Of a DNA stretch of 64,000 nucleotides, positions 1 through 64,000 are shown one piece after another (positions within the stretch are counted from its first letter, which is position 1; each line of letters begins with the position of its first letter). Under the pieces are notes generated by a model. It saw only the letters and a list, made by a program, of their open reading frames with translations. It made no database searches and was not told where the DNA came from. The position numbers and the translations under genes are program-made. The stretch is from Alphaproteobacteria bacterium. GTDB taxonomy: Bacteria; Pseudomonadota; Alphaproteobacteria; UBA828. The stretch spans positions 18,738-82,737 of the forward strand of contig JAJDUK010000041.1 of assembly GCA_022826665.1 (NCBI GenBank). The letters are read 5' to 3'.

Positions 1-1
1 G

Positions 2-667
2 ATCTTCGGCGGGCTCTATATCGCCATCTGCACCGCGATCGGGCTCACGCTCGCGATCCTCCTCGACCAGAAGATTCGCGCCGAAGGCGTGCTGCGCCCC
101 CTCTATCTCTACCCCATGGCGCTCAGCTTCATCGTCACCGGCACCGCCTGGAAGTGGTTCCTCGACCCCGGCATCGGGCTCGAGCAGACCCTGCAAAGCT
201 GGGGCTGGGCCAGCTTTGAGTTCGACTGGATCAAGAACCGCCAGATGGCGATCTACACCATCGTGATCGCCGCGGTCTGGCAGACCTCGGGCTTCGTCAT
301 GGCCATTTTCCTGGCCGGACTGCGCGGGATCGACAACGAGATCATCAAGGCGGCGCAGATCGACGGCGCGTCGAACCTCCGGCTCTACGCGCGGATCATC
401 ATCCCGCAGCTCCGACCCGCCTTTCTCTCGGCCTTCGTCGTCCTCGCCCACATGGCGATCAAGTCCTACGACCTGGTGGTGGCGCTGACCGGCGGCGGCC
501 CCGGACGGGCGACGGAGATGCCGGCGACCTTCATGTATTCCTATACCTTCACCCGCAACCAGATGGGTATCGGCGCCGGCTCGGCGGTGATCATGCTGAT
601 GATGATCGCAGCTGTCATCGTGCCCTACCTCTATGCCGAGCTGCGGGAGCCCCGTCATGGCCGCTAA
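2..667 (+). CDS. gtsB: Carbohydrate ABC transporter permease (CUT1, GtsB-like glucose/mannose type), 5'-truncated by the window edge
   Basis: The frame is open from base 2 (IFGGLYIAICTAIGLTLAILLDQKIRAEGVLRPLYLYPMALS). It has an EAA loop (LAGLRGIDNEIIKAAQIDGA) and resembles Pseudomonas GtsB as recalled. Confidence 0.85.
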   Translation: MFGGLYIAICTAIGLTLAILLDQKIRAEGVLRPLYLYPMALSFIVTGTAWKWFLDPGIGLEQTLQSWGWASFEFDWIKNRQMAIYTIVIAAVWQTSGFVMAIFLAGLRGIDNEIIKAAQIDGASNLRLYARIIIPQLRPAFLSAFVVLAHMAIKSYDLVVALTGGGPGRATEMPATFMYSYTFTRNQMGIGAGSAVIMLMMIAAVIVPYLYAELREPRHGR

Positions 668-1538
668 CCCGATCGAGACCGCGGTCCGCACGGGGCGCCT
701 GACGCGGGCGCTGATCTACGCTGCGCTCTTGGTCTTCGCCGTCTACTACCTGCTGCCGCTCTTCGTCATGATGGTGAACTCGTTCAAGGAGCTTGACGAG
801 ATCCGCGGTGGCAACATGCTGGCCCTGCCCGAGCTCGTGACCCTTGCGCCTTGGATCAAGGCCTGGAACCAGGCCCAGATCGGTGTCCAGCCCACCGGGC
901 TAGCCCCCTACTTCCTGAACTCGATCAAGATGGTCGTGCCGGCGGTGGTCATCTCCACGCTGCTCGGGGCGCTCAACGGCTATGTCCTCACCAAGTGGCG
1001 CTTCAGGGGCGATACCCTCGTCTTCGCGCTGATGCTGTTCGCGTGCTTCATACCGTTCCAGATCGTGCTCATCCCGATGGCCCGCGTGCTAGGCTTCCTC
1101 GGCATCGCCGGCACCACCTGGGGCCTGGTGCTGGTGCACGTGGTCTATGGCCTGGGCTTCACCACGCTCTTCTTCCGCAATTACTACGCGGCGTTCCCGA
1201 CCGAGCTGGTGAAGGCCGCGCAGATCGACGGGGCCAGCTTCCTCCGCATCTTCTATCGCATTCTGTTGCCGAGCTCGGGCCCCATCATCGTGGTCACGGT
1301 GATCTGGCAGTTCACCAACATCTGGAACGATTTCCTGTTCGGCGCATCGTTCAGCGACTTCGATTCGCAGCCGATGACGGTGGCGCTCAATAACCTAGTG
1401 AGCTCGTCGACCGGCGTGAAGGAATACAACGTACACTTCGCCGGCGCGATCCTGGCGGCAATCCCCACGCTGCTGGTCTACATCGTCGCCGGCCGCTACT
1501 TCGTGCGCGGCCTCATGGCCGGCGCGGTCAAGGGATAG
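657..1538 (+). CDS. gtsC: Carbohydrate ABC transporter permease (GtsC-like)
   Basis: ATG at 657 overlaps the upstream gene. EAA loop ELVKAAQIDGAS; WQFTNIWNDFLFG; C-terminal RGLMAGAVKG. Confidence 0.88.
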   Translation: MAANPIETAVRTGRLTRALIYAALLVFAVYYLLPLFVMMVNSFKELDEIRGGNMLALPELVTLAPWIKAWNQAQIGVQPTGLAPYFLNSIKMVVPAVVISTLLGALNGYVLTKWRFRGDTLVFALMLFACFIPFQIVLIPMARVLGFLGIAGTTWGLVLVHVVYGLGFTTLFFRNYYAAFPTELVKAAQIDGASFLRIFYRILLPSSGPIIVVTVIWQFTNIWNDFLFGASFSDFDSQPMTVALNNLVSSSTGVKEYNVHFAGAILAAIPTLLVYIVAGRYFVRGLMAGAVKG

Positions 1539-1542
1539 GCGG

Positions 1543-2655
1543 ATGTCATTTCTGGTGGTCAACGATCTCGAGAAGCGCTTCGGCGCGGTCGAGGTGCTCA
1601 AGGGCATCGACATCAGCGTGCCGCGCGGCGGCTTCCTCGTTCTGGTCGGACCCTCGGGCTGCGGCAAGTCGACGCTGCTCAACACGATCGCGGGCCTGGA
1701 GACCGTGACCGCCGGTGAGATTCTGATCGACGGCGTGCGGGTGAACGAGCTTCACCCCTCGAAGCGCGACATCGCCATGGTGTTCCAGTCCTACGCGCTC
1801 TACCCCAACATGAACGTCGCGAAGAACATGTCGTTTGGCATGGAGATGCGGGGCGTGCCCAAGGCGGAGCGCCAGCAGGTCGTGGCCAGGGTAGCGGCCA
1901 TGCTGCAGATCGAGGACCTGCTTCATCGCAAGCCGAGCCAGTTATCCGGCGGCCAGCGCCAGCGCGTCGCCATGGGGCGCGCCCTGGTGCGCGACCCGAA
2001 GATCTTCCTGTTCGACGAGCCGCTCTCCAACCTGGATGCCAAGCTCCGCGTCGAGATGCGCACCGAGATTCAGAAGCTGCACCAGCGGCTGGGAACCACC
2101 GTCGTCTACGTGACCCACGACCAGATCGAGGCGATGACGCTGGCCACCGTGATCGCGGTGCTGAAGGACGGCGTGCTGCAGCAGGTCGGCTCGCCGGCCG
2201 AGATATACAACACGCCGGCCAACATCTTCGTGGCCGACTTCATGGGCTCGCCGTCCATGAATCTGGTGCCGGCGCGTCTCGACCGGGCCAACGGGGCGCT
2301 GGTCGTGAGCCTAAAGCGCGCCGACGGCTCGACCACGATGCTGCCTCTCCACGAGCCTTCTGCCGCAGCTGAGGCCTTCATCGGCCGCGAGGTGATCCTG
2401 GGTCTCCGGCCCGAGAGCATCGACGATGCCCCCGTCGCCGACGCCGACGGAGCCCAACGCCATCCGCTGGAAGCCCATGTGGAAGTCACGCAGCCCACGG
2501 GTGCCGATACGCTGGCGATGATCCGACTGGGCGGCCGCGAAGTGGTCGCCCGGCTTCGGGCCGAAACCGGCGCCCGCGCCGGGGAGCGCCGCAGGTTCAT
2601 GGTCGACATGTCCAAGGCGGTGCTGTTCGACCCGGAGACCGAGGAGAGACTCTGA
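1543..2655 (+). CDS. Sugar ABC transporter ATP-binding protein (MalK/MsmK/GtsD family)
   Basis: Walker A GPSGCGKS, signature LSGGQRQ, Walker B FLFDEP, H-loop YVTHDQ, C-terminal TOBE-like region. Confidence 0.95.
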   Translation: MSFLVVNDLEKRFGAVEVLKGIDISVPRGGFLVLVGPSGCGKSTLLNTIAGLETVTAGEILIDGVRVNELHPSKRDIAMVFQSYALYPNMNVAKNMSFGMEMRGVPKAERQQVVARVAAMLQIEDLLHRKPSQLSGGQRQRVAMGRALVRDPKIFLFDEPLSNLDAKLRVEMRTEIQKLHQRLGTTVVYVTHDQIEAMTLATVIAVLKDGVLQQVGSPAEIYNTPANIFVADFMGSPSMNLVPARLDRANGALVVSLKRADGSTTMLPLHEPSAAAEAFIGREVILGLRPESIDDAPVADADGAQRHPLEAHVEVTQPTGADTLAMIRLGGREVVARLRAETGARAGERRRFMVDMSKAVLFDPETEERL

Positions 2656-2659
2656 GCCG

Positions 2660-4162
2660 GTGTCCGAGGGTTTCGATGTCGTCATCATCGGGTCCGGCGT
2701 GGGCGGCGGCTGCATCGCACACGTCCTGGCGCCCACCGGCGCCCGCATCGTGATCCTCGAGCGCGGCTCGCGGCTGCCGCGCGAGGATCGCAACTGGGAC
2801 CCCGAGGCGGTCTACTCCGACGCCGTATACAAGTCGGACGAGCGCTGGGTCGACGGCAGCGGCCGCACCTTCCGGCCGGGGCAGTTCTACTACGTCGGCG
2901 GCCACACGAAGGTGTTCGGCGCCACCATGTTCCGCTTCCGGCGCGAGGATTTTGGGGCCACGGATCACCCCGGCGGGCTGTCGCCGGCCTGGCCCATCGA
3001 CTACGACACGCTCGAGCCCTACTACGCCCGCGCCGAGCGCCTCTTCGGCGTGCACGGCGAAGCGGGCGCCGACCCGACGGAGCCGCAGCGCTCGGGCCCT
3101 TATCCGCTTCCGCCGCTCCGCCACAATCCGGTGATCACCAAGGTGGCAGAACGATTGCGCGCTCAGGGCCTGCATCCGTTTTCGATGCCGTCTTCTGTGC
3201 AGGACCACGAGGGTGGCGCCTGCGTGCGCTGCAACACCTGCGACGGATTCCCATGTCGCCTCGGTGCCAAGGGCGACGCGGAGACCCGGCTGATCGACCC
3301 GGTGTTGCAGCATGAGAACGTGGCGCTGCGAACCGAGGCGCAGGTGGTCCGCCTGCGCGCGGACGCGGGCGGCCGGCGCGTCGTCGCAGCCGAGATGCGC
3401 GACGGCTCGGAGGTCCAGGGCGATCTTTTCGTGCTGGCGGCGGGCGCGGTCAACAGCGCCGCGATCCTGCTTCGCTCGGTGCACGCGAAGCACCCCAACG
3501 GCCTCGCCAACGCGTCCGGCATGGTCGGGCGCCACTACATGAATCACAACTGCACGGCGGTGATGGCCATCAGGCCGTTCCGCGCCAACCGGGAACCGTT
3601 CCAGAAGACGCTGACGCTCAACGACTTCTACCTCGGCGATGGAGAGGGCGGCCCGCCGCTCGGCAACGTGCAGCTTCTTGGCAAGATCATGGAGCCGATG
3701 CTGCGCAACGAAATTCGCCGCGTGCCGCGCTGGGCGCGGGCGTGGCTCGCAACCCACAGCGTCGACTGGTACGCCATGTCGGAAGACCTGCCGCATCCCG
3801 AGAGCCGGATGAGGCTGCGCGATGACGGCACCATTGTCCTCGACTGGCACCGGACCAACATGGCCGCGCACAAGACGCTGGTGGCCAGGGCGCGCCGGAT
3901 GCTGCGCGCAGCGGGCTTTCCCGTCGTGCTGAGCAAGGCGTTCTCCAAGGAGACGCCGTCGCACCAGTGCGGCACCGTGCTCTTCGGCCACGACCCGGCC
4001 GAGGCGCCGCTCGACCCCTTCTGCAAGGCGTTCGACCTGGACAATCTCTACGTCGTCGATGCCTCGTTCTTTCCCTCGTCGGCCGCCGTCAATCCCGCGC
4101 TCACCGTCGCCGCCCAAGCGCTGCGCGCCGGCGAGCACATCGCGTCGACCGGGCTGCACTAG
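2660..4162 (+). CDS. GMC-family FAD oxidoreductase with Cys-rich motif
   Basis: FAD motif IIGSGVGGG; YYVGGHTKVFGA; CVRCNTCDGFPC; C-terminal HQCGT and NPALT. Confidence 0.9.
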   Translation: MSEGFDVVIIGSGVGGGCIAHVLAPTGARIVILERGSRLPREDRNWDPEAVYSDAVYKSDERWVDGSGRTFRPGQFYYVGGHTKVFGATMFRFRREDFGATDHPGGLSPAWPIDYDTLEPYYARAERLFGVHGEAGADPTEPQRSGPYPLPPLRHNPVITKVAERLRAQGLHPFSMPSSVQDHEGGACVRCNTCDGFPCRLGAKGDAETRLIDPVLQHENVALRTEAQVVRLRADAGGRRVVAAEMRDGSEVQGDLFVLAAGAVNSAAILLRSVHAKHPNGLANASGMVGRHYMNHNCTAVMAIRPFRANREPFQKTLTLNDFYLGDGEGGPPLGNVQLLGKIMEPMLRNEIRRVPRWARAWLATHSVDWYAMSEDLPHPESRMRLRDDGTIVLDWHRTNMAAHKTLVARARRMLRAAGFPVVLSKAFSKETPSHQCGTVLFGHDPAEAPLDPFCKAFDLDNLYVVDASFFPSSAAVNPALTVAAQALRAGEHIASTGLH

Positions 4163-4171
4163 CGGGCTCCA

Positions 4172-4968
4172 GTGACCGATACTCCGATCGCCATGCTTGA
4201 AAGCCGCCCCGTCGCGCTCGTCACCGGCGGCCGGCGGGGCATCGGCGCTGCCATCGCCGTCGAGCTGGCGGCAACCGGCTGCAACGTGGCTTACACAGAC
4301 CTCCTGCCGGCAAAGGACGACGATCCGGTACGGGCTGGCATCGAGGCGACCGGAGGCCGAGCGCTCTACGTCGAAAGCGACCTCGCGGATCTCGACGCCC
4401 ACAGGCCTTTAGTCGAGAGCGTGGCCGACTGGGGTGGTGGGCTGGATGTTCTCGTCAACAACGCAGGCATCGTGTGGCCCCGGCGGGGAGACATGCTGGC
4501 GACGACGCCTGAGGCCTTCGACCGGGTCATCGGGGTCAACCTCCGCGGCACGTTCTTCCTCAGCCAGCGCGCCGCCGCTTGGATGGTGGCGCACCCGCGC
4601 GGCGACGGCTTCCGCCGTTCCATCGTCAGCATCGGCTCGGTCAGCGCCGAGATGGCGACGCCAGAGCGCAGCGAGTACTGCATCTCCAAGTCGGGGCTCG
4701 CCATGGTCACCAAGCTGCTCGCGCTGCGCCTCGCCGACGAAAGCGTCTCGGTTTTGAGATTCGACCCGGCATCATTCGCACCGACATGACCGCGACCGTC
4801 AGGGAGAAATACAGCCGTGCTTTGGCGGACGGACTGAGCCCCGTCCGCCGCTGGGGCGAGCCGGTGGATGTGGCGCGCGCGACCGCCGCCCTGGTGCGGG
4901 GCGACTTCGCCTTCGCCACCGGTTCCGTCGTCCACGTCGACGGCGGCCTCTCCATTCAGCGGCTCTAG
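4172..4968 (+). pseudogene. SDR oxidoreductase (3-ketoacyl-ACP reductase-like) split by a single-base frameshift; may be a sequencing error
   Basis: ORF 4172..4789 has TGGRRGIG, NNAG and YCISK. The C-terminal half (FEIRPGIIRTDMT...GSVVHVDGGLSIQRL) is in another frame. Adding one T to the T4 run at 4752-4755 restores a ~265 aa protein. Confidence 0.85.
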
Positions 4969-4971
4969 CTC

Positions 4972-6558
4972 GTGCGCGAATACGACTACGTCATCGTGGG
5001 CGCCGGACCGGCGGGATGCTGTCTCGCGGCGCGGCTCTCCGAGGACCCCGATGTCTCGGTCTTGCTGCTGGAAGCCGGCGGCAGGGACGGACACCCCTAC
5101 ATTCGCGTCCCCGCCGGTTTCGCCAAGCTCACCGGCAGGTCGCACGCCTGGGGTTACTCCACGGCGCCCCAGGGCGAGATCGACCGGCGCGCGATGTGGT
5201 ACCCGCAGGGCCGGGTGCTGGGCGGCGGCAGCCCGATCAACGCCATGATCTACGCGCGCGGCAACGCCAAGGACTACGACGCCTGGGCCGAGGCAGGCTG
5301 CCCTGGCTGGTCCTATGCCGACGTGCTGCCCTACTTCAAGCGGCCGGAGGACAACGAGCGCTTTCACAACGGCTATCACGACTCCGGCGGCCCCCTGGGT
5401 GTGAGCGATCCCGTCCGCCCCTTGCCGGTATCGGCGGCCTTCCTGCGCGCGGCGCAGCAGGCAGGACTGCCCTACAACCCAGACTTCAACGGCGCAGCGC
5501 AGGAAGGCTGCGGCTACTACCAGGTGACCAACCGCGATGCCCGGCGCTGCAGCGGTGTCGACGCCTTTCTTCGGCCAGCGATGGCGCGGCGAAATTTGAC
5601 GGTGAAGACCCGCACGATGGCGACCCGCGTGGCCATCGAGAACGGGCGGGCTGTCGGGGTAGATTTTGGCCGGCCCGGAAGGGCCGCGCACGTGCGGGCT
5701 GCGCGCGAGATTATCGTCAGCGCCGGCGCCATCGGCTCGCCCAAGCTGCTCATGCTGTCCGGCATCGGCCGCGCCGGCGATCTGCAAGCACTCGGCATCG
5801 ACGCGGTTCACGACCTGCCGGGCGTCGGTCAGAACCTGCAGGACCACTTCGACGTCTACGTGGTGAGCGAATGCCGCGGCGACTTCAGCTACGACAAGGT
5901 CAAGCAGCCCCACCGCACTCTCGGGGCGGTCCTGCAATACGTGCTGTTCCGGCAGGGTCCGCTCGCATCCACCCTGATCGACGCGGGCGGGTTCTGGTAC
6001 GCCGATCCCGACGCCAGGTCGCCCGACATCCAGATGCACTTTGTGCCGGGCTCAGGCCTAGAGCACGGGCTCGCCAAGCTGAGGAATGCCGGCGTCACGC
6101 TCAACTCTTGCTTCTCCCGACCGCGCTCGCGGGGCACGGTGACGCTCCGCGATGCCGACCCGGGCACGCCGCCCGTCATCGACCCCAACTACTGGGGCGA
6201 CCCTTACGATCGGGAGATCTCGCTGCGGGGATTCAAGCTCGCGCGCGAGATCATGGCGCAGGAGGCCTTCCGGCCCTTCATCCTGTGCGAGCGCTATCCC
6301 GGTCCCGATGTCCAGAGCGGCGCCGACATTGCCGCCTATGCCCGCAGGGTGGGCAAGACCGACTACCACCCGGTCGGCACCTGCAAGATGGGCCCCGACG
6401 ACTTGGCGGTGGTGGACCCGGCCTTGAGGGTGCGCGGTCTCGACGGCCTGCGTGTCATCGACTCATCCGTCATGCCGTTCCTGCCCAGCAGCAATACCAA
6501 TGCGCCGACGATCATGGTGGCCGAGAAAGGCGCCGACCATGTGCGCGGCCTGATCTAA
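4972..6558 (+). CDS. GMC oxidoreductase, choline dehydrogenase/alcohol oxidase-like
   Basis: DYVIVGAGPAG, PQGRVLGGGSPINAM, GQNLQDH, YHPVGTCKMG, NTNAPTIMVAEK. Confidence 0.93.
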   Translation: MREYDYVIVGAGPAGCCLAARLSEDPDVSVLLLEAGGRDGHPYIRVPAGFAKLTGRSHAWGYSTAPQGEIDRRAMWYPQGRVLGGGSPINAMIYARGNAKDYDAWAEAGCPGWSYADVLPYFKRPEDNERFHNGYHDSGGPLGVSDPVRPLPVSAAFLRAAQQAGLPYNPDFNGAAQEGCGYYQVTNRDARRCSGVDAFLRPAMARRNLTVKTRTMATRVAIENGRAVGVDFGRPGRAAHVRAAREIIVSAGAIGSPKLLMLSGIGRAGDLQALGIDAVHDLPGVGQNLQDHFDVYVVSECRGDFSYDKVKQPHRTLGAVLQYVLFRQGPLASTLIDAGGFWYADPDARSPDIQMHFVPGSGLEHGLAKLRNAGVTLNSCFSRPRSRGTVTLRDADPGTPPVIDPNYWGDPYDREISLRGFKLAREIMAQEAFRPFILCERYPGPDVQSGADIAAYARRVGKTDYHPVGTCKMGPDDLAVVDPALRVRGLDGLRVIDSSVMPFLPSSNTNAPTIMVAEKGADHVRGLI

Positions 6559-6574
6559 CGGCGAACGTGATCCG

Positions 6575-7747
6575 ATGACCGCTCTCGCGATCGCTCTGCC
6601 CGACGAGACCGGCCGCTTGGCCGCCTATGCGTTGAAGGGCAATCCGATCGAGATGCCGGCCGGCCCGCACCGGTTCAACCGCATGGCTTACGCGGCGGTG
6701 CACGTGGTCGCCGACCCGTTCGCTGCGCGGGAGCCCGGTCTCGGTCCCGCCATCGACTGGGAGGCGACGCTGGCCTTCCGCCGCCATATCCTGGACCTCG
6801 GGCTTGGTGTCGCGGAGGCGATGGACACGGCCCAGCGCGGCATGGGCCTCGATTGGCCCGCCGCGCGGCAGCTGATCGAGCGTACCCTTGCTGGGGTGGC
6901 CCCGGACGAACGGACGCGCATCGTCTCCGGCGTCGGTACGGACCACCTTGACCCGGCGGAGGCCCGTTCGCTCAACGATGTGGTCACCGCCTACCTCGAG
7001 CAGCTCGCCGCCGTGCAGAAAGCGGGCGGGCGGATCGTGCTCATGGCGAGCCGAGCGCTAGCCCGAATTGCGTCAAGCCCCGCCGACTACGAGGCTGTCT
7101 ACGCCCGCGTGTTGGCCGAGGCCGACGCGCCGGTGATCCTGCACTGGCTGGGCGAGATGTTCGACCCGGCGCTCGCGGGCTACTGGGGCGCAGCGGAGTT
7201 CCCGCCTGCGCTTGAGACCGCGCTGGCCGTGATCCATGCCAACGCCGCCAGGATCGACGGGATCAAGCTTTCCCTGCTGGACGACCGCAAGGAAATCGAG
7301 ATGCGCCGTCGCCTGCCCGATGGCGTCAGGATGTACACGGGCGACGACTTCAACTACCCGGCCCTGATCGAAGGCGACGACCAGGGGCACAGCGACGCGC
7401 TGCTGGGCATCTTCGATCCGATCGCACCGGCCGCCTCGGCGGCCCTCTCCGCGCTGGCGGAGAACGACCCGGCGACATACCACCGGTTGCTGGCGCCGAC
7501 CGCCCCGCTGTCGCGCCTGATCTTTCGGGCGCCGACCCAGCACTACAAGACGGGAGTCGTATTCCTGGCCTACCTCAACGGCTTCCAAGATCATTTCGTG
7601 ATGATCGGCGGCGCGCAGGCAATGCGGCCGCTACCCTACTTCATCGACCTGTTCCGCTTGGCCGATGCCGCCGGCCTGCTGCGCGACCCCGAACGCGCCG
7701 TCGCACGCATGCGTTGGTTCCTTCGCCTTTACAGGGTCGAGGCGTGA
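6575..7747 (+). CDS. DUF993 family protein (DHDPS/aldolase-like TIM barrel)
   Basis: Family-typical segments AYAAVHVVADP, GLGVAEAMDTAQRGMGLDW, ILHWLGEMFDPAL, GIKLSLLD, MYTGDDFNY, HYKTGVVFLAYLNG. Confidence 0.85.
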   Translation: MTALAIALPDETGRLAAYALKGNPIEMPAGPHRFNRMAYAAVHVVADPFAAREPGLGPAIDWEATLAFRRHILDLGLGVAEAMDTAQRGMGLDWPAARQLIERTLAGVAPDERTRIVSGVGTDHLDPAEARSLNDVVTAYLEQLAAVQKAGGRIVLMASRALARIASSPADYEAVYARVLAEADAPVILHWLGEMFDPALAGYWGAAEFPPALETALAVIHANAARIDGIKLSLLDDRKEIEMRRRLPDGVRMYTGDDFNYPALIEGDDQGHSDALLGIFDPIAPAASAALSALAENDPATYHRLLAPTAPLSRLIFRAPTQHYKTGVVFLAYLNGFQDHFVMIGGAQAMRPLPYFIDLFRLADAAGLLRDPERAVARMRWFLRLYRVEA

Positions 7748-7914
7748 GTCGGCGAGTCATTCCCTCGCGTCGAACGCCGCAGCAACCGGCCACTTCAGAC
7801 GTGGCCTCACCTGCAGCGCTCAACTAACATTCGCGCCTGACAACCCAGCGGGAACCGCCATACCCGCTTCGACATGACCGACGAGCAAACTTCGCAAGAG
7901 AGGGAGAGAAGACC

Positions 7915-9042
7915 ATGAGACTGCTCAAGATATGCGCCCTGGCCGTCGCCGGGCTGTTTTTCGCCGTGTCGGCGAGCGCCGACTACGAGGGCGTTCCCCG
8001 CACCTTCCTGTGGAACCCCGGCAGCGTCGACATCTACGACGCGGCCGAGCACAAGAAGGACGGCCCCTACGTCATCGGCTTCTCGAACGCGAGCCTGTCC
8101 AATCCCTGGCGCGTGGCCATGCTGCACGGCATCGAGGCCGCCGCCGAGCGCAACAAGGATAAGCTGGAGCGCTTCATCATCACCGATGCCAACGACAACC
8201 CCTCGAAGCAGGCCGCGGACATCCAGGACCTGCTCGCTCAGGGCGTCGACATCCTGCTCGTCAGCCCGGCAACTGCCGAGGCGCTCGATCCCGCGCTGCG
8301 CAGAGCAAACAAGAGCGGTGTCCCGATCGTCCTAGTCGACCGCGAGGTCACGTCGAAGGACAGCTACATCACCTTCGTCACCGCCTCCGACCAGGCGCTG
8401 GGGCGCATCTCCGCCCAGTGGCTGGCCGAGACGCTGAACTTCAAGGGCAAGGTCGTGATGCTGGGCGGTCTGGCCGGAGCGTCGCCGGCTGAGAACCGGA
8501 TCAAGGCGGCACACGAGGTCTTCAACCAGTATCCCGGCATCGAGGTGCTGGAGGTCCAGTACACCTCCTGGTCGCCAGCCAACGGCAAGACGATCATGTC
8601 GGCCCTGATTCAGAAGTACGGCCAGGACATCGCCGGCGTCTGGGCCGATTCCGGCCTGCAGGGCTCGGGCTCCATCGAGGCCTTCCTCGCCGCCGGCTAC
8701 GAGGCCGGCACGATTCCGCCGCACACCGGCGGAGACTTCAACGCGATGTACCAGCTGAGCGTGCAGAACCAGGTGCCGATGGTGGGCATCGACTACCCAC
8801 CGGCCATGGGCGCGGTGTCGTTCGAGCTGCTGTTCGATGTGCTGGCAGGCAAGGGCATTCCGCGCCGGATCGAGGTAAACCAGCAGATCGTCGTCTCCGA
8901 GGGCGCGGAGACCGCGTCGGTCCAGGCGGATGTCTACGTCAAGGACTACGCCCTGATGGACAAGCCGGGCTCGGTCATCATGTCAAGCGGCGTGGGCCCC
9001 GACTACGATCCGGAGACCTTCTCGGCCGACTATCCGAGGTAA
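7915..9042 (+). CDS. Sugar ABC transporter periplasmic binding protein (RbsB/PBP1 fold)
   Basis: N-terminal signal peptide (ends AVSASA); IGFSNASLSNPWR; KQAADIQDLLAQGVDILLVSP; strong RBS GAGGGAGAG. Confidence 0.9.
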   Translation: MRLLKICALAVAGLFFAVSASADYEGVPRTFLWNPGSVDIYDAAEHKKDGPYVIGFSNASLSNPWRVAMLHGIEAAAERNKDKLERFIITDANDNPSKQAADIQDLLAQGVDILLVSPATAEALDPALRRANKSGVPIVLVDREVTSKDSYITFVTASDQALGRISAQWLAETLNFKGKVVMLGGLAGASPAENRIKAAHEVFNQYPGIEVLEVQYTSWSPANGKTIMSALIQKYGQDIAGVWADSGLQGSGSIEAFLAAGYEAGTIPPHTGGDFNAMYQLSVQNQVPMVGIDYPPAMGAVSFELLFDVLAGKGIPRRIEVNQQIVVSEGAETASVQADVYVKDYALMDKPGSVIMSSGVGPDYDPETFSADYPR

Positions 9043-9060
9043 AGCGCCGACAAATGGTAG

Positions 9061-9090
9061 ACGGCCCCGCCGCACCCGCTGCGGGGCCGT
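9061..9090 (+). other. Stem-loop after the binding-protein gene (likely mRNA stabiliser/attenuator)
   Basis: ACGGCCCCGC-N10-GCGGGGCCGT, a perfect 10 bp stem with no U-tract, between the SBP and ATPase genes. Confidence 0.55.
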
Positions 9091-9132
9091 TCGCCACAGC
9101 GGCCGGATGGCGCCCCCCGGAGGAAAGGCGAC

Positions 9133-10653
9133 ATGGCTGATCCGGTGCTTGCCGCACGGGGCTTGACGAAATCCTTCGGCAGCAACGAGGTCCTCCGCAA
9201 CGTCGATTTCGAGGTCTTAGCCGGGCGCAACATCGCGCTCTGCGGTGAGAACGGCGCCGGCAAGTCGACCCTCATCAAGCTCATGACCGGCGTCTACACG
9301 CCGTCGGCCGGGCAGGTCCTACTGGACGGCGAACCGGTGGCCTTCGCCGGACCGAAGGAGTCGATTGCTGCCGGTATCGCCGTCGTCCACCAGGAGTTCT
9401 CGACCATCTCGGCGCTCACGGTGGCCGAGAACGTGTTTCTGGAGAAGGAGCCGCGTAACCGGCTCGGCCTGGTCGACCGGCGCACGCTTCGCCGAGACTG
9501 TATCGACCTGCTGCGGCAACTCGGCATCGATCTTGACCCCGACACGACTCTCGACCGGCTCAGCGTTGCCGAGGCGCAGATGGTGGAGATTGCCAAGGCG
9601 CTGCGCTCCAGGGCCCACGTGCTGATTCTGGATGAGCCGACGGCGGTGCTCTCGCACCGGGAGATCGATCATCTGTTCCGGATTCTGCGCGACCTGCGCG
9701 GGCAAGGAATGGGGCTCGTTTACGTCTCGCACCGCTTGGACGAGATCTTCGAAGTCTGCACCGATATCTGCGTCCTGAAGGACGGCGACGTCACGTCCGC
9801 GGGGCCGATCGCCGATTACGACCACGACAGGGTCGTCGCCGCGATGGTCGGCCGCAGCCTGGGCGAGCTGTTCCCGCCTAAGAGTGGGCCGGCGAGCGAC
9901 GCGGGACCGGCGCTCTCGCTGCGCGGCCTCATCGCAGAGGGCAGCGCGGCGCCGATCGATCTGGACCTCCGCCCTGGCGAGATCGTGGGGCTGGCGGGCC
10001 TGGTCGGCTCCGGACGGACCGAGCTCGCGCTCGCGATCTTCGGCGCGGCGCGCGGCAGCGGCGCCGTCGAGCTCTCCGGCAAGGCCTATAACAGGCGCGC
10101 GCCGGGCCGCAGCCTCGCCGGCGGTCTCGCCATGCTAACGGAGGACCGCAAAGCCAACGGCCTCTTCCCCGAAACCTCGGTCGCCTGGAACTTCGCGGCG
10201 TCGACGCTGGGCAAGGGTGCCCGGGCGCTCGCGCTCGCGCCGCGGAGCGAAGAGGAGCGCTCCCGCTCCGTGGTCGAGCGCTTCAAGGTCGTCGTCGATC
10301 ATGTCGGGCAGCCCATCTCGGCGCTTTCCGGCGGCAACCAGCAGAAGGTGCTGATCGGTCGCCTGCTGGAAAATACCCCGAAGGTTCTGCTTCTCGACGA
10401 GCCGACCCGCGGCGTGGATGTTGCCACGAAGGCGGAGATCTACCGCACCCTGCGTCGCTTGGCCGAAGAGGGCGTGGCCGTCCTGGTCATCTCCTCCGAG
10501 CTGATCGAGGTCGTCGGGCTGTGCGACCGCGTCCACGTCATGCGCGACGGTGCGCTGGTCGCGGAACTGATTGGCAACGCCATCACCGAGGACGGAATCA
10601 TGGCGGTGGCCGCCGCCGCGACGGGTGGCGTTGCGCCCCGACCGAATGTCTGA
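9133..10653 (+). CDS. Sugar ABC transporter ATP-binding protein (RbsA-type, two NBDs)
   Basis: GENGAGKS, ILDEPT, LSGGNQQK, LLLDEPTRGVDV. Confidence 0.95.
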   Translation: MADPVLAARGLTKSFGSNEVLRNVDFEVLAGRNIALCGENGAGKSTLIKLMTGVYTPSAGQVLLDGEPVAFAGPKESIAAGIAVVHQEFSTISALTVAENVFLEKEPRNRLGLVDRRTLRRDCIDLLRQLGIDLDPDTTLDRLSVAEAQMVEIAKALRSRAHVLILDEPTAVLSHREIDHLFRILRDLRGQGMGLVYVSHRLDEIFEVCTDICVLKDGDVTSAGPIADYDHDRVVAAMVGRSLGELFPPKSGPASDAGPALSLRGLIAEGSAAPIDLDLRPGEIVGLAGLVGSGRTELALAIFGAARGSGAVELSGKAYNRRAPGRSLAGGLAMLTEDRKANGLFPETSVAWNFAASTLGKGARALALAPRSEEERSRSVVERFKVVVDHVGQPISALSGGNQQKVLIGRLLENTPKVLLLDEPTRGVDVATKAEIYRTLRRLAEEGVAVLVISSELIEVVGLCDRVHVMRDGALVAELIGNAITEDGIMAVAAAATGGVAPRPNV

Positions 10654-11593
10654 CCTCGCGCGCGCGGTCCGCTTTCAGAACGTCCATCTCGCGATCGTCG
10701 GGCTGATCGCGGCGGTCTTCATCGTCGGCGTGTTCTCGTCGGACCGCTTCGTCACCGTGCTCAACATCGCAAACGTGCAGGACCAGCTGGTCGCGCTGGC
10801 GCTGGTTGCGCTGGCCCAGACGGTGGTGATCCTGTCGGGCGGCATCGACCTCTCCTTCGCCGGGCTGCTCGGCCTCCTCTCGGTCTTGTTCGCCACCTTC
10901 GCCGGCTCCGATCCGGCGACCTTCTCTGCAGCCTATATCTGCATCCTCGCGCTCGGCACGGCGATCGGTGCGCTTACCGGCGGGATCGTCGCCTTCAGCG
11001 GCATTCATCCCCTGATCGTGACGCTCGCGACATCGACCATCATGGCCGGCGCCGCGCTGCTCCATACGAAGCAACCCTCTGGCTCCGTGCCGCTCTTCTT
11101 CGAAGACATCGTCTATGCCCGGTTCTTCGGCTTCCTGCCGTGGGGAACGCTCTTCGTCATCGCGGCTTACGTGATCGTCGGCTTCGTGCTCTGGCGCACC
11201 CGCTTCGGCATCCGGGTCTACGCCATCGGCGATGACGAGCGGGCGGCGACGATCTCCGGCGTCCCGGTCAGGCTGACCAAGGTGCTGATCTATGCACTCT
11301 CCGGCTTCATCGTCGCGCTGGCCGCGATCTACCTGGTAGGTCGGTTCGGCGTGGGCGATCCGCGCGCCGGAATCGGGTTCGATCTGCGGTCGATAACGCC
11401 GGTCATCGTGGGCGGCACCCTGCTCGCCGGCGGGCGCGGCGGCGTGCTGGGCACGTTCCTGGCCGTCATCCTGCTCGCCCTTCTGGCGAACGTCCTGAAC
11501 TTCCTGAACGTCTCGAATTTCTACCTGTGGATCGTCGAGGGCGTGATCATCGTCGTCGCCGTCTCGCTGTTCGTCGTGAGGGCGCGGTCATGA
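10646..11593 (+). CDS. Ribose-type ABC permease
   Basis: ATG 10646 overlaps the ATPase end; GGIDLS, YAIGDDERAATISG, IVGGTLLAGGRG. Confidence 0.9.
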   Translation: MSDLARAVRFQNVHLAIVGLIAAVFIVGVFSSDRFVTVLNIANVQDQLVALALVALAQTVVILSGGIDLSFAGLLGLLSVLFATFAGSDPATFSAAYICILALGTAIGALTGGIVAFSGIHPLIVTLATSTIMAGAALLHTKQPSGSVPLFFEDIVYARFFGFLPWGTLFVIAAYVIVGFVLWRTRFGIRVYAIGDDERAATISGVPVRLTKVLIYALSGFIVALAAIYLVGRFGVGDPRAGIGFDLRSITPVIVGGTLLAGGRGGVLGTFLAVILLALLANVLNFLNVSNFYLWIVEGVIIVVAVSLFVVRARS

Positions 11594-12543
11594 TGGCGCG
11601 GCTTCTCGGCGGCACGGGGACGGTCAGGGGCCGGAAGACCCGCGAAATCCTGCTGCTGCTGGCGTTCCTCATCCTGATCTGGGGAATCACGACGGTGCTC
11701 TCGCCGCGCTTCCTGAGCGTCAAGAACATCACCGATATTCTGATCCAGGCCGCGCCGCTCGGCTTCGTGGTCATCGGCCAGATGATCGTGATCGTGGTGC
11801 GCGGCCTGGACCTCTCGGTGGCCTCGATCATGGCGACCGCGGCGGTGCTCTCCATCGGCGTCTTCGACAACACCGCGACCGCGTTCGTCGCCGCCTTGCT
11901 GCTCGGCGCCCTGGTGGGCGGCGTCAACGGCTATCTCGTGAGCTACCGGCGGGTGACTCCGTTCCTCGCAACGCTGGCGACGATGATCGTGCTGCAGGGC
12001 ATCCGCTTCGCCTACACCAAGGGGGCGCCGAGCGGCTCGCTGCCGGATACCTTCCGGTACCTGGCGACGGGCGACGTCGGCGGCGTGCCCGTGATCCTGA
12101 TCGTGCTGATCGGGGTCGCATGCGTGGCGCACTGGATGCTGGAGCGCAGCGTTCCAGGCCGGCAGCTCCTGCTCTACGGCGACAATCCCGAAGCCGCCCA
12201 CATGAGCGGCCTGCCGGCCAAGCGCATCGTGATCTCGGCCTACGTGATCTCCGGCGTTCTCGCCGCGATCGCCGGCCTATTTCTGGTCGGCTACGTGGGG
12301 ATCGTCGACAACTGGACCGGCCAGGGCTACGAACTCGACAGCATCGCGGCGGCGGTGATCGGCGGCGCATCCCTGCGCGGCGGCAAGGGCAGCGTGATCG
12401 GCGCCCTGCTGGCGGCGCTGATCCTGGTCTCGCTCTTCAACATCGTCGTCATCCTGGGCCTCTCCATCGAGTTCCAGATGGTGGTGAAGGGTGCGCTGAT
12501 ACTGCTTGCGGCGGCCGTCTATATCCGGCGCACCCGCGACTGA
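11590..12543 (+). CDS. Ribose-type ABC permease (second)
   Basis: ATGA overlap with the previous stop; RGLDLSV, GDNPEAAHMSG, YELDSIAAAVIGGASLRGGKG. Confidence 0.9.
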   Translation: MMARLLGGTGTVRGRKTREILLLLAFLILIWGITTVLSPRFLSVKNITDILIQAAPLGFVVIGQMIVIVVRGLDLSVASIMATAAVLSIGVFDNTATAFVAALLLGALVGGVNGYLVSYRRVTPFLATLATMIVLQGIRFAYTKGAPSGSLPDTFRYLATGDVGGVPVILIVLIGVACVAHWMLERSVPGRQLLLYGDNPEAAHMSGLPAKRIVISAYVISGVLAAIAGLFLVGYVGIVDNWTGQGYELDSIAAAVIGGASLRGGKGSVIGALLAALILVSLFNIVVILGLSIEFQMVVKGALILLAAAVYIRRTRD

Positions 12544-12549
12544 CCGTCG

Positions 12550-12929
12550 CCGGCAGCGACCGAATTCCCCCGCTCTTCGAGGGGGGTCGACACGAAGCGG
12601 GCGGCGGTGGCCCGGGCGTAAGCGATGGCGTTTCCATCTGAGCGGGCGCGGCCATGCGGGCTGCGAGAGTGCCCACGAAGACATCGTCCGCGCCGTGCGC
12701 GGAAACCACGGGCACGGGGTGGCCTGCGTGATGCCGCGCCTTCCCCGGCGATCGCGATGGACGAAGCCGTCAGCGCCCAGGGTGATAATCATTTCCCCGC
12801 TTAAGCCGCCGCAAGCCCGTTCCGCTGCGTCGAACGCGTCTTCGACTCCGTAGATCGGAACCTCGAGCAACGGCTCTGTCTCGATGCGATCGACGATGAG
12901 GAGGTCCACCAGATGCGCCACTTCTCGAC
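12550..12929 (-). pseudogene. PfkB/ribokinase-family sugar kinase remnant (C-terminal part, at least two frameshifts, 5' end lost)
   Basis: Three minus-strand frames give successive PfkB segments: HLVDLLIVDRIETEPLLEVPIYGVEDAFDAAE...MIITLGADG; VPVVSAHGADDVFVGTLAARMA (GAGD anion-hole motif changed to GADD); AIAYARATAARFVSTPLEER. Confidence 0.75.
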
Positions 12930-12957
12930 TGTTGTTTGGAGTGGAAAATCGCCCCCC
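12930..12957. mobile_element. Possible isolated IS terminal inverted repeat (IS21-like)
   Basis: TGTTGTTTGGAGTGGAAAATCGCCCCCC starts exactly where PfkB similarity ends and resembles the recalled IS21-family end pattern TGT-N12-AAAAT-GACCC. Confidence 0.35.
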
Positions 12958-12960
12958 AAT

Positions 12961-13180
12961 TGACAGCCTGAAGACGGAGAACACGCGGCTGAAAAGGCTC
13001 CTGGCCAATGCGATGCTGGACAACGCTGCGCTGAAGGATCTGTTGGGAAAGGGCTGAGGACGCCCCGGTGCAGGCGGAAGCGGTGCCGTGGCCGCGCGTA
13101 GCGCCATTGAGCGAAGCACCCGCTCCTGGCGTGCGAACGCCAGCGCGTTGCTCGACATGCGGGTTGGACGCCGATCGGTG
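12961..13180 (+). mobile_element. Degenerate IS3-family (IS407 group) transposase fragment: orfA end and decayed orfB start
   Basis: 12962-13057 encodes DSLKTENTRLKRLLANAMLDNAALKDLLGKG*, the typical IS3 orfA C-terminus; the downstream sequence has only traces of orfB. Confidence 0.8.
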
Positions 13181-13269
13181 ACGCAATGTTCTGATTCACT
13201 TCGATTCTGAGGGGTCGGACGACGACACCGAACGGTACTGGAGAGCAGCAGCGAGCTGGAGACCAAATG

Positions 13270-13365
13270 GCTACCATGCCGTGAATTCTCGCGGCAAATT
13301 GAGGGGCACCATTTCTAAAAAATCATAAATAATCAATATGAATCAATATCTTATGATAAATGAGG
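13270..13365. mobile_element. AT-rich integrative-element end (att-like) abutting the tRNA-Ser 3' end
   Basis: Sharp GC drop; tandem AATCAATAT(G/C) 10-mers at 13331 and 13341; TGGTGCCCCTCAATTTGCCGC on the minus strand resembling integrase arm-type sites. No integrase gene is present. Confidence 0.5.
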
Positions 13366-13455
13366 TGGCGGAGGGGGTGGGATTCGAACCCACGGTACGC
13401 TCACACGTACAACGGTTTTCGAGACCGCCCCGTTCGACCACTCCGGCACCCCTCC
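13366..13455 (-). tRNA. tRNA-Ser (anticodon CGA)
   Basis: Minus strand GGAGGGGTGCCGGAGTGGTCGAACGGGGCGGTCTCGAAAACCGTTGTACGTGTGAGCGTACCGTGGGTTCGAATCCCACCCCCTCCGCCA: 90 nt, long variable arm, T-loop GGTTCGAATCC, encoded CCA. Confidence 0.97.
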
Positions 13456-13490
13456 GCGGTCCGCCGCCCGATGGGCAGCGCGGCCTCTAT

Positions 13491-14363
13491 CTACGCCTGC
13501 CGGGCGCCCTCGGCAACCGCCGCGGCCGCCACGCTCCGCTCGTAGCCCGCGAAATCCTCGGTGCCGAGCACGTGGCGCTCCATCCAGGCCGTGAAGGTCT
13601 CGCGCGACCGCGCGATCCCGTCCCAGGCTTCGTAGAACGTGTTGTCCCGCTTGTAGTAGCCGAGCGCGTAGGAGGGCCTGGCGCCGCCGGGCGCAGGCGA
13701 GACCGCGCTCACCACCCAGTGCGGCAGGTGCACCGCGCCGGGCCTGGGCTCCAACTCGTCCACGACCTCTTCCACCGTGACGAGCACCGTCTTGCTCGCA
13801 AGCGCCACCTCCTTCTGCACGCCGGAGATGCCCCAGAGCATGACGTTGCCCTTGCGGTCGGCCTGCTGGGCGTGAATCACCGCGATGTCGGGGCAGATGG
13901 CGGGGCTCGCCGCGAGCTTTTCGCCGGTGAAAGGGCAGGTGATGAACTTGATGATCGGGTTGTGCGCCGGCAGGTCCGAGCCGACATAGCCCCGGATCAC
14001 CGAGAAGGGCAGCCCGCTCGCGCCCGCGACATAGGCATTGGCGAGGTCGGCGTGGCTCCGCTCTTCGATCTCGAGCGGCCGGGGCCAGCCCTTCTCCACC
14101 GCGTCGCGGAAGCGGTGCAGCGAGCCCACCCCCGGATTGCCGCCCCAGGAGAACACCAGCTTCCTGACGCAGCCCATGCCGATGAGCTGGTCGTAGATCA
14201 GGTCCGGCGTCATCCGCACCGCCGTGAGGTCCTTCAGGCCCGCGCGGATCACGGCGTGGCCCGCGGCGTGGGGGATCAGGTGGGTGAAGCCTTCCATGGC
14301 GACAGTATCGCCGTCGTGGATGAGCGACGACACCGCGTCCGCGAGCGGGACGATCTCGGTCAT
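13491..14363 (-). CDS. Family I CoA-transferase alpha subunit (GctA/CatI/PcaI-like)
   Basis: DGDTVAMEGFTHLIPHAAGH, RMTPDLIYDQLIGMG, FSWGGNPGVGSLHR, IHAQQADRKGN. Start chosen at ATG 14363. Confidence 0.9.
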   Translation of the reverse strand: MTEIVPLADAVSSLIHDGDTVAMEGFTHLIPHAAGHAVIRAGLKDLTAVRMTPDLIYDQLIGMGCVRKLVFSWGGNPGVGSLHRFRDAVEKGWPRPLEIEERSHADLANAYVAGASGLPFSVIRGYVGSDLPAHNPIIKFITCPFTGEKLAASPAICPDIAVIHAQQADRKGNVMLWGISGVQKEVALASKTVLVTVEEVVDELEPRPGAVHLPHWVVSAVSPAPGGARPSYALGYYKRDNTFYEAWDGIARSRETFTAWMERHVLGTEDFAGYERSVAAAAVAEGARQA

Positions 14364-14422
14364 ACGGGGGACGTGCTGGGACGCGAACGTGCGGGTAAGG
14401 GTGAGAGGACGGCGCCGGGCGG

Positions 14423-15415
14423 CTAGAAGCGCACGGGCACGATCGGCGCCTCGCCCTTGGCAATCATCTCGGGAATCGCCGGCGAGGCGTTCTCCCACAC
14501 CAGCAGCATCGAGCGCTTGGGCGAGAAGCCCTGGTGGCGGATGTCGGCCGGCATGCAGGCGACATCACCGGCCCGCATGGTCACCACCGCGCGGGGGTCG
14601 CCCGAATGCTTGTCCTTCACCTCCCAGACGATCTCGTCCGAGAGCTGGATGAACCACTCCACCCGGTCGTTGCCATGCTCCACCGGCAGGATGAACTCCT
14701 CCGACGTCGGGCAGAACAGGCTGTCCTTCACCACGGAGCAGACGGACGGGTTCCAGGTCACGTCCGAGCGCGAGAGATAGGCGAAGAGGTTGAAGGACTG
14801 CACCTCGTTCTCGAAGCCGGGCTCGATCTCGACCTCTGGCTCGTCCTGCTCCACGTCGGCGAACATGCGGTTGACCGGGTAGCCGCTCTCGTCGGTCCTG
14901 AGCGGCGCATCGTCGGGCAAGCCCACCATGCGCTTCGCCGTGACCCGGACGCGGCCGAGGGCCTCGGGGTTGCGCCCGCTCTTGCGACCGAAGGGCTGCG
15001 CCGTCTCCTGCGGTGCCGTGAAGGGGTCGTAGCCGGCGTTGGTCCAGTCGTCGAGCATCGCCTGGAAAGTCGCCCTCAGGTCGTCGGAATCGATCGTCTC
15101 CGAATAGTCGCGGTCGTTGTCGCGGTAGGCGTCGTTGAAGCGCCCGATGTAGAGCTCGACCTGGCCGTAGAGGTTGGTGGTGCCGAACACGTCGTCGAAG
15201 TTGAGGGTGCCGTAGAAGAAGTTCCACGCCACTTCGCGCACCAGCGCGCGCAGGAAGGCGTCCACCGGCATGAGATGCGAGCCGTCCGGCCAGGTGACGT
15301 AAGCGAAATACTCGTCCCGGCGGAAGCCGAAGCCGCCGATCTGGAAGGTGCGATAGCCGGTGTAGTTGTCGGGATCGGAGGCCGAGTAGGCGGCCTGTGC
15401 GGTCTGTGCGGACAT
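14423..15415 (-). CDS. hqdB: Hydroquinone 1,2-dioxygenase large subunit (HqdB/HapD/PnpC2 type, cupin)
   Basis: GYRTFQIGGFGFRRDEYF, FLRALVREVAWNFFYG, SDVTWNPSVCSV, FCPTSEEFILPVEHGNDRVEWF, MPADIRHQG, LLVWEN, as recalled for this family. Confidence 0.88.
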   Translation of the reverse strand: MSAQTAQAAYSASDPDNYTGYRTFQIGGFGFRRDEYFAYVTWPDGSHLMPVDAFLRALVREVAWNFFYGTLNFDDVFGTTNLYGQVELYIGRFNDAYRDNDRDYSETIDSDDLRATFQAMLDDWTNAGYDPFTAPQETAQPFGRKSGRNPEALGRVRVTAKRMVGLPDDAPLRTDESGYPVNRMFADVEQDEPEVEIEPGFENEVQSFNLFAYLSRSDVTWNPSVCSVVKDSLFCPTSEEFILPVEHGNDRVEWFIQLSDEIVWEVKDKHSGDPRAVVTMRAGDVACMPADIRHQGFSPKRSMLLVWENASPAIPEMIAKGEAPIVPVRF

Positions 15416-15420
15416 CGCTC

Positions 15421-15918
15421 TCACTCCTCGCCGGTCTGGCAGATCTCGGCCCAGCGCTCGATGGTAAGCGGGCCGTCGATCGTCTGGAACAGGACCACGC
15501 TCGGCGCCTCGGCCGAGAAGCGGTAGGCGGCTTGTGCCGGCAGCAGGGTCAGGTGGCCGCGTCCGGCCCGGATACGCCCCATGCGGGGGCCGTCGGGCTC
15601 GGCGTCGAGCGCGTGCGCGCCGTCACCCTCCGGCGCGTCGCCGCCATGCTTCATCAGCTCGACCTCGATCCGGCCGTCGAGGCAGAGCGCGAACTCGTCG
15701 TGGCCCGCCGTGAACCAGGGCGAGGCGCCTTCGACGCGCATGATCTCGATCGCGTACTCCAGGTTCTTGGCGACGCACACGCGCTCGAACGGCGCCGACT
15801 TGCCGGCCACCTCGAACACGTTGGAGAAGACGTAGTTGCGCGGATCGTCGTTGATGATGTGGACCCCGCCCTTGCGGTAGTCGTCGAGCGATCCGAGCTC
15901 GGTCGTGTAGTCGGACAT
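15421..15918 (-). CDS. hqdA: Hydroquinone 1,2-dioxygenase small subunit (HqdA/HapC/PnpC1 type)
   Basis: GSLDDYRKGGVHIINDDPRNYVFSNVFEVA, VAKNLEY, HDEFALCLDG, VLFQTIDG, WAEICQT; directly upstream of the large subunit. Confidence 0.88.
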   Translation of the reverse strand: MSDYTTELGSLDDYRKGGVHIINDDPRNYVFSNVFEVAGKSAPFERVCVAKNLEYAIEIMRVEGASPWFTAGHDEFALCLDGRIEVELMKHGGDAPEGDGAHALDAEPDGPRMGRIRAGRGHLTLLPAQAAYRFSAEAPSVVLFQTIDGPLTIERWAEICQTGEE

Positions 15919-16047
15919 GGGCCCCGTCCTCTGCCCTCCGTTCAGCTTGCGGCGGCTACTCTATCCCATACCGCCGCGACTGCGGAACCTGAACAAGTTC
16001 CGGTGTCGCCCGTGCCGCGGGGTCCAGGCGCGGCAAGAGTTATGCGA

Positions 16048-17193
16048 CTACACGCGCAGCCCCGCCTGCCGCATCAGCGGCATCACCTTCTCGCCGAAGT
16101 ATTTCAACTCTTCGTAATAGTCGAGCCACGAGAGGATGAATCCTTCGACGCCGATGTCGGCGATGGCGAGCATCTTTTCGACCACCTGCTCCGGCGTGCC
16201 GACCAGCGGGTAGCCGCCCCAGCCGGCGATGAAGCGCTCGCCCATGGCGCGAAGCTGCTCCTTGTTCGAACCGTAGGAGTAGTTCTCGCCGAGCATCAGC
16301 TCGATGATCGTGTTGGTCGCGCCCCAGTCGCCCTCGTCGACGATGCGCCGGTAGAGCGCCTGGGCCTCGGCTTCGGTATCGCGGCAGCACACCAGGCCGT
16401 AGCTCATCACGCCGCAGCGGCGCCCGTGCTTCGCGGCGCGGGCGTGAATGTCCGTCACGATCTCTTGCGCCTTCTCCATCGTGGTGATCGAGAGGAAATT
16501 GAAATCGGCGAGCTTCGCGGAGAACTCGCGGCCGGCGGGCGAGGAGCCCGCGTTGATCACCACCGGATGAGGCCGCTGGATCGGCTTCGGCGCCAGGAAA
16601 CCCTGGTTGACCCTGTAGTACACGCCCTCGTGGTCGAAATCGTCCTCGGCCCAGAGCCGCTTCACGATGGAGAGCCATTCGTCGGCCATGACGTAGCGCT
16701 CGTCGTGGTCAAGCTGGTCCATGCCGAACATCTCGATCTCCGGCTTGAACCAGCCGCAGACGACGTTGAGGCCGAAGCGCCCGCTCGAAATGTTGTCGAT
16801 GGTGGCGGCCTGCTTGGCAGCGAAGATGGGATGCACCGTCGGCACGTGCGAGGTGGCAAAGACCATGATGTCCGTCGTGTGGCAGGCCATCGCGGCGGCC
16901 CAGGTGTAGACCTCCAGGTTGTTGCCGTTGAACTGCGTCGTTCCGCCGAAGTGCCGCCACCGCCCGACCGGGACCAGCAACTCGAAGCCGAGCCGATCGG
17001 CGAGCTGGCTGATCTTCACGCTGTGCTCGTAGGTGGGCTCGAAGGTCGTCTCGGCGTGCGTGATCGTGCAGCCGTTGGAGCAGTTCTGCCCGAAGACGCC
17101 GAGCTTGAAGCGGTTCTCGTTGAAGACCGGCACGTTGCGCGCGCGCCATTCGGCTGCGTCGTCGGGGTGCATGGTGGATACGTCGGGGGCCAT
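16048..17193 (-). CDS. LLM-class (luciferase-like) flavin-dependent monooxygenase
   Basis: FKLGVFGQNC, ADRLGFELLVPVGRWRHFGG, HPIFAAKQAATIDNISSGRFGLNVVCGW, NAGSSPAGREFSAK. Start at ATG 17193. Confidence 0.9.
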   Translation of the reverse strand: MAPDVSTMHPDDAAEWRARNVPVFNENRFKLGVFGQNCSNGCTITHAETTFEPTYEHSVKISQLADRLGFELLVPVGRWRHFGGTTQFNGNNLEVYTWAAAMACHTTDIMVFATSHVPTVHPIFAAKQAATIDNISSGRFGLNVVCGWFKPEIEMFGMDQLDHDERYVMADEWLSIVKRLWAEDDFDHEGVYYRVNQGFLAPKPIQRPHPVVINAGSSPAGREFSAKLADFNFLSITTMEKAQEIVTDIHARAAKHGRRCGVMSYGLVCCRDTEAEAQALYRRIVDEGDWGATNTIIELMLGENYSYGSNKEQLRAMGERFIAGWGGYPLVGTPEQVVEKMLAIADIGVEGFILSWLDYYEELKYFGEKVMPLMRQAGLRV

Positions 17194-17391
17194 CGTTTCG
17201 TGCGTCCTGCCTTGCGGAGAGGAGATTTGACGGGGGCGGGAGAGCTTGTGTTCGGGCAGCGGGCGCCCCTCAGGCTGGAGAAGCCGAGAGGCGCACGCCG
17301 CCGCTAACCTACAACTTCGGGCGGGACGGTTCACCCGCCCCCGCGCGCGGACTATTCTCCGGCGACCGGACCCCTTGGCGACATCGGCACC

Positions 17392-18978
17392 ATGCAACCG
17401 CCCGACGCGAAGACCATCCCTGACCTGCTCGACGAGCTGGCGGCACGCTACCCCGACCAGGAGGCGCTGGTCGGCGGCGAGACCCGGCTCAGCTATCGCG
17501 GGCTGCGGGACGAAGTGCGCCGGCTCGCCAAGGGGCTCTTCGCGCTGGGCGTCCGCCGGGGCGACAAGGTCGGCCTGCTGATGGGCAACCGGCCCGAGTG
17601 GCTCCTTGCTGATTTCGCCATCACGCTCCTTGGCGGCACCATGGTCGCCATCAACACTTGGGCGACGGCGCGCGAGCTTGCCCATGTGCTCAGCCATTCT
17701 GATACCAAGTTCCTGATCACGGTCGACCGCTTCCTCAAGTACGACTACCTGGAGACCCTGGACACGCTCGTGCGCGACGGCGATGCGCTTGCGGGCGTGC
17801 GAGAGATCGTGCGCGTCGGCGGCCCGGCCGATCACCCGGCGCGGCGCTTCGAGACCCTGTGGGAGCTCGCGGAGACCGTCGACGATGCGGCGATCGAGAG
17901 CGCCCAGGCCGCCGTGCGCGGAGACGACGTGGCCTACCTGCTCTACACATCGGGCACCACGGCGCTACCCAAGGGCGTGCAACTGCAGCACTACGCCCTG
18001 ATCGAGAACATGTGGAATATCGGCGAGCGCCTGCACCTCCGCCCCGGAGACCGGCTCTGGCTCGCGGTCTCGCTGTTCTGGGGCCTCGGCTGCGAGAACG
18101 CGCTCTTCGCGGTCATGACCCACGCCGGCTGCATCGTGCTGCAGGAGCACTTCGACGCCGGCGAGGCGCTGCGCCTGATCGAGGCCGAGCGCTGCACCGT
18201 CTTCTACGGCACGCCCAACATGGTGCACGCGCTGGAGCAGCACCCGGAGCGGCCGGCGCGCGACATCTCTTCGCTGCGTGCGGGCGCCACCCTGGGCTCG
18301 CGGGAACAGATCAAGCGGCTGATCGACCTCGGCGTCACCGAGACCTGCAACATCTACGGGCTCACCGAGACCTACGGTAATTCCAACGTCACCGACGTGG
18401 ACGACCCGCTGGAGAAGCGGCTCAACACGGTCGGCCGGGCGCTGCCGGGCGTCGATATCGTGATCGCCGATCCCGAAAGCCTCGCGCCGCTGCCGTCCGG
18501 CTCGGTCGGCGAGATCCTGGTCAAGGGTTACGTCACCTGCGGCTACTACAAGGACCCGGCGCTGGACGAGCGGAGCTTTCACGACGGCTACTTCCGCACC
18601 GGCGACCTCGGGCTGCTCGATGAAGATGGCTTCCTGCACTTCCGCGGGCGGCTCAAGGAGATGATCAAGACCGGCGGCATCAACGTCTCGCCGGCGGAGG
18701 TCGAGGCGGTGCTGACCGAAGTGCCGGAGGTCGAGCTCGCCTACGTGATCGGCCTGCCGGACCCGGAGCGCGACCAGCGGGTCGCCGCCATCATCGTGCC
18801 GCGCGACGGCGCCCAGCCGACGGCCGATGCGCTCACCGCTCATTGTTCCGCCCACCTCGCCGCCTACAAGGTGCCGCGGGAAATTCGCTTCGTCACCGCC
18901 GGAGCGCTGCCCCTCACCACCACCGGCAAGCTCCAAAAAGCCCGCCTCGTCGAGTTCTTCGACACGGACCCGGCGTAG
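17392..18978 (+). CDS. Acyl-CoA synthetase / AMP-binding CoA ligase
   Basis: YTSGTTALPKG, YGLTE, RTGDLG, GRLKEMIKTGG, C-terminal TGKL. Confidence 0.93.
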   Translation: MQPPDAKTIPDLLDELAARYPDQEALVGGETRLSYRGLRDEVRRLAKGLFALGVRRGDKVGLLMGNRPEWLLADFAITLLGGTMVAINTWATARELAHVLSHSDTKFLITVDRFLKYDYLETLDTLVRDGDALAGVREIVRVGGPADHPARRFETLWELAETVDDAAIESAQAAVRGDDVAYLLYTSGTTALPKGVQLQHYALIENMWNIGERLHLRPGDRLWLAVSLFWGLGCENALFAVMTHAGCIVLQEHFDAGEALRLIEAERCTVFYGTPNMVHALEQHPERPARDISSLRAGATLGSREQIKRLIDLGVTETCNIYGLTETYGNSNVTDVDDPLEKRLNTVGRALPGVDIVIADPESLAPLPSGSVGEILVKGYVTCGYYKDPALDERSFHDGYFRTGDLGLLDEDGFLHFRGRLKEMIKTGGINVSPAEVEAVLTEVPEVELAYVIGLPDPERDQRVAAIIVPRDGAQPTADALTAHCSAHLAAYKVPREIRFVTAGALPLTTTGKLQKARLVEFFDTDPA

Positions 18979-20156
18979 TGTCGGAGGCGCTGCGCGACAA
19001 GGCGGCGATCGTCGGCATTGGCGCCAGCAGGTTCGGCCGCCACCTGCCCGAGAGCCAGCTCGCGCTCGCCACCCAGGCCTTCAAGGCGGCGCTCGCAGAT
19101 GCTGGCCTCGAGCGGAGCGACATCGATGGCCTCTCCATCCACATCGGCTGGCCGCTCGGCGTCGACTACGACCAGGTCGCCCAGGCCTTCGGCCTCGAAA
19201 TCGACTTCGTCAACCAGGCCTGGGCCCACGGCCGCTTCGTCACCGGCAGCCTGCAAACGGCGGCGATGGCGGTGGCAACCGGCATGGCGAACGTCGTCGC
19301 CTGCGTGAACGTGCTGAGCTTCACCCGCGAGCGCGATATCCTCGGCGGGCCGCACGACTTCGAGGGCTACCGCGAGACCGGCGGCACCCACGCGGAGACG
19401 CCGCATTACGGGCTGACCGCACCGGCCGGCGGCGCCGCGCTGGCCATGCAGCGCTACATGGCGCTCTACGGCGCGACCAGCGCTGAGCTTGCCGCAGTGC
19501 CGGTGGCGCTGCGTGCCCACGCGCGACTCAACCCGAAGGCAGTGATGCGAAAGCCCATGAGCGTCGCCGACCACCAGGCCTCGCGCATGGTGGTGGACCC
19601 GCTCCGGCTCTTCGATTGCTGCATCGTGAGCGATGGCGCTGCCGTGGTGCTGGTGGCGGCGGCCGAACGCGCCCGCGACCTCAGGCAACGCCCGGTCTTC
19701 ATCGCCGGGATGCAGGGGATGGCGGCGGGCCGCAACGAGTTCATCTTCGCGCCGCCCGGTTTGGGCATCAATCAGCAGAGCGGGGAGCGCCCGGACCGGA
19801 CCGCCGAACGCGATCTCGCAGTCTACCGTTCGGCCGACATCCCGCGCGAGGCGATCCAGGGCCTCTACACCTACGATGCCTTCTCGCCACTGGTGCTGTT
19901 CGTGCTCGAGCGCTTCGGCTTCTGTGCGCCGGGCGAGGCGGCGGCCTTCGTGCAGGAGGGCCGCATCGGCCCCGGCGGCACGCTGCCGGTCAACACCTCC
20001 GGCGGTCTTCTCTCGGAGGCTCATGTCGCCGGCTGGAACTCGCTCTGCGAGATGGTGCGCCAGTTGCGGGGCGAGGCCGGGCCGGGCCAGATCGCCGACG
20101 CTCGCGCCCTGCAATGGGCGACGACCTGGGGCGATTCCGTGATCCTGCGGAACTGA
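18978..20156 (+). CDS. Thiolase-fold protein, SCP-x/Ltp2-like (lacks nucleophilic Cys; probable aldolase type)
   Basis: GTG start overlaps the ligase stop; AAIVGIG, PLRLFDCCIVSDGA, YTYDAF, PVNTSGGLLSEAH. Confidence 0.88.
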   Translation: MSEALRDKAAIVGIGASRFGRHLPESQLALATQAFKAALADAGLERSDIDGLSIHIGWPLGVDYDQVAQAFGLEIDFVNQAWAHGRFVTGSLQTAAMAVATGMANVVACVNVLSFTRERDILGGPHDFEGYRETGGTHAETPHYGLTAPAGGAALAMQRYMALYGATSAELAAVPVALRAHARLNPKAVMRKPMSVADHQASRMVVDPLRLFDCCIVSDGAAVVLVAAAERARDLRQRPVFIAGMQGMAAGRNEFIFAPPGLGINQQSGERPDRTAERDLAVYRSADIPREAIQGLYTYDAFSPLVLFVLERFGFCAPGEAAAFVQEGRIGPGGTLPVNTSGGLLSEAHVAGWNSLCEMVRQLRGEAGPGQIADARALQWATTWGDSVILRN

Positions 20157-20174
20157 CGGGACCGGGGCCGGACA

Positions 20175-20588
20175 ATGAGCGCCTACGAGAAGCCCACGCC
20201 GCGCATCAACCCGGACAACGCGCGCTTCTGGGAAAGCGCGCACGAGGGCGTGCTCCGCCTGCCCCGCTGCGGCGATTGCGCGGCGTGGCACTGGCCGCCC
20301 GGCCCGGTCTGCCCCGCCTGTTTCTCCGAGCGGATCGGCTGGGAGGAGGCGCAGGGCCACGGCACGGTCTCCACCTGGACGGTGGTCCACCAGGACTGGT
20401 TCCCCGCGTTCAGGGCCGATATCCCCTACGCGGTGGCGCAGATCGAGCTTGCGGAGGGCGTGCGGCTGACCGCGAACATCGTCGACTGCCCAGCGGATGA
20501 GCTGCGGGTGGGGCTCCCGGTCGAGGTGGTGTTCGACCGCGTCACGGAGACGCTCACGCTGCCGCGCTTCCGCCCGCACCGGGATTGA
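20175..20588 (+). CDS. DUF35 Zn-ribbon/OB-fold protein (ChsH2/BbsA-like thiolase partner)
   Basis: CGDC...HWPPGPVCPAC Zn ribbon; GTVSTWTVVH; PYAVAQIELAEGVRL. Confidence 0.92.
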   Translation: MSAYEKPTPRINPDNARFWESAHEGVLRLPRCGDCAAWHWPPGPVCPACFSERIGWEEAQGHGTVSTWTVVHQDWFPAFRADIPYAVAQIELAEGVRLTANIVDCPADELRVGLPVEVVFDRVTETLTLPRFRPHRD

Positions 20589-20611
20589 GCGGCAGACGGA
20601 AGGAGAGGGTC

Positions 20612-21379
20612 GTGGCCAACATCCTGTGCGAGCGCGAGGACGACTGCCTGCGCATCCGCCTTAGCAGCGGTACCACCAACGCGCTGACGACGGCGGTTAT
20701 CCAAGACCTCGCGCAGGCGGTCGCGGACGCCAACCGCGACGCCCGCGGCGCCATGCTCTGCGGCGGCGAAAAATTCTTCTGCAACGGCCTGGACCTGGAC
20801 TGGGCGCTCGCGTGCTCGCGCGCCGAGATCAGCGAGATGTTTCACGCGCTGGCGGGGCTGATCCTCGCCATGCTGGAATCGCCGCTCCCCATCGTGGGCG
20901 CCATCAAGGGCCACGCCATCGGCGGCGGCATGGCCATCTATCTGGCCTGCGACTATCGCTACGCCGCCACGGGACGCGTGCTGATCGGCAAGCCCGAAAT
21001 CCTGCTGGGCGTGCCCAACCCCTATTACGGCGACCAACTCCTGCGCTTCGTTGCCGGCGATTTCGTCGCTTCCGACATGATCTACACCGGCAAGCTCGTC
21101 CGCGCCGACGAGGGCCGCGCCCTCAACCTCGTGCACGAAACCGGGCCCAAGGAAGACATCGAGAAGACGGCGTGGGGGCGCCTGCTGTTCCTGCGCGACC
21201 TCGCGCCGGAGGCCTTCGTGGAATCCAAGCGCATGAGGCTCGGCAAGTTCTGCGCCGACTTGCGGGAGCAGATGCCCACCCGCATCGCCCGCCAGGTCGA
21301 GATTTGGTCCGGCGACGAGGCGCAGGCTCGCCTCAGCGCCGGCGCCGAAAGGCTCAAGCGTCGGCGGCGCGAGGACTGA
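20612..21379 (+). CDS. Enoyl-CoA hydratase/isomerase (crotonase) family
   Basis: FFCNGLDL oxyanion loop, GHAIGGG, KPEILLG. GTG 20612 preferred because AGGAGAGG precedes it. Confidence 0.88.
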   Translation: MANILCEREDDCLRIRLSSGTTNALTTAVIQDLAQAVADANRDARGAMLCGGEKFFCNGLDLDWALACSRAEISEMFHALAGLILAMLESPLPIVGAIKGHAIGGGMAIYLACDYRYAATGRVLIGKPEILLGVPNPYYGDQLLRFVAGDFVASDMIYTGKLVRADEGRALNLVHETGPKEDIEKTAWGRLLFLRDLAPEAFVESKRMRLGKFCADLREQMPTRIARQVEIWSGDEAQARLSAGAERLKRRRRED

Positions 21380-21445
21380 TCGTCCGCACCTCTCACGGCA
21401 TTCGCGATCCGGTTCCGCGTCCCACGTCCGATAAACAATTTTCAT

Positions 21446-21605
21446 GCGGGACACGCCGGGATTAGGCGGGATGGGTGGGAAGTCACGGGGACAGGCGGGG
21501 ATGACGGCGGTGACTGGGGGCGGCGCGCTCTCACATGGCATAGCGCGATCCTGACGCGCTCGCCGCCCGCCTTGCATCGCACCATGGTCCGGGGAATCGC
21601 GGGGA
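21446..21605. repeat. Helically phased GGGA repeat array / G-quadruplex-like tract
   Basis: GGGA at 21448, 21458, 21468, 21477, 21488, 21498 and again at 21592 and 21602, in a non-coding gap between convergent genes. Confidence 0.6.
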
Positions 21606-21632
21606 CGCTCCGGCCCCGGCGGACAATCCGAG

Positions 21633-22733
21633 CTAACCGATCAGGCGTAGTTCGCGCGGGAACGACGTGAGCGAGCGCGCACCATCCTCGGTGATGGTCA
21701 CGTCGTCCTCGATGCGGACCCCGACATCGCCGGCGCCGTAGAGGCCGGGCTCGATGGTGATGACGAAGCCGGGCTCCAGCCGCTGGCGATTGCCGACCAT
21801 GACCTGCGGCGCCTCGTGCACGTCGAGCCCGAGGCCGTGGCCGGTCTTGTGCACGATCATGTCGGCGAAGGGCGAGGCGCGCAGCACGTCGGTCACGGCG
21901 GTATCCAGATCGTGCGCGGTGACGCCGGGTGCGGCCATGCGACGCCCCAGCGCGTTCGCCGCGCGCACGGTCTCGTAGACCTCCGCATGGCGGTCGTCCA
22001 CATGCTCGCAGAAGAAGGTGCGCGTGATGTCCGCGCTGAACCCGTCGATCTTCGCGCCGAAATCGATCAGCAGCGCATCGCCGGGCCTGAGCGGCGCATC
22101 GTCCGGCGTGCCGTGCGGGTTCGCCGCCTTCGCGCCCGCCAGCACGATGGGCTCGAAGCCGAACCCGTCCGAGCCATGCGCCAGCATCCGGGTCTTCAAC
22201 AGCGCGGCGATGGCCCGCTCGGTATCGCCGGCCCGGACCTCGTCGAGGGTTTCGCCCAGCGCGAGCTGGCTGATCTCGATGGCGCGGGAGAGGCTCGCGA
22301 TCTCGTCCTCGTCCTTGGCGATGCGAAGCGGCTGCAGCGCCGCGTCGGCATTCCGCACCTCGCCGTTCCCCATGTGCCGGCGCAGCGCATCGTACTCGAA
22401 CATGCGCATCCGCCCGCCTTCGACGCCGAGGGCCGCAGCCCCCAGCGCGCGCAGCGCGGCCTCGAAAGCGGCCTCGAAGCCGTCGCTGTCCTGCCAGTAG
22501 AAGGTCTCGGCGTCGGGGAAGGTGGTCGACCACTTGAGGCGCTCAAGCTCGGGCATGATGGCGAGCATCTGGGCCTTCCCGGTAACGAAGAGCAGCGTCG
22601 GGCGCTCCATCAGCGGGAAGTCGAGGCCAGTGAGGTATTGAAAGCTCGGCCCCGGCACGAAAGCGGCAGCATCCAGGCCCGCACCCCGGATCAGCGCGGC
22701 CGCGCGGTCGCGGCGCAGGTCGTGGCCCGTCAT
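21633..22733 (-). CDS. M24 family Xaa-Pro (di/amino)peptidase
   Basis: All five metal ligands visible: IDFGA, SADITRT, TGHGLG, TIEPG, RIEDD; creatinase-type N-domain. Confidence 0.93.
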   Translation of the reverse strand: MTGHDLRRDRAAALIRGAGLDAAAFVPGPSFQYLTGLDFPLMERPTLLFVTGKAQMLAIMPELERLKWSTTFPDAETFYWQDSDGFEAAFEAALRALGAAALGVEGGRMRMFEYDALRRHMGNGEVRNADAALQPLRIAKDEDEIASLSRAIEISQLALGETLDEVRAGDTERAIAALLKTRMLAHGSDGFGFEPIVLAGAKAANPHGTPDDAPLRPGDALLIDFGAKIDGFSADITRTFFCEHVDDRHAEVYETVRAANALGRRMAAPGVTAHDLDTAVTDVLRASPFADMIVHKTGHGLGLDVHEAPQVMVGNRQRLEPGFVITIEPGLYGAGDVGVRIEDDVTITEDGARSLTSFPRELRLIG

Positions 22734-23461
22734 AGCGCGCTGAGCCCCTGGCCGAAGCGCTCCAGCCGCATCTCCCCGCCGAAGCGGGGCTCTAGCGAGC
22801 GGACGATGATCGCCAAGTCCGCCAGAATCATGCGCTCGATCGCGCGGTCGCCCGCGGCAGCGTCCCCGGCGAGCACCGCGTCGACCAGCGCCTTCATGCG
22901 ACCGACCGAGGCGCGGCGCTCCTCGCTGGTCGCATTGGGATAGTAATGGAGCACCCGCATGCGCATACCGGCATCGATCACCTCATCGAAGAACTTGATC
23001 AGGAAGATATTGCGGGACAGCCCCGCCAGATGGCGAAGCGCCACCAGCTCGCTCTTGAGCGACGCCTCCCAGTCATCGTCCTCCACCGCCTGGACGAAGC
23101 GGTGCACGTGATCGTTCAACGGCGCCGCCTCGGCCCGGCCGGAGAGCGCCGCCGCCCGTGCCATGGCTCGGGAGATGATCAGCGCGGTATCCAGATAGTC
23201 GCCGGTGTTATCGAGCGAGAAGTGCGCCACGATGCTGGTCCGGTTCGGCAGGAACTGGACCAGCCGTTCGCCCGCGAGCAGGAGCAGGGCCTCCCGGATG
23301 GGTGTGCGCGAGACCTCGAAGCGGGCGGCTAGGGCGGTCTCGTCCAGAGCGGAGCCCGGCGCGATCCGCACCCAGAGGATTTCCTCGCGCAGCACGTCGT
23401 ACACCTGCAGAGCGCCGCGGCGCCCGCGCTTTCGGGGGCGTGCCTTGATTTCCGCTGCCAT
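22730..23461 (-). CDS. GntR family (FCD) transcriptional regulator
   Basis: wHTH LDETALAARFEVSRTPIREALLLL plus a C-terminal helical FCD-like domain; ATGA overlap with the peptidase. Confidence 0.92.
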   Translation of the reverse strand: MAAEIKARPRKRGRRGALQVYDVLREEILWVRIAPGSALDETALAARFEVSRTPIREALLLLAGERLVQFLPNRTSIVAHFSLDNTGDYLDTALIISRAMARAAALSGRAEAAPLNDHVHRFVQAVEDDDWEASLKSELVALRHLAGLSRNIFLIKFFDEVIDAGMRMRVLHYYPNATSEERRASVGRMKALVDAVLAGDAAAGDRAIERMILADLAIIVRSLEPRFGGEMRLERFGQGLSAL

Positions 23462-23501
23462 GCGCCGTGGCTCAGACTGCTAAAATTCTCGCCTTGAACG
23501 A

Positions 23502-23527
23502 TTGCATTATGTTTGCATAATAATATG
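23502..23527. promoter_or_regulatory. Candidate GntR operator in the divergent promoter region
   Basis: AT-rich TTGCATTATGTTTGCATAATAATATG with inverted repeat ATTATG-N4-CATAAT (23506-23521) and TTGCAT direct repeats 11 bp apart. Confidence 0.5.
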
Positions 23528-23588
23528 CTACGGGTGAGTCAAGGTGATAAACTACGTGTGGGTCAAGACGCAGAAGGGAGACATCGAC

Positions 23589-24587
23589 ATGACGCGATCC
23601 ATCACGCTGCTGCTTGGGGCCGTAGCCCTTGCCTTCGCCGTTGCACTGGCCACGCCGGCAATGGCGCAATCGAAGAGGGTCGCCTTCTTCGCCGCCTCTT
23701 CGCAGAACGGCTTCAACCAGGCGACGTACGAAGGTGTCGAGGAAATGGCCATCAAGCTCGGGTACGAGGCCGAGATCTATGACGGCAAGTTCGACGCCAT
23801 CCACCAGTACAGCCAGATCGAGGACGTGCTCGCCAGCGGCCGCTTCGAGGGCATGATTGTGGCGCCCAACGACCCCGTCGGCATCTCCGGCGCGTTCGAG
23901 CAGGTGATCGAGGCAGGCGTGCCGATCGCTACCGTGCTCTTCCCGATCGGGCCGGACCTCACCACCCTGGAGCCGCAGGTGCCCGGCATCACGTCGACCG
24001 TCGCATCGCCGCCCGTCGACGGCGCCACCTGGCAGGCCGAGGCCGCGGCGGCGTATTGCGCGGACAAGGACCCCTGCAACGTCATCATCATCATCGGCTT
24101 CAAGACCTTCCCCTTCGACAATCTGCGGCTTGAGACCTTCGAGAAGGTTCTGGCCCAGTACCCCAACATCAAGGTGGTGGGGGTTGGCGAGGGCTGGTAT
24201 TCGCCGGATACCTCGCTGAAGGCGATGCAGGACATGCTGCAGGCGGCGCGGGACGTGCACGTGGTGCTGTCGAATGCCGACCAGCACTTGGTAGGTGCGG
24301 AGATCGCGCTGGAGGCCGAGGGCTACAACGTGGCCGACCTCTACCTCATCGGCGGCGGTGCTGCGGCGATCTCGATCGAGGCGATCCGCGAAGGGCGCTG
24401 GGATGCCACCCTTGCCTACTTCCCCAAGACCATGGGGGCGCTCGCGATGGAGCAGATCGCCAACGCCATCGAGGGCAAGCCCGTGGACAACGCCATCAAC
24501 ATGGACGTCTCGGGTCCGCTCCAGGCCATGATCGACAAGGCCATTCTCGACGCCAACCCCGACTTCAGGGGCGAGTGGGAGCAGTAA
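23589..24587 (+). CDS. Sugar-type ABC periplasmic binding protein (RbsB fold)
   Basis: Signal peptide ending AMA; AASSQNGFNQ; QYSQIEDVLASG; RBS AAGGGAG. Confidence 0.9.
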   Translation: MTRSITLLLGAVALAFAVALATPAMAQSKRVAFFAASSQNGFNQATYEGVEEMAIKLGYEAEIYDGKFDAIHQYSQIEDVLASGRFEGMIVAPNDPVGISGAFEQVIEAGVPIATVLFPIGPDLTTLEPQVPGITSTVASPPVDGATWQAEAAAAYCADKDPCNVIIIIGFKTFPFDNLRLETFEKVLAQYPNIKVVGVGEGWYSPDTSLKAMQDMLQAARDVHVVLSNADQHLVGAEIALEAEGYNVADLYLIGGGAAAISIEAIREGRWDATLAYFPKTMGALAMEQIANAIEGKPVDNAINMDVSGPLQAMIDKAILDANPDFRGEWEQ

Positions 24588-24599
24588 CCGACGTTACCC

Positions 24600-24621
24600 G
24601 CCGGGGCCTTCGGGCCCCGGC
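24600..24621 (+). other. Stable cUUCGg stem-loop after the SBP gene
   Basis: GCCGGGGCC-TTCG-GGCCCCGGC; 9 bp stem, no U-tract. Confidence 0.65.
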
Positions 24622-24648
24622 GGTCGCTTGGCGCCGGGAGGTGGTAAT

Positions 24649-26676
24649 TTGACCCGTCACTACCGGGTGTCCGCCGATATCGGCGGCACGTTTACGGATA
24701 TCGTCTATCAGGACTGTTCAACCGGCGCCTGCGGCGCTGCGAAGGTTCTTTCCACACCGGACGACCCGGCGCTTGCGGTGCTCCGGGGCATCGAGGCGGC
24801 GATCCCGACCGAAGCCGCAATCGATTTCTTCGTCCACGGCACGACGGTTGGGCTCAACGCGCTGCTCACCCGGCGGGGCGCCAAGGTGGCGCTGCTCACC
24901 ACCGAGAACTTTCGGGACATCTACACGATCCAGGGCAACGACCGCGGCGAGATCTTCTCGATCCGCTGGAACAAACCCGAGCCGCTCACGCCGCTGGAGC
25001 ACACGTTCACGGCGCGGGAGCGGATCGCGGCCACCGGCGAGGCCGTGACGCCTCTGGAGACGAGCGATCTCGACCGCCTCGTCGCTGCGGTGAAGGAGGA
25101 GGGTTTCGAGGCGATCGCCATCGCCTTCCTCTTCTCCTTCAAGAACCCCGCGCATGAGCTGGAGGCCGCCGAGTACTTGCGCGCCCGCCTGCCCGACATT
25201 CCCATCGGGCTCTCGCACCGGGTCTCGCCCGAGTGGCGGGAGTTCGAGCGGACCTCGACCGCGGTGATGGACAGCTACCTCGCGCCGGTGGTGCGGGGTT
25301 ACCTGGAGACGCTGATCGGCGGCCTCGGCGACCGCCTGCCCGAGGGCCGGGGGCTGCACGTCATGCAGTCCAACGGCGGGGTGATGACCGCGGAATCCGC
25401 CAGCGAGACGCCGCTGCAGACGCTGCTCTCGGGCCCCGTCGGTGGCGCCATTGGCGGCAGGGCGCTCTCCGCTGCGACCGGCCGGCCCAATCTCATCTGC
25501 ATCGACATGGGCGGGACCTCCTTCGACGCCAGCCTGATCATCGACGGGCTGCCCTCCGGCTCCAACCACGCCAAACTGGAGGGGCTGCCGGTGCAGATGT
25601 CGGTGGTGGATATCCACGTCATCGGCGCCGGCGGCGGCTCCATCGCGTGGGAGGAGGCGGGCGCCATGCGTGTCGGCCCCCAATCCGCCGGCTCGATGCC
25701 GGGGCCGGCCTGCTACGGGCTGGGCGGGACCGAGCCCACGGTCTCCGACGCCAACTTGGTGCTCGGCCGGCTTGACGGCGCCAACTTCTCCGGCGGGGCG
25801 ATGGCGCTGGACCGGGGCGCGGCGGGCGCGGCGCTCACGACGGTCGGCGAGACGTTCGGGCTCACGACCGAGGCCATGGCGCAGGGCGTCGTGGATGTCG
25901 TGAACGCCAAGATGGCAGATGCGATCAGGACCATTACCGTCCAGCGCGGCATCGACCCACGCGACTTCTCCCTGGTCGCCTTCGGTGGCGCCGGCCCGGC
26001 ACAGGCGGGCGCGCTCGCCGAAGAGCTGCAGATTCGCGAGGTGATCGTGCCGGTGCACCCCGGCGCGTTCTCCGCCTGGGGCATGCTGCAGACGGACGTG
26101 CGCCGCGACTACAAGGAAACGCTCTATTCCTTCTGGGACCTCATGGACCTCGCGGTCCTCGAAGCCGCGTTCGCGGGTCTCGAGGAAAACGGCCGCCAAC
26201 ACCTGCTGGCTGAGGGGATCGCCGAGGACGCCATCGCCTTCGAGCGGGCCATCGACTTCCGCTACTACGGGCAGGAATATGTCCTCACCATCCCGGTGCC
26301 CAGCGGGACCATCGACATGGATGCCGTGCGCAAGAGCTTCGATGTGGCGTACGACCGGCAGTACGGCCACTCCAGCCCGGAGAACCGCGTCGAGATGGCG
26401 AACATCCGCCTAGCCGCGCTCGGCCGGCTGGCGCGACCGGCTTCCGCGCCGCCCGCGCGCGAGGCCGCACGGCCCACGCGCGAGCGGGATGTCATCTTCG
26501 CCGGCCGGCCGCTGAAGACACCCGTCCTCGACCGCAACGGGCTCGAAATCGGCAATGCCGTGGCGGGCCCTGCGATCATCGAGGAATCGACCGCGACGAC
26601 GCTGGTGCCGCCGGGCTGGAGCGCCACGGTGATCGAGGGCGGCCACCTCTCCATGACGAAGGAGGCGGGATCATGA
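24649..26676 (+). CDS. Hydantoinase A / 5-oxoprolinase ATP-binding subunit family
   Basis: ADIGGTFTD, HGTTVGLNALL, LLSGPVGG, IDMGGTSFD, GPQSAGSMPGPACYG, FGGAGP. TTG 24649 follows GGAGG. Confidence 0.93.
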   Translation: MTRHYRVSADIGGTFTDIVYQDCSTGACGAAKVLSTPDDPALAVLRGIEAAIPTEAAIDFFVHGTTVGLNALLTRRGAKVALLTTENFRDIYTIQGNDRGEIFSIRWNKPEPLTPLEHTFTARERIAATGEAVTPLETSDLDRLVAAVKEEGFEAIAIAFLFSFKNPAHELEAAEYLRARLPDIPIGLSHRVSPEWREFERTSTAVMDSYLAPVVRGYLETLIGGLGDRLPEGRGLHVMQSNGGVMTAESASETPLQTLLSGPVGGAIGGRALSAATGRPNLICIDMGGTSFDASLIIDGLPSGSNHAKLEGLPVQMSVVDIHVIGAGGGSIAWEEAGAMRVGPQSAGSMPGPACYGLGGTEPTVSDANLVLGRLDGANFSGGAMALDRGAAGAALTTVGETFGLTTEAMAQGVVDVVNAKMADAIRTITVQRGIDPRDFSLVAFGGAGPAQAGALAEELQIREVIVPVHPGAFSAWGMLQTDVRRDYKETLYSFWDLMDLAVLEAAFAGLEENGRQHLLAEGIAEDAIAFERAIDFRYYGQEYVLTIPVPSGTIDMDAVRKSFDVAYDRQYGHSSPENRVEMANIRLAALGRLARPASAPPAREAARPTRERDVIFAGRPLKTPVLDRNGLEIGNAVAGPAIIEESTATTLVPPGWSATVIEGGHLSMTKEAGS

Positions 26677-28394
26677 ACGATCCGATGCTGCGCAACATCG
26701 CAGACCCGGTCACGACCGAGATCGTGCGCAACTTCGTCGTCTCCTGCGCGGAGGACATGAACGCCTCGCTCTGGCGTTCCGCCCACTCGGCGGTGATTTA
26801 CGAGGGCCGGGACAGCGCCGTGGGGCTGCTCGACGCGGACGGCAACATGCTGGGCCAGTCGAGCGGCGTGCCGCTCTTCATCGGCGCCATCGATGCCAAC
26901 GTCCACCACGTGATGGAGTATTACGGCGAAGACATCGCCCCAGGCGATGTCTTCATCATGAACGACAGCTACATGCAGGGCTCGCACCTGCATGACGTGT
27001 CGGTGGTCGGGCCCATCTTCTTCGGCGGCGAGCTGATCGGCTTCGGCGCCGCGCGCGCGCACTGGAACGACATCGGTGCCATCGACCCCGGCACGGTCAT
27101 GGGCTCCACGAACATATACCAGGAGGGGCTGCGTCTCGGGCCCACCCGCATCGTCGCGCAGGGCAAGCCCATCCGCGAGTGGTTTGACCTGCTGCGGCTC
27201 AACACCCGCATGCCGGACACCAGCATCGGCGACCTGGACGCCCAGATCGCCGCCGTTCGCACCGGCGAGCGCAGGCTCTCACAGCTGCTCGACCGCATCG
27301 GCATCGAGACCTACCGGGCCGCCTGCGAAAACATCTTCGAGCAGGCACGGCGCATGGACCGCGAGGCGATCGCGGCGATCAAGGACGGCACCTGGTACCG
27401 GGAAGGTTTCTTGGACAGCGACGGCGCGGGCGACGACCCTGTGAAGGTCGCGCTGACGCTCACGGTCGAGGGTGAGGAGCTGATCGTCGACCTAGAAGGC
27501 TCCTCGGGCATCGTCCCCGGCTCGGTCAACTGCGGCGCGAGCCAGACCGTGTCCCTGCTCCGCCTCGCCTACAAGACGATGATCAACCCGGAGCGCGCCA
27601 TCACTGGCGGCTCGTTCGAGACGATGACCGTCCGCATCCCGGACGATTGCCTGTTCAACGCCAAGGAGCCTGCGGCCTGCGAATGGTACTTCACCGGCTT
27701 GGGCTTGCTCGCAGACCTCTTCATCTCCTGCCTCTCCGAAGCGATCCCCGAGCGCTCGACCGCCGCCCACTACGGGGATTCGATGGTGTCTCTCTTCTTC
27801 TCGGTCGACCGCAGGCGGGGCCAGTGGATGTCCATCGAGGCCACCGCCGGCGGCTGGGGCGGTCGCAACGACGGCGACGGCGAGAGCGCGCTGATCAATC
27901 TGGTGAACGGCAGCTTCCGCAACATCCCCGCCGAGGTGATGGAGACGAAGTTCCCCGTCCGGCTGGAGGAGTTCGCCATCCGCCCCGACTCCGGCGGACC
28001 GGGCCGGCACCGCGGCGGCTGCGGCGTCCTGCGCCGCTACAAGACGCTGGAGGATTGCTACTGCGCGCTCTGGTTCGAGCGCTCGCTCACGCCGGCCTGG
28101 GGGCTGAACGGGGGCAAAGACGCAAGGGGCCCGAAGGTCGAGATCACCCATCCCGACGGGTCGGCCGAAGGGCCGCTCAAGATGCGGGCGCGACCGGTCG
28201 CCGCCGGCACGGTGGTCGAGACCTGGACGGGCGGCGGCGGCGGCAACGGCGATCCCAGGGCGCGCCCGTTCGAGGAGGTGCAGCGCGACGTGCTTCGGGG
28301 TTACGTTTCTCCTGAAGGAGCCTGGAGGGACTATGGCGTCCGGATCACCTCGGACCTCGTCGTGGACGAAGAGGGATCGCAGCTGCGCGCCTGA
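26673..28394 (+). CDS. Hydantoinase B / oxoprolinase catalytic subunit family
   Basis: MNDSYMQGSHLHD, RAHWNDIG, IYQEGLRL, PAEVMETKFPV, DSGGPGRHRGG, GGGGGNGDP. Confidence 0.93.
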   Translation: MNDPMLRNIADPVTTEIVRNFVVSCAEDMNASLWRSAHSAVIYEGRDSAVGLLDADGNMLGQSSGVPLFIGAIDANVHHVMEYYGEDIAPGDVFIMNDSYMQGSHLHDVSVVGPIFFGGELIGFGAARAHWNDIGAIDPGTVMGSTNIYQEGLRLGPTRIVAQGKPIREWFDLLRLNTRMPDTSIGDLDAQIAAVRTGERRLSQLLDRIGIETYRAACENIFEQARRMDREAIAAIKDGTWYREGFLDSDGAGDDPVKVALTLTVEGEELIVDLEGSSGIVPGSVNCGASQTVSLLRLAYKTMINPERAITGGSFETMTVRIPDDCLFNAKEPAACEWYFTGLGLLADLFISCLSEAIPERSTAAHYGDSMVSLFFSVDRRRGQWMSIEATAGGWGGRNDGDGESALINLVNGSFRNIPAEVMETKFPVRLEEFAIRPDSGGPGRHRGGCGVLRRYKTLEDCYCALWFERSLTPAWGLNGGKDARGPKVEITHPDGSAEGPLKMRARPVAAGTVVETWTGGGGGNGDPRARPFEEVQRDVLRGYVSPEGAWRDYGVRITSDLVVDEEGSQLRA

Positions 28395-28402
28395 CCACGG
28401 TT

Positions 28403-29917
28403 ATGGCTGACGAGCCGGCGCTACGAGCCAACGGGATCGGCGTCGCCTTCGCAGGCGTCTGGGTCCTCAGCGACGTCTCGGTGGACATTCTGCCGGGCGA
28501 AATCCACGGGCTGATCGGCGAGAACGGTGCCGGCAAGTCGACGCTCGGCAAGGTCTTCGGCGGCTACTACGCCGCGAGCGCGGGCACGCTCGATGTCTTC
28601 GGCGAGCGGGCGAGCGCGTGGGACCCCCTCTCGGCGCTCTCCAAGGGCGTCGCGATCATGCACCAGGAGCTCCAGCTCGTGCCCGCGTTGACCGTGGCCG
28701 AGAACGTCTTCCTCGGCCTGGAGGACCAGCGCTGGGGCGTGTTGCGCCGGACCGAGGCGGAGCGCCTCTCCGACCTGATGGAAGCGAGCGGCTTTCAGCT
28801 CGACCCCAACGCCATCGTCTCCCGCCTCCCGATCGCCGACCAGCAGAAGATCGAGATCCTCCGGGCGCTCGCGCGCGAGGCGCGAATCATCGTGATGGAC
28901 GAACCCACGTCTTCTCTCTCGCGGGATGAAGTGACACAGCTTCACTCGGCGATGCGGGCGCTCAGGGACGAAGGACGCTCGATCATCTACGTCTCGCATT
29001 TTCTCCACGACATTCTCGAGGTCTCCGACCGGATCACCGTGCTGCGCGACGGCAAGCACGTGAAGACGGCGCCGGCCGCAGGCGAGACCCGGTCGAGCCT
29101 GGTGGCGGCAATGCTGGGCGGCGGCAAGAGCGAAACTCCGTTCCCGCCGAAGGTCCGCCCCGAGAATCCCGAGCCCGTGCTGGAAGTCGAGCACCTCGAG
29201 AGCGAGCGAGGCGCCAACGGCGCGAGCCTCTGGGTGGGGCGCGGGGAAATCGTGGGCCTCACCGGCCTTGTGGGCAGCGGCAGGAGCGAGATCGCCCGCG
29301 CGATCGTCGGCGCGGACCCGGCGACGGGCGGCGAGGTCCGGCTCCGGGGCGAGAGCTACCGCAAGCGCTCCATCCGGCGCTCCGCCGGGCTCGGCATGGT
29401 GATGTCGCCGGAGGACCGCCGCAAGCAGGGCCTGGTCATGACCATGCGTGTTTCCCCCAACATGACCTTGCCTCACCTCGGCCGCTTCACGCACCTCGGG
29501 GTCATGCGTCGCCGCGCCGAGCGCACGCGCACCCTGAGCCTGATCGAGCACTTCCGCGTGCGCCCGGCGGACCCCAACGGCAACGTCGCGACCTTCTCCG
29601 GCGGCAATCAGCAGAAGGTCCTGATCGGCAAGTGGCTCATGGAGAATCCCGACATCGTGATCCTCGACGAGCCAAGCCGCGGCGTGGACGTGGGCGCCCG
29701 TGAGCGAATTCACTTCGCGATCGCGGAGCTCGCGGCGAGCGGGACCGCCGTCCTGCTCATCTCCAGCGAAATCGAGGAGGTGCTGGGTCTCGCCCATCGC
29801 GCCTATCTGGCCGATGGCGGCCGCATCGTGGAAGAGGTGATCCCGGAGGAGTCCAGCGAAGCGGACCTTCTCGCGCTGCTCTTCCAGCACCAGAGCCAAC
29901 GGCGCGGGGCCGCGTGA
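28403..29917 (+). CDS. Sugar-type ABC ATP-binding protein (two NBDs)
   Basis: GENGAGKS, MDEPT, FSGGNQQK, LDEPSRGVDVG. Confidence 0.94.
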   Translation: MADEPALRANGIGVAFAGVWVLSDVSVDILPGEIHGLIGENGAGKSTLGKVFGGYYAASAGTLDVFGERASAWDPLSALSKGVAIMHQELQLVPALTVAENVFLGLEDQRWGVLRRTEAERLSDLMEASGFQLDPNAIVSRLPIADQQKIEILRALAREARIIVMDEPTSSLSRDEVTQLHSAMRALRDEGRSIIYVSHFLHDILEVSDRITVLRDGKHVKTAPAAGETRSSLVAAMLGGGKSETPFPPKVRPENPEPVLEVEHLESERGANGASLWVGRGEIVGLTGLVGSGRSEIARAIVGADPATGGEVRLRGESYRKRSIRRSAGLGMVMSPEDRRKQGLVMTMRVSPNMTLPHLGRFTHLGVMRRRAERTRTLSLIEHFRVRPADPNGNVATFSGGNQQKVLIGKWLMENPDIVILDEPSRGVDVGARERIHFAIAELAASGTAVLLISSEIEEVLGLAHRAYLADGGRIVEEVIPEESSEADLLALLFQHQSQRRGAA

Positions 29918-30855
29918 TGATCGGAAGCTTCCATATCGGTCGCTTCCTGCAGACCTACGCGGTCCTGATCATGATCGTGTTCCTGGTCATCGCGCTCAGC
30001 ATGCTGTCGGAGAACTTCCTGACGCCCCGCAACCTGCTGAACATACTCAACCAGAACGCGCCGCTCGCGATCATGGCCTCGGCGATGACGCTGGTGATCA
30101 TCGCAGGCGGGTTCGACCTCTCGGTGGCGGCGATCTTCTCCATGGGCTCGGTCATGTCGGCCTGGATCGCGCTCCATGTGGATCCCTATCTCGGTCTCTT
30201 CCTGGCGCCCTTCATCGGCCTCATCCTCGGCACCATGAACGGCGTGGTGATCAATGCGCTCCGGGTGCATTCCTTCCTCGCCACCATCGCCACGAGCCTG
30301 ATCTTCAAGGGCGTGGCCATCGTCATCTCCGACGGGCGGCTGATCTCCGTCCGCCTGGACACATTCACCTGGCTCGGGCGCGACAAGGCGGGCGGCGTCT
30401 TCATCGCCGTCTGGATCATGGCGGTCTTCGCCATAATCCTGACCTTCGCGCTAACCCGGACTGCCTTCGGGCGGCGGGTCTTCGCCGTCGGCGGCAACGA
30501 GGAGGCGGCGGTGCTCTCCGGCATCCGCACGGATCGCGTGAAGACCGCCACCTTCGCCATCGCGGGCTTCGCGGCAGGGCTCGCCTCGATCATCGCGACA
30601 TCCCGCGTGGCGCTGGGACAGGCGGCGGCCGGGCAGGGCATGGAGCTGCAGGCCATCGCCGCCGTGATCCTGGGCGGCACCAGCATCTACGGCGGCGCAG
30701 GCGCGGTGTGGCGCAGCCTCGGCGGCGTCTTCCTGCTGGCGCTCATCAGCAACGGCTTCAACATCCTGAACGCCGATCCCTTTTACCGTGACCTCACCAC
30801 CGGGCTGGTCATCCTCGCCGCAATCGGGATCAGCGCGGGCGGCCAACGGCGGTGA
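29914..30855 (+). CDS. Ribose-type ABC permease
   Basis: GGFDLSV, FAVGGNEEAAVLSG, ELQAIAAVILGGTSIYGG. Confidence 0.92.
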   Translation: MMIGSFHIGRFLQTYAVLIMIVFLVIALSMLSENFLTPRNLLNILNQNAPLAIMASAMTLVIIAGGFDLSVAAIFSMGSVMSAWIALHVDPYLGLFLAPFIGLILGTMNGVVINALRVHSFLATIATSLIFKGVAIVISDGRLISVRLDTFTWLGRDKAGGVFIAVWIMAVFAIILTFALTRTAFGRRVFAVGGNEEAAVLSGIRTDRVKTATFAIAGFAAGLASIIATSRVALGQAAAGQGMELQAIAAVILGGTSIYGGAGAVWRSLGGVFLLALISNGFNILNADPFYRDLTTGLVILAAIGISAGGQRR

Positions 30856-33800
30856 GCCGCGCCTGCCGGCAGTCACAGCGTCTCTCCGACATTCGGGCGG
30901 CAATGCGCGCCGCCATCCTCGAAGACGAGGTCCCGGCGGTGCGCCGCATGGTGGAGGCCGCGGCGCTCACGCGGGCGGACCGGGAGTCCATCTCCGTGCG
31001 GGCGGCCGATCTGGTCCGCACCGTGCGGGCGGGCGGCAGCGCCTCGATCATGCAGGGCTTCCTCGCCGAATACGGGCTCTCCTCCCGAGAGGGTGTAGCG
31101 CTCATGTGCCTCGCCGAGGCGCTGCTGCGCGTGCCCGACACCGAGACCATCGATGCGCTGATCGAGGACAAGATCGCGGCGTCTGACTGGGCGGCGCACC
31201 TGGGGCAGTCGAGCTCGCCGCTGGTCAATGCCTCCACCTGGGCGCTGCTGCTCACCGGCAAAGTGCTGGGCGATACGGAGGAGGGCCTCGCCGGGGCGCT
31301 GCACGGCGCGGTCAAGCGGCTCGGCGAGCCGGTCATCCGCGCGGCGGTCGCCCAGGCGATGCGCGAGCTCGGGCACCAGTTCGTGCTCGGGCGCGACATG
31401 GGCGAGGCCATGGCCCGTGCCGCCGAGCTGGAGGCGCAGGGCTACAGCTTCTCATACGACATGCTGGGCGAGGCGGCCCGCACCGAGGCGGATGCCCGCC
31501 GCTACCACCTCGCCTATTCCGATTCCATCACCGCGCTTGCGGATGTCGGCCGGGGCGCACCCATCCGCGACCGGCCAGGGGTTTCGGTCAAGCTCTCGGC
31601 CCTGCACCCGCGCTATGAGTTTGCGCAGCGTGACCGGGTGCTGACGGAGGTCACAGCCCGCCTTGGTGCGCTGGCATTGCTCGCCAAATCCGCTGGCATC
31701 GGTCTCAACGTGGATGCCGAGGAAGCGGACCGCCTCGACCTCTCCCTCGATGTCATCGAGGCGGTGCTCGCCGATCCCGCGCTCGCAGGGTGGGATGGCT
31801 TCGGCGTCGTGGTCCAGGCCTACGGCAAGCGGGCGGCGCACGTCATCGATTGGGTCCATGCGCTCGCCGAGGCGCACGGGCGCCGCATGATGGTGCGGCT
31901 GGTCAAGGGCGCCTACTGGGACACGGAGATCAAGCGCGCCCAGATGCAGGGCATCGCCAGCTTCCCGGTGTTCACCCGCAAGGCGAGCACCGATGTCGCC
32001 TACCTTGCGTGCGCGCGGAAGCTGCTCGGGATGACGGACCGCCTCTATCCACAGTTCGCGACCCACAACGCACACACGGTGGCGGCGGTGCTGCACATGG
32101 CGGGCGACGGAACGGACTTCGAGTTCCAGCGCCTGCACGGCATGGGCGAGGCCCTGCACGCGGCGGTGCGCGCGGCGCACGGGCTCCGCTGCCGCATCTA
32201 CGCGCCGGTGGGCGCGCATCACGACCTGCTCGCCTATCTCGTCCGCCGCCTGCTGGAGAACGGCGCCAACAGCTCCTTCGTGAACCAGATCGTGGACGAA
32301 GGCGTGACGGCGGAGGAGATCGCGCGCGATCCCATCGCGGAGGTGGAAGGGCCCGGCACAGAAGTCGCAAACCCGGCCATCGCGGCACCCCCCGACATCT
32401 TCATGCCCGCCCGCCGCAATGCGAAGGGGTGGGACCTCACCGATCCGCTCACCGTGGCCGAGATCGAGGCCGCGCGCCAGCCCTTCCGTACCGAGGTTTG
32501 GGAAGCCGGGCCGATGATCGCCGGTGACGCCGTTGGCGCCGGGCGTGCGGCGGTACGGAACCCGGCGCGGCCGGACGAGATCTTAGGCACCGTGACCGAC
32601 GCTGCGCCAGAGGACATCGAAGCAGCGCTGGAGGCGGCGCGAGACGGGGCGGTGGCGTGGGTGGCGCTAAGCGGCGAGGAACGCGCAAGCCGGCTCTGTC
32701 GCGTGGCCGATCTCTACGAGGGGCACGCGGCGGAACTCTTTGCCCTCGCCGCACGCGAGGCCGGCAAGACCTTGCCAGACTGCGTGGCGGAGGTGCGCGA
32801 GGCCTGCGACTTTGCGCGCTTCTACGCGGGCGAGGCTCTGAGCTTGCACCGCGAGCGCCGATGCACTCCCCGCGGCGTGGTCGCCTGCATCTCGCCCTGG
32901 AACTTCCCGCTCGCCATCTTCTCGGGCCAGATACTCGGGGCGCTCGCCGCAGGCAACGCGGTGATTGCCAAGCCGGCCGAACAGACGATGCTGATTGCGG
33001 CGCGCGCGGTCGCGCTGATGCACGAGGCGGGCATCCCGCGCGACACCTTGCAGCTATTGCCGGGCGACGGCGCCTCGGTGGGCGCGGCACTTGTCGCCGA
33101 TCCCCGCATCGACGGCGTGTGCTTCACCGGCTCGACCGAGACTGCCCGGCTCATCAACCGTGCGATGGCCGACAACCTCGCGCCCGAGGCACCGCTGATC
33201 GCGGAGACCGGCGGCCTCAACGCGATGATCGTCGATTCCACTGCGCTACCCGAGCAGGCGGTGCGCGATATCGTCGCCTCAGCCTTCCAGAGTGCCGGCC
33301 AACGTTGCTCGGCGCTGCGCATCCTCTACATCCAGCGCGAGGTCGAGGAGCGGATTCTGGAGATGCTGTTCGGCGCCATGGACGCGCTCCGCATCGGCGA
33401 CCCGTGGGACCTTGCCGCCGACATCGGCCCGGTGATCGACGGCGAGGCTCAGTCCCGCATCGAGGCGCACTGCGCGCGGGCCGAACAGGAGAGGCGCGTG
33501 CTCAAGCGGCTCGCTGCTCCGGACCGGGGTCGCTTCGTACCGCCGACGGTGCTGCGCGTCCAAGGGATCGAAGCGCTCGAAGAGGAAGTATTCGGGCCAG
33601 TGCTGCATGTCGCCACGTTTGGGGCCGACCAGATCGACGCCGTGGTCGATGCCGTCAACCGGGCCGGCTACGGCCTCACCTTCGGCCTGCACACCCGCAT
33701 CGATGACCGCGTGCAGCACGTCGTCGATCGCGTGCGCGCGGGCAATATCTACGTCAATCGCAACCAGATCGGCGCGGTGGTGGGCTCGCAGCCCTTCGGC

Positions 33801-34442
33801 GGCGAGGGCCTGAGCGGCACCGGACCCAAGGCCGGTGGCCCCCACTACGTGCCGCGCCTCACGGCGGGTGCCGCCCCCGCCGGGGGCCGGCCCTCGGGCG
33901 CGGTGATCAACGAGGCATTGCTCGCCACCGCCATCGCCGACGCCGGGCGCGCGCTCGCAGCCAGGGCGCATCGCGGGGACGGCGGCCGCTTCGCGCCGCT
34001 GGACCTCCCCGGCCCAACCGGCGAATCCAACCGGCTCTCGTTCGCGCCGCGCGGCGTGGTGCTCTGCCTCGGCCCCGGCGCCGACGCGGTCCGCGCGCAG
34101 GTCGCAGCAGCCCGCGACGCGGGCAACGCTGTGGTGGCGGTCGCCGACGGCGCGAGCGCGGCGCTCACCGGTCACGCCATCGATCCGTGCGTGGTCGTGC
34201 TCGACGGCCAGGTCGTGCCAGGGGCACTCACTACCCTGTCGGGCATCGCCGCTGTCGCCTGCGCCGCGGATCGCGACGTGCTCGCCGCGATGCGCACCGC
34301 GCTCGCACGGCGCCCCGGCCTCATCCTGCCGCTGATCGCGGAGGCGTCAGCGCCCGAGCGCTACGTGCTGGAGCGCCACCTCTGTGTCGACACCACGGCG
34401 GCCGGTGGCAACGCGTCGCTGCTCGCCGAGGCCGGCGGGTAA
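30852..34442 (+). CDS. putA: Bifunctional proline dehydrogenase / P5C dehydrogenase (no N-terminal RHH; C-terminal ALDH-like extension)
   Basis: SYDMLGE, RLVKGAYWD, ATHN, RRLLENGANSSF; ALDH motifs ETGGLN, SAGQRCSA, QPFGGEGLSGTGPKAGG; terminal DTTAAGGNASL. Confidence 0.96.
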   Translation: MSRACRQSQRLSDIRAAMRAAILEDEVPAVRRMVEAAALTRADRESISVRAADLVRTVRAGGSASIMQGFLAEYGLSSREGVALMCLAEALLRVPDTETIDALIEDKIAASDWAAHLGQSSSPLVNASTWALLLTGKVLGDTEEGLAGALHGAVKRLGEPVIRAAVAQAMRELGHQFVLGRDMGEAMARAAELEAQGYSFSYDMLGEAARTEADARRYHLAYSDSITALADVGRGAPIRDRPGVSVKLSALHPRYEFAQRDRVLTEVTARLGALALLAKSAGIGLNVDAEEADRLDLSLDVIEAVLADPALAGWDGFGVVVQAYGKRAAHVIDWVHALAEAHGRRMMVRLVKGAYWDTEIKRAQMQGIASFPVFTRKASTDVAYLACARKLLGMTDRLYPQFATHNAHTVAAVLHMAGDGTDFEFQRLHGMGEALHAAVRAAHGLRCRIYAPVGAHHDLLAYLVRRLLENGANSSFVNQIVDEGVTAEEIARDPIAEVEGPGTEVANPAIAAPPDIFMPARRNAKGWDLTDPLTVAEIEAARQPFRTEVWEAGPMIAGDAVGAGRAAVRNPARPDEILGTVTDAAPEDIEAALEAARDGAVAWVALSGEERASRLCRVADLYEGHAAELFALAAREAGKTLPDCVAEVREACDFARFYAGEALSLHRERRCTPRGVVACISPWNFPLAIFSGQILGALAAGNAVIAKPAEQTMLIAARAVALMHEAGIPRDTLQLLPGDGASVGAALVADPRIDGVCFTGSTETARLINRAMADNLAPEAPLIAETGGLNAMIVDSTALPEQAVRDIVASAFQSAGQRCSALRILYIQREVEERILEMLFGAMDALRIGDPWDLAADIGPVIDGEAQSRIEAHCARAEQERRVLKRLAAPDRGRFVPPTVLRVQGIEALEEEVFGPVLHVATFGADQIDAVVDAVNRAGYGLTFGLHTRIDDRVQHVVDRVRAGNIYVNRNQIGAVVGSQPFGGEGLSGTGPKAGGPHYVPRLTAGAAPAGGRPSGAVINEALLATAIADAGRALAARAHRGDGGRFAPLDLPGPTGESNRLSFAPRGVVLCLGPGADAVRAQVAAARDAGNAVVAVADGASAALTGHAIDPCVVVLDGQVVPGALTTLSGIAAVACAADRDVLAAMRTALARRPGLILPLIAEASAPERYVLERHLCVDTTAAGGNASLLAEAGG

Positions 34443-34526
34443 CCGGTCGTCCTCACGCGGGTAATGCTCTGCGCGGCATGGGCCGCGATGGCGTAAGCTG
34501 CACCCGACGACTCACGGAGGATCGGC

Positions 34527-36623
34527 ATGAACAGTGGCGCACAGCGCGACCCCCGCTTCGATGTGCTCTTCGAGCCGGTCGTGATCGGCCCGGTAACCGC
34601 GAAGAACCGCTTCTTCCAGGTGCCGCACTGCAACGGCATGGGCCACCGCGACCCCACCGCGCTCGCCTGGATGCGCGGGGTCAAGGCGGAGGGCGGCTGG
34701 GCCGTGGTCTGCACCGAGGAGGTGGAAATCCACCCTACTTCGGACGTCGCCCCCTTCATCGAGCTCCGGCTCTGGGACGACCGCGACATCCCGATACTGG
34801 CGCGGTCCGCAGACCGCATCCACGAGTTCGGCGCGCTGGCGGGAATCGAGCTTGCCCACAACGGCCCGCACGCCGCCAACCACTATGCGCGAGAGGTGCC
34901 GCTGGCGGCCTCCGCAATACCGGTCACGACTGCCGGCTGGGAGCCGCTACAGGCCCGTGCCATGGACAAGCAGGACATCCGCGACCTCCGCCGCTGGCAT
35001 CGGGCGGCGGCGCTGCGGGCGCGGCAGGCCGGCTTCGACCTCATCTACGTCTACGCCGGCCACGCGCTCACCATCCTGCACCACTTCCTCTCCCGCCATC
35101 ACAACCGGCGGAGCGACGAGTACGGCGGGTCAACGCGCAACCGCGTGCGCCTGCTGGAAGAGATCATCAGCGACACCAAGGACGCCGTGGGCGACACCTG
35201 CGCCGTGCCGTGCCGGATCGCCCTCGACGAGCTGCTGGGCGCGGGCGGCCTGGAAAAGGCGGAGGTGGAGGAGCTGATCGGCCTCGTCGCCGAGCTGCCG
35301 GACCTCTGGGACCTGTCGCTGGCGGCTTGGCCCAACGATTCCCGCACATCGCGGTTCGGCGCCGAAGGCGGGCAGGAGCCCTTCGTCCAGGGCGTGAAGA
35401 CGCTCACCACCAAGCCGGTCGTCGTCGTCGGGCGCTATACCTCGCCGGACCGAATGGTCTCGGTCGTCAACAAGGGCATCGCCGATTTTATCGGCTGCGC
35501 CCGGCCCTCCATCGCCGACCCGTTCCTGCCCAGGAAGATCGAGGAAGGGCGCCTCGACGACATTCGCGAGTGCATCGGCTGCAACATCTGCGTCTCGGGC
35601 GATTTCACCATGTCGCCGATCCGCTGCACCCAGAACCCGACAATGGGCGAGGAGTGGCGCAAGGGCTGGCATCCGGAGCGCATCCGGCCGCGCGAGTCGG
35701 ACAAACCCGTCCTGATCGTGGGCGCCGGCCCTGCAGGCCTCGAAGCGGCGCAAGCGCTCGGCAAGCGGGGCTACGAGGTGACGCTGGCGGAGAAGGGCAC
35801 GGCGCTCGGCGGCCGCGTCGCACGTGAATGCCGGCTGCCGGGCCTCGCCGCCTGGGGCCGGGTCCGCGACTACCGCGAGCAGCAGCTTCATCAGCTGCCC
35901 AACGTGGCGGTCTACTTCGATTCCGACCTCGACGCGGACTCCGTGCTGGAATTCGGCGTGCCCCGTGTCGTGGTCGCCACCGGCGCGCGCTGGCGGGCGG
36001 ACGGCATCGGCCGAAGCTGGGCGCGGCCCATGCCGATCGCCGCGGACGCGCGGGCGCTGACTCCCGACGACATCATGGATGGCACCATGCCGCCGGAAGG
36101 GACGCGGGTCGTGGTCTGGGATGACGACCACTACTACATGGGCGGCGTGATCGCCGAACTGCTCGCCGACCATGGCTGCGAGACTCACTACCTGACGCCG
36201 GCCTCCGAAGCCTCGACATGGACCCAGAACACCATGGAGCAGCACTTCATCCAGGCACGGCTTCTGGAGAAAGGCGTAACGATCCGCAGCTTTACCAACC
36301 TCGACGCCGTCTCGGAGGGTTCGGTCACCACCTCTTGCGTCTTCACCGGACGCACGGAGGAGATCGAAGCCGACGCGGTGGTGCTGGTCACCTCGCGCGC
36401 GCCGGAGGACCGGCTCGCCAAGGAGCTTGCGGCACGCGCCGACGACTGGAAGGACGCAGGCATCGAGACGGTCACGACGATCGGCGACGCGCTCGCACCG
36501 GCGACCATCGCCCACGCGGTCTATGCGGGGCGCCGCTATGCGGAAGAGCTGGACGGCCCGGAAACGAAGGACGACGACGTTCCCTTCAAGCGCGAGATCG
36601 TCGAGCTCCTGCCCCTCGACTGA
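34527..36623 (+). CDS. Histamine/trimethylamine dehydrogenase family flavoenzyme (covalent FMN, [4Fe-4S])
   Basis: QVPHCNGMG (Cys for 6-S-cysteinyl-FMN), KAEGGW, CIGCNICVSGDFTMSPIRC cluster motif, GAGPAG ADP-binding domain. Confidence 0.92.
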   Translation: MNSGAQRDPRFDVLFEPVVIGPVTAKNRFFQVPHCNGMGHRDPTALAWMRGVKAEGGWAVVCTEEVEIHPTSDVAPFIELRLWDDRDIPILARSADRIHEFGALAGIELAHNGPHAANHYAREVPLAASAIPVTTAGWEPLQARAMDKQDIRDLRRWHRAAALRARQAGFDLIYVYAGHALTILHHFLSRHHNRRSDEYGGSTRNRVRLLEEIISDTKDAVGDTCAVPCRIALDELLGAGGLEKAEVEELIGLVAELPDLWDLSLAAWPNDSRTSRFGAEGGQEPFVQGVKTLTTKPVVVVGRYTSPDRMVSVVNKGIADFIGCARPSIADPFLPRKIEEGRLDDIRECIGCNICVSGDFTMSPIRCTQNPTMGEEWRKGWHPERIRPRESDKPVLIVGAGPAGLEAAQALGKRGYEVTLAEKGTALGGRVARECRLPGLAAWGRVRDYREQQLHQLPNVAVYFDSDLDADSVLEFGVPRVVVATGARWRADGIGRSWARPMPIAADARALTPDDIMDGTMPPEGTRVVVWDDDHYYMGGVIAELLADHGCETHYLTPASEASTWTQNTMEQHFIQARLLEKGVTIRSFTNLDAVSEGSVTTSCVFTGRTEEIEADAVVLVTSRAPEDRLAKELAARADDWKDAGIETVTTIGDALAPATIAHAVYAGRRYAEELDGPETKDDDVPFKREIVELLPLD

Positions 36624-36627
36624 CCGA

Positions 36628-37377
36628 TCACCGCCTACGCGCGGCAACTAGGAACTCGGTGTTGCCGTCGCGGCCCTTGATCGGGCTTTCGACCAGACCC
36701 AGCACCGGCCAGCATTCGGCCGTGAGCCAGTCCCGGATCGTTTCGCAGACTTCTGCGTGAACCGCGGGGTCGCGGACGATACCGCCCTTGCCGACGCGCC
36801 CGCGCCCCGCCTCAAACTGCGGCTTGATCAGGGCGACGAGGCGCGCGCCGGCGGCCGCGAGTGCAAGCGGCGCCGGCAGGATCGTGCGCAGGCCGATGAA
36901 GCTCGCGTCGCAGACGATGAGGTCGACCGGCTCCGGCACCTGCTCCCGCGTGAGGTAGCGCGCGTTCGTCCGCTCCAGCACCGTGACGCGGGGCTCGCCG
37001 CGTAGGCGTGCGTCAAGCTGGCCGTAGCCAACATCGACCGCGTAGACTCGCCGCGCGCCGCGCTGACAGAGCACATCGGTGAAGCCCCCGGTGGAGGCCC
37101 CGATATCCAGCGCGATCAGCCCGCTCGGGTCGATCCCGAAATGCGTGAGCGCGTGATCCAGCTTGATGCCGCCGCGCGAGACCCAAGGGTGGTCCGCGCC
37201 CCTGACCGTAAGCGCAAGTTCGCGGTCGACCTGCATGCCGGGCTTCTCGAGCCGGCGCTCGCCGGAATACACCCGGCCCGCCAACAGCAGCGCCTGCGCC
37301 TTGGCCCTGGTCTCGGCGAGCCCGCGGGCGACCAGCAGGGTGTCGAGCCTCTCCTTGCCGGGCAGTCGGCGGCTCAG
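36628..37377 (-). CDS. tlyA: TlyA family rRNA 2'-O-methyltransferase (S4 + FtsJ domains)
   Basis: The frame continues upstream of the listed ORF as KERLDTLLVARGLAETRAKAQALLLAG; WVSRGGIKL, DIGASTGGFTD, VDVGYGQL, LIKPQFE. Probable CTG start. Confidence 0.93.
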   Translation of the reverse strand: MSRRLPGKERLDTLLVARGLAETRAKAQALLLAGRVYSGERRLEKPGMQVDRELALTVRGADHPWVSRGGIKLDHALTHFGIDPSGLIALDIGASTGGFTDVLCQRGARRVYAVDVGYGQLDARLRGEPRVTVLERTNARYLTREQVPEPVDLIVCDASFIGLRTILPAPLALAAAGARLVALIKPQFEAGRGRVGKGGIVRDPAVHAEVCETIRDWLTAECWPVLGLVESPIKGRDGNTEFLVAARRR

Positions 37378-38261
37378 TGGCGCCGCTCCACGATATAGCG
37401 GGCGACGGCGCGGAGCGGTGCTGCCTTCTGGTCGAAGGCGCTGAGCGCCGCGATGGCATCATCCACCAACGCCCCGGCCCGCCGGCGTGCTTCGTCCGCG
37501 CCCAAGAGGCCCACGAAGGTGGCCTTGCCGGCAGCAGCGTCCTTGCCCACGGCCTTGCCGAGGTCGGCCTCTGTGCCCTCGTGGTCAAGCAGGTCGTCCG
37601 CGATCTGGAACGCGAGCCCGATGCAGGCGGCATAGTCGCGGAGCGCCTTGCGGGCCGCACCGTCTTCGCCCGCGAGAATGGCGCCGGCCTCGCAGGAAAA
37701 GCCGAACAGCGCGCCGGTCTTGAGCCGTTGCAGCCGGATCACCTCGTCGAGGTTGAGGTCCCGGCCTTCCGCCGCGAGGTCGATCGCCTGGCCGCCCGCC
37801 ATGCCGTCCGCCCCGGCGGCCCGCGCCAGCGCGCAGGCGATCTCGGCGCGCACCGCCGCGTCCGGGTGGCCGGCCGGCGTCGTTACCGCCTCGAAGGCAA
37901 GCGTGAGCAGAGAATCGCCTACCAGGATCGCGGTCGCCTCGTCGAAGGCGACGTGGCAGGTGGGCTTGCCGCGGCGGAGATCGTCGTCGTCCATCGCCGG
38001 CAGGTCATCGTGGACCAGCGAGTAAGTGTGCACCATCTCGATGGCGGCGGCGGTGTTGACGGACCAGGCGCGCGGCACCTCAAAGAGGTCGGCGCCGGAC
38101 AGCACCAGGAAGGGCCTGAGCCGCTTTCCGCCGGCGAAGAGGGAATAGCGCATCGCCTCGAAGAGCCGCCCGTCGGCGCCGTCAGGCGCGGGAACCAGCG
38201 ATTCAAGGGCTTCTTCTACGGCCTCCGCGGACTCGCGGAGCGCATCCTCCAGCGACCTCAC
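37374..38261 (-). CDS. ispA: Farnesyl/geranylgeranyl diphosphate synthase
   Basis: GGKRLRP, VHDDLPAMDDDDLRRGKP, LKTGAL, FQIADDLLD, GKDAAAGK. Confidence 0.95.
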   Translation of the reverse strand: MRSLEDALRESAEAVEEALESLVPAPDGADGRLFEAMRYSLFAGGKRLRPFLVLSGADLFEVPRAWSVNTAAAIEMVHTYSLVHDDLPAMDDDDLRRGKPTCHVAFDEATAILVGDSLLTLAFEAVTTPAGHPDAAVRAEIACALARAAGADGMAGGQAIDLAAEGRDLNLDEVIRLQRLKTGALFGFSCEAGAILAGEDGAARKALRDYAACIGLAFQIADDLLDHEGTEADLGKAVGKDAAAGKATFVGLLGADEARRRAGALVDDAIAALSAFDQKAAPLRAVARYIVERRH

Positions 38262-38270
38262 CCGGCGCCC

Positions 38271-38519
38271 TCAGCCAGTCTCGAACGGCTCCGTGCGGGC
38301 GGCGCCGGCCGCATCGCTGTCGATCTTCTCGACGCGAAGCTCGGCCTGCCTGAGCTTCTCCTCGCAGAACGTCTTCAGCTTGACGCCGCGCTCATAAGCC
38401 GCGATGGCCGCTTCGAGGCCGGTCTCGCCGGCCTCCAGCTCGTGCACGATCCCTTCGAGCTCGCGCATCGCGCTCTCGAAGGTCTGCGCCTCGCCGTCCT
38501 TATCGCCGCTCTCGCCCAT
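38271..38519 (-). CDS. xseB: Exodeoxyribonuclease VII small subunit
   Basis: TFESAMRELEGIVHELEAGETGLEAAIAAYERG; upstream of ispA as usual. Confidence 0.93.
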   Translation of the reverse strand: MGESGDKDGEAQTFESAMRELEGIVHELEAGETGLEAAIAAYERGVKLKTFCEEKLRQAELRVEKIDSDAAGAARTEPFETG

Positions 38520-38555
38520 GGAAGGAGTCTAAGTGGTGCCCCGAGGCGCGGCAAC

Positions 38556-38720
38556 TCAGTTGCCCGGCTCAGGATCAGCACGCAAGGCGCCGATATCCTC
38601 GAACAACTCGTCCACGTCGGCGAAGGATTTGCCCTTGCCTGCTTCCAGCTCCTTCATGGCCTTGACGGTGGTAGCGTTCGGCACCTTCACCGGGATAGAC
38701 GGTCTCTTCTCGTCGGCCAT
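38556..38720 (-). CDS. Small RelB/DinJ-like antitoxin fragment (C-terminal part only, 54 aa)
   Basis: MADEKRPSIPVKVPNATTVKAMKELEAGKGKSFADVDELFEDI matches the recalled DinJ C-terminal pattern; purine-rich RBS before ATG 38720. Confidence 0.6.
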   Translation of the reverse strand: MADEKRPSIPVKVPNATTVKAMKELEAGKGKSFADVDELFEDIGALRADPEPGN

Positions 38721-38755
38721 GGCAAAATTCCCTCTCTGGTTCCGACGCCGCCGGG

Positions 38756-39385
38756 TTAGCCCGCGACGCTGGGACGGGCGGAGACCTCGGCGTGCCAGCG
38801 CCGGGCGTTGGTGTGATCTTCCGGCAGCCCGACCTTGGCTCCCCTGGTCGCGAAGTCGACGATGCAGAGCGCGGTGATGTCGGCGACGCTGAAGCGGGAG
38901 CCCGCGATGAACCGGTTGTCCGCAAGCTGGCGCTCGATGCGGCCGTAGAAGCGGGTGAGCCGCTTCTTGCCGCGCTCCACTAGGTCGGGGATCTGCTCGA
39001 TCGGCTCGGCGAAGCCCGGCAGGCCACGGCCCGCGAACGCCGGGGTGGAGTTGCGGAACACCTCGGCCACGCCGGCGAAGCCCTCGGTCTCGGCGCGGCG
39101 CTCCCACATGTCGACCATCGCGCGGTCCCGCCGGTTCACGCCGAAGAGCGGCGGCGCCGGATACGCCTCTTCCAGATAGCGGCAGATCACCATCGCCTCG
39201 CCGATCTGCGTGCCGTCGTCGAGCTCCAGCATCGGCACGATGCGCCCGTCGTAGCGGGCGAGGTACTCGTCGGTGAGATGCGCGCCCTCGCCGGCCTCCA
39301 CCACCGGGATCTCGATGCCCTTCTCGGCCATGTAGATCAGCACCCGGCGCGGATTGGGCGCAGCCCCCCAACTGTAAAGCTTCAT
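38756..39385 (-). CDS. Glutathione S-transferase family protein
   Basis: MKLYSWGAAPNPRRV, VPMLELDDG, IGEAMVICRYLE, FSVADITA; RBS GAGGAGG. Confidence 0.92.
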   Translation of the reverse strand: MKLYSWGAAPNPRRVLIYMAEKGIEIPVVEAGEGAHLTDEYLARYDGRIVPMLELDDGTQIGEAMVICRYLEEAYPAPPLFGVNRRDRAMVDMWERRAETEGFAGVAEVFRNSTPAFAGRGLPGFAEPIEQIPDLVERGKKRLTRFYGRIERQLADNRFIAGSRFSVADITALCIVDFATRGAKVGLPEDHTNARRWHAEVSARPSVAG

Positions 39386-39417
39386 CGTCGTTCCTCCTCG
39401 GTGCGTCCTGCGGCGCC

Positions 39418-40851
39418 TCACGCCCCGATCGCGGGCCGCTTGCTCTGCCAGGGCCGGGTCGCGGACTCGAAGGCGGCAGATGCGCGGAACACGGAATGGT
39501 CGTCGTAGGGCCTCCCCACGATCTGCATCCCGATCGGCACGCCGCTGGCGGAGAACCCGGTCGGCACGCTCATCACCGGGCATTGGCTCACCTGATTGAA
39601 GCCGTAGGTCGCGATCCAGCCGCCGTAAGCCATGACCCGTACCCCGTTGATCCGAAAATCCGGGTTCGCATTGTCATGGTCGGCCTTGACCGCCGGCACC
39701 GTATTCGTCGGGCAGATCAAGATGTCGTGGGACTTGAGGATCGGCTGCAGCTGTTGCCACATCCGGCCACGTGCTTCGTAACACTGATAGAGGCGGGCGG
39801 CGCTGAGCCCGAGGCCCCGCTCTACCAGCTTCACGACGAAGGGATCCATCTCGTACTGCCAGCGGGGCAGGTATTGGCCGACGAGGCCTGCGAAGATGCC
39901 CTCCCACCAGGTCACGCAGATGTCGAGGGCGCCGTAGTCCCAGCCGAGCTCAACCTCCTCCACCTCGCAGCCGAGCTCGCGGAAGAGGGCGGCCGCGCGC
40001 CGCGTTGCCTCCTCCACCTCCGGATCGACCTGGAGGTAGCCGAGATCCATGCTGAGGGCCACCTTGAAGCCGCGGATTCCCTCGTAGGTGGCCGGCAGCC
40101 GGACCCGGCCCGGCAGGGAGCGGTGATCCTCCGGGTGTTGGCCGGACATGACGTTCTGCATCAGCGCGGCATCGGCGACGCTGCGGACGATCGGGCCGTA
40201 GTGCAGGATGGTCTCGAAGGGATGGTCGCGGTCCAGCGGGTTGCGGCCGAAGGGCGGCTTGTAGCCGAAGAGGCCGCAGGCTGCGGCCGGAATGCGGATG
40301 GAGCCGCCGCCGTCGGTGCCATCGGCAAGCGTCGCCATGCCGGCGGCGACCACCGCGCCTGCGCCGCCGGAGGAGCCGCCGGGGGTGTACTCCGGGTTCC
40401 ACGGGTTGCGCGTGACTCCCCAGAGCGGACTGTGAGTGGCGCCCGAGTGGGCGAACTCCGGCGATGTGGAGCGCATGTGCATGATGGCGCCCGCACGCAG
40501 CAGCCGGTCCACCGTGGGCGCCGTGTAGTCCGGCCTAGATTCCTCGAAAATCTTCGAGCCGAGGGTGGTGATCTCGCCCTTGACCGCGTGGAAGTCCTTG
40601 ATCGCGACTGGCACGCCTTCGAGAGCGCGCAGCCGGCCGTCGGCCTTGCCGTACTTCGTCTCGGCCTTGTGCGCCTGCTCGCGTGCCCGGTCGAAGTAGT
40701 CGTAGGTGATGGCGTTGAGCTTGGGGTTGACCGCCTGCGTGCGCGCGATCTGCGCGTCCAGCAGCTCGACGGGCGAGAGCGTGCGCGCCTTGAAGCGCGC
40801 CAGCGCCTCGCTCGCCGAGAGATAGCAAAGCTCTAGGTCCGCCGATGCCAA
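39418..40851 (-). CDS. Amidase signature family enzyme (paralog 2)
   Basis: Triad motifs AIKD, GGSSGG, GGSIR; TTG start after GGGAGG. Confidence 0.93.
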   Translation of the reverse strand: MASADLELCYLSASEALARFKARTLSPVELLDAQIARTQAVNPKLNAITYDYFDRAREQAHKAETKYGKADGRLRALEGVPVAIKDFHAVKGEITTLGSKIFEESRPDYTAPTVDRLLRAGAIMHMRSTSPEFAHSGATHSPLWGVTRNPWNPEYTPGGSSGGAGAVVAAGMATLADGTDGGGSIRIPAAACGLFGYKPPFGRNPLDRDHPFETILHYGPIVRSVADAALMQNVMSGQHPEDHRSLPGRVRLPATYEGIRGFKVALSMDLGYLQVDPEVEEATRRAAALFRELGCEVEEVELGWDYGALDICVTWWEGIFAGLVGQYLPRWQYEMDPFVVKLVERGLGLSAARLYQCYEARGRMWQQLQPILKSHDILICPTNTVPAVKADHDNANPDFRINGVRVMAYGGWIATYGFNQVSQCPVMSVPTGFSASGVPIGMQIVGRPYDDHSVFRASAAFESATRPWQSKRPAIGA

Positions 40852-40961
40852 GACTCACCTCCCGCCGCAGGACCGCCGCGCGCCGTCCTCGGCCTTGTGG
40901 CTCTGCCGCTTACGCGCGGTACGCGACCTTTCCCGCCGCCGGCGGCCGTGTTGCGCGCGCC

Positions 40962-42389
40962 CTAGATCGCGGGCCGCTTGCTCTGCCAGGGCTGGGTCGC
41001 GCCTTCGAAGGCGGCGGCCGCGCGGAACACGGAGTGATCGTCGTAGGGCCGGCCCACGACCTGCATGCCGGTCGGCACCCCGAATGAGGAGAAGCCGGTC
41101 GGCACGCTCATCACCGGGCACTGGCTCAGCAGGTTGAAGGGGTTGGTGCAGATCCAGCCGACATAGGCCATCACGCGCACCCCGTTGATCTGGAAATTGG
41201 GGTCCGCGTCGTTCTGGTCGGCCTTGACCGACGGCACCGCCAGCGTCGGGCAGATCAGGAAGTTGTAGCGCTTGAGGATCGGCTGCAACTGTTCCCACAT
41301 CCAGCCGCGGAACACCTGGCACTGGTAAAGGCGCGCGGCGCTGTGGGTCATGCCCTTCTCCAGCAGCCTGACCACGAAGGGGTCCATCTCGTACTGCCAG
41401 CGGGGCAGCAGGTGGCCCGCGATCCCGGCAAAAAGACCCTCCCACCAGGTCATCCAGCAATCTTGGACGCCCCAGTTGAAGCCGACATCGACCTCATCGA
41501 CCTCGCAGCCGAGGTCGCGCAGCACGTCCGCCGCGTGCCGCATGTTCGTCTGCACTTCCGGGTCGACCTCGAAATAGCCGAGGTTCATGGAGAAGGCGAC
41601 CTTCCAGCCGCGGATGTCATCGTACGTCATGGGCAGCCGAATCTTGTTCGGCAGGCTGCACAGGTCGTCCGGATGCGGGCCGGACATGACGTTCTGCATC
41701 AGTGCGGCGTCGGCGACGCTCCGGACCATGGGGCCGTAATGCAGGATCGTCTCCAGCGGATGGTCGCGATCCAGCGGATTGCGGCCGAAGGGAGGCTTGT
41801 AGCCGAAGATGCCGCAGGCGGATGACGGGATGCGGATCGAGCCGCCGCCGTCCGTCCCGTCGGCAAGCGTGGTCATGCCGCCGGCGACCGCCGCGCCCGC
41901 ACCGCCGGAGGAGCCGCCGGGGGTGTAGTCCAGGTTCCACGGGTTGTGCGTAACGCCCCAGAGCGGACTGTGGGTGTTGCCGGAATAGGCGAACTCCGGC
42001 GTCGTGGTGCGCAAGTGCATGATGCCGCCGGCGCGCAGCAGCCGGTCCACCGTCGCCGCCGAGTAGTCGGGCCGAAAATCCTCGAAGATCTTCGAGCCCA
42101 TGGTCGTGATCTCGCCCTTGACCGGGTGGAAGTCCTTGATGCCCACCGTCACCCCTTCGAGCGCGCGGAGCCGGCCATCGGTCTTCGCGTACTTCGCCTC
42201 GGCCTTCTGCGCCTGCTCGCGCGCGCGGTCGAAATAGTCGTAAGTGATGGCGTTGAGCTTGGGATTGACTTCCTGCGTACGTGCGATCTGCGCGTCCAGC
42301 AGCTCGACCGGTGAGAGCGTGCGCGCCTTGAAGCGCTCCAGCGCCTCGGTCGCCGTCAGATAGCAAAGCTCGAGATCTGCCGATGCCAT
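40962..42389 (-). CDS. Amidase signature family enzyme (paralog 1)
   Basis: GIKD, GGSSGG, GGSIR; colinear and highly similar to the neighbouring amidase. Confidence 0.93.
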   Translation of the reverse strand: MASADLELCYLTATEALERFKARTLSPVELLDAQIARTQEVNPKLNAITYDYFDRAREQAQKAEAKYAKTDGRLRALEGVTVGIKDFHPVKGEITTMGSKIFEDFRPDYSAATVDRLLRAGGIMHLRTTTPEFAYSGNTHSPLWGVTHNPWNLDYTPGGSSGGAGAAVAGGMTTLADGTDGGGSIRIPSSACGIFGYKPPFGRNPLDRDHPLETILHYGPMVRSVADAALMQNVMSGPHPDDLCSLPNKIRLPMTYDDIRGWKVAFSMNLGYFEVDPEVQTNMRHAADVLRDLGCEVDEVDVGFNWGVQDCWMTWWEGLFAGIAGHLLPRWQYEMDPFVVRLLEKGMTHSAARLYQCQVFRGWMWEQLQPILKRYNFLICPTLAVPSVKADQNDADPNFQINGVRVMAYVGWICTNPFNLLSQCPVMSVPTGFSSFGVPTGMQVVGRPYDDHSVFRAAAAFEGATQPWQSKRPAI

Positions 42390-42452
42390 GTTGTGCCTCC
42401 CCTTGGCCTCTCAAGGCCTCCCATTAAATGCCCGCTCGCAACGATATGTTCG

Positions 42453-43529
42453 TCAGCTGAGATGCACGACCTCCCGCCGCTTGATGCTCTCGTCGGCGGC
42501 AATGACGATGCGCAGGCTGTTGACCGCGCTATCCATGTGCTCGGAAAGATCGAGGTCCTCGCGGATCGCCTTGAGTAGGAACTCCTGTTCGCGGTCGCAC
42601 AGCTCCTGATGCGTGGGCTCGTCGGCCATGTCGACCCACTCGTCCTCGTGCACGAAGTTGTTGGCCTCGTCGATCTCGCTCGAATGACAGAGCAGCGCGT
42701 TGGTCTTGGTGTGCGAGTCGATATCGTCGGAGGCCGCGTGATCCTGCCCTTCCTGCGGCATGACGATGCTGACGCAGCCCTTGGGCCCGACCACATCCTT
42801 CACGAAGAACGCGACCTCGCTCATCATCGGGCCCCAGCCGGCCTCGTACCACCCCACCGAGCCGTCGTCGAACTCGACGTGGAGGTGGCCGTAGTTCTGC
42901 ACCTTGGTCTGGTCGGTAAGCTGGGCGCCGACGCCGTGTACGCGCACCGGCTGGGCGCCGGTCATCTGGCACATGACATCGACGTAGTGGACCCCGCAAT
43001 CGACGATCGGTGTCAACGACTCCATCAGATTGCGGTGCCAGTTCCAGGCCGGCCCCCGGCTCTGCTGATTGAGGTTCATGCGCATGACCAGTGGCTTGCC
43101 GAGAGTCTGCGCGCGCGCGATGAACTCCGTCCAGGCAGGGTGAACCCGCAGGATGTAGCCGATGACCAGCTTCTTGCCGGTGGCGCGCGCCTTGTCCACC
43201 ACCCTCTGGGCACCCTCCACGGTGGTGGCGAGCGGCTTCTCGACGAAGACGTGGCAGCCCGCATCGAACGCCTTGAGGCAGAATTCCTCGTGGGTGTTCG
43301 GATACGTGTTGATCGAGACCGCATCGGGCCGGGACTCGGCGAGCGCCTCGTCGACGTTCTCGTAGCGCGGCAGCGACGCGAGCTCGGCGGGCAGGTCGTT
43401 GCGCCCGCGAATGCTGCGGCTGCACAGCCCGACGAGCTCGAAGCCCTCGATCTTGTCGTAAGCGAGCGCGTGGCTGAGCCCCATGTTGCCGACCCCCACC
43501 ACGAGCACCTTGATTGCTCCGTTCTGCAT
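42453..43529 (-). CDS. Gfo/Idh/MocA family oxidoreductase
   Basis: VVGVGNMG, HVFVEKPLA, DCGVHYVD; ATG 43529 after GGGAGG. Confidence 0.92.
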   Translation of the reverse strand: MQNGAIKVLVVGVGNMGLSHALAYDKIEGFELVGLCSRSIRGRNDLPAELASLPRYENVDEALAESRPDAVSINTYPNTHEEFCLKAFDAGCHVFVEKPLATTVEGAQRVVDKARATGKKLVIGYILRVHPAWTEFIARAQTLGKPLVMRMNLNQQSRGPAWNWHRNLMESLTPIVDCGVHYVDVMCQMTGAQPVRVHGVGAQLTDQTKVQNYGHLHVEFDDGSVGWYEAGWGPMMSEVAFFVKDVVGPKGCVSIVMPQEGQDHAASDDIDSHTKTNALLCHSSEIDEANNFVHEDEWVDMADEPTHQELCDREQEFLLKAIREDLDLSEHMDSAVNSLRIVIAADESIKRREVVHLS

Positions 43530-43647
43530 GACCGCCTCCCGTTCTCCGTCCGCCCACCGGGCGGTGCGCAATTTCCGCCGTTGTTCGCTTTTCTTGTCGC
43601 TTATTGTGACGCTGCCCGTAGACCCGATCAAACGGCCGGACTATTTC

Positions 43648-44082
43648 TCAGTTTTCGAGCGGCGTCGCTACCATGCCCTCGATCTCGATCAGCATTCCGG
43701 GGTGGGCGAGCTCGGTCACGCCGACGAGGGTGCGCGGCGGCGGATTCGCCGGATCGAAGTGCCGGGCGGAGACCTCGTTCACGACGTTCTGCCCCGACAT
43801 GTCGGTGAGATAGATGTTGAGCTTGACGATCTGGGAGAAGTCGGCCCCCGCCACCTCCAGAATGGTGCCGATGTTGGCGAAGGTCTTCTCAGTCTGCACG
43901 CGGATGCCGCCTGCCAACCACTCGGCCTCGGCCACCGGGTCGTGCGGGTGCGCGTGATAGATCGGGATCGGACCGCACCCGGAGAATAGCAACAGCCTCG
44001 CGTCCTCGACCGCGAAGGCGGCGCTGAAGGGGCTGCGGTATTCCGGCTTGAGGGGGATATGGTGGATCGGCGTGATCGGCAT
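43648..44082 (-). CDS. RidA/YjgF/UK114 family protein
   Basis: QTEKTFANIGTILEVAG, IVKLNIYLTD, PPRTLVGV (conserved Arg), IEIEG. Confidence 0.88.
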   Translation of the reverse strand: MPITPIHHIPLKPEYRSPFSAAFAVEDARLLLFSGCGPIPIYHAHPHDPVAEAEWLAGGIRVQTEKTFANIGTILEVAGADFSQIVKLNIYLTDMSGQNVVNEVSARHFDPANPPPRTLVGVTELAHPGMLIEIEGMVATPLEN

Positions 44083-44199
44083 GGCGATGTCCCGTGGTCG
44101 GCAAAGGGGCGCCATGCTATCCCATCATCCGCATGGCCGGAACGGCGCGCACGAGCCCCAGCCGAGGCGCCGGCGCAAGACGCATGGGCGGCCCATGCC

Positions 44200-44310
44200 G
44201 ACAAGAAACTGGGGCGGTCGCGAGGACCGCCCCAGCTGGAGGACCGACCAGTCGTTTGGGAGACAGCGGGAGGGACGAAGCGCTTCGCCGTCACCCGCAA
44301 GACGATATGG
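44200..44310 (-). ncRNA. Candidate small RNA with repeated anti-SD (CCUCC/CUCCC) motifs
   Basis: Minus strand ...GTCCCTCCCGCTGTCTCCCAAACGACTGGTCGGTCCTCCAG then the terminator; intergenic location. The 5' end is unknown. Confidence 0.35.
44203..44235 (-). terminator. Rho-independent terminator-like hairpin on the minus strand
   Basis: CTGGGGCGGTC-CTCGC-GACCGCCCCAG followed by TTTCTT on the minus strand. Confidence 0.6.
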
Positions 44311-44345
44311 CCGTCGAATGTGGCATTGATGTGGCAGAATTGGGC

Positions 44346-45200
44346 ATGACGGACCCGCAAGTGGGAGGCGGCGCGGCCAGTCTAGGCCTGCGCGCAGCGT
44401 CGGCTGCGGTGCTCGTGCCCGTTGCGCTTGGCACGGCCTATCTCGGCGGTCCCGTCTTCATCGCAGCAGTGGGAGCGGCAGGCGTGCTCGCCTGGCTCGA
44501 ATGGCGCAGGCTGCTCGGCCGGCCGGCGATTGATGTCGCCGCGGCGGTCGGCATCGCGGGCCTGGCCGCGGTCTGCGCGCTTTTCGCGGTGATCGGAACG
44601 GCTGCCGCCGCCGGCGCCGCTGCGGCGGCCGCTCTCGTGGTCGCAGGCGCAGAACGCGGCGGGCTGCGCGTGCGCGCGGCGGGATTGGCGGGAGCCGGCA
44701 TCATCCTCCTTCTCGTCGTCGCCTCGCTCACGCTGCGCGGGGACGATCCAGCGGGCCGGGCGACCGTCTTCTGGCTCTTTGCCGTGGTCTGGGCAAGCGA
44801 CACCGGCGCGTATCTGGCCGGGCGAACGATTGGCGGCCCGCGTCTCGCGCCGCGCATCAGCCCGGCCAAGACCTGGGCCGGTGTCGCGGGCGGCGTGGCG
44901 GCGGCGTTGGGCGCGAGCATCCTGCTCGGCTGGCTGATGCCGTTCGCCGGCTGGGTGGCGGAACGCCCGAGCCTCGCCGTGCTGGCAGTTGCCGGCGTGC
45001 TTGGCTCGATCGTTGGGCAGATGGGCGACCTCGCCGAGTCCGCCCTCAAGCGGCGCGTCGGCGCCGATGACTCGGGCCGTTTGATCCCCGGCCACGGCGG
45101 CATTCTGGACCGGGGCGACTCGTTCGCCGCCGCCGCCTTCGCGTTGATCCTCGCGACCGCGATTAGTGGGGGAGTGCCACCCTGGTCTTACTCGCCCTGA
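44346..45200 (+). CDS. cdsA: Phosphatidate cytidylyltransferase
   Basis: VWASDTGAYLAG, LAPRISPAKTWAG, GDLAESALKR, IPGHGGILDRGDS. Confidence 0.93.
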   Translation: MTDPQVGGGAASLGLRAASAAVLVPVALGTAYLGGPVFIAAVGAAGVLAWLEWRRLLGRPAIDVAAAVGIAGLAAVCALFAVIGTAAAAGAAAAAALVVAGAERGGLRVRAAGLAGAGIILLLVVASLTLRGDDPAGRATVFWLFAVVWASDTGAYLAGRTIGGPRLAPRISPAKTWAGVAGGVAAALGASILLGWLMPFAGWVAERPSLAVLAVAGVLGSIVGQMGDLAESALKRRVGADDSGRLIPGHGGILDRGDSFAAAAFALILATAISGGVPPWSYSP

Positions 45201-46819
45201 CCGGACCGTCTGGCACCCAGCCAATGCCGGAGGCCGATGGCGAGAGTCGTAGCCGCGGCGAGGAGCAGGAGAATGGCGAGGATCCACCCCCCTAACCGGG
45301 CCGTCGGCGTGAGCGTCACGAGCGCGGGCGGCAGCGGCACGTCGAGGACGCCGATCTCTCCGAGCCCGAGCCGACCCACCACGCGACCGTAGGAATCGAC
45401 GACGGCGGAGATGCCGGTGTTCGCCGCCCGCACCAGCGGCATGCCCTCTTCCACGGCCCTGAGGCGCGCCGCTTGAAAATGCTGATAGGGCCCGGCCGTG
45501 TGCCCGAACCAGGCGTCGTTGGTGATGTTAAGCAGCCATTGCGGCCGATCGCCAAGTGGCGCGCCGTCGGCCACCACCTCGCCGGGAAAGATCGCCTCGT
45601 AGCAGATCAGCGGGCTGAAGGGCGGCACGCCCGGTAACCTGAGCGTGCGCGGCCCCGGCCCGGGGGAGCTGTCGACCGTTCCGGCCGCCGCAATCGCCCG
45701 CAGATTGATGATCCCGCGCAGCGGCATGTACTCGCCGAACGGCACCAGGTGGTGCTTGTCGTAGGACGCCGTGATGGCTTCCGCCGGGCCTAGCGCATGC
45801 AGGCTGTTCCAGACGGCGATCGTGCGCCCTGCCGAGCGCGTGCGCCGGGGCGCGCCGGTGATCACATAGCCGCCAGGGGGAGCGGCCCGCGAGACGAATG
45901 CCTGGATCGTCGCGCTTTCGTCCATGAAAAAGGGCACGGCCGTCTCCGGCCAGATCACGATGTCCGTCTCGTCGAGCCCCGGCTCGTGCGAGAGCACGAC
46001 GTGGTGCGCGAGCCCCGCCTCGCGCGCCCCCTCCTCCCACTTCCGTGATTGATCGATATTGGCCTGAACCAAGCGGAGCGTGACTTCGGTCGGCGCCAGA
46101 TCGGGTGCCAAAGCGAGGCGTGCCTGCCCGCCGACCCAGATCGCCGCCAGCAACCCGAACGCGACGGCGGGCAAAAGCCAGCGCCGACGGCGGAAGCGCT
46201 CGTCCGTGCCGGGTGTCGCCAGCACCGCCGGTGCCGCCGCAGCGAGCACGGTCACGAAGCTCAGCCCGTAGACCCCGACCACCGCCACGGACTGGATCAT
46301 GCCCACAGATGGCATCCAGACCGTGCCCATCAGGTTCATGGGGAAGCCGGTCAGGATGTTGCCGCGCAGCCACTCGGCCGCTGTCCAGGTGACGGCGAGT
46401 GCGAGCACGCGGCCAGCGATGGGCAACGTGGGTAGCCGCGCCGCGAAAGCCGCCAGCGCCGGGAAGAGCGCGAAGCCAGCGGAAAGCCCGATCACCGCCG
46501 GCGCCACCATCCAGCCGAAGCGCGAGGGATCGGTCAGCATGGCGGCGCCGATCCAGTAGATGCTGAAGAGAAAGTGAGCGAAGCCGAACCACCAACCCGC
46601 GACGGCGGCCCGCCACGGCGAGCGGCTTGCGTGGACCAACCAGACCAGGCCCGTGAACGAGACCACCAGCAGGGGGAGCGCGTGCCCCGGCGGCAGTGCG
46701 GTCGCCGAGACGGCGCCGAGGCCGGCAGCGATCCCCGACCGGCGCCAACCGGACGCAGCGCCGACCCAATGCGCCAGCGCCACATACCGCGTGGCGGCGA
46801 GGCGCCCGTAGTCGGTCAC
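45188..46819 (-). CDS. lnt: Apolipoprotein N-acyltransferase
   Basis: IWPETA, YDKHHLVPFGEY, LICYEAIF, NITNDAWFG, RAANTGIS. Confidence 0.96.
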   Translation of the reverse strand: MTDYGRLAATRYVALAHWVGAASGWRRSGIAAGLGAVSATALPPGHALPLLVVSFTGLVWLVHASRSPWRAAVAGWWFGFAHFLFSIYWIGAAMLTDPSRFGWMVAPAVIGLSAGFALFPALAAFAARLPTLPIAGRVLALAVTWTAAEWLRGNILTGFPMNLMGTVWMPSVGMIQSVAVVGVYGLSFVTVLAAAAPAVLATPGTDERFRRRRWLLPAVAFGLLAAIWVGGQARLALAPDLAPTEVTLRLVQANIDQSRKWEEGAREAGLAHHVVLSHEPGLDETDIVIWPETAVPFFMDESATIQAFVSRAAPPGGYVITGAPRRTRSAGRTIAVWNSLHALGPAEAITASYDKHHLVPFGEYMPLRGIINLRAIAAAGTVDSSPGPGPRTLRLPGVPPFSPLICYEAIFPGEVVADGAPLGDRPQWLLNITNDAWFGHTAGPYQHFQAARLRAVEEGMPLVRAANTGISAVVDSYGRVVGRLGLGEIGVLDVPLPPALVTLTPTARLGGWILAILLLLAAATTLAIGLRHWLGARRSGQGE

Positions 46820-47742
46820 GGACGACCGTGCGCCGGGTGTGACTCGGTGCGGCTGACTCGCAGCCTCTTGATTCGCCGCGGGTCGGCCTCCAGCACGTCG
46901 AAGGTGAAGCCCGCCGGGTGGCTGATTCGCTCGCCCACGCGAGGTACCCGCTCAGCAAGGGTGAACACGAGCCCGCCGAGGGTATCGACCGCGTCCTCCT
47001 CGTCTCCGTCGAGCAGCGGGACCGAGAGCTGGCGCTCCAGCTCGTCCACCCGAACGCGGGCATCCGCCTCCATCGCGCCGTCATCCAGGCGGATCAGGGC
47101 CGGGGCCTCGATCTCGTCGTGCTCGTCCTCGATCTCGCCGACGATCTCCTCCACCACGTCCTCGATCGTGACCAGGCCGTGTGTGCCGCCGTACTCGTCG
47201 ACGATCACCGCCATGTGCAGCCGGGTCTCGCGCATCTCCTTCAGCAGGGCCGGGATCGGCATGGATTCGGGCACGTACAGAATTTCGCGCTGGATCGCCT
47301 CCAGGTCGAAGGGACCGTCTCCGCCCCAATGGCCCATGACATCGCGGATGTGAATCATGCCGACGATCTCGTCGAGATCGCCGCGGTAGAGCGGCATCCG
47401 CGAATGGCCCTCCTCCTTGATGATGCCGACGACCTCATCCAAGGGCGCCGTAATCTCGACCGCCGTGATGTCGTTGCGGGGCACCATCGCGTCCTCGGCG
47501 GTCAGGCTGCCGAAGCGCAGCAGGTTGAGCAGCAGGTCGCGCTCGTCCGGGCTGATCTGATCGGCGATTTCCTCTTCTTCGAGGATCTCGCCGAGGGACT
47601 CGCGCCAGGAGCCGCCGTTGCCGCGGCCGAGCCCCTTGCGCAGCCAATTGCCGATCAGCCCAACAACCGACGCGCGAGCCCGCCCGCTTCGGTCGCCGCC
47701 TACACTGTCGCTGCTAGATGGAGGTTTGTCGTCTTCGCTCAT
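46816..47742 (-). CDS. corC: HlyC/CorC family CBS-domain Mg/Co transport protein
   Basis: MVPRNDI, HSRMPLY, HMAVIVDEYGGTHGLVTIEDVVEEIVGEIEDEHD. Confidence 0.93.
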   Translation of the reverse strand: MSEDDKPPSSSDSVGGDRSGRARASVVGLIGNWLRKGLGRGNGGSWRESLGEILEEEEIADQISPDERDLLLNLLRFGSLTAEDAMVPRNDITAVEITAPLDEVVGIIKEEGHSRMPLYRGDLDEIVGMIHIRDVMGHWGGDGPFDLEAIQREILYVPESMPIPALLKEMRETRLHMAVIVDEYGGTHGLVTIEDVVEEIVGEIEDEHDEIEAPALIRLDDGAMEADARVRVDELERQLSVPLLDGDEEDAVDTLGGLVFTLAERVPRVGERISHPAGFTFDVLEADPRRIKRLRVSRTESHPAHGRP

Positions 47743-47784
47743 CGTTCCGCTCCGCGGCCCGTGACCGCGGGGCAACTCTCACTC

Positions 47785-48273
47785 TCACAGGTTAACGTAG
47801 GGATCGGATAAGCCAAGTGCCAATAGCGTTCGGGATTCGAGCGCGCGCATGCGTCGCTCGGCATCCGGCTCGTCGTGGTCGTGGCCGAGCAGGTGAAACA
47901 CGCCGTGGACCACCAGGTGACTCACCCGATCAGCAAGGCCAATGCCGGTGGATGCGCTGTCGCGCTGCACGGTCTCGCGAGCGAGCACCACGTCGCCCAG
48001 CATGAGCGGCATTTCGCCGGGTGGCGGGTCGAGGTGCGGCAGCTCGTGGACGGGGAAGGAGAGCACGTCCGTCGCGCGGTCCTGTCCCCGGTAGTCCCTG
48101 TTGAGGGTTCGCACGAAGGCATCGTCCGCCAGCACCACGCCGAGCTCGACCTGATCGCGCAACTCGGGCGCAGCCTCAAGGGCCGCAGCGGCAGCGCGTC
48201 GGACCACGGCAGCAGCGTCAGGAAGAGCGGTCGACCACGCCGAATCGCGGAGGCTGATCTCGATCTCGGTCAT
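47785..48273 (-). CDS. ybeY: rRNA maturation endoribonuclease YbeY
   Basis: NRDYRGQDRATDVLSF, HLVVHGVFHLLGHDH. Confidence 0.96.
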   Translation of the reverse strand: MTEIEISLRDSAWSTALPDAAAVVRRAAAAALEAAPELRDQVELGVVLADDAFVRTLNRDYRGQDRATDVLSFPVHELPHLDPPPGEMPLMLGDVVLARETVQRDSASTGIGLADRVSHLVVHGVFHLLGHDHDEPDAERRMRALESRTLLALGLSDPYVNL

Positions 48274-49270
48274 CGCCGGGGGTTTCGGCGTCGTAGGCCT
48301 CGAGGATGCGCGTCACGAGCGAGTGGCGCATGACGTCGGCGGTACCGAAGCGGACGAAGGAAACCCCGCTCAATCCCTCTAGAGTCTTGACGGCATGGCG
48401 CAGGCCCGATTGCGCGCCGGCCGGGAGGTCCACCTGGGTGAGGTCTCCGGTGACGACCATGCGCGAGCCCTCGCCGAGGCGGGTGAGGAACATTTTCATC
48501 TGCAGCGGCGTCGTGTTCTGCGCTTCGTCCAGGATGATGAACGCTTGGGAGAGCGTGCGCCCGCGCATGAAAGCGAGCGGGGCGATTTCGATCTCCGCCG
48601 AGTCGATGCGCCGCGCCACCAGATCCGCCGGCAGCATGTCGTAGAGTGCGTCGTAGAGCGGGCGGAGGTAGGGGTCCACCTTGTCCTTCAAGTCGCCGGG
48701 CAGGAAGCCGAGGCGCTCGCCCGCCTCGACCGCCGGGCGCGAGAGCACGATGCGCTCGACCCGGCCGGTGAGATAGAGCGAGACCGCCATCGCCACGGCG
48801 AGATAGGTCTTGCCGGTGCCGGCGGGGCCGAGCCCGAACACCAGATCGTTGTTCTGCATGGCGCGCACATAGTCGGCCTGGCGTGGCGAGCGCGGGCTGA
48901 CCGGGCGCTTGCGGGTGCGGAGCGTGAGCGCGGGCTCGGGCTCGGCTCGCGGGCTTGCCGCCCCCGTTGCGCCGGCACCCGGCCCCTTAGCCATGCGGAT
49001 CGCGCCTTCGACCTCGCCGCCGCCCATGGGCAGGCCCTGCTTCAGCTTGTCGTAGAGCGTGCGCAGCACCTCTTCCGTGGCCGCGACCGAAGAGGGCGGA
49101 CCGCTGATCGCGACCTCGTTGCCGCGCGAGCGCAGCACAACCCCCAACGCGTGCTCGATCCGCACTAGATGGCGGTCGTGGTCGCCGAAGAGCAGCGGCA
49201 GCAACGTGTTGTCGTCGAAGCTAATCTGCGCGCCGGCCTCGCCCGGCGCCCCGGATGCAGGGCGGCTCAC
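48218..49270 (-). CDS. phoH: PhoH family ATPase (YbeZ)
   Basis: [44 protein letters not shown]. Confidence 0.96.
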
Positions 49271-50685
49271 GCGGGAACGCCTCCTACAACACCCAAGGCG
49301 GCAGCGCTGTCGTGACCCTGGGTGCTCGCGCCCATGCCACCCGCCAGCACGCCTGCGAGGCCGTTAGGCGAGGCGTCAGTCACGGTTGTGTTCGCAATGG
49401 TGCCGATCAACGTCTCATCGCCCTCCACATGGAGCCACTGCATGTATGGCGTGCGGCCTGCGACCTGACCGGGGTGGCGGCCGTGCCTCTCGAAGAGCAC
49501 CGGGAGCGTCCGCCCCACCATGCTCGCGTTGAAGCGCCGCTTCTGCTCGTCGAGCAGGCGCTGGAGACGGCTCAGACGCTCGGCCGCGACCTCACCCGGC
49601 ACGCGGTCGTCGCGCTCGGCCGCCGGCGTGCCCGGACGCGGGCTGTACTTGAAGGAGAAGGCCTGCGCGTACTCGACCTCGCGCACGAGCGCCATCGTCT
49701 CCTCGAAATCCGCCTCAGTCTCGCCGGGAAAGCCCACGATGAAGTCGCTGGAGAGCGCGATCTCGGGCTGTGCGGCGCGGAGTGCGGCCACCAGACGCAG
49801 ATAATGTTCGGCGCCGTGACCCCGGTTCATGGCATCGAGGATGCGGTCCGAGCCCGACTGCACCGGCAAGTGCAGGAAGGGCATCAGCTTCGGCTCCGAG
49901 CCGTGCGCCTCGATCAGTGCCGGCGTCATGTCACGCGGATGCGACGTGGTGTAGCGCAGCCGCTCCAGCCCTTCGATGGCAGCCAAGCGCGCGATCAACC
50001 CCGCCAAGTCCGTCTCGCCCCCGTTGGTGTCGTCGGCACCGTGATAGGCGTTGACGTTCTGGCCCAGCAGCACGATCTCGCGAGCGCCGGCGCCGACGAG
50101 GCGGCGTGCCTCGGCTTCGACATCAGCAGCGGGGCGAGAATCCTCCGCGCCTCGGGTATAGGGCACGACGCAGAACGTGCAGAAACGGTCGCAGCCTTCC
50201 TGAATCGTGAGGAAGGACGAAACGCCCCTCCCCGGCTGCGGGCCGGCCAGCTCCTCCGGCAGGTGGTCGAAGCGCGAGTCCGCCGGCATGGAGGTATCGA
50301 CGGCGGCGCGGCGCTCGCGCCTGGCGCGCGCCACCATGTCCGGAAGGCGATGATAGGCTTGGGGACCGACGACGATATCGACGAAGGGGGCGCGGGTGGC
50401 GACTTCCTCGCCTTCGGCCTGCGCGACGCAACCGGCGACGGCGAGCAACATCGCCGCGCCGCGCCGCTCGCGCGCCTGTTTCAGCGCGCGCAACCGTCCG
50501 AGCTCGGAATAGACCTTCTCCGCCGCCTTCTCACGGATGTGACAGGTGTTGAGGACCACCAGATCGGCGTCCTCGATCTCCGTCGTCGAGCGATAGCCGA
50601 GCGGCGCCAGGACATCCGCCATGCGGGCGGAATCGTAGACGTTCATCTGGCAGCCGAAGGTCTTGACGTAGAGCTTTTTCGCCAC
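49267..50685 (-). CDS. miaB: tRNA-2-methylthio-N6-dimethylallyladenosine synthase
   Basis: [17 protein letters not shown], radical [12 protein letters not shown]-terminal TRAM region; GTG start at 50685. Confidence 0.96.
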
Positions 50686-50841
50686 GGCCTCGCCGTGTGT
50701 CGGGGCTTCGCTGGAGGTCGCGCGGCCCGCCAATCGTGCCGCTCCCTGCCCCTCTCTAAGGCCGCCGACCCTAGCACCCGCCGCAAGGCTGTCAAGCAAA
50801 CGCGTGGACGTCTACGAGCGGCCCGTCGGGCGAACATCCCA

Positions 50842-51168
50842 TCAGGCAATGCCGAGGAAGACGAGAATTGCCTGATTGATCCGTCGCATATCCCTGGCGG
50901 AGAGGGCGCCGATCCGTCGACCCAGACGCTCCCGGCGAACGGTGGTGATCTTGTCGACCATGACCCGGCAAGTCTCGTGCAGGCCGTTCTCGGAGCTCGG
51001 GGAGAGAGCGACGCGAAACAGTGGCGCATCGGTCGGGTCGCTGGTCAATGCACAGACCGTTACCGAGTTGGAATGCTCGAAACGGTTGTCCTGAACGATC
51101 ACGACGGGTCTCGGCTTGCCCGTATAGTCGCCGCCCCCCGCAGCGACCCACAACTCGCCCCGCTTCAC
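50842..51168 (-). CDS. PemK/MazF family toxin
   Basis: MKRGELWVAAGGGDYTGKPRPVVIVQ, VMVDKITT; ATGA-type overlap with the antitoxin. Confidence 0.92.
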   Translation of the reverse strand: MKRGELWVAAGGGDYTGKPRPVVIVQDNRFEHSNSVTVCALTSDPTDAPLFRVALSPSSENGLHETCRVMVDKITTVRRERLGRRIGALSARDMRRINQAILVFLGIA

Positions 51169-51392
51169 GCGATATCAATTTCGCTGATGGCGTCGACGAA
51201 CCGCTGGTCGGACTCGGCATGCACGCTCGCGGCCACGGCGAGCGACTGTCTGCTCGCCTCCTCCGCAAATCCCGGTGTCCGGGTGTCGGGCACCCAGACT
51301 TGCAGCGGGCGAAGCCCCTGCTCACGCAAGCGCGCACGATGCCGGCGAACCTTCTCGTTCGTTGCCTTCGAACTCTTCGGCGTGCTTGCCAT
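51165..51392 (-). CDS. MazE-like antitoxin (DUF3018 type)
   Basis: KVRRHRARLREQGLRPLQVWVPDTRTPGFAEEASRQS; directly upstream of the toxin. Confidence 0.88.
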   Translation of the reverse strand: MASTPKSSKATNEKVRRHRARLREQGLRPLQVWVPDTRTPGFAEEASRQSLAVAASVHAESDQRFVDAISEIDIA

Positions 51393-51404
51393 GGATCGTC
51401 ACTC

Positions 51405-51424
51405 CTAGGTTACATGTAACCTAG
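51405..51424. promoter_or_regulatory. Perfect 20 bp palindrome, likely TA autoregulatory operator
   Basis: CTAGGTTACATGTAACCTAG, 12 bp upstream of the antitoxin ATG. Confidence 0.75.
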
Positions 51425-51494
51425 TCAATTCTGTGCTCTAGCACAAGCGTGACAGGGCTTGGTTCGGGCGGAGGCACGCGGGACGGTGCCGGCC

Positions 51495-52550
51495 TCAGAG
51501 CACTTGGGCGATAGCCTCACCGACATCCGAGGTGGAGGCGCTGCCGCCGAGGTCGGGAGTGAGTGGAGCGCCTTCGCCGAGCACGGTCTCGATCGCACCC
51601 TCGATGGCGCGCGCGGCGTCGCCGTGGCCGAGATGGTCCACCATCATCGCGCCGGTCCAGATCATCGCCACCGGGTTGGCGATGGCGCGTCCGGCGATGT
51701 CCGGCGCTGAGCCGTGCACCGGCTCGAACATGGAGGGATGGTCGCGATCGGGGTTGAGGTTGGCGGCGGGCGCGAGCCCCATGCCGCCTGCCACGGCGGC
51801 GCCCAGGTCTGAGAGGATGTCGCCGAACAGGTTGCTGCCCACCACCACGTCGAACCAGTCCGGATGCTGCACGAAGTGGGCGCTCAGGATGTCGATATGG
51901 AAGCTGTCGGTCTCCACGTCCGGGAACTCTGCGGCATGTGCCGCGAAGCGCTCGTCCCAATAGGGCATGGTGTGGATGATGCCGTTGGACTTGGTGGCCG
52001 AGGCCACGCGGCCCTGCCGGGTGCGCGCGAGCTCGAAGGCGTAGCGCATCACCCGGTCGACGCCCTGTCGGGTGAAGACGCTCTCCTGCACCACCGCCTC
52101 CTGCTCGGTGCCGGCGTAGATGCGCCCGCCCATCTCTGAATACTCGCCCTCGTTGTTCTCGCGCACGATGACGAAGTCGATGTCGGCCGGGGTGCGGTTC
52201 GCGAGCGGCGAGGTGACGCCCTTGAGCAGCTTGATCGGACGCAGGTTGACGTACTGACGGAAGGCCCGGCGCAGCGGGATCAGGAGACCCCAGAGCGACA
52301 CGTGGTCCGGCACGCCGGGGAAGCCCACGGCGCCCAGCAGGATAGCGTCGAACGGGCGCAGCACCTCGATCCCGTCCTCGGGCATCATCCGGCCGGTCTT
52401 GCCGTAGGTTTCGCAGTTCCAGCCGAAGTGCTTCCAATCGAAGCCTATATCGAAGCGCCGGCCGGCGGCTTCCAGCACCCGCACGGCCTCGGGCATGACC
52501 TCGTTGCCGATGCCATCGCCCGGAATCACCGCAATTCGATAGTGCGCCAT
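51495..52550 (-). CDS. Tartrate dehydrogenase / D-malate dehydrogenase (beta-decarboxylating family)
   Basis: IAVIPGDGIG, VPDHVSLWGLL, RENNEGEYS, SATKSNGI, HPDWFDVVVGSNLFGDILSD, EPVHGSAPDI. Confidence 0.92.
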   Translation of the reverse strand: MAHYRIAVIPGDGIGNEVMPEAVRVLEAAGRRFDIGFDWKHFGWNCETYGKTGRMMPEDGIEVLRPFDAILLGAVGFPGVPDHVSLWGLLIPLRRAFRQYVNLRPIKLLKGVTSPLANRTPADIDFVIVRENNEGEYSEMGGRIYAGTEQEAVVQESVFTRQGVDRVMRYAFELARTRQGRVASATKSNGIIHTMPYWDERFAAHAAEFPDVETDSFHIDILSAHFVQHPDWFDVVVGSNLFGDILSDLGAAVAGGMGLAPAANLNPDRDHPSMFEPVHGSAPDIAGRAIANPVAMIWTGAMMVDHLGHGDAARAIEGAIETVLGEGAPLTPDLGGSASTSDVGEAIAQVL

Positions 52551-52623
52551 GGACAGAGCCTCCCCTCGCAGGCGCGCGCATGCTAGTGGAAACGCATCGG
52601 GACGGCGAGCCGGCACGCGGCAT

Positions 52624-52696
52624 TTGACTCAGGCGCACGCGCGGTGTAATCGACGTGCCACTCAGGGCGCGCGCAGCAGGCATCGCCGCGCGCCCT
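52624..52696 (+). promoter_or_regulatory. Putative sigma70 promoter and leader hairpin of the rpsM operon
   Basis: TTGACT at 52624 with TGTAAT/TAATCG downstream; 10 bp stem AGGGCGCGCG (52664-73)/CGCGCGCCCT (52687-96) before the RBS GAGGAGG. Confidence 0.45.
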
Positions 52697-52718
52697 TTCC
52701 CTATGAGGAGGCTCCAGC

Positions 52719-53087
52719 GTGGCGCGTATTGCCGGCGTCAACATCCCGACCAACAAGCGGGTCGAGATTTCGTTGACTTACATTCACGGGATCGGGCGCA
52801 CCAAGGCCCGGCAAATTCGCGAGACGGTGGGCCTGCCGGCGGAGAAGCGGGTGAGCCAGCTGAGCGATGCGGAGGTCATCCGCATCCGCGAGGTGATCGA
52901 CCAGAGCTACGTGGTCGAGGGTGACCTCCGCCGCGAGGTCGCGATGAACATCAAGCGCCTCATGGACCTCGGCACCTATCGGGGCCTCCGGCACAGGCGC
53001 GGCTTGCCCGTGCGCGGCCAGCGCACCCACACCAACGCACGTACGCGCAAGGGTCCGGCACGCCCGATCGCGGGCAAGAAGAAGTAG
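52719..53087 (+). CDS. rpsM: 30S ribosomal protein S13
   Basis: [36 protein letters not shown]. Confidence 0.99.
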
Positions 53088-53099
53088 AGGGTAGCGAGG

Positions 53100-53486
53100 A
53101 TGGCGAAGCCGACACGCACACGGCGCCGCGAGCGGAAGAACATTTCCTCCGGCATCGCCCACGTCAGCGCCACCTTCAACAGTACGATGATTACCATCAC
53201 CGATGTCCAGGGCAATGCGATCGCCTGGTCGTCGGCCGGCAGCATGGGCTTTCGTGGCTCGCGGAAGTCGACCCCCTACGCTGCCCAGATGGCGGCCGAG
53301 GAAGCCGGCCGCAAGGCTGCGGAGCACGGCGTCAAATCCCTCGAGGTCGAGATCAAGGGGCCGGGCTCAGGGCGCGAATCCGCGCTACGCGCGCTGCAGA
53401 GCGCGGGCTTCGTGATCACCGCGATCCGGGACGTGACCCCGATCCCGCACAATGGCTGCCGGCCGCCGAAACGGCGGCGCGTCTGA
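53100..53486 (+). CDS. rpsK: 30S ribosomal protein S11
   Basis: [36 protein letters not shown]. Confidence 0.99.
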
Positions 53487-53568
53487 CGGCACCTTAACCG
53501 GCGCGCCGCGGCGCGCCACCTCGTTCATTCAACGGGCGTACAACCCATCACACGGGACAGTCTGTGTC

Positions 53569-54582
53569 ATGAAGAAGAACTGGCAGGAACTCATCAAGCC
53601 GCACAAGCTCGAAGTGACGCCCGAGGGCGACGGCTCCCGCTTCGCCCGCATCGTGGCCGAGCCGCTGGAGCGCGGCTACGGCATGACGCTCGGCAACGCG
53701 CTTAGGCGCATCCTGCTGTCGTCGTTGCAGGGTGCCGCGGTCACGTCGATGCAGATCAACGGCGTGCTGCACGAGTTCTCCTCGCTCCAAGGCGTGCGCG
53801 AGGACATCACTGATCTCGTGCTCAACGTGAAGCTGCTCGCGCTTCGCATGCACGGCGAAGGGCCCCGGCGGATGGCGCTGAGCGCGACTGGGCCGGGCGA
53901 GGTCACGGCGGCGCAGATCCAGGCCGGTCACGGCATCCAGATCGTCGACCCCGACGTGGTGATCTGCACCCTCGACGAGAACACCAAGATCGACATGGAG
54001 TTCACGGTCGAGACCGGCAAGGGCTACGTGCCTGCCGCCCAGAACCGGCCCGAAGATGCGCCCATCGGCCTGATCCCGGTCGATGCGCTCTACAGCCCGG
54101 TGCGCAAGGTCGCCTACAAGGTGGACAACACCCGCGTGGGCCAGGTGACCGACTACGACAAGCTGACCATGCGGGTCGAGACCAACGGCACCGTCTCGCC
54201 TGAGGACGCGATCGCGCTCGCCGCGCGTATCCTCCAGGATCAGCTCCAGCTCTTCATCAACTTCGAGGAGCCGCGCGAGCTGCCGCGCGCCGAGGAGGCG
54301 GTCGAGCCGGAGTTCAACCCGAACCTGCTGCGCAAGGTGGACGAGCTGGAGCTTTCCGTCCGCTCCGCCAACTGCCTCAAGAACGACAACATCATCTACA
54401 TCGGCGACCTGGTGCAGTACTCCGAAGCCGAGATGCTGCGGACGCCCAACTTCGGCCGCAAGTCGCTCAACGAGATCAAGGACGTGCTGGCCGCCATGGG
54501 CCTCTATCTCGGCATGGAACTCACCGACTGGCCGCCCGAGAACATCGAAGAGCTGGCCAAGAGGCTGGACGAGCCCTACTAG
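53569..54582 (+). CDS. rpoA: RNA polymerase alpha subunit
   Basis: [42 protein letters not shown]. Confidence 0.99.
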
Positions 54583-54621
54583 GGCCGGACCGGAACAGGC
54601 CACGTTACAGGGGGATACGCC

Positions 54622-55056
54622 ATGCGCCATCGACATGGCCGCCGCAAGCTGAACCGGACATCCAGCCACCGCCGCGCGATGTTCCGCAACATGGCGACGT
54701 CGCTGCTCAAGCACGAGCAGATCGAGACCACGCTGCCGAAGGCGAAGGAGCTGCGCGGCGTCGTCGAGCGCATGATCACGCTCGGCAAGCGCGGTGACCT
54801 CCACGCCCGCCGGCAGGCGTTGAGCTATCTCGTCGACGATGCGGTCGTGCGCAAGCTCTTCGACACGCTGGGCCCCCGCTATGCCGAGCGCCCGGGCGGC
54901 TACACCCGCGTGCTGAAGGCCGGTCACCGCTACGGCGACGCGGCGCCCATGGCGATCATCGAGCTGGTCGATCGGGACGAGGACGAGAAGGGCAAGGATT
55001 CGGGCCCCGTTCCGGGCGACGACGAGGAGGAGGAAGAGGAGAGCGAGGCCGCGTAG
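54622..55056 (+). CDS. rplQ: 50S ribosomal protein L17
   Basis: [34 protein letters not shown]. Confidence 0.99.
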
Positions 55057-55085
55057 ACGGCGCGCTTATCCCACCGAATCCCGGC

Positions 55086-55718
55086 TCAGGTCGGGAACAC
55101 CTCTCTCAACTCGGCGACCTGCTCGTCCGTGAGCAGACGCACCGGCGCACCGCGCAGCAGCAGGTGCAGCTTCGCCGTCTCTTCCAGCTCTTCGGCGGCA
55201 TAGACCGCAGCATCCAGCGCCTTCCCTGCCACCACCGGGCCGTGATTGGCCAGCAGAACCGCGTGGTGCGTGCGGGCTGCGTCGTGCACGGCGTCGGCAA
55301 GCGCGCGATCGCCTGGCCGGTAGTAGGGGATGAGCGGCAGCCGGCCCACACGCATCACGTAGTAGGCGGTGATCGGCGGCAGCACGTCGGCGGGGTCGAC
55401 GTCGGCGAGGCAGGAGACCGCGACCGAGCACGTGCTGTGCAGGTGCACGATGGCGCGCGCATCAGGCCTGGCCCGGTACATGGACTGGTGCAGAAAGGCC
55501 TCCTTCGACGGCGGATCGCCGGAGAGCAGGGTGCCGTCCGGCCCGAGCTTCGCGATCCGCGCCGGGTCGAGCCGGCCGAGGCAGGAGTTGGTCGGCGTCA
55601 CCAGCATGCCGTCGTCCAGCAGCACGCTGATATTGCCCGACGCGCCGCAGCCGTAGCCGCGCGTGAACAGGGATTCGCCGTGAAGGGCGATCTGCTCGCG
55701 CAGCGCGGTTTCGTTCAC
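55086..55718 (-). CDS. otnC: 3-oxo-tetronate 4-phosphate decarboxylase (class II aldolase, YgbL)
   Basis: SGNIS, PSKEAFLH, VHLHS, LLANHGPVV, EELEETAKL; coupled to otnK. Confidence 0.88.
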   Translation of the reverse strand: MNETALREQIALHGESLFTRGYGCGASGNISVLLDDGMLVTPTNSCLGRLDPARIAKLGPDGTLLSGDPPSKEAFLHQSMYRARPDARAIVHLHSTCSVAVSCLADVDPADVLPPITAYYVMRVGRLPLIPYYRPGDRALADAVHDAARTHHAVLLANHGPVVAGKALDAAVYAAEELEETAKLHLLLRGAPVRLLTDEQVAELREVFPT

Positions 55719-57013
55719 GGCAAGACCTCGAATGCGCGGGTGAAGAAGTCGGGCGCGCCGAAATTACCGGACTTAAGCGCGAGATGGAGCCGGGGCTCGC
55801 CGACGCTCATGGTCCACGGCACGCCGGGGTCGATCTCGGCCCCGATGCGGAGTGCCTGAACCCCCAACGCGCCGACCACGGCGCCTGCGGTCTCGCCGCC
55901 GGCCACCACCAACCGGCCTGTGCCGGCATCGACGAGGCCGGCGGCGATGCGCGCGAGGCAACGCTCGATCATCGCGCCCGCCTTCCCTGCGCCGAGCTTC
56001 TTCTGAATCCGCCTGACCCGCGCCGGCGCGGCGCTGGCGTAGATCAGCACCGGCCCGTCGGCGAGCCTGGGCCGCGCCCAGGCCAGCGCCTCGACCGCCA
56101 CCCGCCGGCGCGCGGCGAGCGCCTCGGCATCGACGAAGAACGCCGGGCACGTGGCCGCCATGTGCTCGATCTGCCCGAGCGTCGCGGTCGAGCAGCTGCC
56201 GGCGATCACTGCCGCGTGGCCAGAGGCAGCCGGCAGCGCGGCCGCCTCCTCCGCCTCTCCCAGCAAGCCGCTCTCCCGGAAGTTCGCCGGCAGCCCCATG
56301 GCGACGCCGGAGCCACCGGTGATCAGCGGCAGATCTGCGCAGGCCGCTCCGATCGCCATCAAATCCTTATCAGCGACGGCATCGACGATGGCGTGACGCG
56401 TACCCGCCTGCCGAAGCCCCTCGAACGCCCTGCGGATGGCGCCGGCGCCCTTGCGCACGGTCTCGTGTCCGACCAGCCCCACCGGGCGCGGCGTCTGGGC
56501 GCCGAGCACCGCCACGAGATTGGAGTCCCGCATCGGGGTCAGCGGATGGTTGCGCATGCCCGAGTTCTCGAGCAGCACGTCGCCGACAAAGAGGTGCCCC
56601 CTGTAGACGGTGCGCCCGTTGGTGGGGAAGGCCGGGCAGGCGATGGTGAGATCGGCCCCCAGATCGTCCAGCAACGCATCGGCCACCGGCCCGATGTTGC
56701 CGCGCGGCGTGGAATCGAAGGTCGAGCAGTACTTGAAGAATATCTGACGCGCACCACCCTCCCTGAGCCAAGCGAGCGCCGCGCGGGACTCACGAACCGC
56801 CTTCCCGGGCGGCACCGTGCGCGACTTGAGCGCGACCACCACGGCATCGGCATCGGGCACCGCGGTCTCTGCACGGGGAACGCCGATCACCTGGACCGTG
56901 CGCATGCCCTCCGCCACCAGCGTGTTGCAGAGATCGGTCGCGCCGGTGAGGTCGTCGGCGATCGCGCCGAGCAGGAGGCCCGCTTTGCTCCCCCTCCCGC
57001 CGCGCCGCGCCAT
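55715..57013 (-). CDS. otnK: 3-oxo-tetronate kinase (DUF1537/YgbK)
   Basis: IADDLTGATD, FKYCSTFDST, GGSG, AGSCS, AGGETAG, LKSGNFG. Confidence 0.9.
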   Translation of the reverse strand: MARRGGRGSKAGLLLGAIADDLTGATDLCNTLVAEGMRTVQVIGVPRAETAVPDADAVVVALKSRTVPPGKAVRESRAALAWLREGGARQIFFKYCSTFDSTPRGNIGPVADALLDDLGADLTIACPAFPTNGRTVYRGHLFVGDVLLENSGMRNHPLTPMRDSNLVAVLGAQTPRPVGLVGHETVRKGAGAIRRAFEGLRQAGTRHAIVDAVADKDLMAIGAACADLPLITGGSGVAMGLPANFRESGLLGEAEEAAALPAASGHAAVIAGSCSTATLGQIEHMAATCPAFFVDAEALAARRRVAVEALAWARPRLADGPVLIYASAAPARVRRIQKKLGAGKAGAMIERCLARIAAGLVDAGTGRLVVAGGETAGAVVGALGVQALRIGAEIDPGVPWTMSVGEPRLHLALKSGNFGAPDFFTRAFEVLP

Positions 57014-57018
57014 GGCCG

Positions 57019-58233
57019 TCAGGCGAAGGCCTGGATGCCGGTCTGCGACCGGCCAAGGATCAGGGCATGAATGTCGTGGGTGCCCTCGTAGGTGTTGACC
57101 GCCTCCAGGTTCATGACGTGGCGGATCACGTGAAACTCATCGCTGATGCCGTTGCCGCCGTGCATGTCGCGGGCCTCGCGGGCGATTTCGATCGCCTTGC
57201 CGCAGGAGTTGCGCTTGATCAGCGAGATCATCTCCGGCGTCGCCCTGCCCTCGTCGAAGAGCCGGCCGACGCGGAGGCAAGCCTGCAGGCCGATGGCGAT
57301 CTCGCTCTGCATGTCGGCGAGCTTCTTCTGGATGAGCTGGTTGGCCGCGAGCGGCTTGCCGAACTGTCGCCGGTCCATCGTGTAGTCGCGGGCGGCGCGC
57401 CAGCAGAACTCGGCGGCGCCGAGCGCGCCCCAGCCGATGCCGTAGCGGGCCCGGTTGAGGCAGCGGAAGGGTCCCGAGAGACCGCTCGCACCGGGAAGCT
57501 CGTTCTCCGCCGGCACGAACACCTCGTCCATCTGGATCATGCCGGTGACGGAGGCGCGCAGCGAGAACTTGCCCTCGATCTTGGGCGCCGCCAGCCTCTT
57601 CATATCCTTCTCGAGCAGGTAGCCTCGGATCGTGCCTTCGTCATTCTTGGCCCAGACCAGGAAGACATCGGCGATGGGCGAGTTGGAGATCCAGTTCTTC
57701 GCGCCGGAAAGCAGGAATCCCCCGTCGACCGCGCGTGCGCGCGTCGTCATGCTACCGGGGTCGGAGCCGGAGTCCGGCTCGGTGAGCCCGAAGCAGCCGA
57801 CGGCCTCGCCCGTTGCGAGGCGCGGCAGCCACTGCTGCTTCTGCGCCTCGGTGCCGTAGGCATCGATGGGATACATCACCAGGCTCGACTGCACGCTCAT
57901 CGCGGAGCGATAGCCGGAATCGACCGCCTCCACCTCACGCGCGGCGAGGCCGTAGCAAACGTAGCTCACGCCGGCGCAGCCGTAGCCCTGGATGGTCGAG
58001 CCCAAGAGGCCGAGGGCGCCCATCTCGTTCAGAATCTCACGGTCGAAGCGTTCGTGCCGGTTCGCCTCGAGGATGCGCGGCATCAACTGCTCTTGGGCGT
58101 AGGCGCGGGTGGTGTCGCGCACTAGCCGCTCGTCCTCGCCGAGCTGGTCGTCGAGCAGGAACGGATCGTCCCACTGGAACGTGGGCTTCGTGCGGGACGG
58201 TGCGGCCTTGGCGGCCGCTGCGGTTTGGACCAT
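57019..58233 (-). CDS. gcdH: Glutaryl-CoA dehydrogenase
   Basis: [65 protein letters not shown]. Confidence 0.95.
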
Positions 58234-58334
58234 GATTCCCTCCTGGACGACGCGTTTTTCTAGCATTCGGGCATAGGCGTACCAAGCCTGCCCGCACCCG
58301 GCGGCGATGCCGCGACCCGTGGGAGGCTCCGTCC

Positions 58335-59246
58335 ATGCCCGCCACCCGACCGAGCCCGCTCCTGATCGGGATGCTGTTTGCCCTCGGCGTCTCCTTCGCG
58401 CTGGCGATATCGCTCAACCGCTTCGCGGCGGACGGCGGCGTACCCTTCCTGCCCTATGTCTTCTGGCAGTCGCTGGGCGGCGGCGGCGCGCTTCTGCTCC
58501 TGGCCGCGGCGTTGCGCCGTTTGCCGCCCATCGACTTCCCCCACATACGAATCTTCCTTTCCACCGGGGCGCTGAATCTCTCGTTTCCCTACATGCTGCT
58601 TGCCTACCTCGCTCACAAGGTGCCGGCGAGCCTGCTTACTCTGGGCCTCGCGCTGGTGCCGGTGATGATTTACGCGCTGGCGTTGACCCTGAGGCAGGAG
58701 CGCTTCCACTCGCTCCGTTTCGGCGGAATCCTTCTGGGGCTGGCCGGCATTCTTCTGGTACTGGTGCCGCAGGCGAGCCTGCCGGCGCCCGGCATGGCCG
58801 GCTGGGTTGCGCTCGGCCTGTTGCCGTCGCTCTCCTATGCGGTCAACGCGGTGCTGGTCGCGCGCTGGCGCCCGCAGGAGACCGGCTCGCTACCGCTCGC
58901 TGGCGGCCTCATGCTGGCATCGGCCGGCTACGTGCTGATCGTGATGGCCGCGACCGGCGAGGACTGGTGGGCCTTCGGCGGTTCATTCGACATCGGCCAC
59001 TGGGCTACGATTGCCGCGATGGCCAACAACTGCGTGTCGTTCTATCTGGTCTTCGAGGTAATTCGCCGCGCCGGCCCGGTGATCTTTTCGACCGTCAACT
59101 ACGTGGCCACGCTGTCGGGTATGGGCTTCGGCATGTGGTTCTTCGGCGATGCACCGTCTGCCTATATCTGGGGCGCGGTGGTGCTGATGTTCGCCGGGCT
59201 CTTCCTCGTGACCACGACCGGCCGGCGGGAAGACAAAGAAGACTAG
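58335..59246 (+). CDS. DMT/EamA family transporter
   Basis: About ten hydrophobic segments in two EamA-like halves. Confidence 0.85.
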
Positions 59247-59266
59247 AGCGAGGCTCGACGGGCCCC

Positions 59267-59758
59267 CTAATAGGTGCCGCCGCCTGCCGTGGATGACGCG
59301 CCGCCTTCGACCGAGGCCATGTCGCTCTCGGAAGTCTCGGCCTTCCGTCGCTTCTGGCCGAGGCCGATCTGCTTGGCAAACTCCGAGCGCCGCCGCGCGT
59401 AGTTGGGCGCGACCATCGGATAGTCGGCATCGAGGCCCCACTTCGCCCGGTACTCGTCGGGGGTCATGTTATAGGTCGTGCGCAGATGCCGCTTCAGCAT
59501 CTTCAGCTCGCGGCCGTCTTCGAGGCAGATCAGATAGTCGGGCGTGATCGATTTCTTGATCGGGACGGCAGGCTTCGGCGGTGCCGCAACGGCTGTCGCG
59601 CCGGCCTGTGCCTCTCGCAGCGAGGCATGGACCGTGCGAATGACCTCCGCAAGCTCGGACGGCGCCACTGTATTATTACCGACATATGCCGTGACCACGT
59701 CAGCAGTCATGCGTAACAGGTCATGGTCCGAGCCGGGATTTTCTGTCTGATCGCTCAT
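59267..59758 (-). CDS. mucR: MucR/Ros family transcriptional regulator
   Basis: LLRMTADVVTAYVGNN, PAVPIKKSITPDYLICLEDG, LKRHL, YPMVAPNY. Upstream region is AT-rich. Confidence 0.95.
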   Translation of the reverse strand: MSDQTENPGSDHDLLRMTADVVTAYVGNNTVAPSELAEVIRTVHASLREAQAGATAVAAPPKPAVPIKKSITPDYLICLEDGRELKMLKRHLRTTYNMTPDEYRAKWGLDADYPMVAPNYARRRSEFAKQIGLGQKRRKAETSESDMASVEGGASSTAGGGTY

Positions 59759-59914
59759 TTCAAATTCTTTACCATAGGTGACACGATAGTCTACGCGAGT
59801 ATATTGAATATATGCTTGAAGTGTCAAACGCGAATCTTCATTTCTACTCTTGGATGCTACAAGAAGAGGGCTGTTCCGCGTGCGCCAGCGGCCCGCCCTT
59901 ACGGAGCCTCAGCC

Positions 59915-61318
59915 ATGATGCAAGCGCCCGCGACCCGCGACGCCCCGGCCTTCGAGTCGGTCTATGCGCTCGTGCGCGAGAACCTCGACCCCGGCGCCGG
60001 TGATATACCGGTAGACCGACTCATGCAGGTCTTCCGTCGCCTGGCCGATCTCTACGACACCGATGTGAGCAGCCCGCTGAACATGGGCTACTTCTGCATC
60101 GACGCCGATGCGGCCTCGATCGCCGCCATGGACGAGACCAACCGGCGCGGCGCGAACATCGTGGTCAGGGGCCAGCATCCGGCCTCCGCCGCCATCGAGC
60201 AGTACGCCGTCGACCTGATCATGGCGACCTTCGGCATCGATCCAGAGAGCGGGGCCGGTCACTTCACCGCTTGCGGCACCGAGGCGAACCAAACCGCCAT
60301 GATCGTCGCGCTTACCGACCGGCTCTCCCACCGCAACCCACGCTGCACCGCCTACGACCAGGCGCTTTGCACGGACGGGACCGGGCTGGAGGAGCCTTAC
60401 GAATATTGGCGCCACGGCGCGCTGCCGCTCCGGGTGCGGCCGGCGCTCTACGTCTCGCCCCAGACGCACTTCTCCATCGAGAAGAACGCCCGCAACCTGA
60501 TCGGCACCGCCTCAATTCGCACGGTGCCCGTGGACGGCGACCTCCGCATGGACGTGGGTGCGCTCGCAGACACGATGGCGGCGGACGCCGCATCGGGGGC
60601 GTTCCTGCCGTTCATGGCCGTCGGCTCGGTGGGCGCGACGCCGTCCGGGATCGTCGATCCGCTCGCCGAGATCGGCGCGGTGTGCCGCGAGCACGGGGCA
60701 TGGTTCCACGTCGATGCGCCGTGGGGCGCCATCGCGGCGTTCTCACCACGGCTGCGAGAGGACTGCCTCGCCGGGCTCGATGCCGCGGACTCGCTCATCT
60801 TCGACCCCCACAAGACGCTTGTGCCGCTCGGCGCCGGCGGGTGCGGCATGTTCCTTTGCCGCCACCGTGAGGCGGTGGAGCGCGCGTTCAACATCTATGA
60901 CCGGCCGGCGGAGCAGCATGAGTTCTCCTCCATGTCGCTCCAAGGCTCGCGCGCCAACAGCGGGCTCCGGGTGCTCACGTCCGTTCTTCAGCCGGCGGCG
61001 CTGGCGCAGCGGATCGAGGGGGAGGCGGCGCTGGGCGATACGCTGCGCGGCATGCTGCGCGAGGCGGGTTGGGAAATCGTGAACCGGACGCCGTTGCCGG
61101 TCGTCTGCACGGTTCACCCGGCGATGCGGGCCGGCGCCTTCAGCGCGGCGGACGCAGTCCAACATCTGCGGAACGAAGGCGTGCTGGCTTGGGCCGAGGC
61201 GCTGAGACCCGACGAGCCCGAGGCCGTCCGCCTCGGCATCATCAGCCGCAGGACGACGGAGGAGTCACTCCGCTTTGTCGTGGATCGGCTGGCGGCCTTC
61301 GCCGCAGAGCGGAATTAA
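59915..61318 (+). CDS. Group II PLP-dependent amino acid decarboxylase (AADC/GAD/HDC fold)
   Basis: GHFTACGTEAN, HFSIEK, VGATPSGIVDPL, WFHVDAPWG, DSLIFDPHK (PLP Lys). Confidence 0.88.
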   Translation: MMQAPATRDAPAFESVYALVRENLDPGAGDIPVDRLMQVFRRLADLYDTDVSSPLNMGYFCIDADAASIAAMDETNRRGANIVVRGQHPASAAIEQYAVDLIMATFGIDPESGAGHFTACGTEANQTAMIVALTDRLSHRNPRCTAYDQALCTDGTGLEEPYEYWRHGALPLRVRPALYVSPQTHFSIEKNARNLIGTASIRTVPVDGDLRMDVGALADTMAADAASGAFLPFMAVGSVGATPSGIVDPLAEIGAVCREHGAWFHVDAPWGAIAAFSPRLREDCLAGLDAADSLIFDPHKTLVPLGAGGCGMFLCRHREAVERAFNIYDRPAEQHEFSSMSLQGSRANSGLRVLTSVLQPAALAQRIEGEAALGDTLRGMLREAGWEIVNRTPLPVVCTVHPAMRAGAFSAADAVQHLRNEGVLAWAEALRPDEPEAVRLGIISRRTTEESLRFVVDRLAAFAAERN

Positions 61319-61339
61319 CCCGGCGCCCCTACGCGAGCG

Positions 61340-61759
61340 CTACGCGCCCCCCGGGTGCCAGCCGGGCGGAGCGAGCTCGAAGCCGGCGAACTCGAAGGCG
61401 GGTGCCACCGTACAGCCGACCAGTGTCCAGGCGCCCTCCGGACGCGCGCTCTGCCAGGCGCCGACGGGAACCACCAATTGGGGCCAGGCCCCCTCGCCCA
61501 GGCCAAGCCGATGGCTCGTGGTCGTCACGCCATCGAGCGATAGCTCGAGCCTGAGCGCGTCGCCGGCGTGGTAGTGCCAGATCTCCACCGCGTCGACCCG
61601 GTGCCAGGCCGAGACCTCGCCATCCCGCAGGAGGTAATAGATGGAGGTCACCGCGCCGCGGCGGCCGTCTTCCGCCTGTGCGCGGTAGATTTCGCGATAG
61701 TGGCCACCCTCCGGGTGCGGTGTCAGCCCGTAGCGGGCGATGATATCGTCGGCATCCAT
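61340..61759 (-). CDS. Cupin superfamily protein (DUF985/Cupin_5)
   Basis: LTPHPEGGHYRE, TSIYYLL, WHRVDAVEIWHYHAG, GCTVAPAFEF. Confidence 0.93.
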   Translation of the reverse strand: MDADDIIARYGLTPHPEGGHYREIYRAQAEDGRRGAVTSIYYLLRDGEVSAWHRVDAVEIWHYHAGDALRLELSLDGVTTTSHRLGLGEGAWPQLVVPVGAWQSARPEGAWTLVGCTVAPAFEFAGFELAPPGWHPGGA

Positions 61760-61899
61760 CGGCGACTCTCTTCGCCATGGGGTCAGGCGGCCGCCCCACC
61801 GAAATTCATAGCGGCCGCCTCCTGTACTATACTCGGCGCACAGAGACGTGCATCTTAGGCATGGCGCGATTGGAGCGGGCTGAAGGGGTGGTGCAGGAC

Positions 61900-63084
61900 A
61901 TGCGGCACCGCAACGGCATGAGGGTCTTGGCAGCGGTCGCAGCCGGGCTTGCCGCGCTGATGCTCTGGTCGCAGGCCGAAGCGGTGGAAGCGGAAATCCG
62001 GAGCTTTTCTTTCGATTGCGAGACGGCCGACGGGCGCATCGTCAAGCCCCTGCACGGCGATATCGAAGGCGACACGTACACGGATCTCCCCGCGCAGCGC
62101 GCGCAGTGCCTCGGCACCATCGACCGCAAGATCGCGCTCTGCTGGGAGAACACCCGGTTCGCGACCGAGGTCGAAAATCAGGAGTTTGCCGACTGTCTGC
62201 CCAAGTTCCGAGACCAGGCGCGCGCGTGCGTCGGGCACTTCTCGTTCGAGCGGTCCAAGTGCGGGGCCGAGGATCCTCTCCGGGTCGATGACGCCGCAAG
62301 CGAACAGGACGAAGAGCCCGTCTTGGAAACTACACTGGGGGGACGCCACAGGGTCAAGCCTGTGGATCGCCTGATGTCGGCGAGAGAGGCGGCCAATATC
62401 AGGACCGGCCCCAGCCCTGACTACGACATCGTGGGGACCGTGATGGCCGGCGACGAGCTGCTGGTGACCGGCGAGGTCCGAGGGCGAGACTGGTTGCGGG
62501 TGGAATACCCGCGCAGCGGCGATGAGGCGTACATCTACGGACCGCTGTTGAGACTGGTGGCGGAACGGCCGCGCTCGACGCCAAGCACGCCGTCCACGCC
62601 GGCCCCCGATACACCAGCCTCTCCCCAGCCCTCGGGCCCGAGCTGGTCGATCGCGGAGAACCAGCCCTGCGAGGTGTGGAACTACGGCAACACGGACTAC
62701 GAGCCGCTCACCTGGTCGGGCGCGTGCACGGATAGCAAGGCCTCCGGCAGTGGCCGCCTGGTCTTTCGCGGTGGCGAGGGCGTGTACGACGGCGCCATGC
62801 GGGACGGCAAGATGCACGGACGCGGGGTCCTGAACTGGGCCAACGGCTTCCGCTACGAGGGCGAGCTTCGGGACGGCAAGCAGCACGGGCATGGGACACT
62901 TACCCAGGCCAACGGCGCGCGCTACGTGGGTGGATGGCGCGAGGGCAGGCCGCACGGCCAAGGCACATACACGCAAGCCGACGGCACCATCTTCAAGGGC
63001 GCGTGGCGCGACGGCTGCTTCGGCGAGCGCACCGGCCAGTGGGCCTCGATCGGGACGACGGCGGCGGCCTGCGGCTTCGAATAA
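61900..63084 (+). CDS. Secreted Cys-rich / SH3b / MORN-repeat protein
   Basis: Signal peptide (AEA); 6-Cys N-domain; SH3b ([15 protein letters not shown]...WLRVEY...YIYGPLL); P/S/T linker; three full MORN repeats plus a partial one. The start could be 61900 or 61918. Confidence 0.8.
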
Positions 63085-63158
63085 CGATCAGCCGGACGAC
63101 GCACGCCGCGCGCGCCATATGCCTTCGCACGGCACAGATCGGGTCCTATGATTGCCCC

Positions 63159-64000
63159 GTGGAGACATTGTGCCGCGATTGCGGCCACCGGCCGCTCGGC
63201 TCAGCCGGCGCCTGCCCGGCCTGCGGGTCGGCGCGCCTCCTGAGTCACGCTGAGCTTCACGATCTCACCATCGCCCACCTCGACTGCGACGCGTTCTACG
63301 CCGCGATCGAGAAGCGCGACCGCCCGGAGCTCCGCGACCGCCCGGTGATCGTCGGCGGCCGCCACCGGGGCGTGGTCGCAGCCTGCTGCTATATCGCCCG
63401 GACCTATGGCGTGCGCTCTGCCATGCCCATGTTCAAGGCGCTGAAGGCCTGCCCGGACGCCGAGGTCATCAAGCCCGACATGAAGAAGTACGCGGGCGTC
63501 GGCCGCGAGGTTCGGGCGATGATGCTGGAATGCACGCCGCTGGTGGAGCCGCTCTCCATCGACGAGGCGTTCATGGACCTCTCCGGCACCGAAACGCTTC
63601 ACCGCGCGAGCGCCGCCGAGACCCTCGCAGACCTCGCGCGCCGGGTGGAGGAGGCGCTCTTCATCACCGTCTCCATCGGCCTCAGTTACAACAAGTTCCT
63701 GGCCAAGATCGCCTCCGATCTCGACAAGCCGCGCGGCTTCGCCGTGATCGGACGGGCCGAGGCCCGCGCCTTCCTCGCCGACAAGCCGGTGGGGCTGCTA
63801 TGGGGCGTGGGCGCGGCCATGCAGCGGCGCCTCGCCCGCGACGGCATCACGCTGATCGGCGAGCTTGCCCGCCTCGAAGAGGCGACGCTCACCGCGCGTT
63901 ACGGCAAGATCGGCAAGCGGCTCCACATGTGCGCCCGCGGCGAGGACGACCGCCCGGTCAATCCCGAGCGCGAGACCAAGAGCATCTCCTCGGAGATCAC
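63159..64000 (+). CDS. dinB: DNA polymerase IV with N-terminal Zn ribbon, 3'-truncated by the window edge
   Basis: Absent from the ORF track because it runs off the end. GTG 63159: METLCRDC...CPACG...[48 protein letters not shown]. Confidence 0.95.

Follow-up and report, generated by a model that had tools for sequence, protein, structure and literature searches.

Two-subunit hydroquinone 1,2-dioxygenases are represented by HqdAB from Sphingomonas sp. TTNP3 (5M21), PnpCD from Pseudomonas sp. WBC-3 (4ZXA), and HapCD from P. fluorescens ACB. In the usual setting of the small- and large-subunit genes (hqdS and hqdL), a semialdehyde dehydrogenase gene comes next, a maleylacetate reductase gene lies nearby, and pcaIJ-like genes and pcaF are often present. 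Sets of a CoA ligase, a thiolase-fold protein, and a DUF35 protein, such as the ibuprofen system ipfDEF, strip acyl side chains from aromatic acids. Related chemistry is known from the steroid side-chain aldolases Ltp2-ChsH2(DUF35) (6OK1) and Sal-Shy(DUF35) (PMC12329534). The locus described here combines genes of these types with a luciferase-like monooxygenase (LLM), and a literature search turned up no paper on the combination, in line with the first-pass annotation, which had regarded it as undescribed.

Gene content of the divergent locus

The window, meaning the whole 64-kb stretch of DNA that was analyzed, comes from a host chromosome that is high-GC and alphaproteobacterial. It contains an eight-gene divergent locus that is real and apparently functional, which confirms the original observation. 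All eight genes and their initial identifications were borne out by coordinates and by Pfam and PDB matches, and each gene lies in a high-GC3 frame (0.86-0.93). The minus-strand transcript order is LLM, small subunit, large subunit, and CoA-transferase, and the plus-strand operon order is acyl-CoA ligase, thiolase-fold protein, DUF35 protein, and crotonase. Between the two arms lies an intergenic spacer of 197 bp (17194..17391; previously put at ~200 bp), which is also a synteny breakpoint and in which a search for sigma-70-like promoter and terminator-like sites found none. The full arrangement is present in five assemblies at 89-95% nucleotide identity and is not ephemeral. All eight genes are under purifying selection, with dN/dS values of 0.03-0.29. 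An assembly artefact was considered and rejected because L003, L004, L005, and L088, all assembled independently, show the same arrangement.

The hydroquinone 1,2-dioxygenase is encoded on the minus strand by a small-subunit gene (15421..15918; PDB 5M21_A 1.9e-60, 4ZXA_A 4e-51) that overlaps by 4 nt the start of the large-subunit gene, which is of the HqdB/PnpD/HapD type (14423..15424; PF18191 3.1e-52, PDB 5M21_B 3.6e-157, 4ZXA 8e-133). The true start of the latter is probably the ATG at 15415. The two genes adjoin in nearly all of 80 loci, and residues H250, N252, E256, and H297 of the large subunit are invariant in an alignment of 21 sequences. Next on the same strand is a CoA-transferase alpha subunit of the GctA/PcaI type (13491..14363; Pfam CoA_trans 1.5e-21; PDB 1POI_A, glutaconate CoA-transferase A, 2.7e-35), with dN/dS values of 0.04-0.29. 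The first-pass annotation had left its role uninterpreted. It is the PcaI-like piece of the lower hydroquinone/beta-ketoadipate route, to which such a subunit ordinarily belongs. The 64-kb window contains no CoA-transferase beta subunit, 4-hydroxymuconic-semialdehyde dehydrogenase, maleylacetate reductase, or flavin reductase, so the earlier remark that the usual aldehyde dehydrogenase and reductase partners are missing holds for the entire window; the eight-gene block itself contains no pathway regulator. The CoA-transferase gene ends 35 bp from a previously unmentioned tRNA-Ser(CGA) gene (13366..13455, minus strand; ARAGORN), which borders the conserved hqd block and is an integration hot spot. 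The same tRNA-Ser follows the hqd block in L003, L004, L006, L007, and L088, and on its far side L003 and L006 encode a TraG/VirD4 coupling protein; in the window, an IS3 fragment occupies that side.

The LLM (16048..17193, minus strand; Bac_luciferase 1.6e-60, PDB 8T0U 2.6e-53) is an FMN-dependent enzyme of an uncharacterized subfamily near SfnG, RutA, and SsuD, and it scores below the model cut-offs for SfnG (228 bits vs 383) and RutA (185 vs 498). Its gene is located 129 bp upstream of hqdS in the same direction, no terminator-like site was detected in the gap, and the two genes may share a transcript. L088 and L008 have a canonical two-glutamate crotonase gene inserted between these two, which places CoA chemistry in the left operon and gives a hint of a link to the right arm.

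The plus-strand arm is a tight operon with 1-nt and 4-nt overlaps and one 18-bp gap. Its first gene encodes an AMP-forming acyl-CoA ligase (17392..18978; AMP-binding 3.3e-80 plus AMP-binding_C), for which no NCBIfam model scored at or above its cut-off; the top PDB hits were to a fatty-acyl-CoA synthase and to a feruloyl-CoA synthetase (8WEU/8WEV, near 4e-62). The thiolase-fold gene (18978..20156) begins with a GTG that shares 1 nt with the ligase stop codon, and its product carries Phe at the position of the thiolase nucleophilic Cys, retains the catalytic YDxF Tyr within the sequence YDAF, and has His at the position of Ltp2 Tyr344. These residues define an uncharacterized YDAF/His subfamily that lacks the nucleophilic cysteine. 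Its partner is a stand-alone DUF35 protein with a zinc ribbon and an OB fold (20175..20588; PF12172 2.3e-10, PF01796 5.9e-22) and the sequence CxxC-x10-CxxC. With Cys replaced by Phe, the YDxF Tyr kept, and a C4 zinc-ribbon DUF35 adjoining, the thiolase-fold protein does seem Ltp2/Sal-like and non-thiolytic (PMC12329534). The last gene encodes a crotonase-superfamily protein (20585..21379; ECH_1 4e-30) in which GGGMA replaces the hydratase GGGxE. The first of the two enoyl-CoA hydratase catalytic glutamates is thus gone, with the second (KPE) retained, and this weakens the hydration step that had been proposed.

The modules in other genomes

About 160 related loci were compared. The hqd sample comprised 74 species outside the clade of the window (HqdL 66-73% identical), 59 of them with at least 5 kb of upstream sequence; flanks were inspected for roughly 10 kb at most, and short contigs are numerous, so that the counts describe linked co-occurrence only. 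Within these flanks, a homolog of the LLM, ligase, thiolase-fold protein, DUF35 protein, or crotonase was found in none of the 74 species. A semialdehyde dehydrogenase is present in 59 of the 74 and is the next gene after hqdL in 53 of the 66 loci with enough sequence, a maleylacetate reductase in 53, CoAT_A in 28, and CoAT_B in 22. Two loci (L054 and L062) are without the adjacent dehydrogenase, yet retain CoAT_A, CoAT_B, the reductase, and pcaF.

Among 80 thiolase-fold loci, a DUF35 gene adjoins in 71 and a ligase is present in 33. The crotonase of the window occurs only in the two closest of these loci (L088 and L089), hqd together with the LLM only in L088, and neither hqd nor the LLM in the 78 more distant ones. 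Orthologs of the LLM, at 65-87% identity, occupy ten different contexts, none of which has hqd or the ligase arm nearby; their partners there include a Mo-cofactor hydroxylase subunit, amidases, and alpha/beta-hydrolases. That such identity is kept across unrelated contexts speaks for a conserved substrate with no relation to hqd.

In the nearest sister genomes, the modules occur singly, and the breaks in synteny coincide with the module borders. L006 and L007 are collinear with the window only over 13337/13366-15977 (tRNA, CoAT_A, hqdL, and hqdS), and upstream of this block lies a UDP-glucose dehydrogenase in L006 and FtsJ/polyprenyl synthase, in a region matching window positions 36650-38554, in L007. 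L089 is collinear only over 17384-29433, starting 8 bp before the ligase ATG, and there the ligase is preceded, in the same orientation, by HyuA-HyuB-SDR.

Interpretation of the arrangement

From these comparisons, the locus is probably the result of three separately inherited modules coming to lie side by side in one lineage, rather than a conserved new aromatic catabolic pathway. The first module, hqdS-hqdL with the PcaI-like CoA-transferase alpha subunit and terminating at tRNA-Ser, is a trimmed form of a widespread operon that has hqdS, hqdL, and genes for the semialdehyde dehydrogenase and maleylacetate reductase along with pcaIJ-like genes. Its product would be a two-subunit Fe(II) dioxygenase that opens hydroquinone, or possibly hydroxyquinol, and genes elsewhere in the genome would need to cover the missing steps. 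The second module is a lone FMNH2-dependent LLM of a widespread, uncharacterized subfamily whose orthologs have other partners. The third is the tightly coupled operon of acyl-CoA ligase, cysteine-less thiolase-fold enzyme with DUF35, and one-glutamate crotonase, which most likely converts a carboxylic acid to its CoA ester and then cuts a C-C bond beside the thioester; no covalent acyl-enzyme would form, and the cleavage would be of the retro-aldol kind seen in Ltp2 and Sal. The conserved company of this operon is the downstream M24-GntR-HyuAB cluster, not hqd. The data show what the genes are, where the modules end, that these are inherited separately, and that selection is purifying; we infer both the chemistry of the second and third modules and that they do not feed the first.

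The rival reading, elaborated from the first-pass annotation, is that in this lineage a single new pathway was assembled from the three modules. A para-hydroxylated aryl acid would be CoA-activated, the thiolase-fold/DUF35 pair would remove the side chain, possibly after hydration, the LLM would turn the resulting aryl aldehyde or ketone into a hydroquinone by Baeyer-Villiger/Dakin-type chemistry, and HqdSL would open the ring. Two background facts count in favor of this proposal: flavin-peroxyhemiacetals arise when luciferase-family enzymes react with aldehydes, and Baeyer-Villiger monooxygenases with the LLM fold are known, namely the camphor diketocamphane enzymes. So do the retention of the divergent pair and its 197-bp spacer in five assemblies, the co-directional LLM directly upstream of hqdS with no terminator-like site between, the additional crotonase there in L088 and L008, the feruloyl-CoA synthetase among the best matches of the ligase, and a thiolase-fold protein that cannot be a thiolase and keeps the aldolase catalytic Tyr (PMC12329534). 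However, the two arms do not co-occur outside one narrow lineage (0/74 hqdSL species and 0/78 thiolase-fold loci), a result that the first-pass annotation had itself named as refuting, they stand alone in sister genomes with breakpoints at their borders, and close LLM orthologs reside in unrelated contexts. The crotonase lacks one catalytic Glu, the window lacks a flavin reductase and enzymes for the ring-cleavage product, and the block lacks a pathway regulator, all of which make the single pathway unlikely. Of the earlier interpretation, the gene identities, the missing partners, and the apparently non-thiolytic thiolase-fold protein stand, and the one-pathway inference finds no support in the comparison; a functional link may exist within this one lineage.

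It is also rather improbable that the left arm alone is the functional unit and the ligase operon an unrelated neighbor. The LLM would then make hydroquinone (or hydroxyquinol) from a para-substituted phenol by ipso-attack at a heteroatom-linked substituent, e.g., a sulfonate, sulfone, or amide/amine, and HqdSL would cleave the product. Such a role fits the nearest characterized relatives of the LLM (SfnG, SsuD, and RutA), which cleave C-S or C-N bonds, as well as the close, co-directional placement of the LLM and hqdS and the breakpoint in L089 that parts the ligase arm from the LLM. Against it, the hqd block of L006 and L007 is without an LLM, LLM orthologs elsewhere never pair with hqd, and the additional crotonase of the left operon in L088 and L008 would go unexplained.

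In family I CoA-transferases, the catalytic glutamate is on the beta subunit and is absent from alpha alone. This, the three or four missing operon genes, and the adjoining tRNA-Ser, which in L003 and L006 carries an ICE and in the window an IS3 fragment, would suit a decaying hqd remnant by an integration hot spot, without a present role after loss of the dehydrogenase, beta subunit, and reductase. Such decay is very doubtful given that eight assemblies have all three hqd-block ORFs intact, dN/dS stays at 0.03-0.29 even when L006 and L007 are the comparison (dS 0.22-0.42), the iron ligands are conserved, and L054 and L062 likewise do without an adjacent dehydrogenase.

Comparison with characterized systems

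As in HqdAB, PnpCD, and HapCD, the two dioxygenase subunits are encoded side by side, the large one can be aligned with 5M21_B over its whole length, and the His/Asn/Glu/His metal-site residues are conserved. Unlike most of the 74 hqd species, the window has no neighboring semialdehyde dehydrogenase (59/74) or maleylacetate reductase (53/74); its block also differs from the characterized systems in having the PcaI-like alpha subunit directly after hqdL and in terminating at a tRNA. The same alpha type is found downstream of the hqd genes in 28 of the 74 species. It resembles the GctAB-type 3-oxoadipate CoA-transferase of the Azospirillum sp. B510 pca operon (NC_013858.1; 69% protein and 77% DNA identity), where subunit A heads CoAT_B-pcaF-pcaD-pcaC-pcaB-pcaHG, whereas the window is without the beta subunit, pcaF, and the remaining pca genes.

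The LLM shares its fold and subgroup with SfnG (dimethylsulfone monooxygenase, 8T0U), RutA, and SsuD, with near full-length alignment, but it lies far under their equivalog cut-offs, that of SsuD included (130 vs 518), and has no flavin reductase, sulfur, or pyrimidine genes nearby. The right arm has the same three protein types side by side as ipfDEF; a pIBU218 homolog (38% identity), which may or may not be ipfD, sits with a CaiB-type CoA-transferase and a crotonase. Compared with Ltp2 and Sal, the window protein has the motif YDAF rather than YDHF or YDCY and a His at the Tyr344 position of Ltp2, as in true thiolases; its DUF35 partner stands alone rather than fused to a MaoC hydratase, a crotonase takes the place of a MaoC hydratase as neighbor, and steroid gene context is absent. 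It nonetheless shares with these aldolases the thiolase fold without a nucleophilic cysteine, the catalytic Tyr of YDxF, and a zinc-ribbon DUF35 partner, and Ltp2 is its best PDB match (6OK1_A, 5.1e-61).

Gene content of the divergent block

The block consists of two divergent arms separated by a 197 bp spacer (17194-17391). The minus strand carries an FMN-type luciferase-like monooxygenase (LLM, 16048-17193), the small (hqdS, 15421-15918) and large (hqdL, 14423-15424) subunits of a hydroquinone 1,2-dioxygenase, and a GctA/PcaI-type CoA-transferase alpha subunit (13491-14363). The ligase arm, on the plus strand, encodes an acyl-CoA ligase (17392-18978), a thiolase-fold protein (18978-20156) with a GTG start and a 1-nt overlap with the ligase stop, a DUF35 protein (20175-20588), and a crotonase (20585-21379). 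The identities and arrangement of these eight genes agree with the first-pass annotation. The window has a G+C content of 64-71%, and genuine genes were told apart by GC3 > 0.8. Elsewhere it encodes sugar and amino-acid transporters, HyuAB, PutA, amidases, and the housekeeping genes rpsM, rpoA, rplQ, miaB, and lnt; a tandem pair of amidase paralogs (39418-42389; 477 and 475 aa) has a GFO/IDH/MocA oxidoreductase and a RidA-like protein as neighbors. No flavin reductase was found in the 64-kb window. A promoter/terminator scan of 13200-21700, which is uninformative in a high-GC alphaproteobacterium, returned nothing, and the inverted repeats in the spacers look like coincidences of coding sequence.

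The closest match is OZ243972.1, a 4.17-Mb MAG chromosome (locus L003) with 99% HqdL identity, and an exact-sequence look-up with the window HqdL matched no record. The nearest genomes are Alphaproteobacteria and Rhodospirillales MAGs. High GC and the matches to Ltp2 and DUF35 had first hinted at an actinobacterial (steroid-type) origin, which was ruled out, as the DNA matches are alphaproteobacterial. Assembly chimerism as the source of the juxtaposition was rejected because the arrangement is common to five independent assemblies.

The large dioxygenase subunit contains the PnpD N-terminal domain (PF18191, 3.1e-52) and a C-terminal cupin, and it aligns with the Sphingomonas TTNP3 enzyme (5M21_B, E = 3.6e-157, residues 19-333); the small subunit matches 5M21_A (E = 1.9e-60). 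hqdS lies directly upstream of hqdL with a 4-nt gene overlap. Residues H250, N252, E256, and H297 of the large subunit are invariant in a 21-sequence alignment and correspond to the His, Asn, Glu, and His Fe(II) ligands of PnpD in the PnpCD structure. They sit 6 residues before the PnpD numbers, close to the 5-6 residues by which the match to 4ZXA is offset. Based on the domains, the adjacency, and the predicted Fe(II) ligands, the pair is assigned as a putative two-subunit (type II) hydroquinone 1,2-dioxygenase, which would open hydroquinone to 4-hydroxymuconic semialdehyde.

In the ligase arm, the closest solved structure to the thiolase-fold protein is the steroid aldolase Ltp2 (6OK1_A, 5.1e-61). 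The nucleophilic Cys of the true thiolase 7YVY aligns with a Phe, so thiolysis via an acyl-enzyme is not open to this protein. The protein carries a Y-D-A-F motif; a His stands where Ltp2 has Tyr344, and an Ala where the aldolase Sal has Cys304. These features are strictly conserved among its orthologues (Phe in 68/68, His in 68/68, and YDAF in 67/68; window and loci L090-L167). Enoyl-CoA hydratases use two catalytic glutamates, found in GGGxE and PE motifs (Glu144 and Glu164 of rat ECH). Since the window crotonase has GGGMA in place of GGGxE, it is without one catalytic glutamate; the second (KPE) is kept. Among PDB entries, the ligase is best matched by a fatty-acyl-CoA synthase and by a feruloyl-CoA synthetase (8WEU/8WEV, ∼4e-62), and no NCBIfam model reached its cut-off against this protein.

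Inheritance of the two arms

The hqd flanks were surveyed by tblastn, using the window proteins and reference lower-pathway proteins from annotated plasmids, across 80 species-representative genomes with an HqdL relative (64-99% identity). Outside the clade of the window (74 species), homologs of the LLM, ligase, thiolase-fold protein, DUF35, and crotonase were found within the hqd flanks of none (0/74). The lower-pathway genes recorded there are a semialdehyde dehydrogenase in 59/74 species, located immediately 3' of hqdL in 53 of the 66 loci with enough sequence, a maleylacetate reductase in 53/74, a window-like CoA-transferase alpha subunit in 28/74, the beta subunit in 22/74, and pcaF in 16/74. 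In the clade of the window, the hqd block has neither the dehydrogenase nor the beta subunit nor the reductase. The lack of the dehydrogenase and the reductase, which the first-pass annotation had pointed out, was confirmed by tblastn with reference proteins across the 64-kb window, where the sole aldehyde-dehydrogenase match is the PutA domain (36%) and no CoA-transferase beta homolog was found. Two genomes of Ilumatobacteraceae (L054 and L062) lack the semialdehyde dehydrogenase and have both CoA-transferase subunits (alpha, then beta), maleylacetate reductase, and pcaF directly after hqdL, a layout that would suit hydroxyquinol better than hydroquinone as the substrate.

The reverse sample consisted of 80 metagenome loci that encode the thiolase-fold protein (64-94% identity). 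DUF35 adjoins the thiolase-fold gene in 71/80 and the ligase is present in 33/80. The window-type crotonase is confined to the two nearest loci. L088, a near-identical relative, is the only one with hqd and the LLM, and neither was found in the 78 loci outside the lineage (0/78). In the wider family (L091-L167, e.g., L120 and L115), the conserved locus comprises a ligase, a zinc alcohol dehydrogenase with a thiolase-fold/DUF35 pair on either side, a Liv-type ABC transporter, an alpha/beta-hydrolase, and an SMP30-like protein, with MmgE/PrpD in some cases; a co-located paralog has YDNF plus Tyr, an Ltp2-like pair. None of the genes of the conserved set indicates phenolic acids. The pDK3 locus of Rhodococcus DK17 looks akin to this wider-family locus.

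DNA synteny is the most telling comparison. Collinearity with the window extends through the whole block in L003, L004, L005, and L088. In the nearest sisters L006 and L007 (86-89% nucleotide identity), the common part is limited to the tRNA, the CoA-transferase, hqdL, and hqdS; a UDP-glucose dehydrogenase lies 5' of hqdS in L006, and FtsJ and a polyprenyl synthase, which in the window are 20.6 kb away (36650-38554), take that position in L007. The third sister, L089 (88% identity), matches window positions 17384-29433, and the match starts 8 bp before the ligase ATG. Ahead of its ligase operon, on the same strand, L089 (2747-11396) has HyuA-HyuB-SDR with an SDR-ligase gap of 27 bp, a layout reminiscent of ketone-carboxylase/ligase/cleavage routes. 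The breakpoints therefore coincide with the borders of the modules, and one of them lies in the apparently shared spacer. The constant neighbors of the ligase operon in the window and L089 are M24, GntR, a binding protein, and HyuAB on its right, not hqd.

The hqd block ends at the tRNA-Ser(CGA) gene (13366-13455, minus strand), which begins 35 bp past the alpha-subunit stop and is an integration hot spot. Beyond it, L003 (13242-15299) and L006 (13220-15205) encode a TraG/VirD4 coupling protein, L088 has 271 bp only, and in the window (12546-13365) a DNA search detected ∼130 bp of an IS3-family transposase gene at about 12964-13094; a 57-aa ORF at 12884-13057 was not recognized by Pfam. At the same place in L007 (13423-14001), a 192-aa ORF, possibly a gene fragment, has its match to the methane/phenol hydroxylase family restricted to the C-terminal portion.

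Readings of the juxtaposition

The first-pass annotation had proposed that both arms form a single pathway. The gene identities hold; the pathway is not supported by the comparative evidence, as the arms are not co-inherited outside the lineage and stand alone in L006, L007, and L089. We consider it probable that independent modules have come to lie next to one another here. On its predicted gene content, the region is a new arrangement of known gene kinds, with no demonstrated new system, and its hqd arm corresponds to a widespread operon in shortened form. The adjacency without co-inheritance seen here is a warning against inferring pathways from one gene neighborhood.

That both arms constitute one route is unlikely. 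It keeps some weight because five assemblies preserve the arrangement, the LLM gene is co-directional with hqdS and 129 bp upstream of it with no terminator-like site seen between them, the proposed chemistry is reasonable, and a canonical crotonase with both catalytic glutamates puts CoA chemistry into the left operon of L088 (5251-6180, minus strand) and L008 (798-1703), two close relatives in which it lies between the LLM gene and hqdS. At this site the window shows no more than a 60-bp gap (15988-16047).

Ranked just behind, and likewise doubtful, is a link confined to the left arm. The LLM belongs to a large subfamily with 65-87% identity across Alpha- and Gammaproteobacteria, and both hqd and an orthologous ligase arm are absent from the ten LLM ortholog contexts. 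The closest LLMs outside the clade (L085/L086, L173, and L174; 73-84% identity) have a ∼780-aa Mo-cofactor hydroxylase subunit directly 5', sometimes with 2OG-Fe(II) oxygenases, and this subunit and the LLM may be an unrecognized two-gene unit. In L084 the context is an amidase and a deacetylase; in Gammaproteobacteria (L168, L169, and L175) it includes an AIG2-like protein, acyl-CoA dehydrogenases, alpha/beta-hydrolases, and a muconolactone-isomerase-like protein. Because these contexts hold other partners, they argue for a conserved LLM role that would be unconnected to hydroquinone. A thiolase and DUF35 near the LLM ortholog in L170 were ruled out as evidence of linkage because they proved to be a distant paralog (28% identity). 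Functional linkage of the modules, if real, would mean a new way of feeding the hydroquinone pathway and a new role for an LLM.

Less probable again is a hybrid route newly assembled in one alphaproteobacterial lineage by recent rearrangements. A hydroxyaryl-alkenoic or -alkanoic acid would be converted to its CoA ester, the YDAF/His-type thiolase-fold aldolase and DUF35 would shorten the side chain, the LLM would convert the resulting aryl carbonyl to a hydroquinone by Baeyer-Villiger/Dakin-type chemistry, and the stripped-down HqdSL would open the ring. With aldehydes, enzymes of the LLM fold form flavin peroxyhemiacetals, and Baeyer-Villiger monooxygenases are known among them. In the literature we found no system matching hqd plus an LLM, nor an LLM Baeyer-Villiger route to hydroquinone. 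Such a route, if true, would place an LLM-fold enzyme in the role of HAPMO-type flavoproteins and represent a pathway caught mid-assembly. Lastly, decay of the hqd block is very improbable, as the CoA-transferase alpha, hqdL, and hqdS ORFs are intact in eight assemblies with dN/dS values of 0.03-0.29, a pattern of genes that are, by sequence, not decaying.

Comparison with known systems

The canonical hydroquinone lower-pathway operon has the dehydrogenase and the reductase beside hqdSL, whereas the window is without both. Family I CoA-transferases (PcaIJ/GctAB) are encoded as alpha and beta together, and the window has alpha only. Since this subunit is 69% identical to the one heading the pca operon of Azospirillum B510, it is assigned to the ordinary lower pathway, in which its predicted role is the 3-oxoadipate-activating step. 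The LLM groups with SfnG (also its best PDB match, 2.6e-53), RutA, and SsuD, yet its scores fall far under each NCBIfam equivalog cut-off (228/383, 185/498, and 130/518 bits, respectively).

More solid leads than the pathway are two subfamilies: the orphan LLM group and the large, strictly conserved, uncharacterized YDAF/His thiolase-fold group with its DUF35 partners. The latter would carry the newly recognized thiolase-fold aldolase family beyond steroids. Ltp2 is distinguished by Y294-D-H-F plus Tyr344, and Sal by Y302-D-C304-Y with an essential Cys and a Gln at the 344 position (Rolfe et al., PMC12329534). Like these aldolases, the window protein is without the nucleophilic cysteine, and its YDAF motif keeps the Tyr; however, the third residue is neither the Ltp2 His nor the Sal Cys, and neither form of the second catalytic residue (Ltp2 Tyr344 or Sal Cys304) is present. 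For Ltp2 and Sal, a partner hydratase of the MaoC type supplies the 3-hydroxyacyl-CoA substrate, whereas the window has a crotonase instead and no MaoC domain in any scanned protein. Both aldolases also have a zinc-ribbon DUF35 partner, and here the likeness extends to the adjacent DUF35 protein of the window (PF12172 and PF01796), a putative partner with a canonical CxxC-x10-CxxC ribbon.

Follow-up and report, generated by a model that had tools for sequence, protein, structure and literature searches.

Organization of the locus

The window, the entire 64,000-nucleotide stretch of alphaproteobacterial DNA analyzed here, contains two divergent gene arms, the genes of which were called by Pfam and NCBIfam profile searches. 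The minus strand encodes a 366-residue, prolidase/PepQ-like M24B metallopeptidase (21633–22733; Peptidase_M24, 2.9e-58, with Creatinase_N) and a GntR/FCD transcriptional regulator (22730–23461; GntR and FCD domains); the stop codon of the regulator gene overlaps the M24 start codon in an ATGA that is read directly in the sequence. The plus strand arm begins with a CUT2 (ribose-type) periplasmic binding protein (23589–24587; Peripla_BP_4, 1.4e-41), the reading frame of which is open from 23544 and likely starts at ATG 23589, with the ribosome binding site AAGGGAGA just 5′. It is followed by HyuA, the ATP-binding subunit of a hydantoinase/oxoprolinase-family lactamase (24628–26676; Hydant_A_N, Hydantoinase_A and Hydant_A_C), and by the catalytic subunit HyuB (26673–28394; Hydantoinase_B), the gene for which overlaps hyuA by 4 nt. 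Progressing further, a CUT2-type ABC ATPase with two fused nucleotide-binding domains (28403–29917; two ABC_tran matches) and an RbsC-like CUT2-type permease (29914–30855; BPD_transp_2; 4-nt overlaps at both ends) lead into the bifunctional proline dehydrogenase/P5C dehydrogenase PutA (30852–34442; NCBIfam NF008869), the GTG start of which overlaps the permease stop. An OYE/TMADH-like Fe-S flavoenzyme (34527–36623, plus strand; Oxidored_FMN and Pyr_redox_2) lies 85 nt 3′ of putA. The gene order and content described in the initial annotation, with the regulator and peptidase genes divergent from the binding protein, hyuA, hyuB, ATPase and permease genes, were borne out, and all nine genes are real.

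The operator-like repeat noticed earlier between the two arms is likewise real. Phylogenetic footprinting delimited a 20-bp candidate operator, TTGCATTATGTTTGCATAAT, at 23502–23521 (no strand assigned), which is conserved in 66/66 extractable homologous divergent intergenic regions, the remainder of which is unalignable. The consensus, TTGCATwAwGTTTGCATAAT, is built of two TTGCATwAw repeats with an inner palindrome, ATTATG-N4-CATAAT, and the element is doubled in some of these regions. It occurs once in the 4.6-Mb genome of the organism at ≤2 mismatches, while a reversed control gave 0 matches. The element overlaps the −10 of a promoter-like site at 23494–23521 (plus strand), the sole sigma-70-like site in the 16.5 kb between 21000 and 37500. 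The regulator combines the HTH and FCD domains of the FadR subfamily with a divergent gene and a conserved candidate operator in the shared intergenic region, as expected of a local repressor, and would act as such here. Taken together, these features support a coherent, regulated unit.

Predicted activities of the lactamase, peptidase and importer

HyuA and HyuB carry the complete domain set of the hydantoinase/oxoprolinase HyuA/HyuB family at near full profile coverage (Hydant_A_N, 2.9e-46; Hydantoinase_A, 9.6e-88; Hydant_A_C, 4.5e-14; Hydantoinase_B, 1.7e-155). Among structures in the PDB, HyuA is most similar to N-methylhydantoinase (2e-124) and caprolactamase (1.6e-115). The scores against the caprolactamase CapAB equivalog models NF050156 and NF050157 were 496.9 (CapA) and 269.6 (CapB), below the cut-off of 1000 bits for each subunit, which places HyuAB in the same superfamily as CapAB, but as a different enzyme. 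HyuB has orthologues of 74–99% identity in 80 loci and is one of ~50 paralogues in its own genome, where three of the five M24 homologues adjoin HyuAB paralogues. The orthologous group has no characterized member and its nearest solved or curated relatives fall far below equivalog cut-offs, which counts against the imino acid-yielding route favored below.

The M24 enzyme possesses the Creatinase_N and Peptidase_M24 fold together with all five dinuclear-metal ligands, D224, D235, H299 (in HKTGHGLGLDVHEAP), E328 and E342, as read from motifs rather than from a structural alignment. In the PDB it is closest to Xaa-Pro dipeptidases and aminopeptidases P (6e-54), with creatinase at 2.5e-14. The PepQ equivalog models were not reached (183.8 versus a cut-off of 630 for NF040821, and 37.9 versus 339 for NF010133), so that by sequence the enzyme is assigned to the M24B clade and not to PepQ. 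Its earlier designation as a prolidase type is upheld at the level of a predicted activity.

The transporter has the build of a CUT2 system, namely a Peripla_BP_4 binding protein, a fused double-NBD ATPase of ~500 residues and a BPD_transp_2 permease. It is not an equivalog of the ribose, arabinose, xylose, galactofuranose, AI-2 or allose transporters in NCBIfam: the binding protein is far below every sugar-binding protein cut-off (best 64 bits versus 337, RbsB), the ATPase is closest to AraG (460 versus 689) and the permease to a ribose ABC transporter permease (224 versus 398). The binding protein has 556 homologues at E ≤ 1e-40, and its PDB relatives are distant only, ribose-binding proteins at ~1e-19. 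An importer predicted to be of the monosaccharide type rather than the peptide type counts against a proline-yielding cyclic amide, and the transporter class would instead suit a lactam conjugated to a sugar or polyol, namely an N-substituted 5-oxoproline of the opine or Amadori kind similar to agropinic acid, entering by true sugar-type import and opened by HyuAB. The agropinic acid genes agaF and agaG of octopine Ti plasmids are HyuAB homologues, which also favors such a substrate. We consider it very improbable: the conserved unit neither contains nor adjoins sugar-catabolic genes, the binding protein is far from any sugar-specific equivalog, and the prolidase and the proline/hydroxyproline genes described below would be left unexplained.

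The permease–putA junction

The GTGA overlap between the permease stop and the putA start, at 30852–30855, is exact as initially annotated and is strictly kept in 13/13 loci examined within the genus. No in-frame start other than ATG 30903 is available; between the GTG and this codon, the 13 loci display zero indels and coding-type substitutions (for instance, tcc↔agc for Ser), and the GTG is thus the putA start. A sequence scan between the permease gene and putA detected no terminator-like or promoter-like site. Metatranscriptome mapping gave coverage along the whole locus, with the junction crossed by one contig only, a coral metatranscriptome contig covering 30790–31046 that derives from a related strain and for which DNA carry-over is possible. 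A single junction contig from a related strain does not prove co-transcription of the permease gene and putA, which we infer.

PutA scored 1431.3 bits against NF008869 (cut-off 747), with PRODH and ALDH domains in one chain, and is a long form in which the C-terminal domain is present. It is not of the trifunctional type (NF008772, 1325 bits versus a cut-off of 1750, with the match beginning at profile position 88); the RHH domain is absent, and the protein therefore cannot autoregulate as enterobacterial PutA does. It is encoded by the only putA of the genome rather than by a dedicated paralogue. This sole copy could be a housekeeping gene that landed here by chance, a point against a proline pathway, as is the finding that close relatives have retained the operon but lost putA, their genomes being entirely devoid of it. 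In the PutA tree, the genus groups with Paracoccaceae PutAs and not with the short PutAs of its own family, and putA here looks horizontally acquired.

The flavoenzyme gene follows putA in L013–L016 and L022, as a neighbor only in a subclade of the genus. It is missing after putA in L018, L019 and L023–L025, where the genes identified are housekeeping genes (L024, L025) and a Dpp-type ABC ATPase gene (L019). We took the flavoenzyme to be a possible N-methylproline demethylase of the StcD/HpbA type; its 57% homologues on Sinorhizobium meliloti pSymA are unnamed genes in an uninformative context. It is not an established part of the system.

Conservation and recurrent linkage to proline genes

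The unit M24B peptidase–GntR, divergent from CUT2 binding protein–HyuA–HyuB–ATPase–permease, is conserved across ~80 loci of marine Alphaproteobacteria, with the core present in most of them. Carriers are Paracoccaceae, Rhizobiaceae (Hoeflea), Nitratireductor, and sponge, coral and other marine MAGs; cultured carriers are Hoeflea alexandrii DSM 16655, H. poritis E7-10, Maritimibacter harenae DP07 and Nitratireductor sp. XY-223. The regulator gene is divergent from the transport/HyuAB arm in most loci. The M24 gene is found in 54/77 homologous loci, and its absence from the other 23 counts against a pathway that would depend on it. A small GAF-like gene, absent in the genus of the window, often lies 3′ of the unit; a representative had no Pfam match, and a search of the window's own genome, run without a positive control, returned no match. 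Within the genus, the block from the M24 gene to putA is constant and the flanks vary on both sides. Megablast of the locus against plasmids gave short matches only, and a Paroceanicella plasmid match was rejected as the same locus on account of its paralogous HyuAB and different context.

Unrelated genes and no proline or hydroxyproline gene follow the permease gene in 55/77 evaluable loci. The initial annotation rightly described such loci as normally lacking putA, and on this distribution putA does not belong to the ancestral unit. Linkage of putA in homologous clusters, on which the earlier proposal had been made to depend, gave a divided answer: it is lacking in these 55 loci, while in a combined HyuA and HyuB tree four separated clades carry a proline- or hydroxyproline-specific gene directly after the permease gene. 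Two of these have putA, the genus of the window and the Boseongicola/Silicimonas clade, in the latter at a separation of 300–440 nt. The other two have Pro_racemase-family genes: two genes (one Cys/Cys, one Ser/Thr; gaps of 11–22 nt) in Hoeflea poritis and Nitratireductor, and one gene after a 7-nt gap in the clade of L092 and L167. Parsimony on the HyuAB tree requires 6 changes. In the PutA tree, support for grouping the genus with the Boseongicola clade is weak (85), and in the HyuAB tree strongly supported branches set the two apart. Two separate junction events, rather than a single origin with co-transfer, are the simpler reading, with one event and recombination as the alternative.

In another Paracoccaceae genome (G011), putA lies 115 nt 3′ of a paralogous Dpp-type HyuAB operon that encodes, in order, an SBP_bac_5-type peptide importer, a GAF-like protein, HyuA, HyuB, a hydantoin-type racemase and a second HyuB. 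Among 30 sampled Paracoccaceae putA loci, none has HyuA, HyuB or a CUT2 permease within 1.5 kb of putA. Given the linkage in four clades, the G011 operon and this 0/30 background, the proline link is probably functional, and comparative genomics independently suggests proline or hydroxyproline as the end product.

The many loci devoid of a proline gene fit a different account, in which the hydantoin or lactam broken down by the cassette has nothing to do with proline and the putA adjacency is a lineage-specific accident of rearrangement or co-transfer. The leading candidate substrate is N-methylhydantoin derived from host creatinine, which HyuAB would convert to N-carbamoylsarcosine for a creatinase-like M24 enzyme to free sarcosine. 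The bacterium lives in symbiosis with a sponge, and N-methylhydantoinase genes serving creatinine utilization have been reported from sponge microbiomes (PMC6742649). In the PDB, the closest match to HyuA bears the label N-methylhydantoinase, and creatinase belongs to the M24 family. Two clades carry a linked DMGDH/sarcosine-dehydrogenase-like gene that might indicate sarcosine instead of proline: in Roseicyclus it lies in the M24 arm, 36 nt beyond the GAF-like gene, and in the Boseongicola clade it is an adjacent gene. We nevertheless judge this account unlikely. The similarity of HyuA to N-methylhydantoinase is no better than that to caprolactamase, and prolidases match the M24 enzyme 40 orders of magnitude better than creatinase, which presumably lacks the five metal ligands retained here. 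General domain scans found neither a creatinine/cytosine deaminase nor an N-carbamoylsarcosine amidase among the scanned locus genes or the scanned neighbors in relatives. Chance adjacency also sits poorly with putA or Pro_racemase genes directly after the permease gene in four independent clades and with the G011 operon.

A proposed route from a cyclic amide to an imino acid

We favor, at a probability of about 0.55, a catabolic divergon under GntR repression, the substrate of which is a small cyclic amide that yields an imino acid, proline or hydroxyproline. As first proposed, the route was one from a cyclic amide to proline; the coherent locus, the co-oriented and overlapping putA and the proline/hydroxyproline genes in four clades sustain it, and the non-ancestral position of putA does not. 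Onto the gene set, its conservation, the candidate operator, the conserved junction and the recurrent linkage, all directly observed, a mechanism can be drawn in which every biochemical step is predicted. The CUT2-type ABC system would import the cyclic amide, and HyuAB would open its secondary lactam bond at the expense of ATP. The linear product would possess an Xaa-Pro-type acyl-N(imino acid) bond that resists ordinary peptidases and would be cleaved by the prolidase-like M24B enzyme. In the genus of the window, PutA would then oxidize the freed proline to glutamate; joined to the operon end by the 4-nt overlap, putA would share the operator-controlled promoter of the other genes.

Known HyuAB substrates, 5-oxoproline, caprolactam, valerolactam and 1-methylhydantoin, are each opened at an N-H lactam or imide bond. 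Opening the only N-H lactam bond of cyclo(Xaa-Pro/Hyp) gives exactly Xaa-Pro, and a diketopiperazine would thus be the most economical guess at the substrate. The oxoprolinase family membership of HyuAB accommodates a variant with pGlu-Pro or pGlu-Hyp as substrate, opened by HyuAB acting as a 5-oxoprolinase to Glu-Pro, split by M24 and completed by PutA; the prolidase/PutA logic is retained and both halves end as glutamate. We hold this variant to be improbable, as an anionic, peptide-like substrate makes a CUT2 sugar-type importer even less expected, and nothing tells pGlu-Pro or pGlu-Hyp apart from a diketopiperazine.

Returning to the cyclic dipeptide, it is possible, at well below even odds, that the cassette constitutes the first genetically defined catabolic pathway for proline/hydroxyproline 2,5-diketopiperazines, with HyuAB as an ATP-dependent “diketopiperazinase” and a dedicated prolidase cleaving Xaa-Pro, by which marine host-associated Alphaproteobacteria harvest collagen-derived or microbial cyclic dipeptides. 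Diketopiperazines abound as microbial and host metabolites and signaling molecules, in sponges and corals above all. No ATP-dependent ring-opening diketopiperazine pathway emerged from literature searches, which also gave nothing directly relevant on HyuAB with prolidase or on hydantoinases in sponge symbionts; a 2013 study still described diketopiperazine-degrading enzymes and genes as unknown (PMC3852281). If true, the proposal would give a widespread orthologous group its function and account in part for the massive expansion of HyuAB among sponge symbionts, currently lumped in metagenome studies as “N-methylhydantoinase/creatinine degradation”. It would further imply recruitment of a sugar-type ABC importer for a peptide-derived ring compound, and proline oxidation wired directly into the operon of a sponge-symbiont genus. 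The repeated independent docking of putA and proline racemase genes to the same operon is useful even with another substrate.

Comparison with known systems

The M24 enzyme shares with the prolidase PepQ of Pyrococcus (PDB 1pv9, 1wy2 and 1wn1), its best sequence matches (6e-54 to 3e-48), a two-domain build of ~360 residues and the five metal ligands. In contrast to PepQ, the cut-off for which it misses (184 versus 630), it has a gene controlled by a predicted repressor of its own and located next to those of a lactamase, so that its role is presumably specialized and not one of housekeeping.

The hyuABCE genes of Pseudomonas sp. NS671 reportedly encode an ATP-dependent hydantoinase, a carbamoylase and a hydantoin racemase. 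Both systems pair HyuA/HyuB with a second, amino acid-releasing hydrolase, which is M24B prolidase-like here rather than of the M20/carbamoylase type. An Asp/Glu/hydantoin racemase gene recurs in the G011 paralogous operon beside putA and is absent from the present locus, which instead comes with an ABC importer of its own, a GntR regulator and the PutA link.

CapAB of Pseudomonas jessenii (PDB 6yra; PMC8453981, PMC6061476), OplAB and N-methylhydantoinase (PDB 7hk5) possess the same two-subunit HyuA/HyuB organization with the full Pfam domain set, encoded by adjacent overlapping genes in a substrate-inducible catabolic operon, and ATP-driven lactam opening is presumed to be common to all. The present HyuAB is only distantly similar to them, is set between the CUT2 binding protein and ATPase genes, and occurs together with an M24B enzyme of the prolidase type, to which four clades add proline/hydroxyproline genes.

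In the proline betaine pathway of Paracoccus denitrificans and Rhodobacter sphaeroides, HpbD, HpbB/C and HpbA act before PutA (PMC3950512). There, as proposed here, a specialized upstream route leads to L-proline and a single PutA serves as the entry to central metabolism. The putA of that pathway is unlinked and is induced secondarily by the proline made, whereas the present putA is fused to the upstream operon; the chemistry there is demethylation, and here it would be ring opening and peptidolysis.

Organization and regulation of the locus

The source genome spans 4.6 Mb in 106 contigs, and its nearest relatives are metagenome-assembled Alphaproteobacteria from sponge and other marine settings. 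ORF calling with Pfam and NCBIfam searches confirmed the genes and families that the initial annotation had placed at 21633–34442. The minus strand encodes an M24 peptidase (21633–22733) and a GntR/FCD regulator (22730–23461), the regulator stop overlapping the peptidase start as ATGA. The plus strand encodes a Peripla_BP_4 binding protein (23589–24587; likely start ATG 23589, preceded by AAGGGAGA), HyuA (24628–26676), HyuB (26673–28394), a double-domain ABC ATPase (28403–29917), a BPD_transp_2 permease (29914–30855) and a long, bifunctional PutA (30852–34442), with junctions from hyuA through putA of −4, +8, −4 and −4 nt. PutA scores above the NCBIfam PutA cut-off (1431 vs 747), and the NCBIfam comparison found no RHH DNA-binding domain in it. 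An OYE/TMADH-like Fe-S flavoenzyme gene (34527–36623, plus strand) with its own GGAGG ribosome-binding site lies 85 nt 3′ of putA, a position kept only in one subclade of the genus; S. meliloti pSymA carries homologues (57% identity) to which no names are assigned. Its enzyme class includes the N-methylproline demethylases StcD/HpbA, and with that activity it would be a further proline-producing neighbor.

As had been noted, the stop codon of the permease gene overlaps the GTG of putA in the sequence GTGA at 30852. The sole alternative start in frame is an ATG, 51 nt further on. Across 13 loci of the genus, cggcGGTGAg is unvarying at the junction, and the next 47 nt hold no indels and show coding-type changes, for example silent exchanges between Ser codons. 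In Pfam, the PRODH N-terminal match begins at residue 12. By these three features, GTG 30852 is the putA start. The only sigma-70-like site within 21000–37500 lies at 23494–23521, and the same scan returned no terminator-like site from the binding protein gene through the end of putA. The predicted −10 element overlaps the 20-mer TTGCATTATGTTTGCATAAT (23502–23521), an operator-like repeat already noted between the two arms. It is the sole conserved element in the intergenic region between the GntR and binding protein genes, present in 66 of 66 loci from which that region could be extracted, in some as two copies. With up to two mismatches allowed, it occurs exactly once in the genome, which argues that the GntR regulator is local and dedicated. 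Metatranscriptome contigs from sponge and coral cover the locus; a single coral contig (92% identical) spans the permease/putA junction, offering weak RNA support for co-transcription.

Conservation of the cassette

A homologue scan with one genome per species retrieved 80 loci with HyuB orthologues at 74–99% identity, from Paracoccaceae/Roseobacteraceae, Rhizobiaceae (several Hoeflea), Nitratireductor, two gammaproteobacterial metagenome-assembled genomes (MAGs) and the genus itself. Carriers available in culture include Hoeflea alexandrii DSM 16655, H. poritis E7-10, Hoeflea sp. AS60, Maritimibacter harenae DP07, Nitratireductor sp. XY-223, Nioella and Yoonia. By tblastn synteny, the arm from binding protein through HyuA, HyuB and ATPase to permease is essentially invariant, with GntR mostly divergent from it. 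Of 77 evaluable loci, 54 contain the M24 gene, and 55 have unrelated genes after the permease, consistent with the initial view of putA as an unusual member; putA thus lies outside the ancestral unit.

In 38 of 77 loci, including most of those outside the genus, M24 is followed by a small GAF-like gene (c7; ~165 aa, weak Pfam GAF matches; for example L064:4509-5012 (-) and L132:17916-18419 (-)); a genome search found no homologue in the window's genome. A homologue 38% identical lies 5′ of HyuA in a paralogous Dpp-type operon. The c7 gene looks like a recurrent HyuAB partner, conceivably a ligand sensor, subunit or chaperone.

Recurrent coupling to proline and hydroxyproline genes

In a tree of HyuA plus HyuB, loci with putA next to the permease fall into two clades, that of the genus and one of Boseongicola/Silicimonas, with strongly supported branches between them; in the second clade, ~300–440 nt lie between permease and putA. 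Hoeflea poritis and Nitratireductor sp. XY-223 have two Pro_racemase-family genes after the permease, at gaps of 11–22 nt, one with a Cys/Cys catalytic pair (MCGH, DRSPCGTG) and the other with a Ser/Thr pair (MSGS, DRSPTGT). In another clade, made up of L092 and the nearly identical L167, one Pro_racemase gene lies 7 nt after the permease. With these labels, parsimony on the 80-row tree requires four gains and two losses, six changes in all. The chance of a Pro/Hyp-specific gene next after a given operon is, by a rough estimate, ~0.2%, and to see this four times independently in a few dozen independent neighborhoods would go far beyond it.

A paralogous operon in the Paracoccaceae genome G011, which also carries homologous locus L029, has the genome's single putA 115 nt downstream. 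This operon (L132:7954-19254, L134:218-5250) encodes, in order, an XRE/cupin regulator, SBP_bac_5 of a peptide-type importer, two permeases, two oligo_HPY ATPases, a GAF-like gene (38% identical to c7), HyuA, HyuB, an Asp/Glu/hydantoin racemase and a second HyuB. For comparison, 30 putA loci were drawn from 151 Paracoccaceae genomes; no gene for HyuA, HyuB or a CUT2 permease lay within 1.5 kb of any of them. Within the genus, putA is fused to the permease in all 12 putA-bearing genomes with uninterrupted upstream sequence in the locus. The flanks of the M24-to-putA block vary: crotonase or other genes upstream, and the OYE-like flavoenzyme, ApaG/GTP cyclohydrolase/TrkH or transketolase downstream. 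Because of the recurrent Pro/Hyp clades, the G011 operon, the background count and the genus-wide fusion, the linkage of putA to the cassette is probably meaningful.

An orthologue of the G011 operon in the window's genome (contigs C90/C64; binding protein 68%, racemase 70–73% identical) lies away from putA. In Roseicyclus (G012:C2, locus L064), the single putA shares the strand of the cassette and lies ~17 kb further downstream, near but not adjacent.

Origin and loss of putA

The window's putA is the only copy in its genome, and putA is likewise single in all other putA-linked genomes checked. Two close relatives that retain the operon (L017 in G008, L020 in G009) lack putA genome-wide; in L017 the OYE-like gene directly follows the permease, as if putA had been cleanly deleted. 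Absence of putA also from G020, G027, G028, G030 and G032 of the genus suggests that proline oxidation is dispensable in part of this symbiont group. PutA of the genus (1196 aa, long form; loci L116–L131) groups with Paracoccaceae PutAs at 100% support. Other genera of the family and order have short PutAs (~1000–1060 aa, 50–57% identity), unlinked and of ~1050 aa in the family's other genera, and on these grounds horizontal acquisition of the genus putA is probable. It is likewise likely for the cassette, which has its closest HyuAB relatives in Paracoccaceae and gammaproteobacterial MAGs. The two putA junctions may reflect either separate origins or a single origin with later recombination.

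One close relative carries a locus apparently disrupted by insertions (L014 5617-17142; L115 / G022:C1:1249227-1255023), with ~2.3 kb between hyuA and hyuB and putA split near residues 250–268 by ~2 kb; small unrelated ORFs lie between the pieces.

Affinities of the enzymes and binding protein

HyuA and HyuB have complete domain sets and are distant relatives of N-methylhydantoinase (2e-124) and caprolactamase (1.6e-115), falling far under the equivalog cut-offs of the latter. For the M24 protein, the best matches are Xaa-Pro dipeptidases and aminopeptidases P from archaea and bacteria (6e-54 to 1e-48); the match to creatinase is much weaker (2.5e-14). These prolidase-type matches, together with retention of all five metal ligands, identify it by homology as a metallo-M24B enzyme, although its 184 bits fall short of the PepQ equivalog cut-off of 630. 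The binding protein, which has at least 556 homologues (E ≤ 1e-40), resembles ribose-binding proteins only remotely, and "sugar-type" here denotes a fold class, not a ligand. The transporter class is the one point in agreement with an opine-like, sugar-conjugated pyroglutamate as substrate, which we consider highly improbable.

The hydantoinase/oxoprolinase family expansion in the window's genome is extraordinary: in 4.6 Mb there are 51 matches to HyuB (48 when tblastn with ≥50% coverage is used) and 37 to HyuA, the family members being 23–36% identical to the window copy (26673–28394; for example on contigs C57, C70, C74, C92 and C100). Many of these paralogues adjoin Opp/Dpp-type or other ABC ATPases, and three of the five M24 homologues lie beside HyuAB pairs (C34, C65, C58).

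Two clades have a DMGDH/sarcosine-dehydrogenase-like neighbor, an FAD oxidoreductase with a GcvT domain. In Roseicyclus, this gene (L064:1939-4473 (-)) belongs to the M24 arm, 36 nt past c7. In the Boseongicola clade (L059:447-4447 (+)), the same gene and an MttB-family methyltransferase gene are convergent with the M24 arm, and a DHDPS-family gene follows putA. Such neighbors may connect the cassette with N-methyl amino acids or betaines. The DMGDH-like linkage and the sponge setting (PMC6742649) would also suit N-methylhydantoin from host creatinine as substrate, with M24 acting on N-carbamoylsarcosine; this reading leaves the four Pro/Hyp linkages and the prolidase-type metal center of M24 unexplained, and we regard it as unlikely. 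The DMGDH-like and MttB-like genes near the Boseongicola loci could equally form a second proline-producing route, from proline betaine through N-methylproline to proline (compare PMC3950512), which would make that neighborhood a proline hub.

A proposed route from cyclic amides to proline

Taken together, we infer a general mechanism converting a cyclic amide to proline or hydroxyproline (probability roughly 0.55), with a diketopiperazine as a tentative candidate for the substrate. To our knowledge, the known HyuAB substrates (5-oxoproline, capro- and valerolactam, 1-methylhydantoin) are all opened at an N–H lactam or imide bond. A diketopiperazine of the type cyclo(Xaa-Pro) would offer exactly one such lactam bond, Pro-C(=O)-NH-Xaa, as the HyuAB target, and its six-membered, uncharged, hydrogen-bonding ring could plausibly fit a binding protein of the pyranose type. 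Expression would be derepressed when the GntR repressor leaves its operator. Ring opening would yield Xaa-Pro, an imide-bonded dipeptide requiring a prolidase, and in the genus the freed proline would be oxidized by PutA from the same transcript. Production of Xaa-Pro would explain why a prolidase-type enzyme is the cassette's most frequent partner, and its breakdown why Pro/Hyp catabolic genes repeatedly dock onto it. A pyroglutamyl-Pro or pyroglutamyl-Hyp dipeptide would follow the same logic with a different ring, and seems to us improbable as the substrate. Literature searches returned no description of this HyuAB group, its CUT2 importer, its prolidase partner or the repeated Pro/Hyp coupling; ATP-dependent lactamase operons as such are already known.
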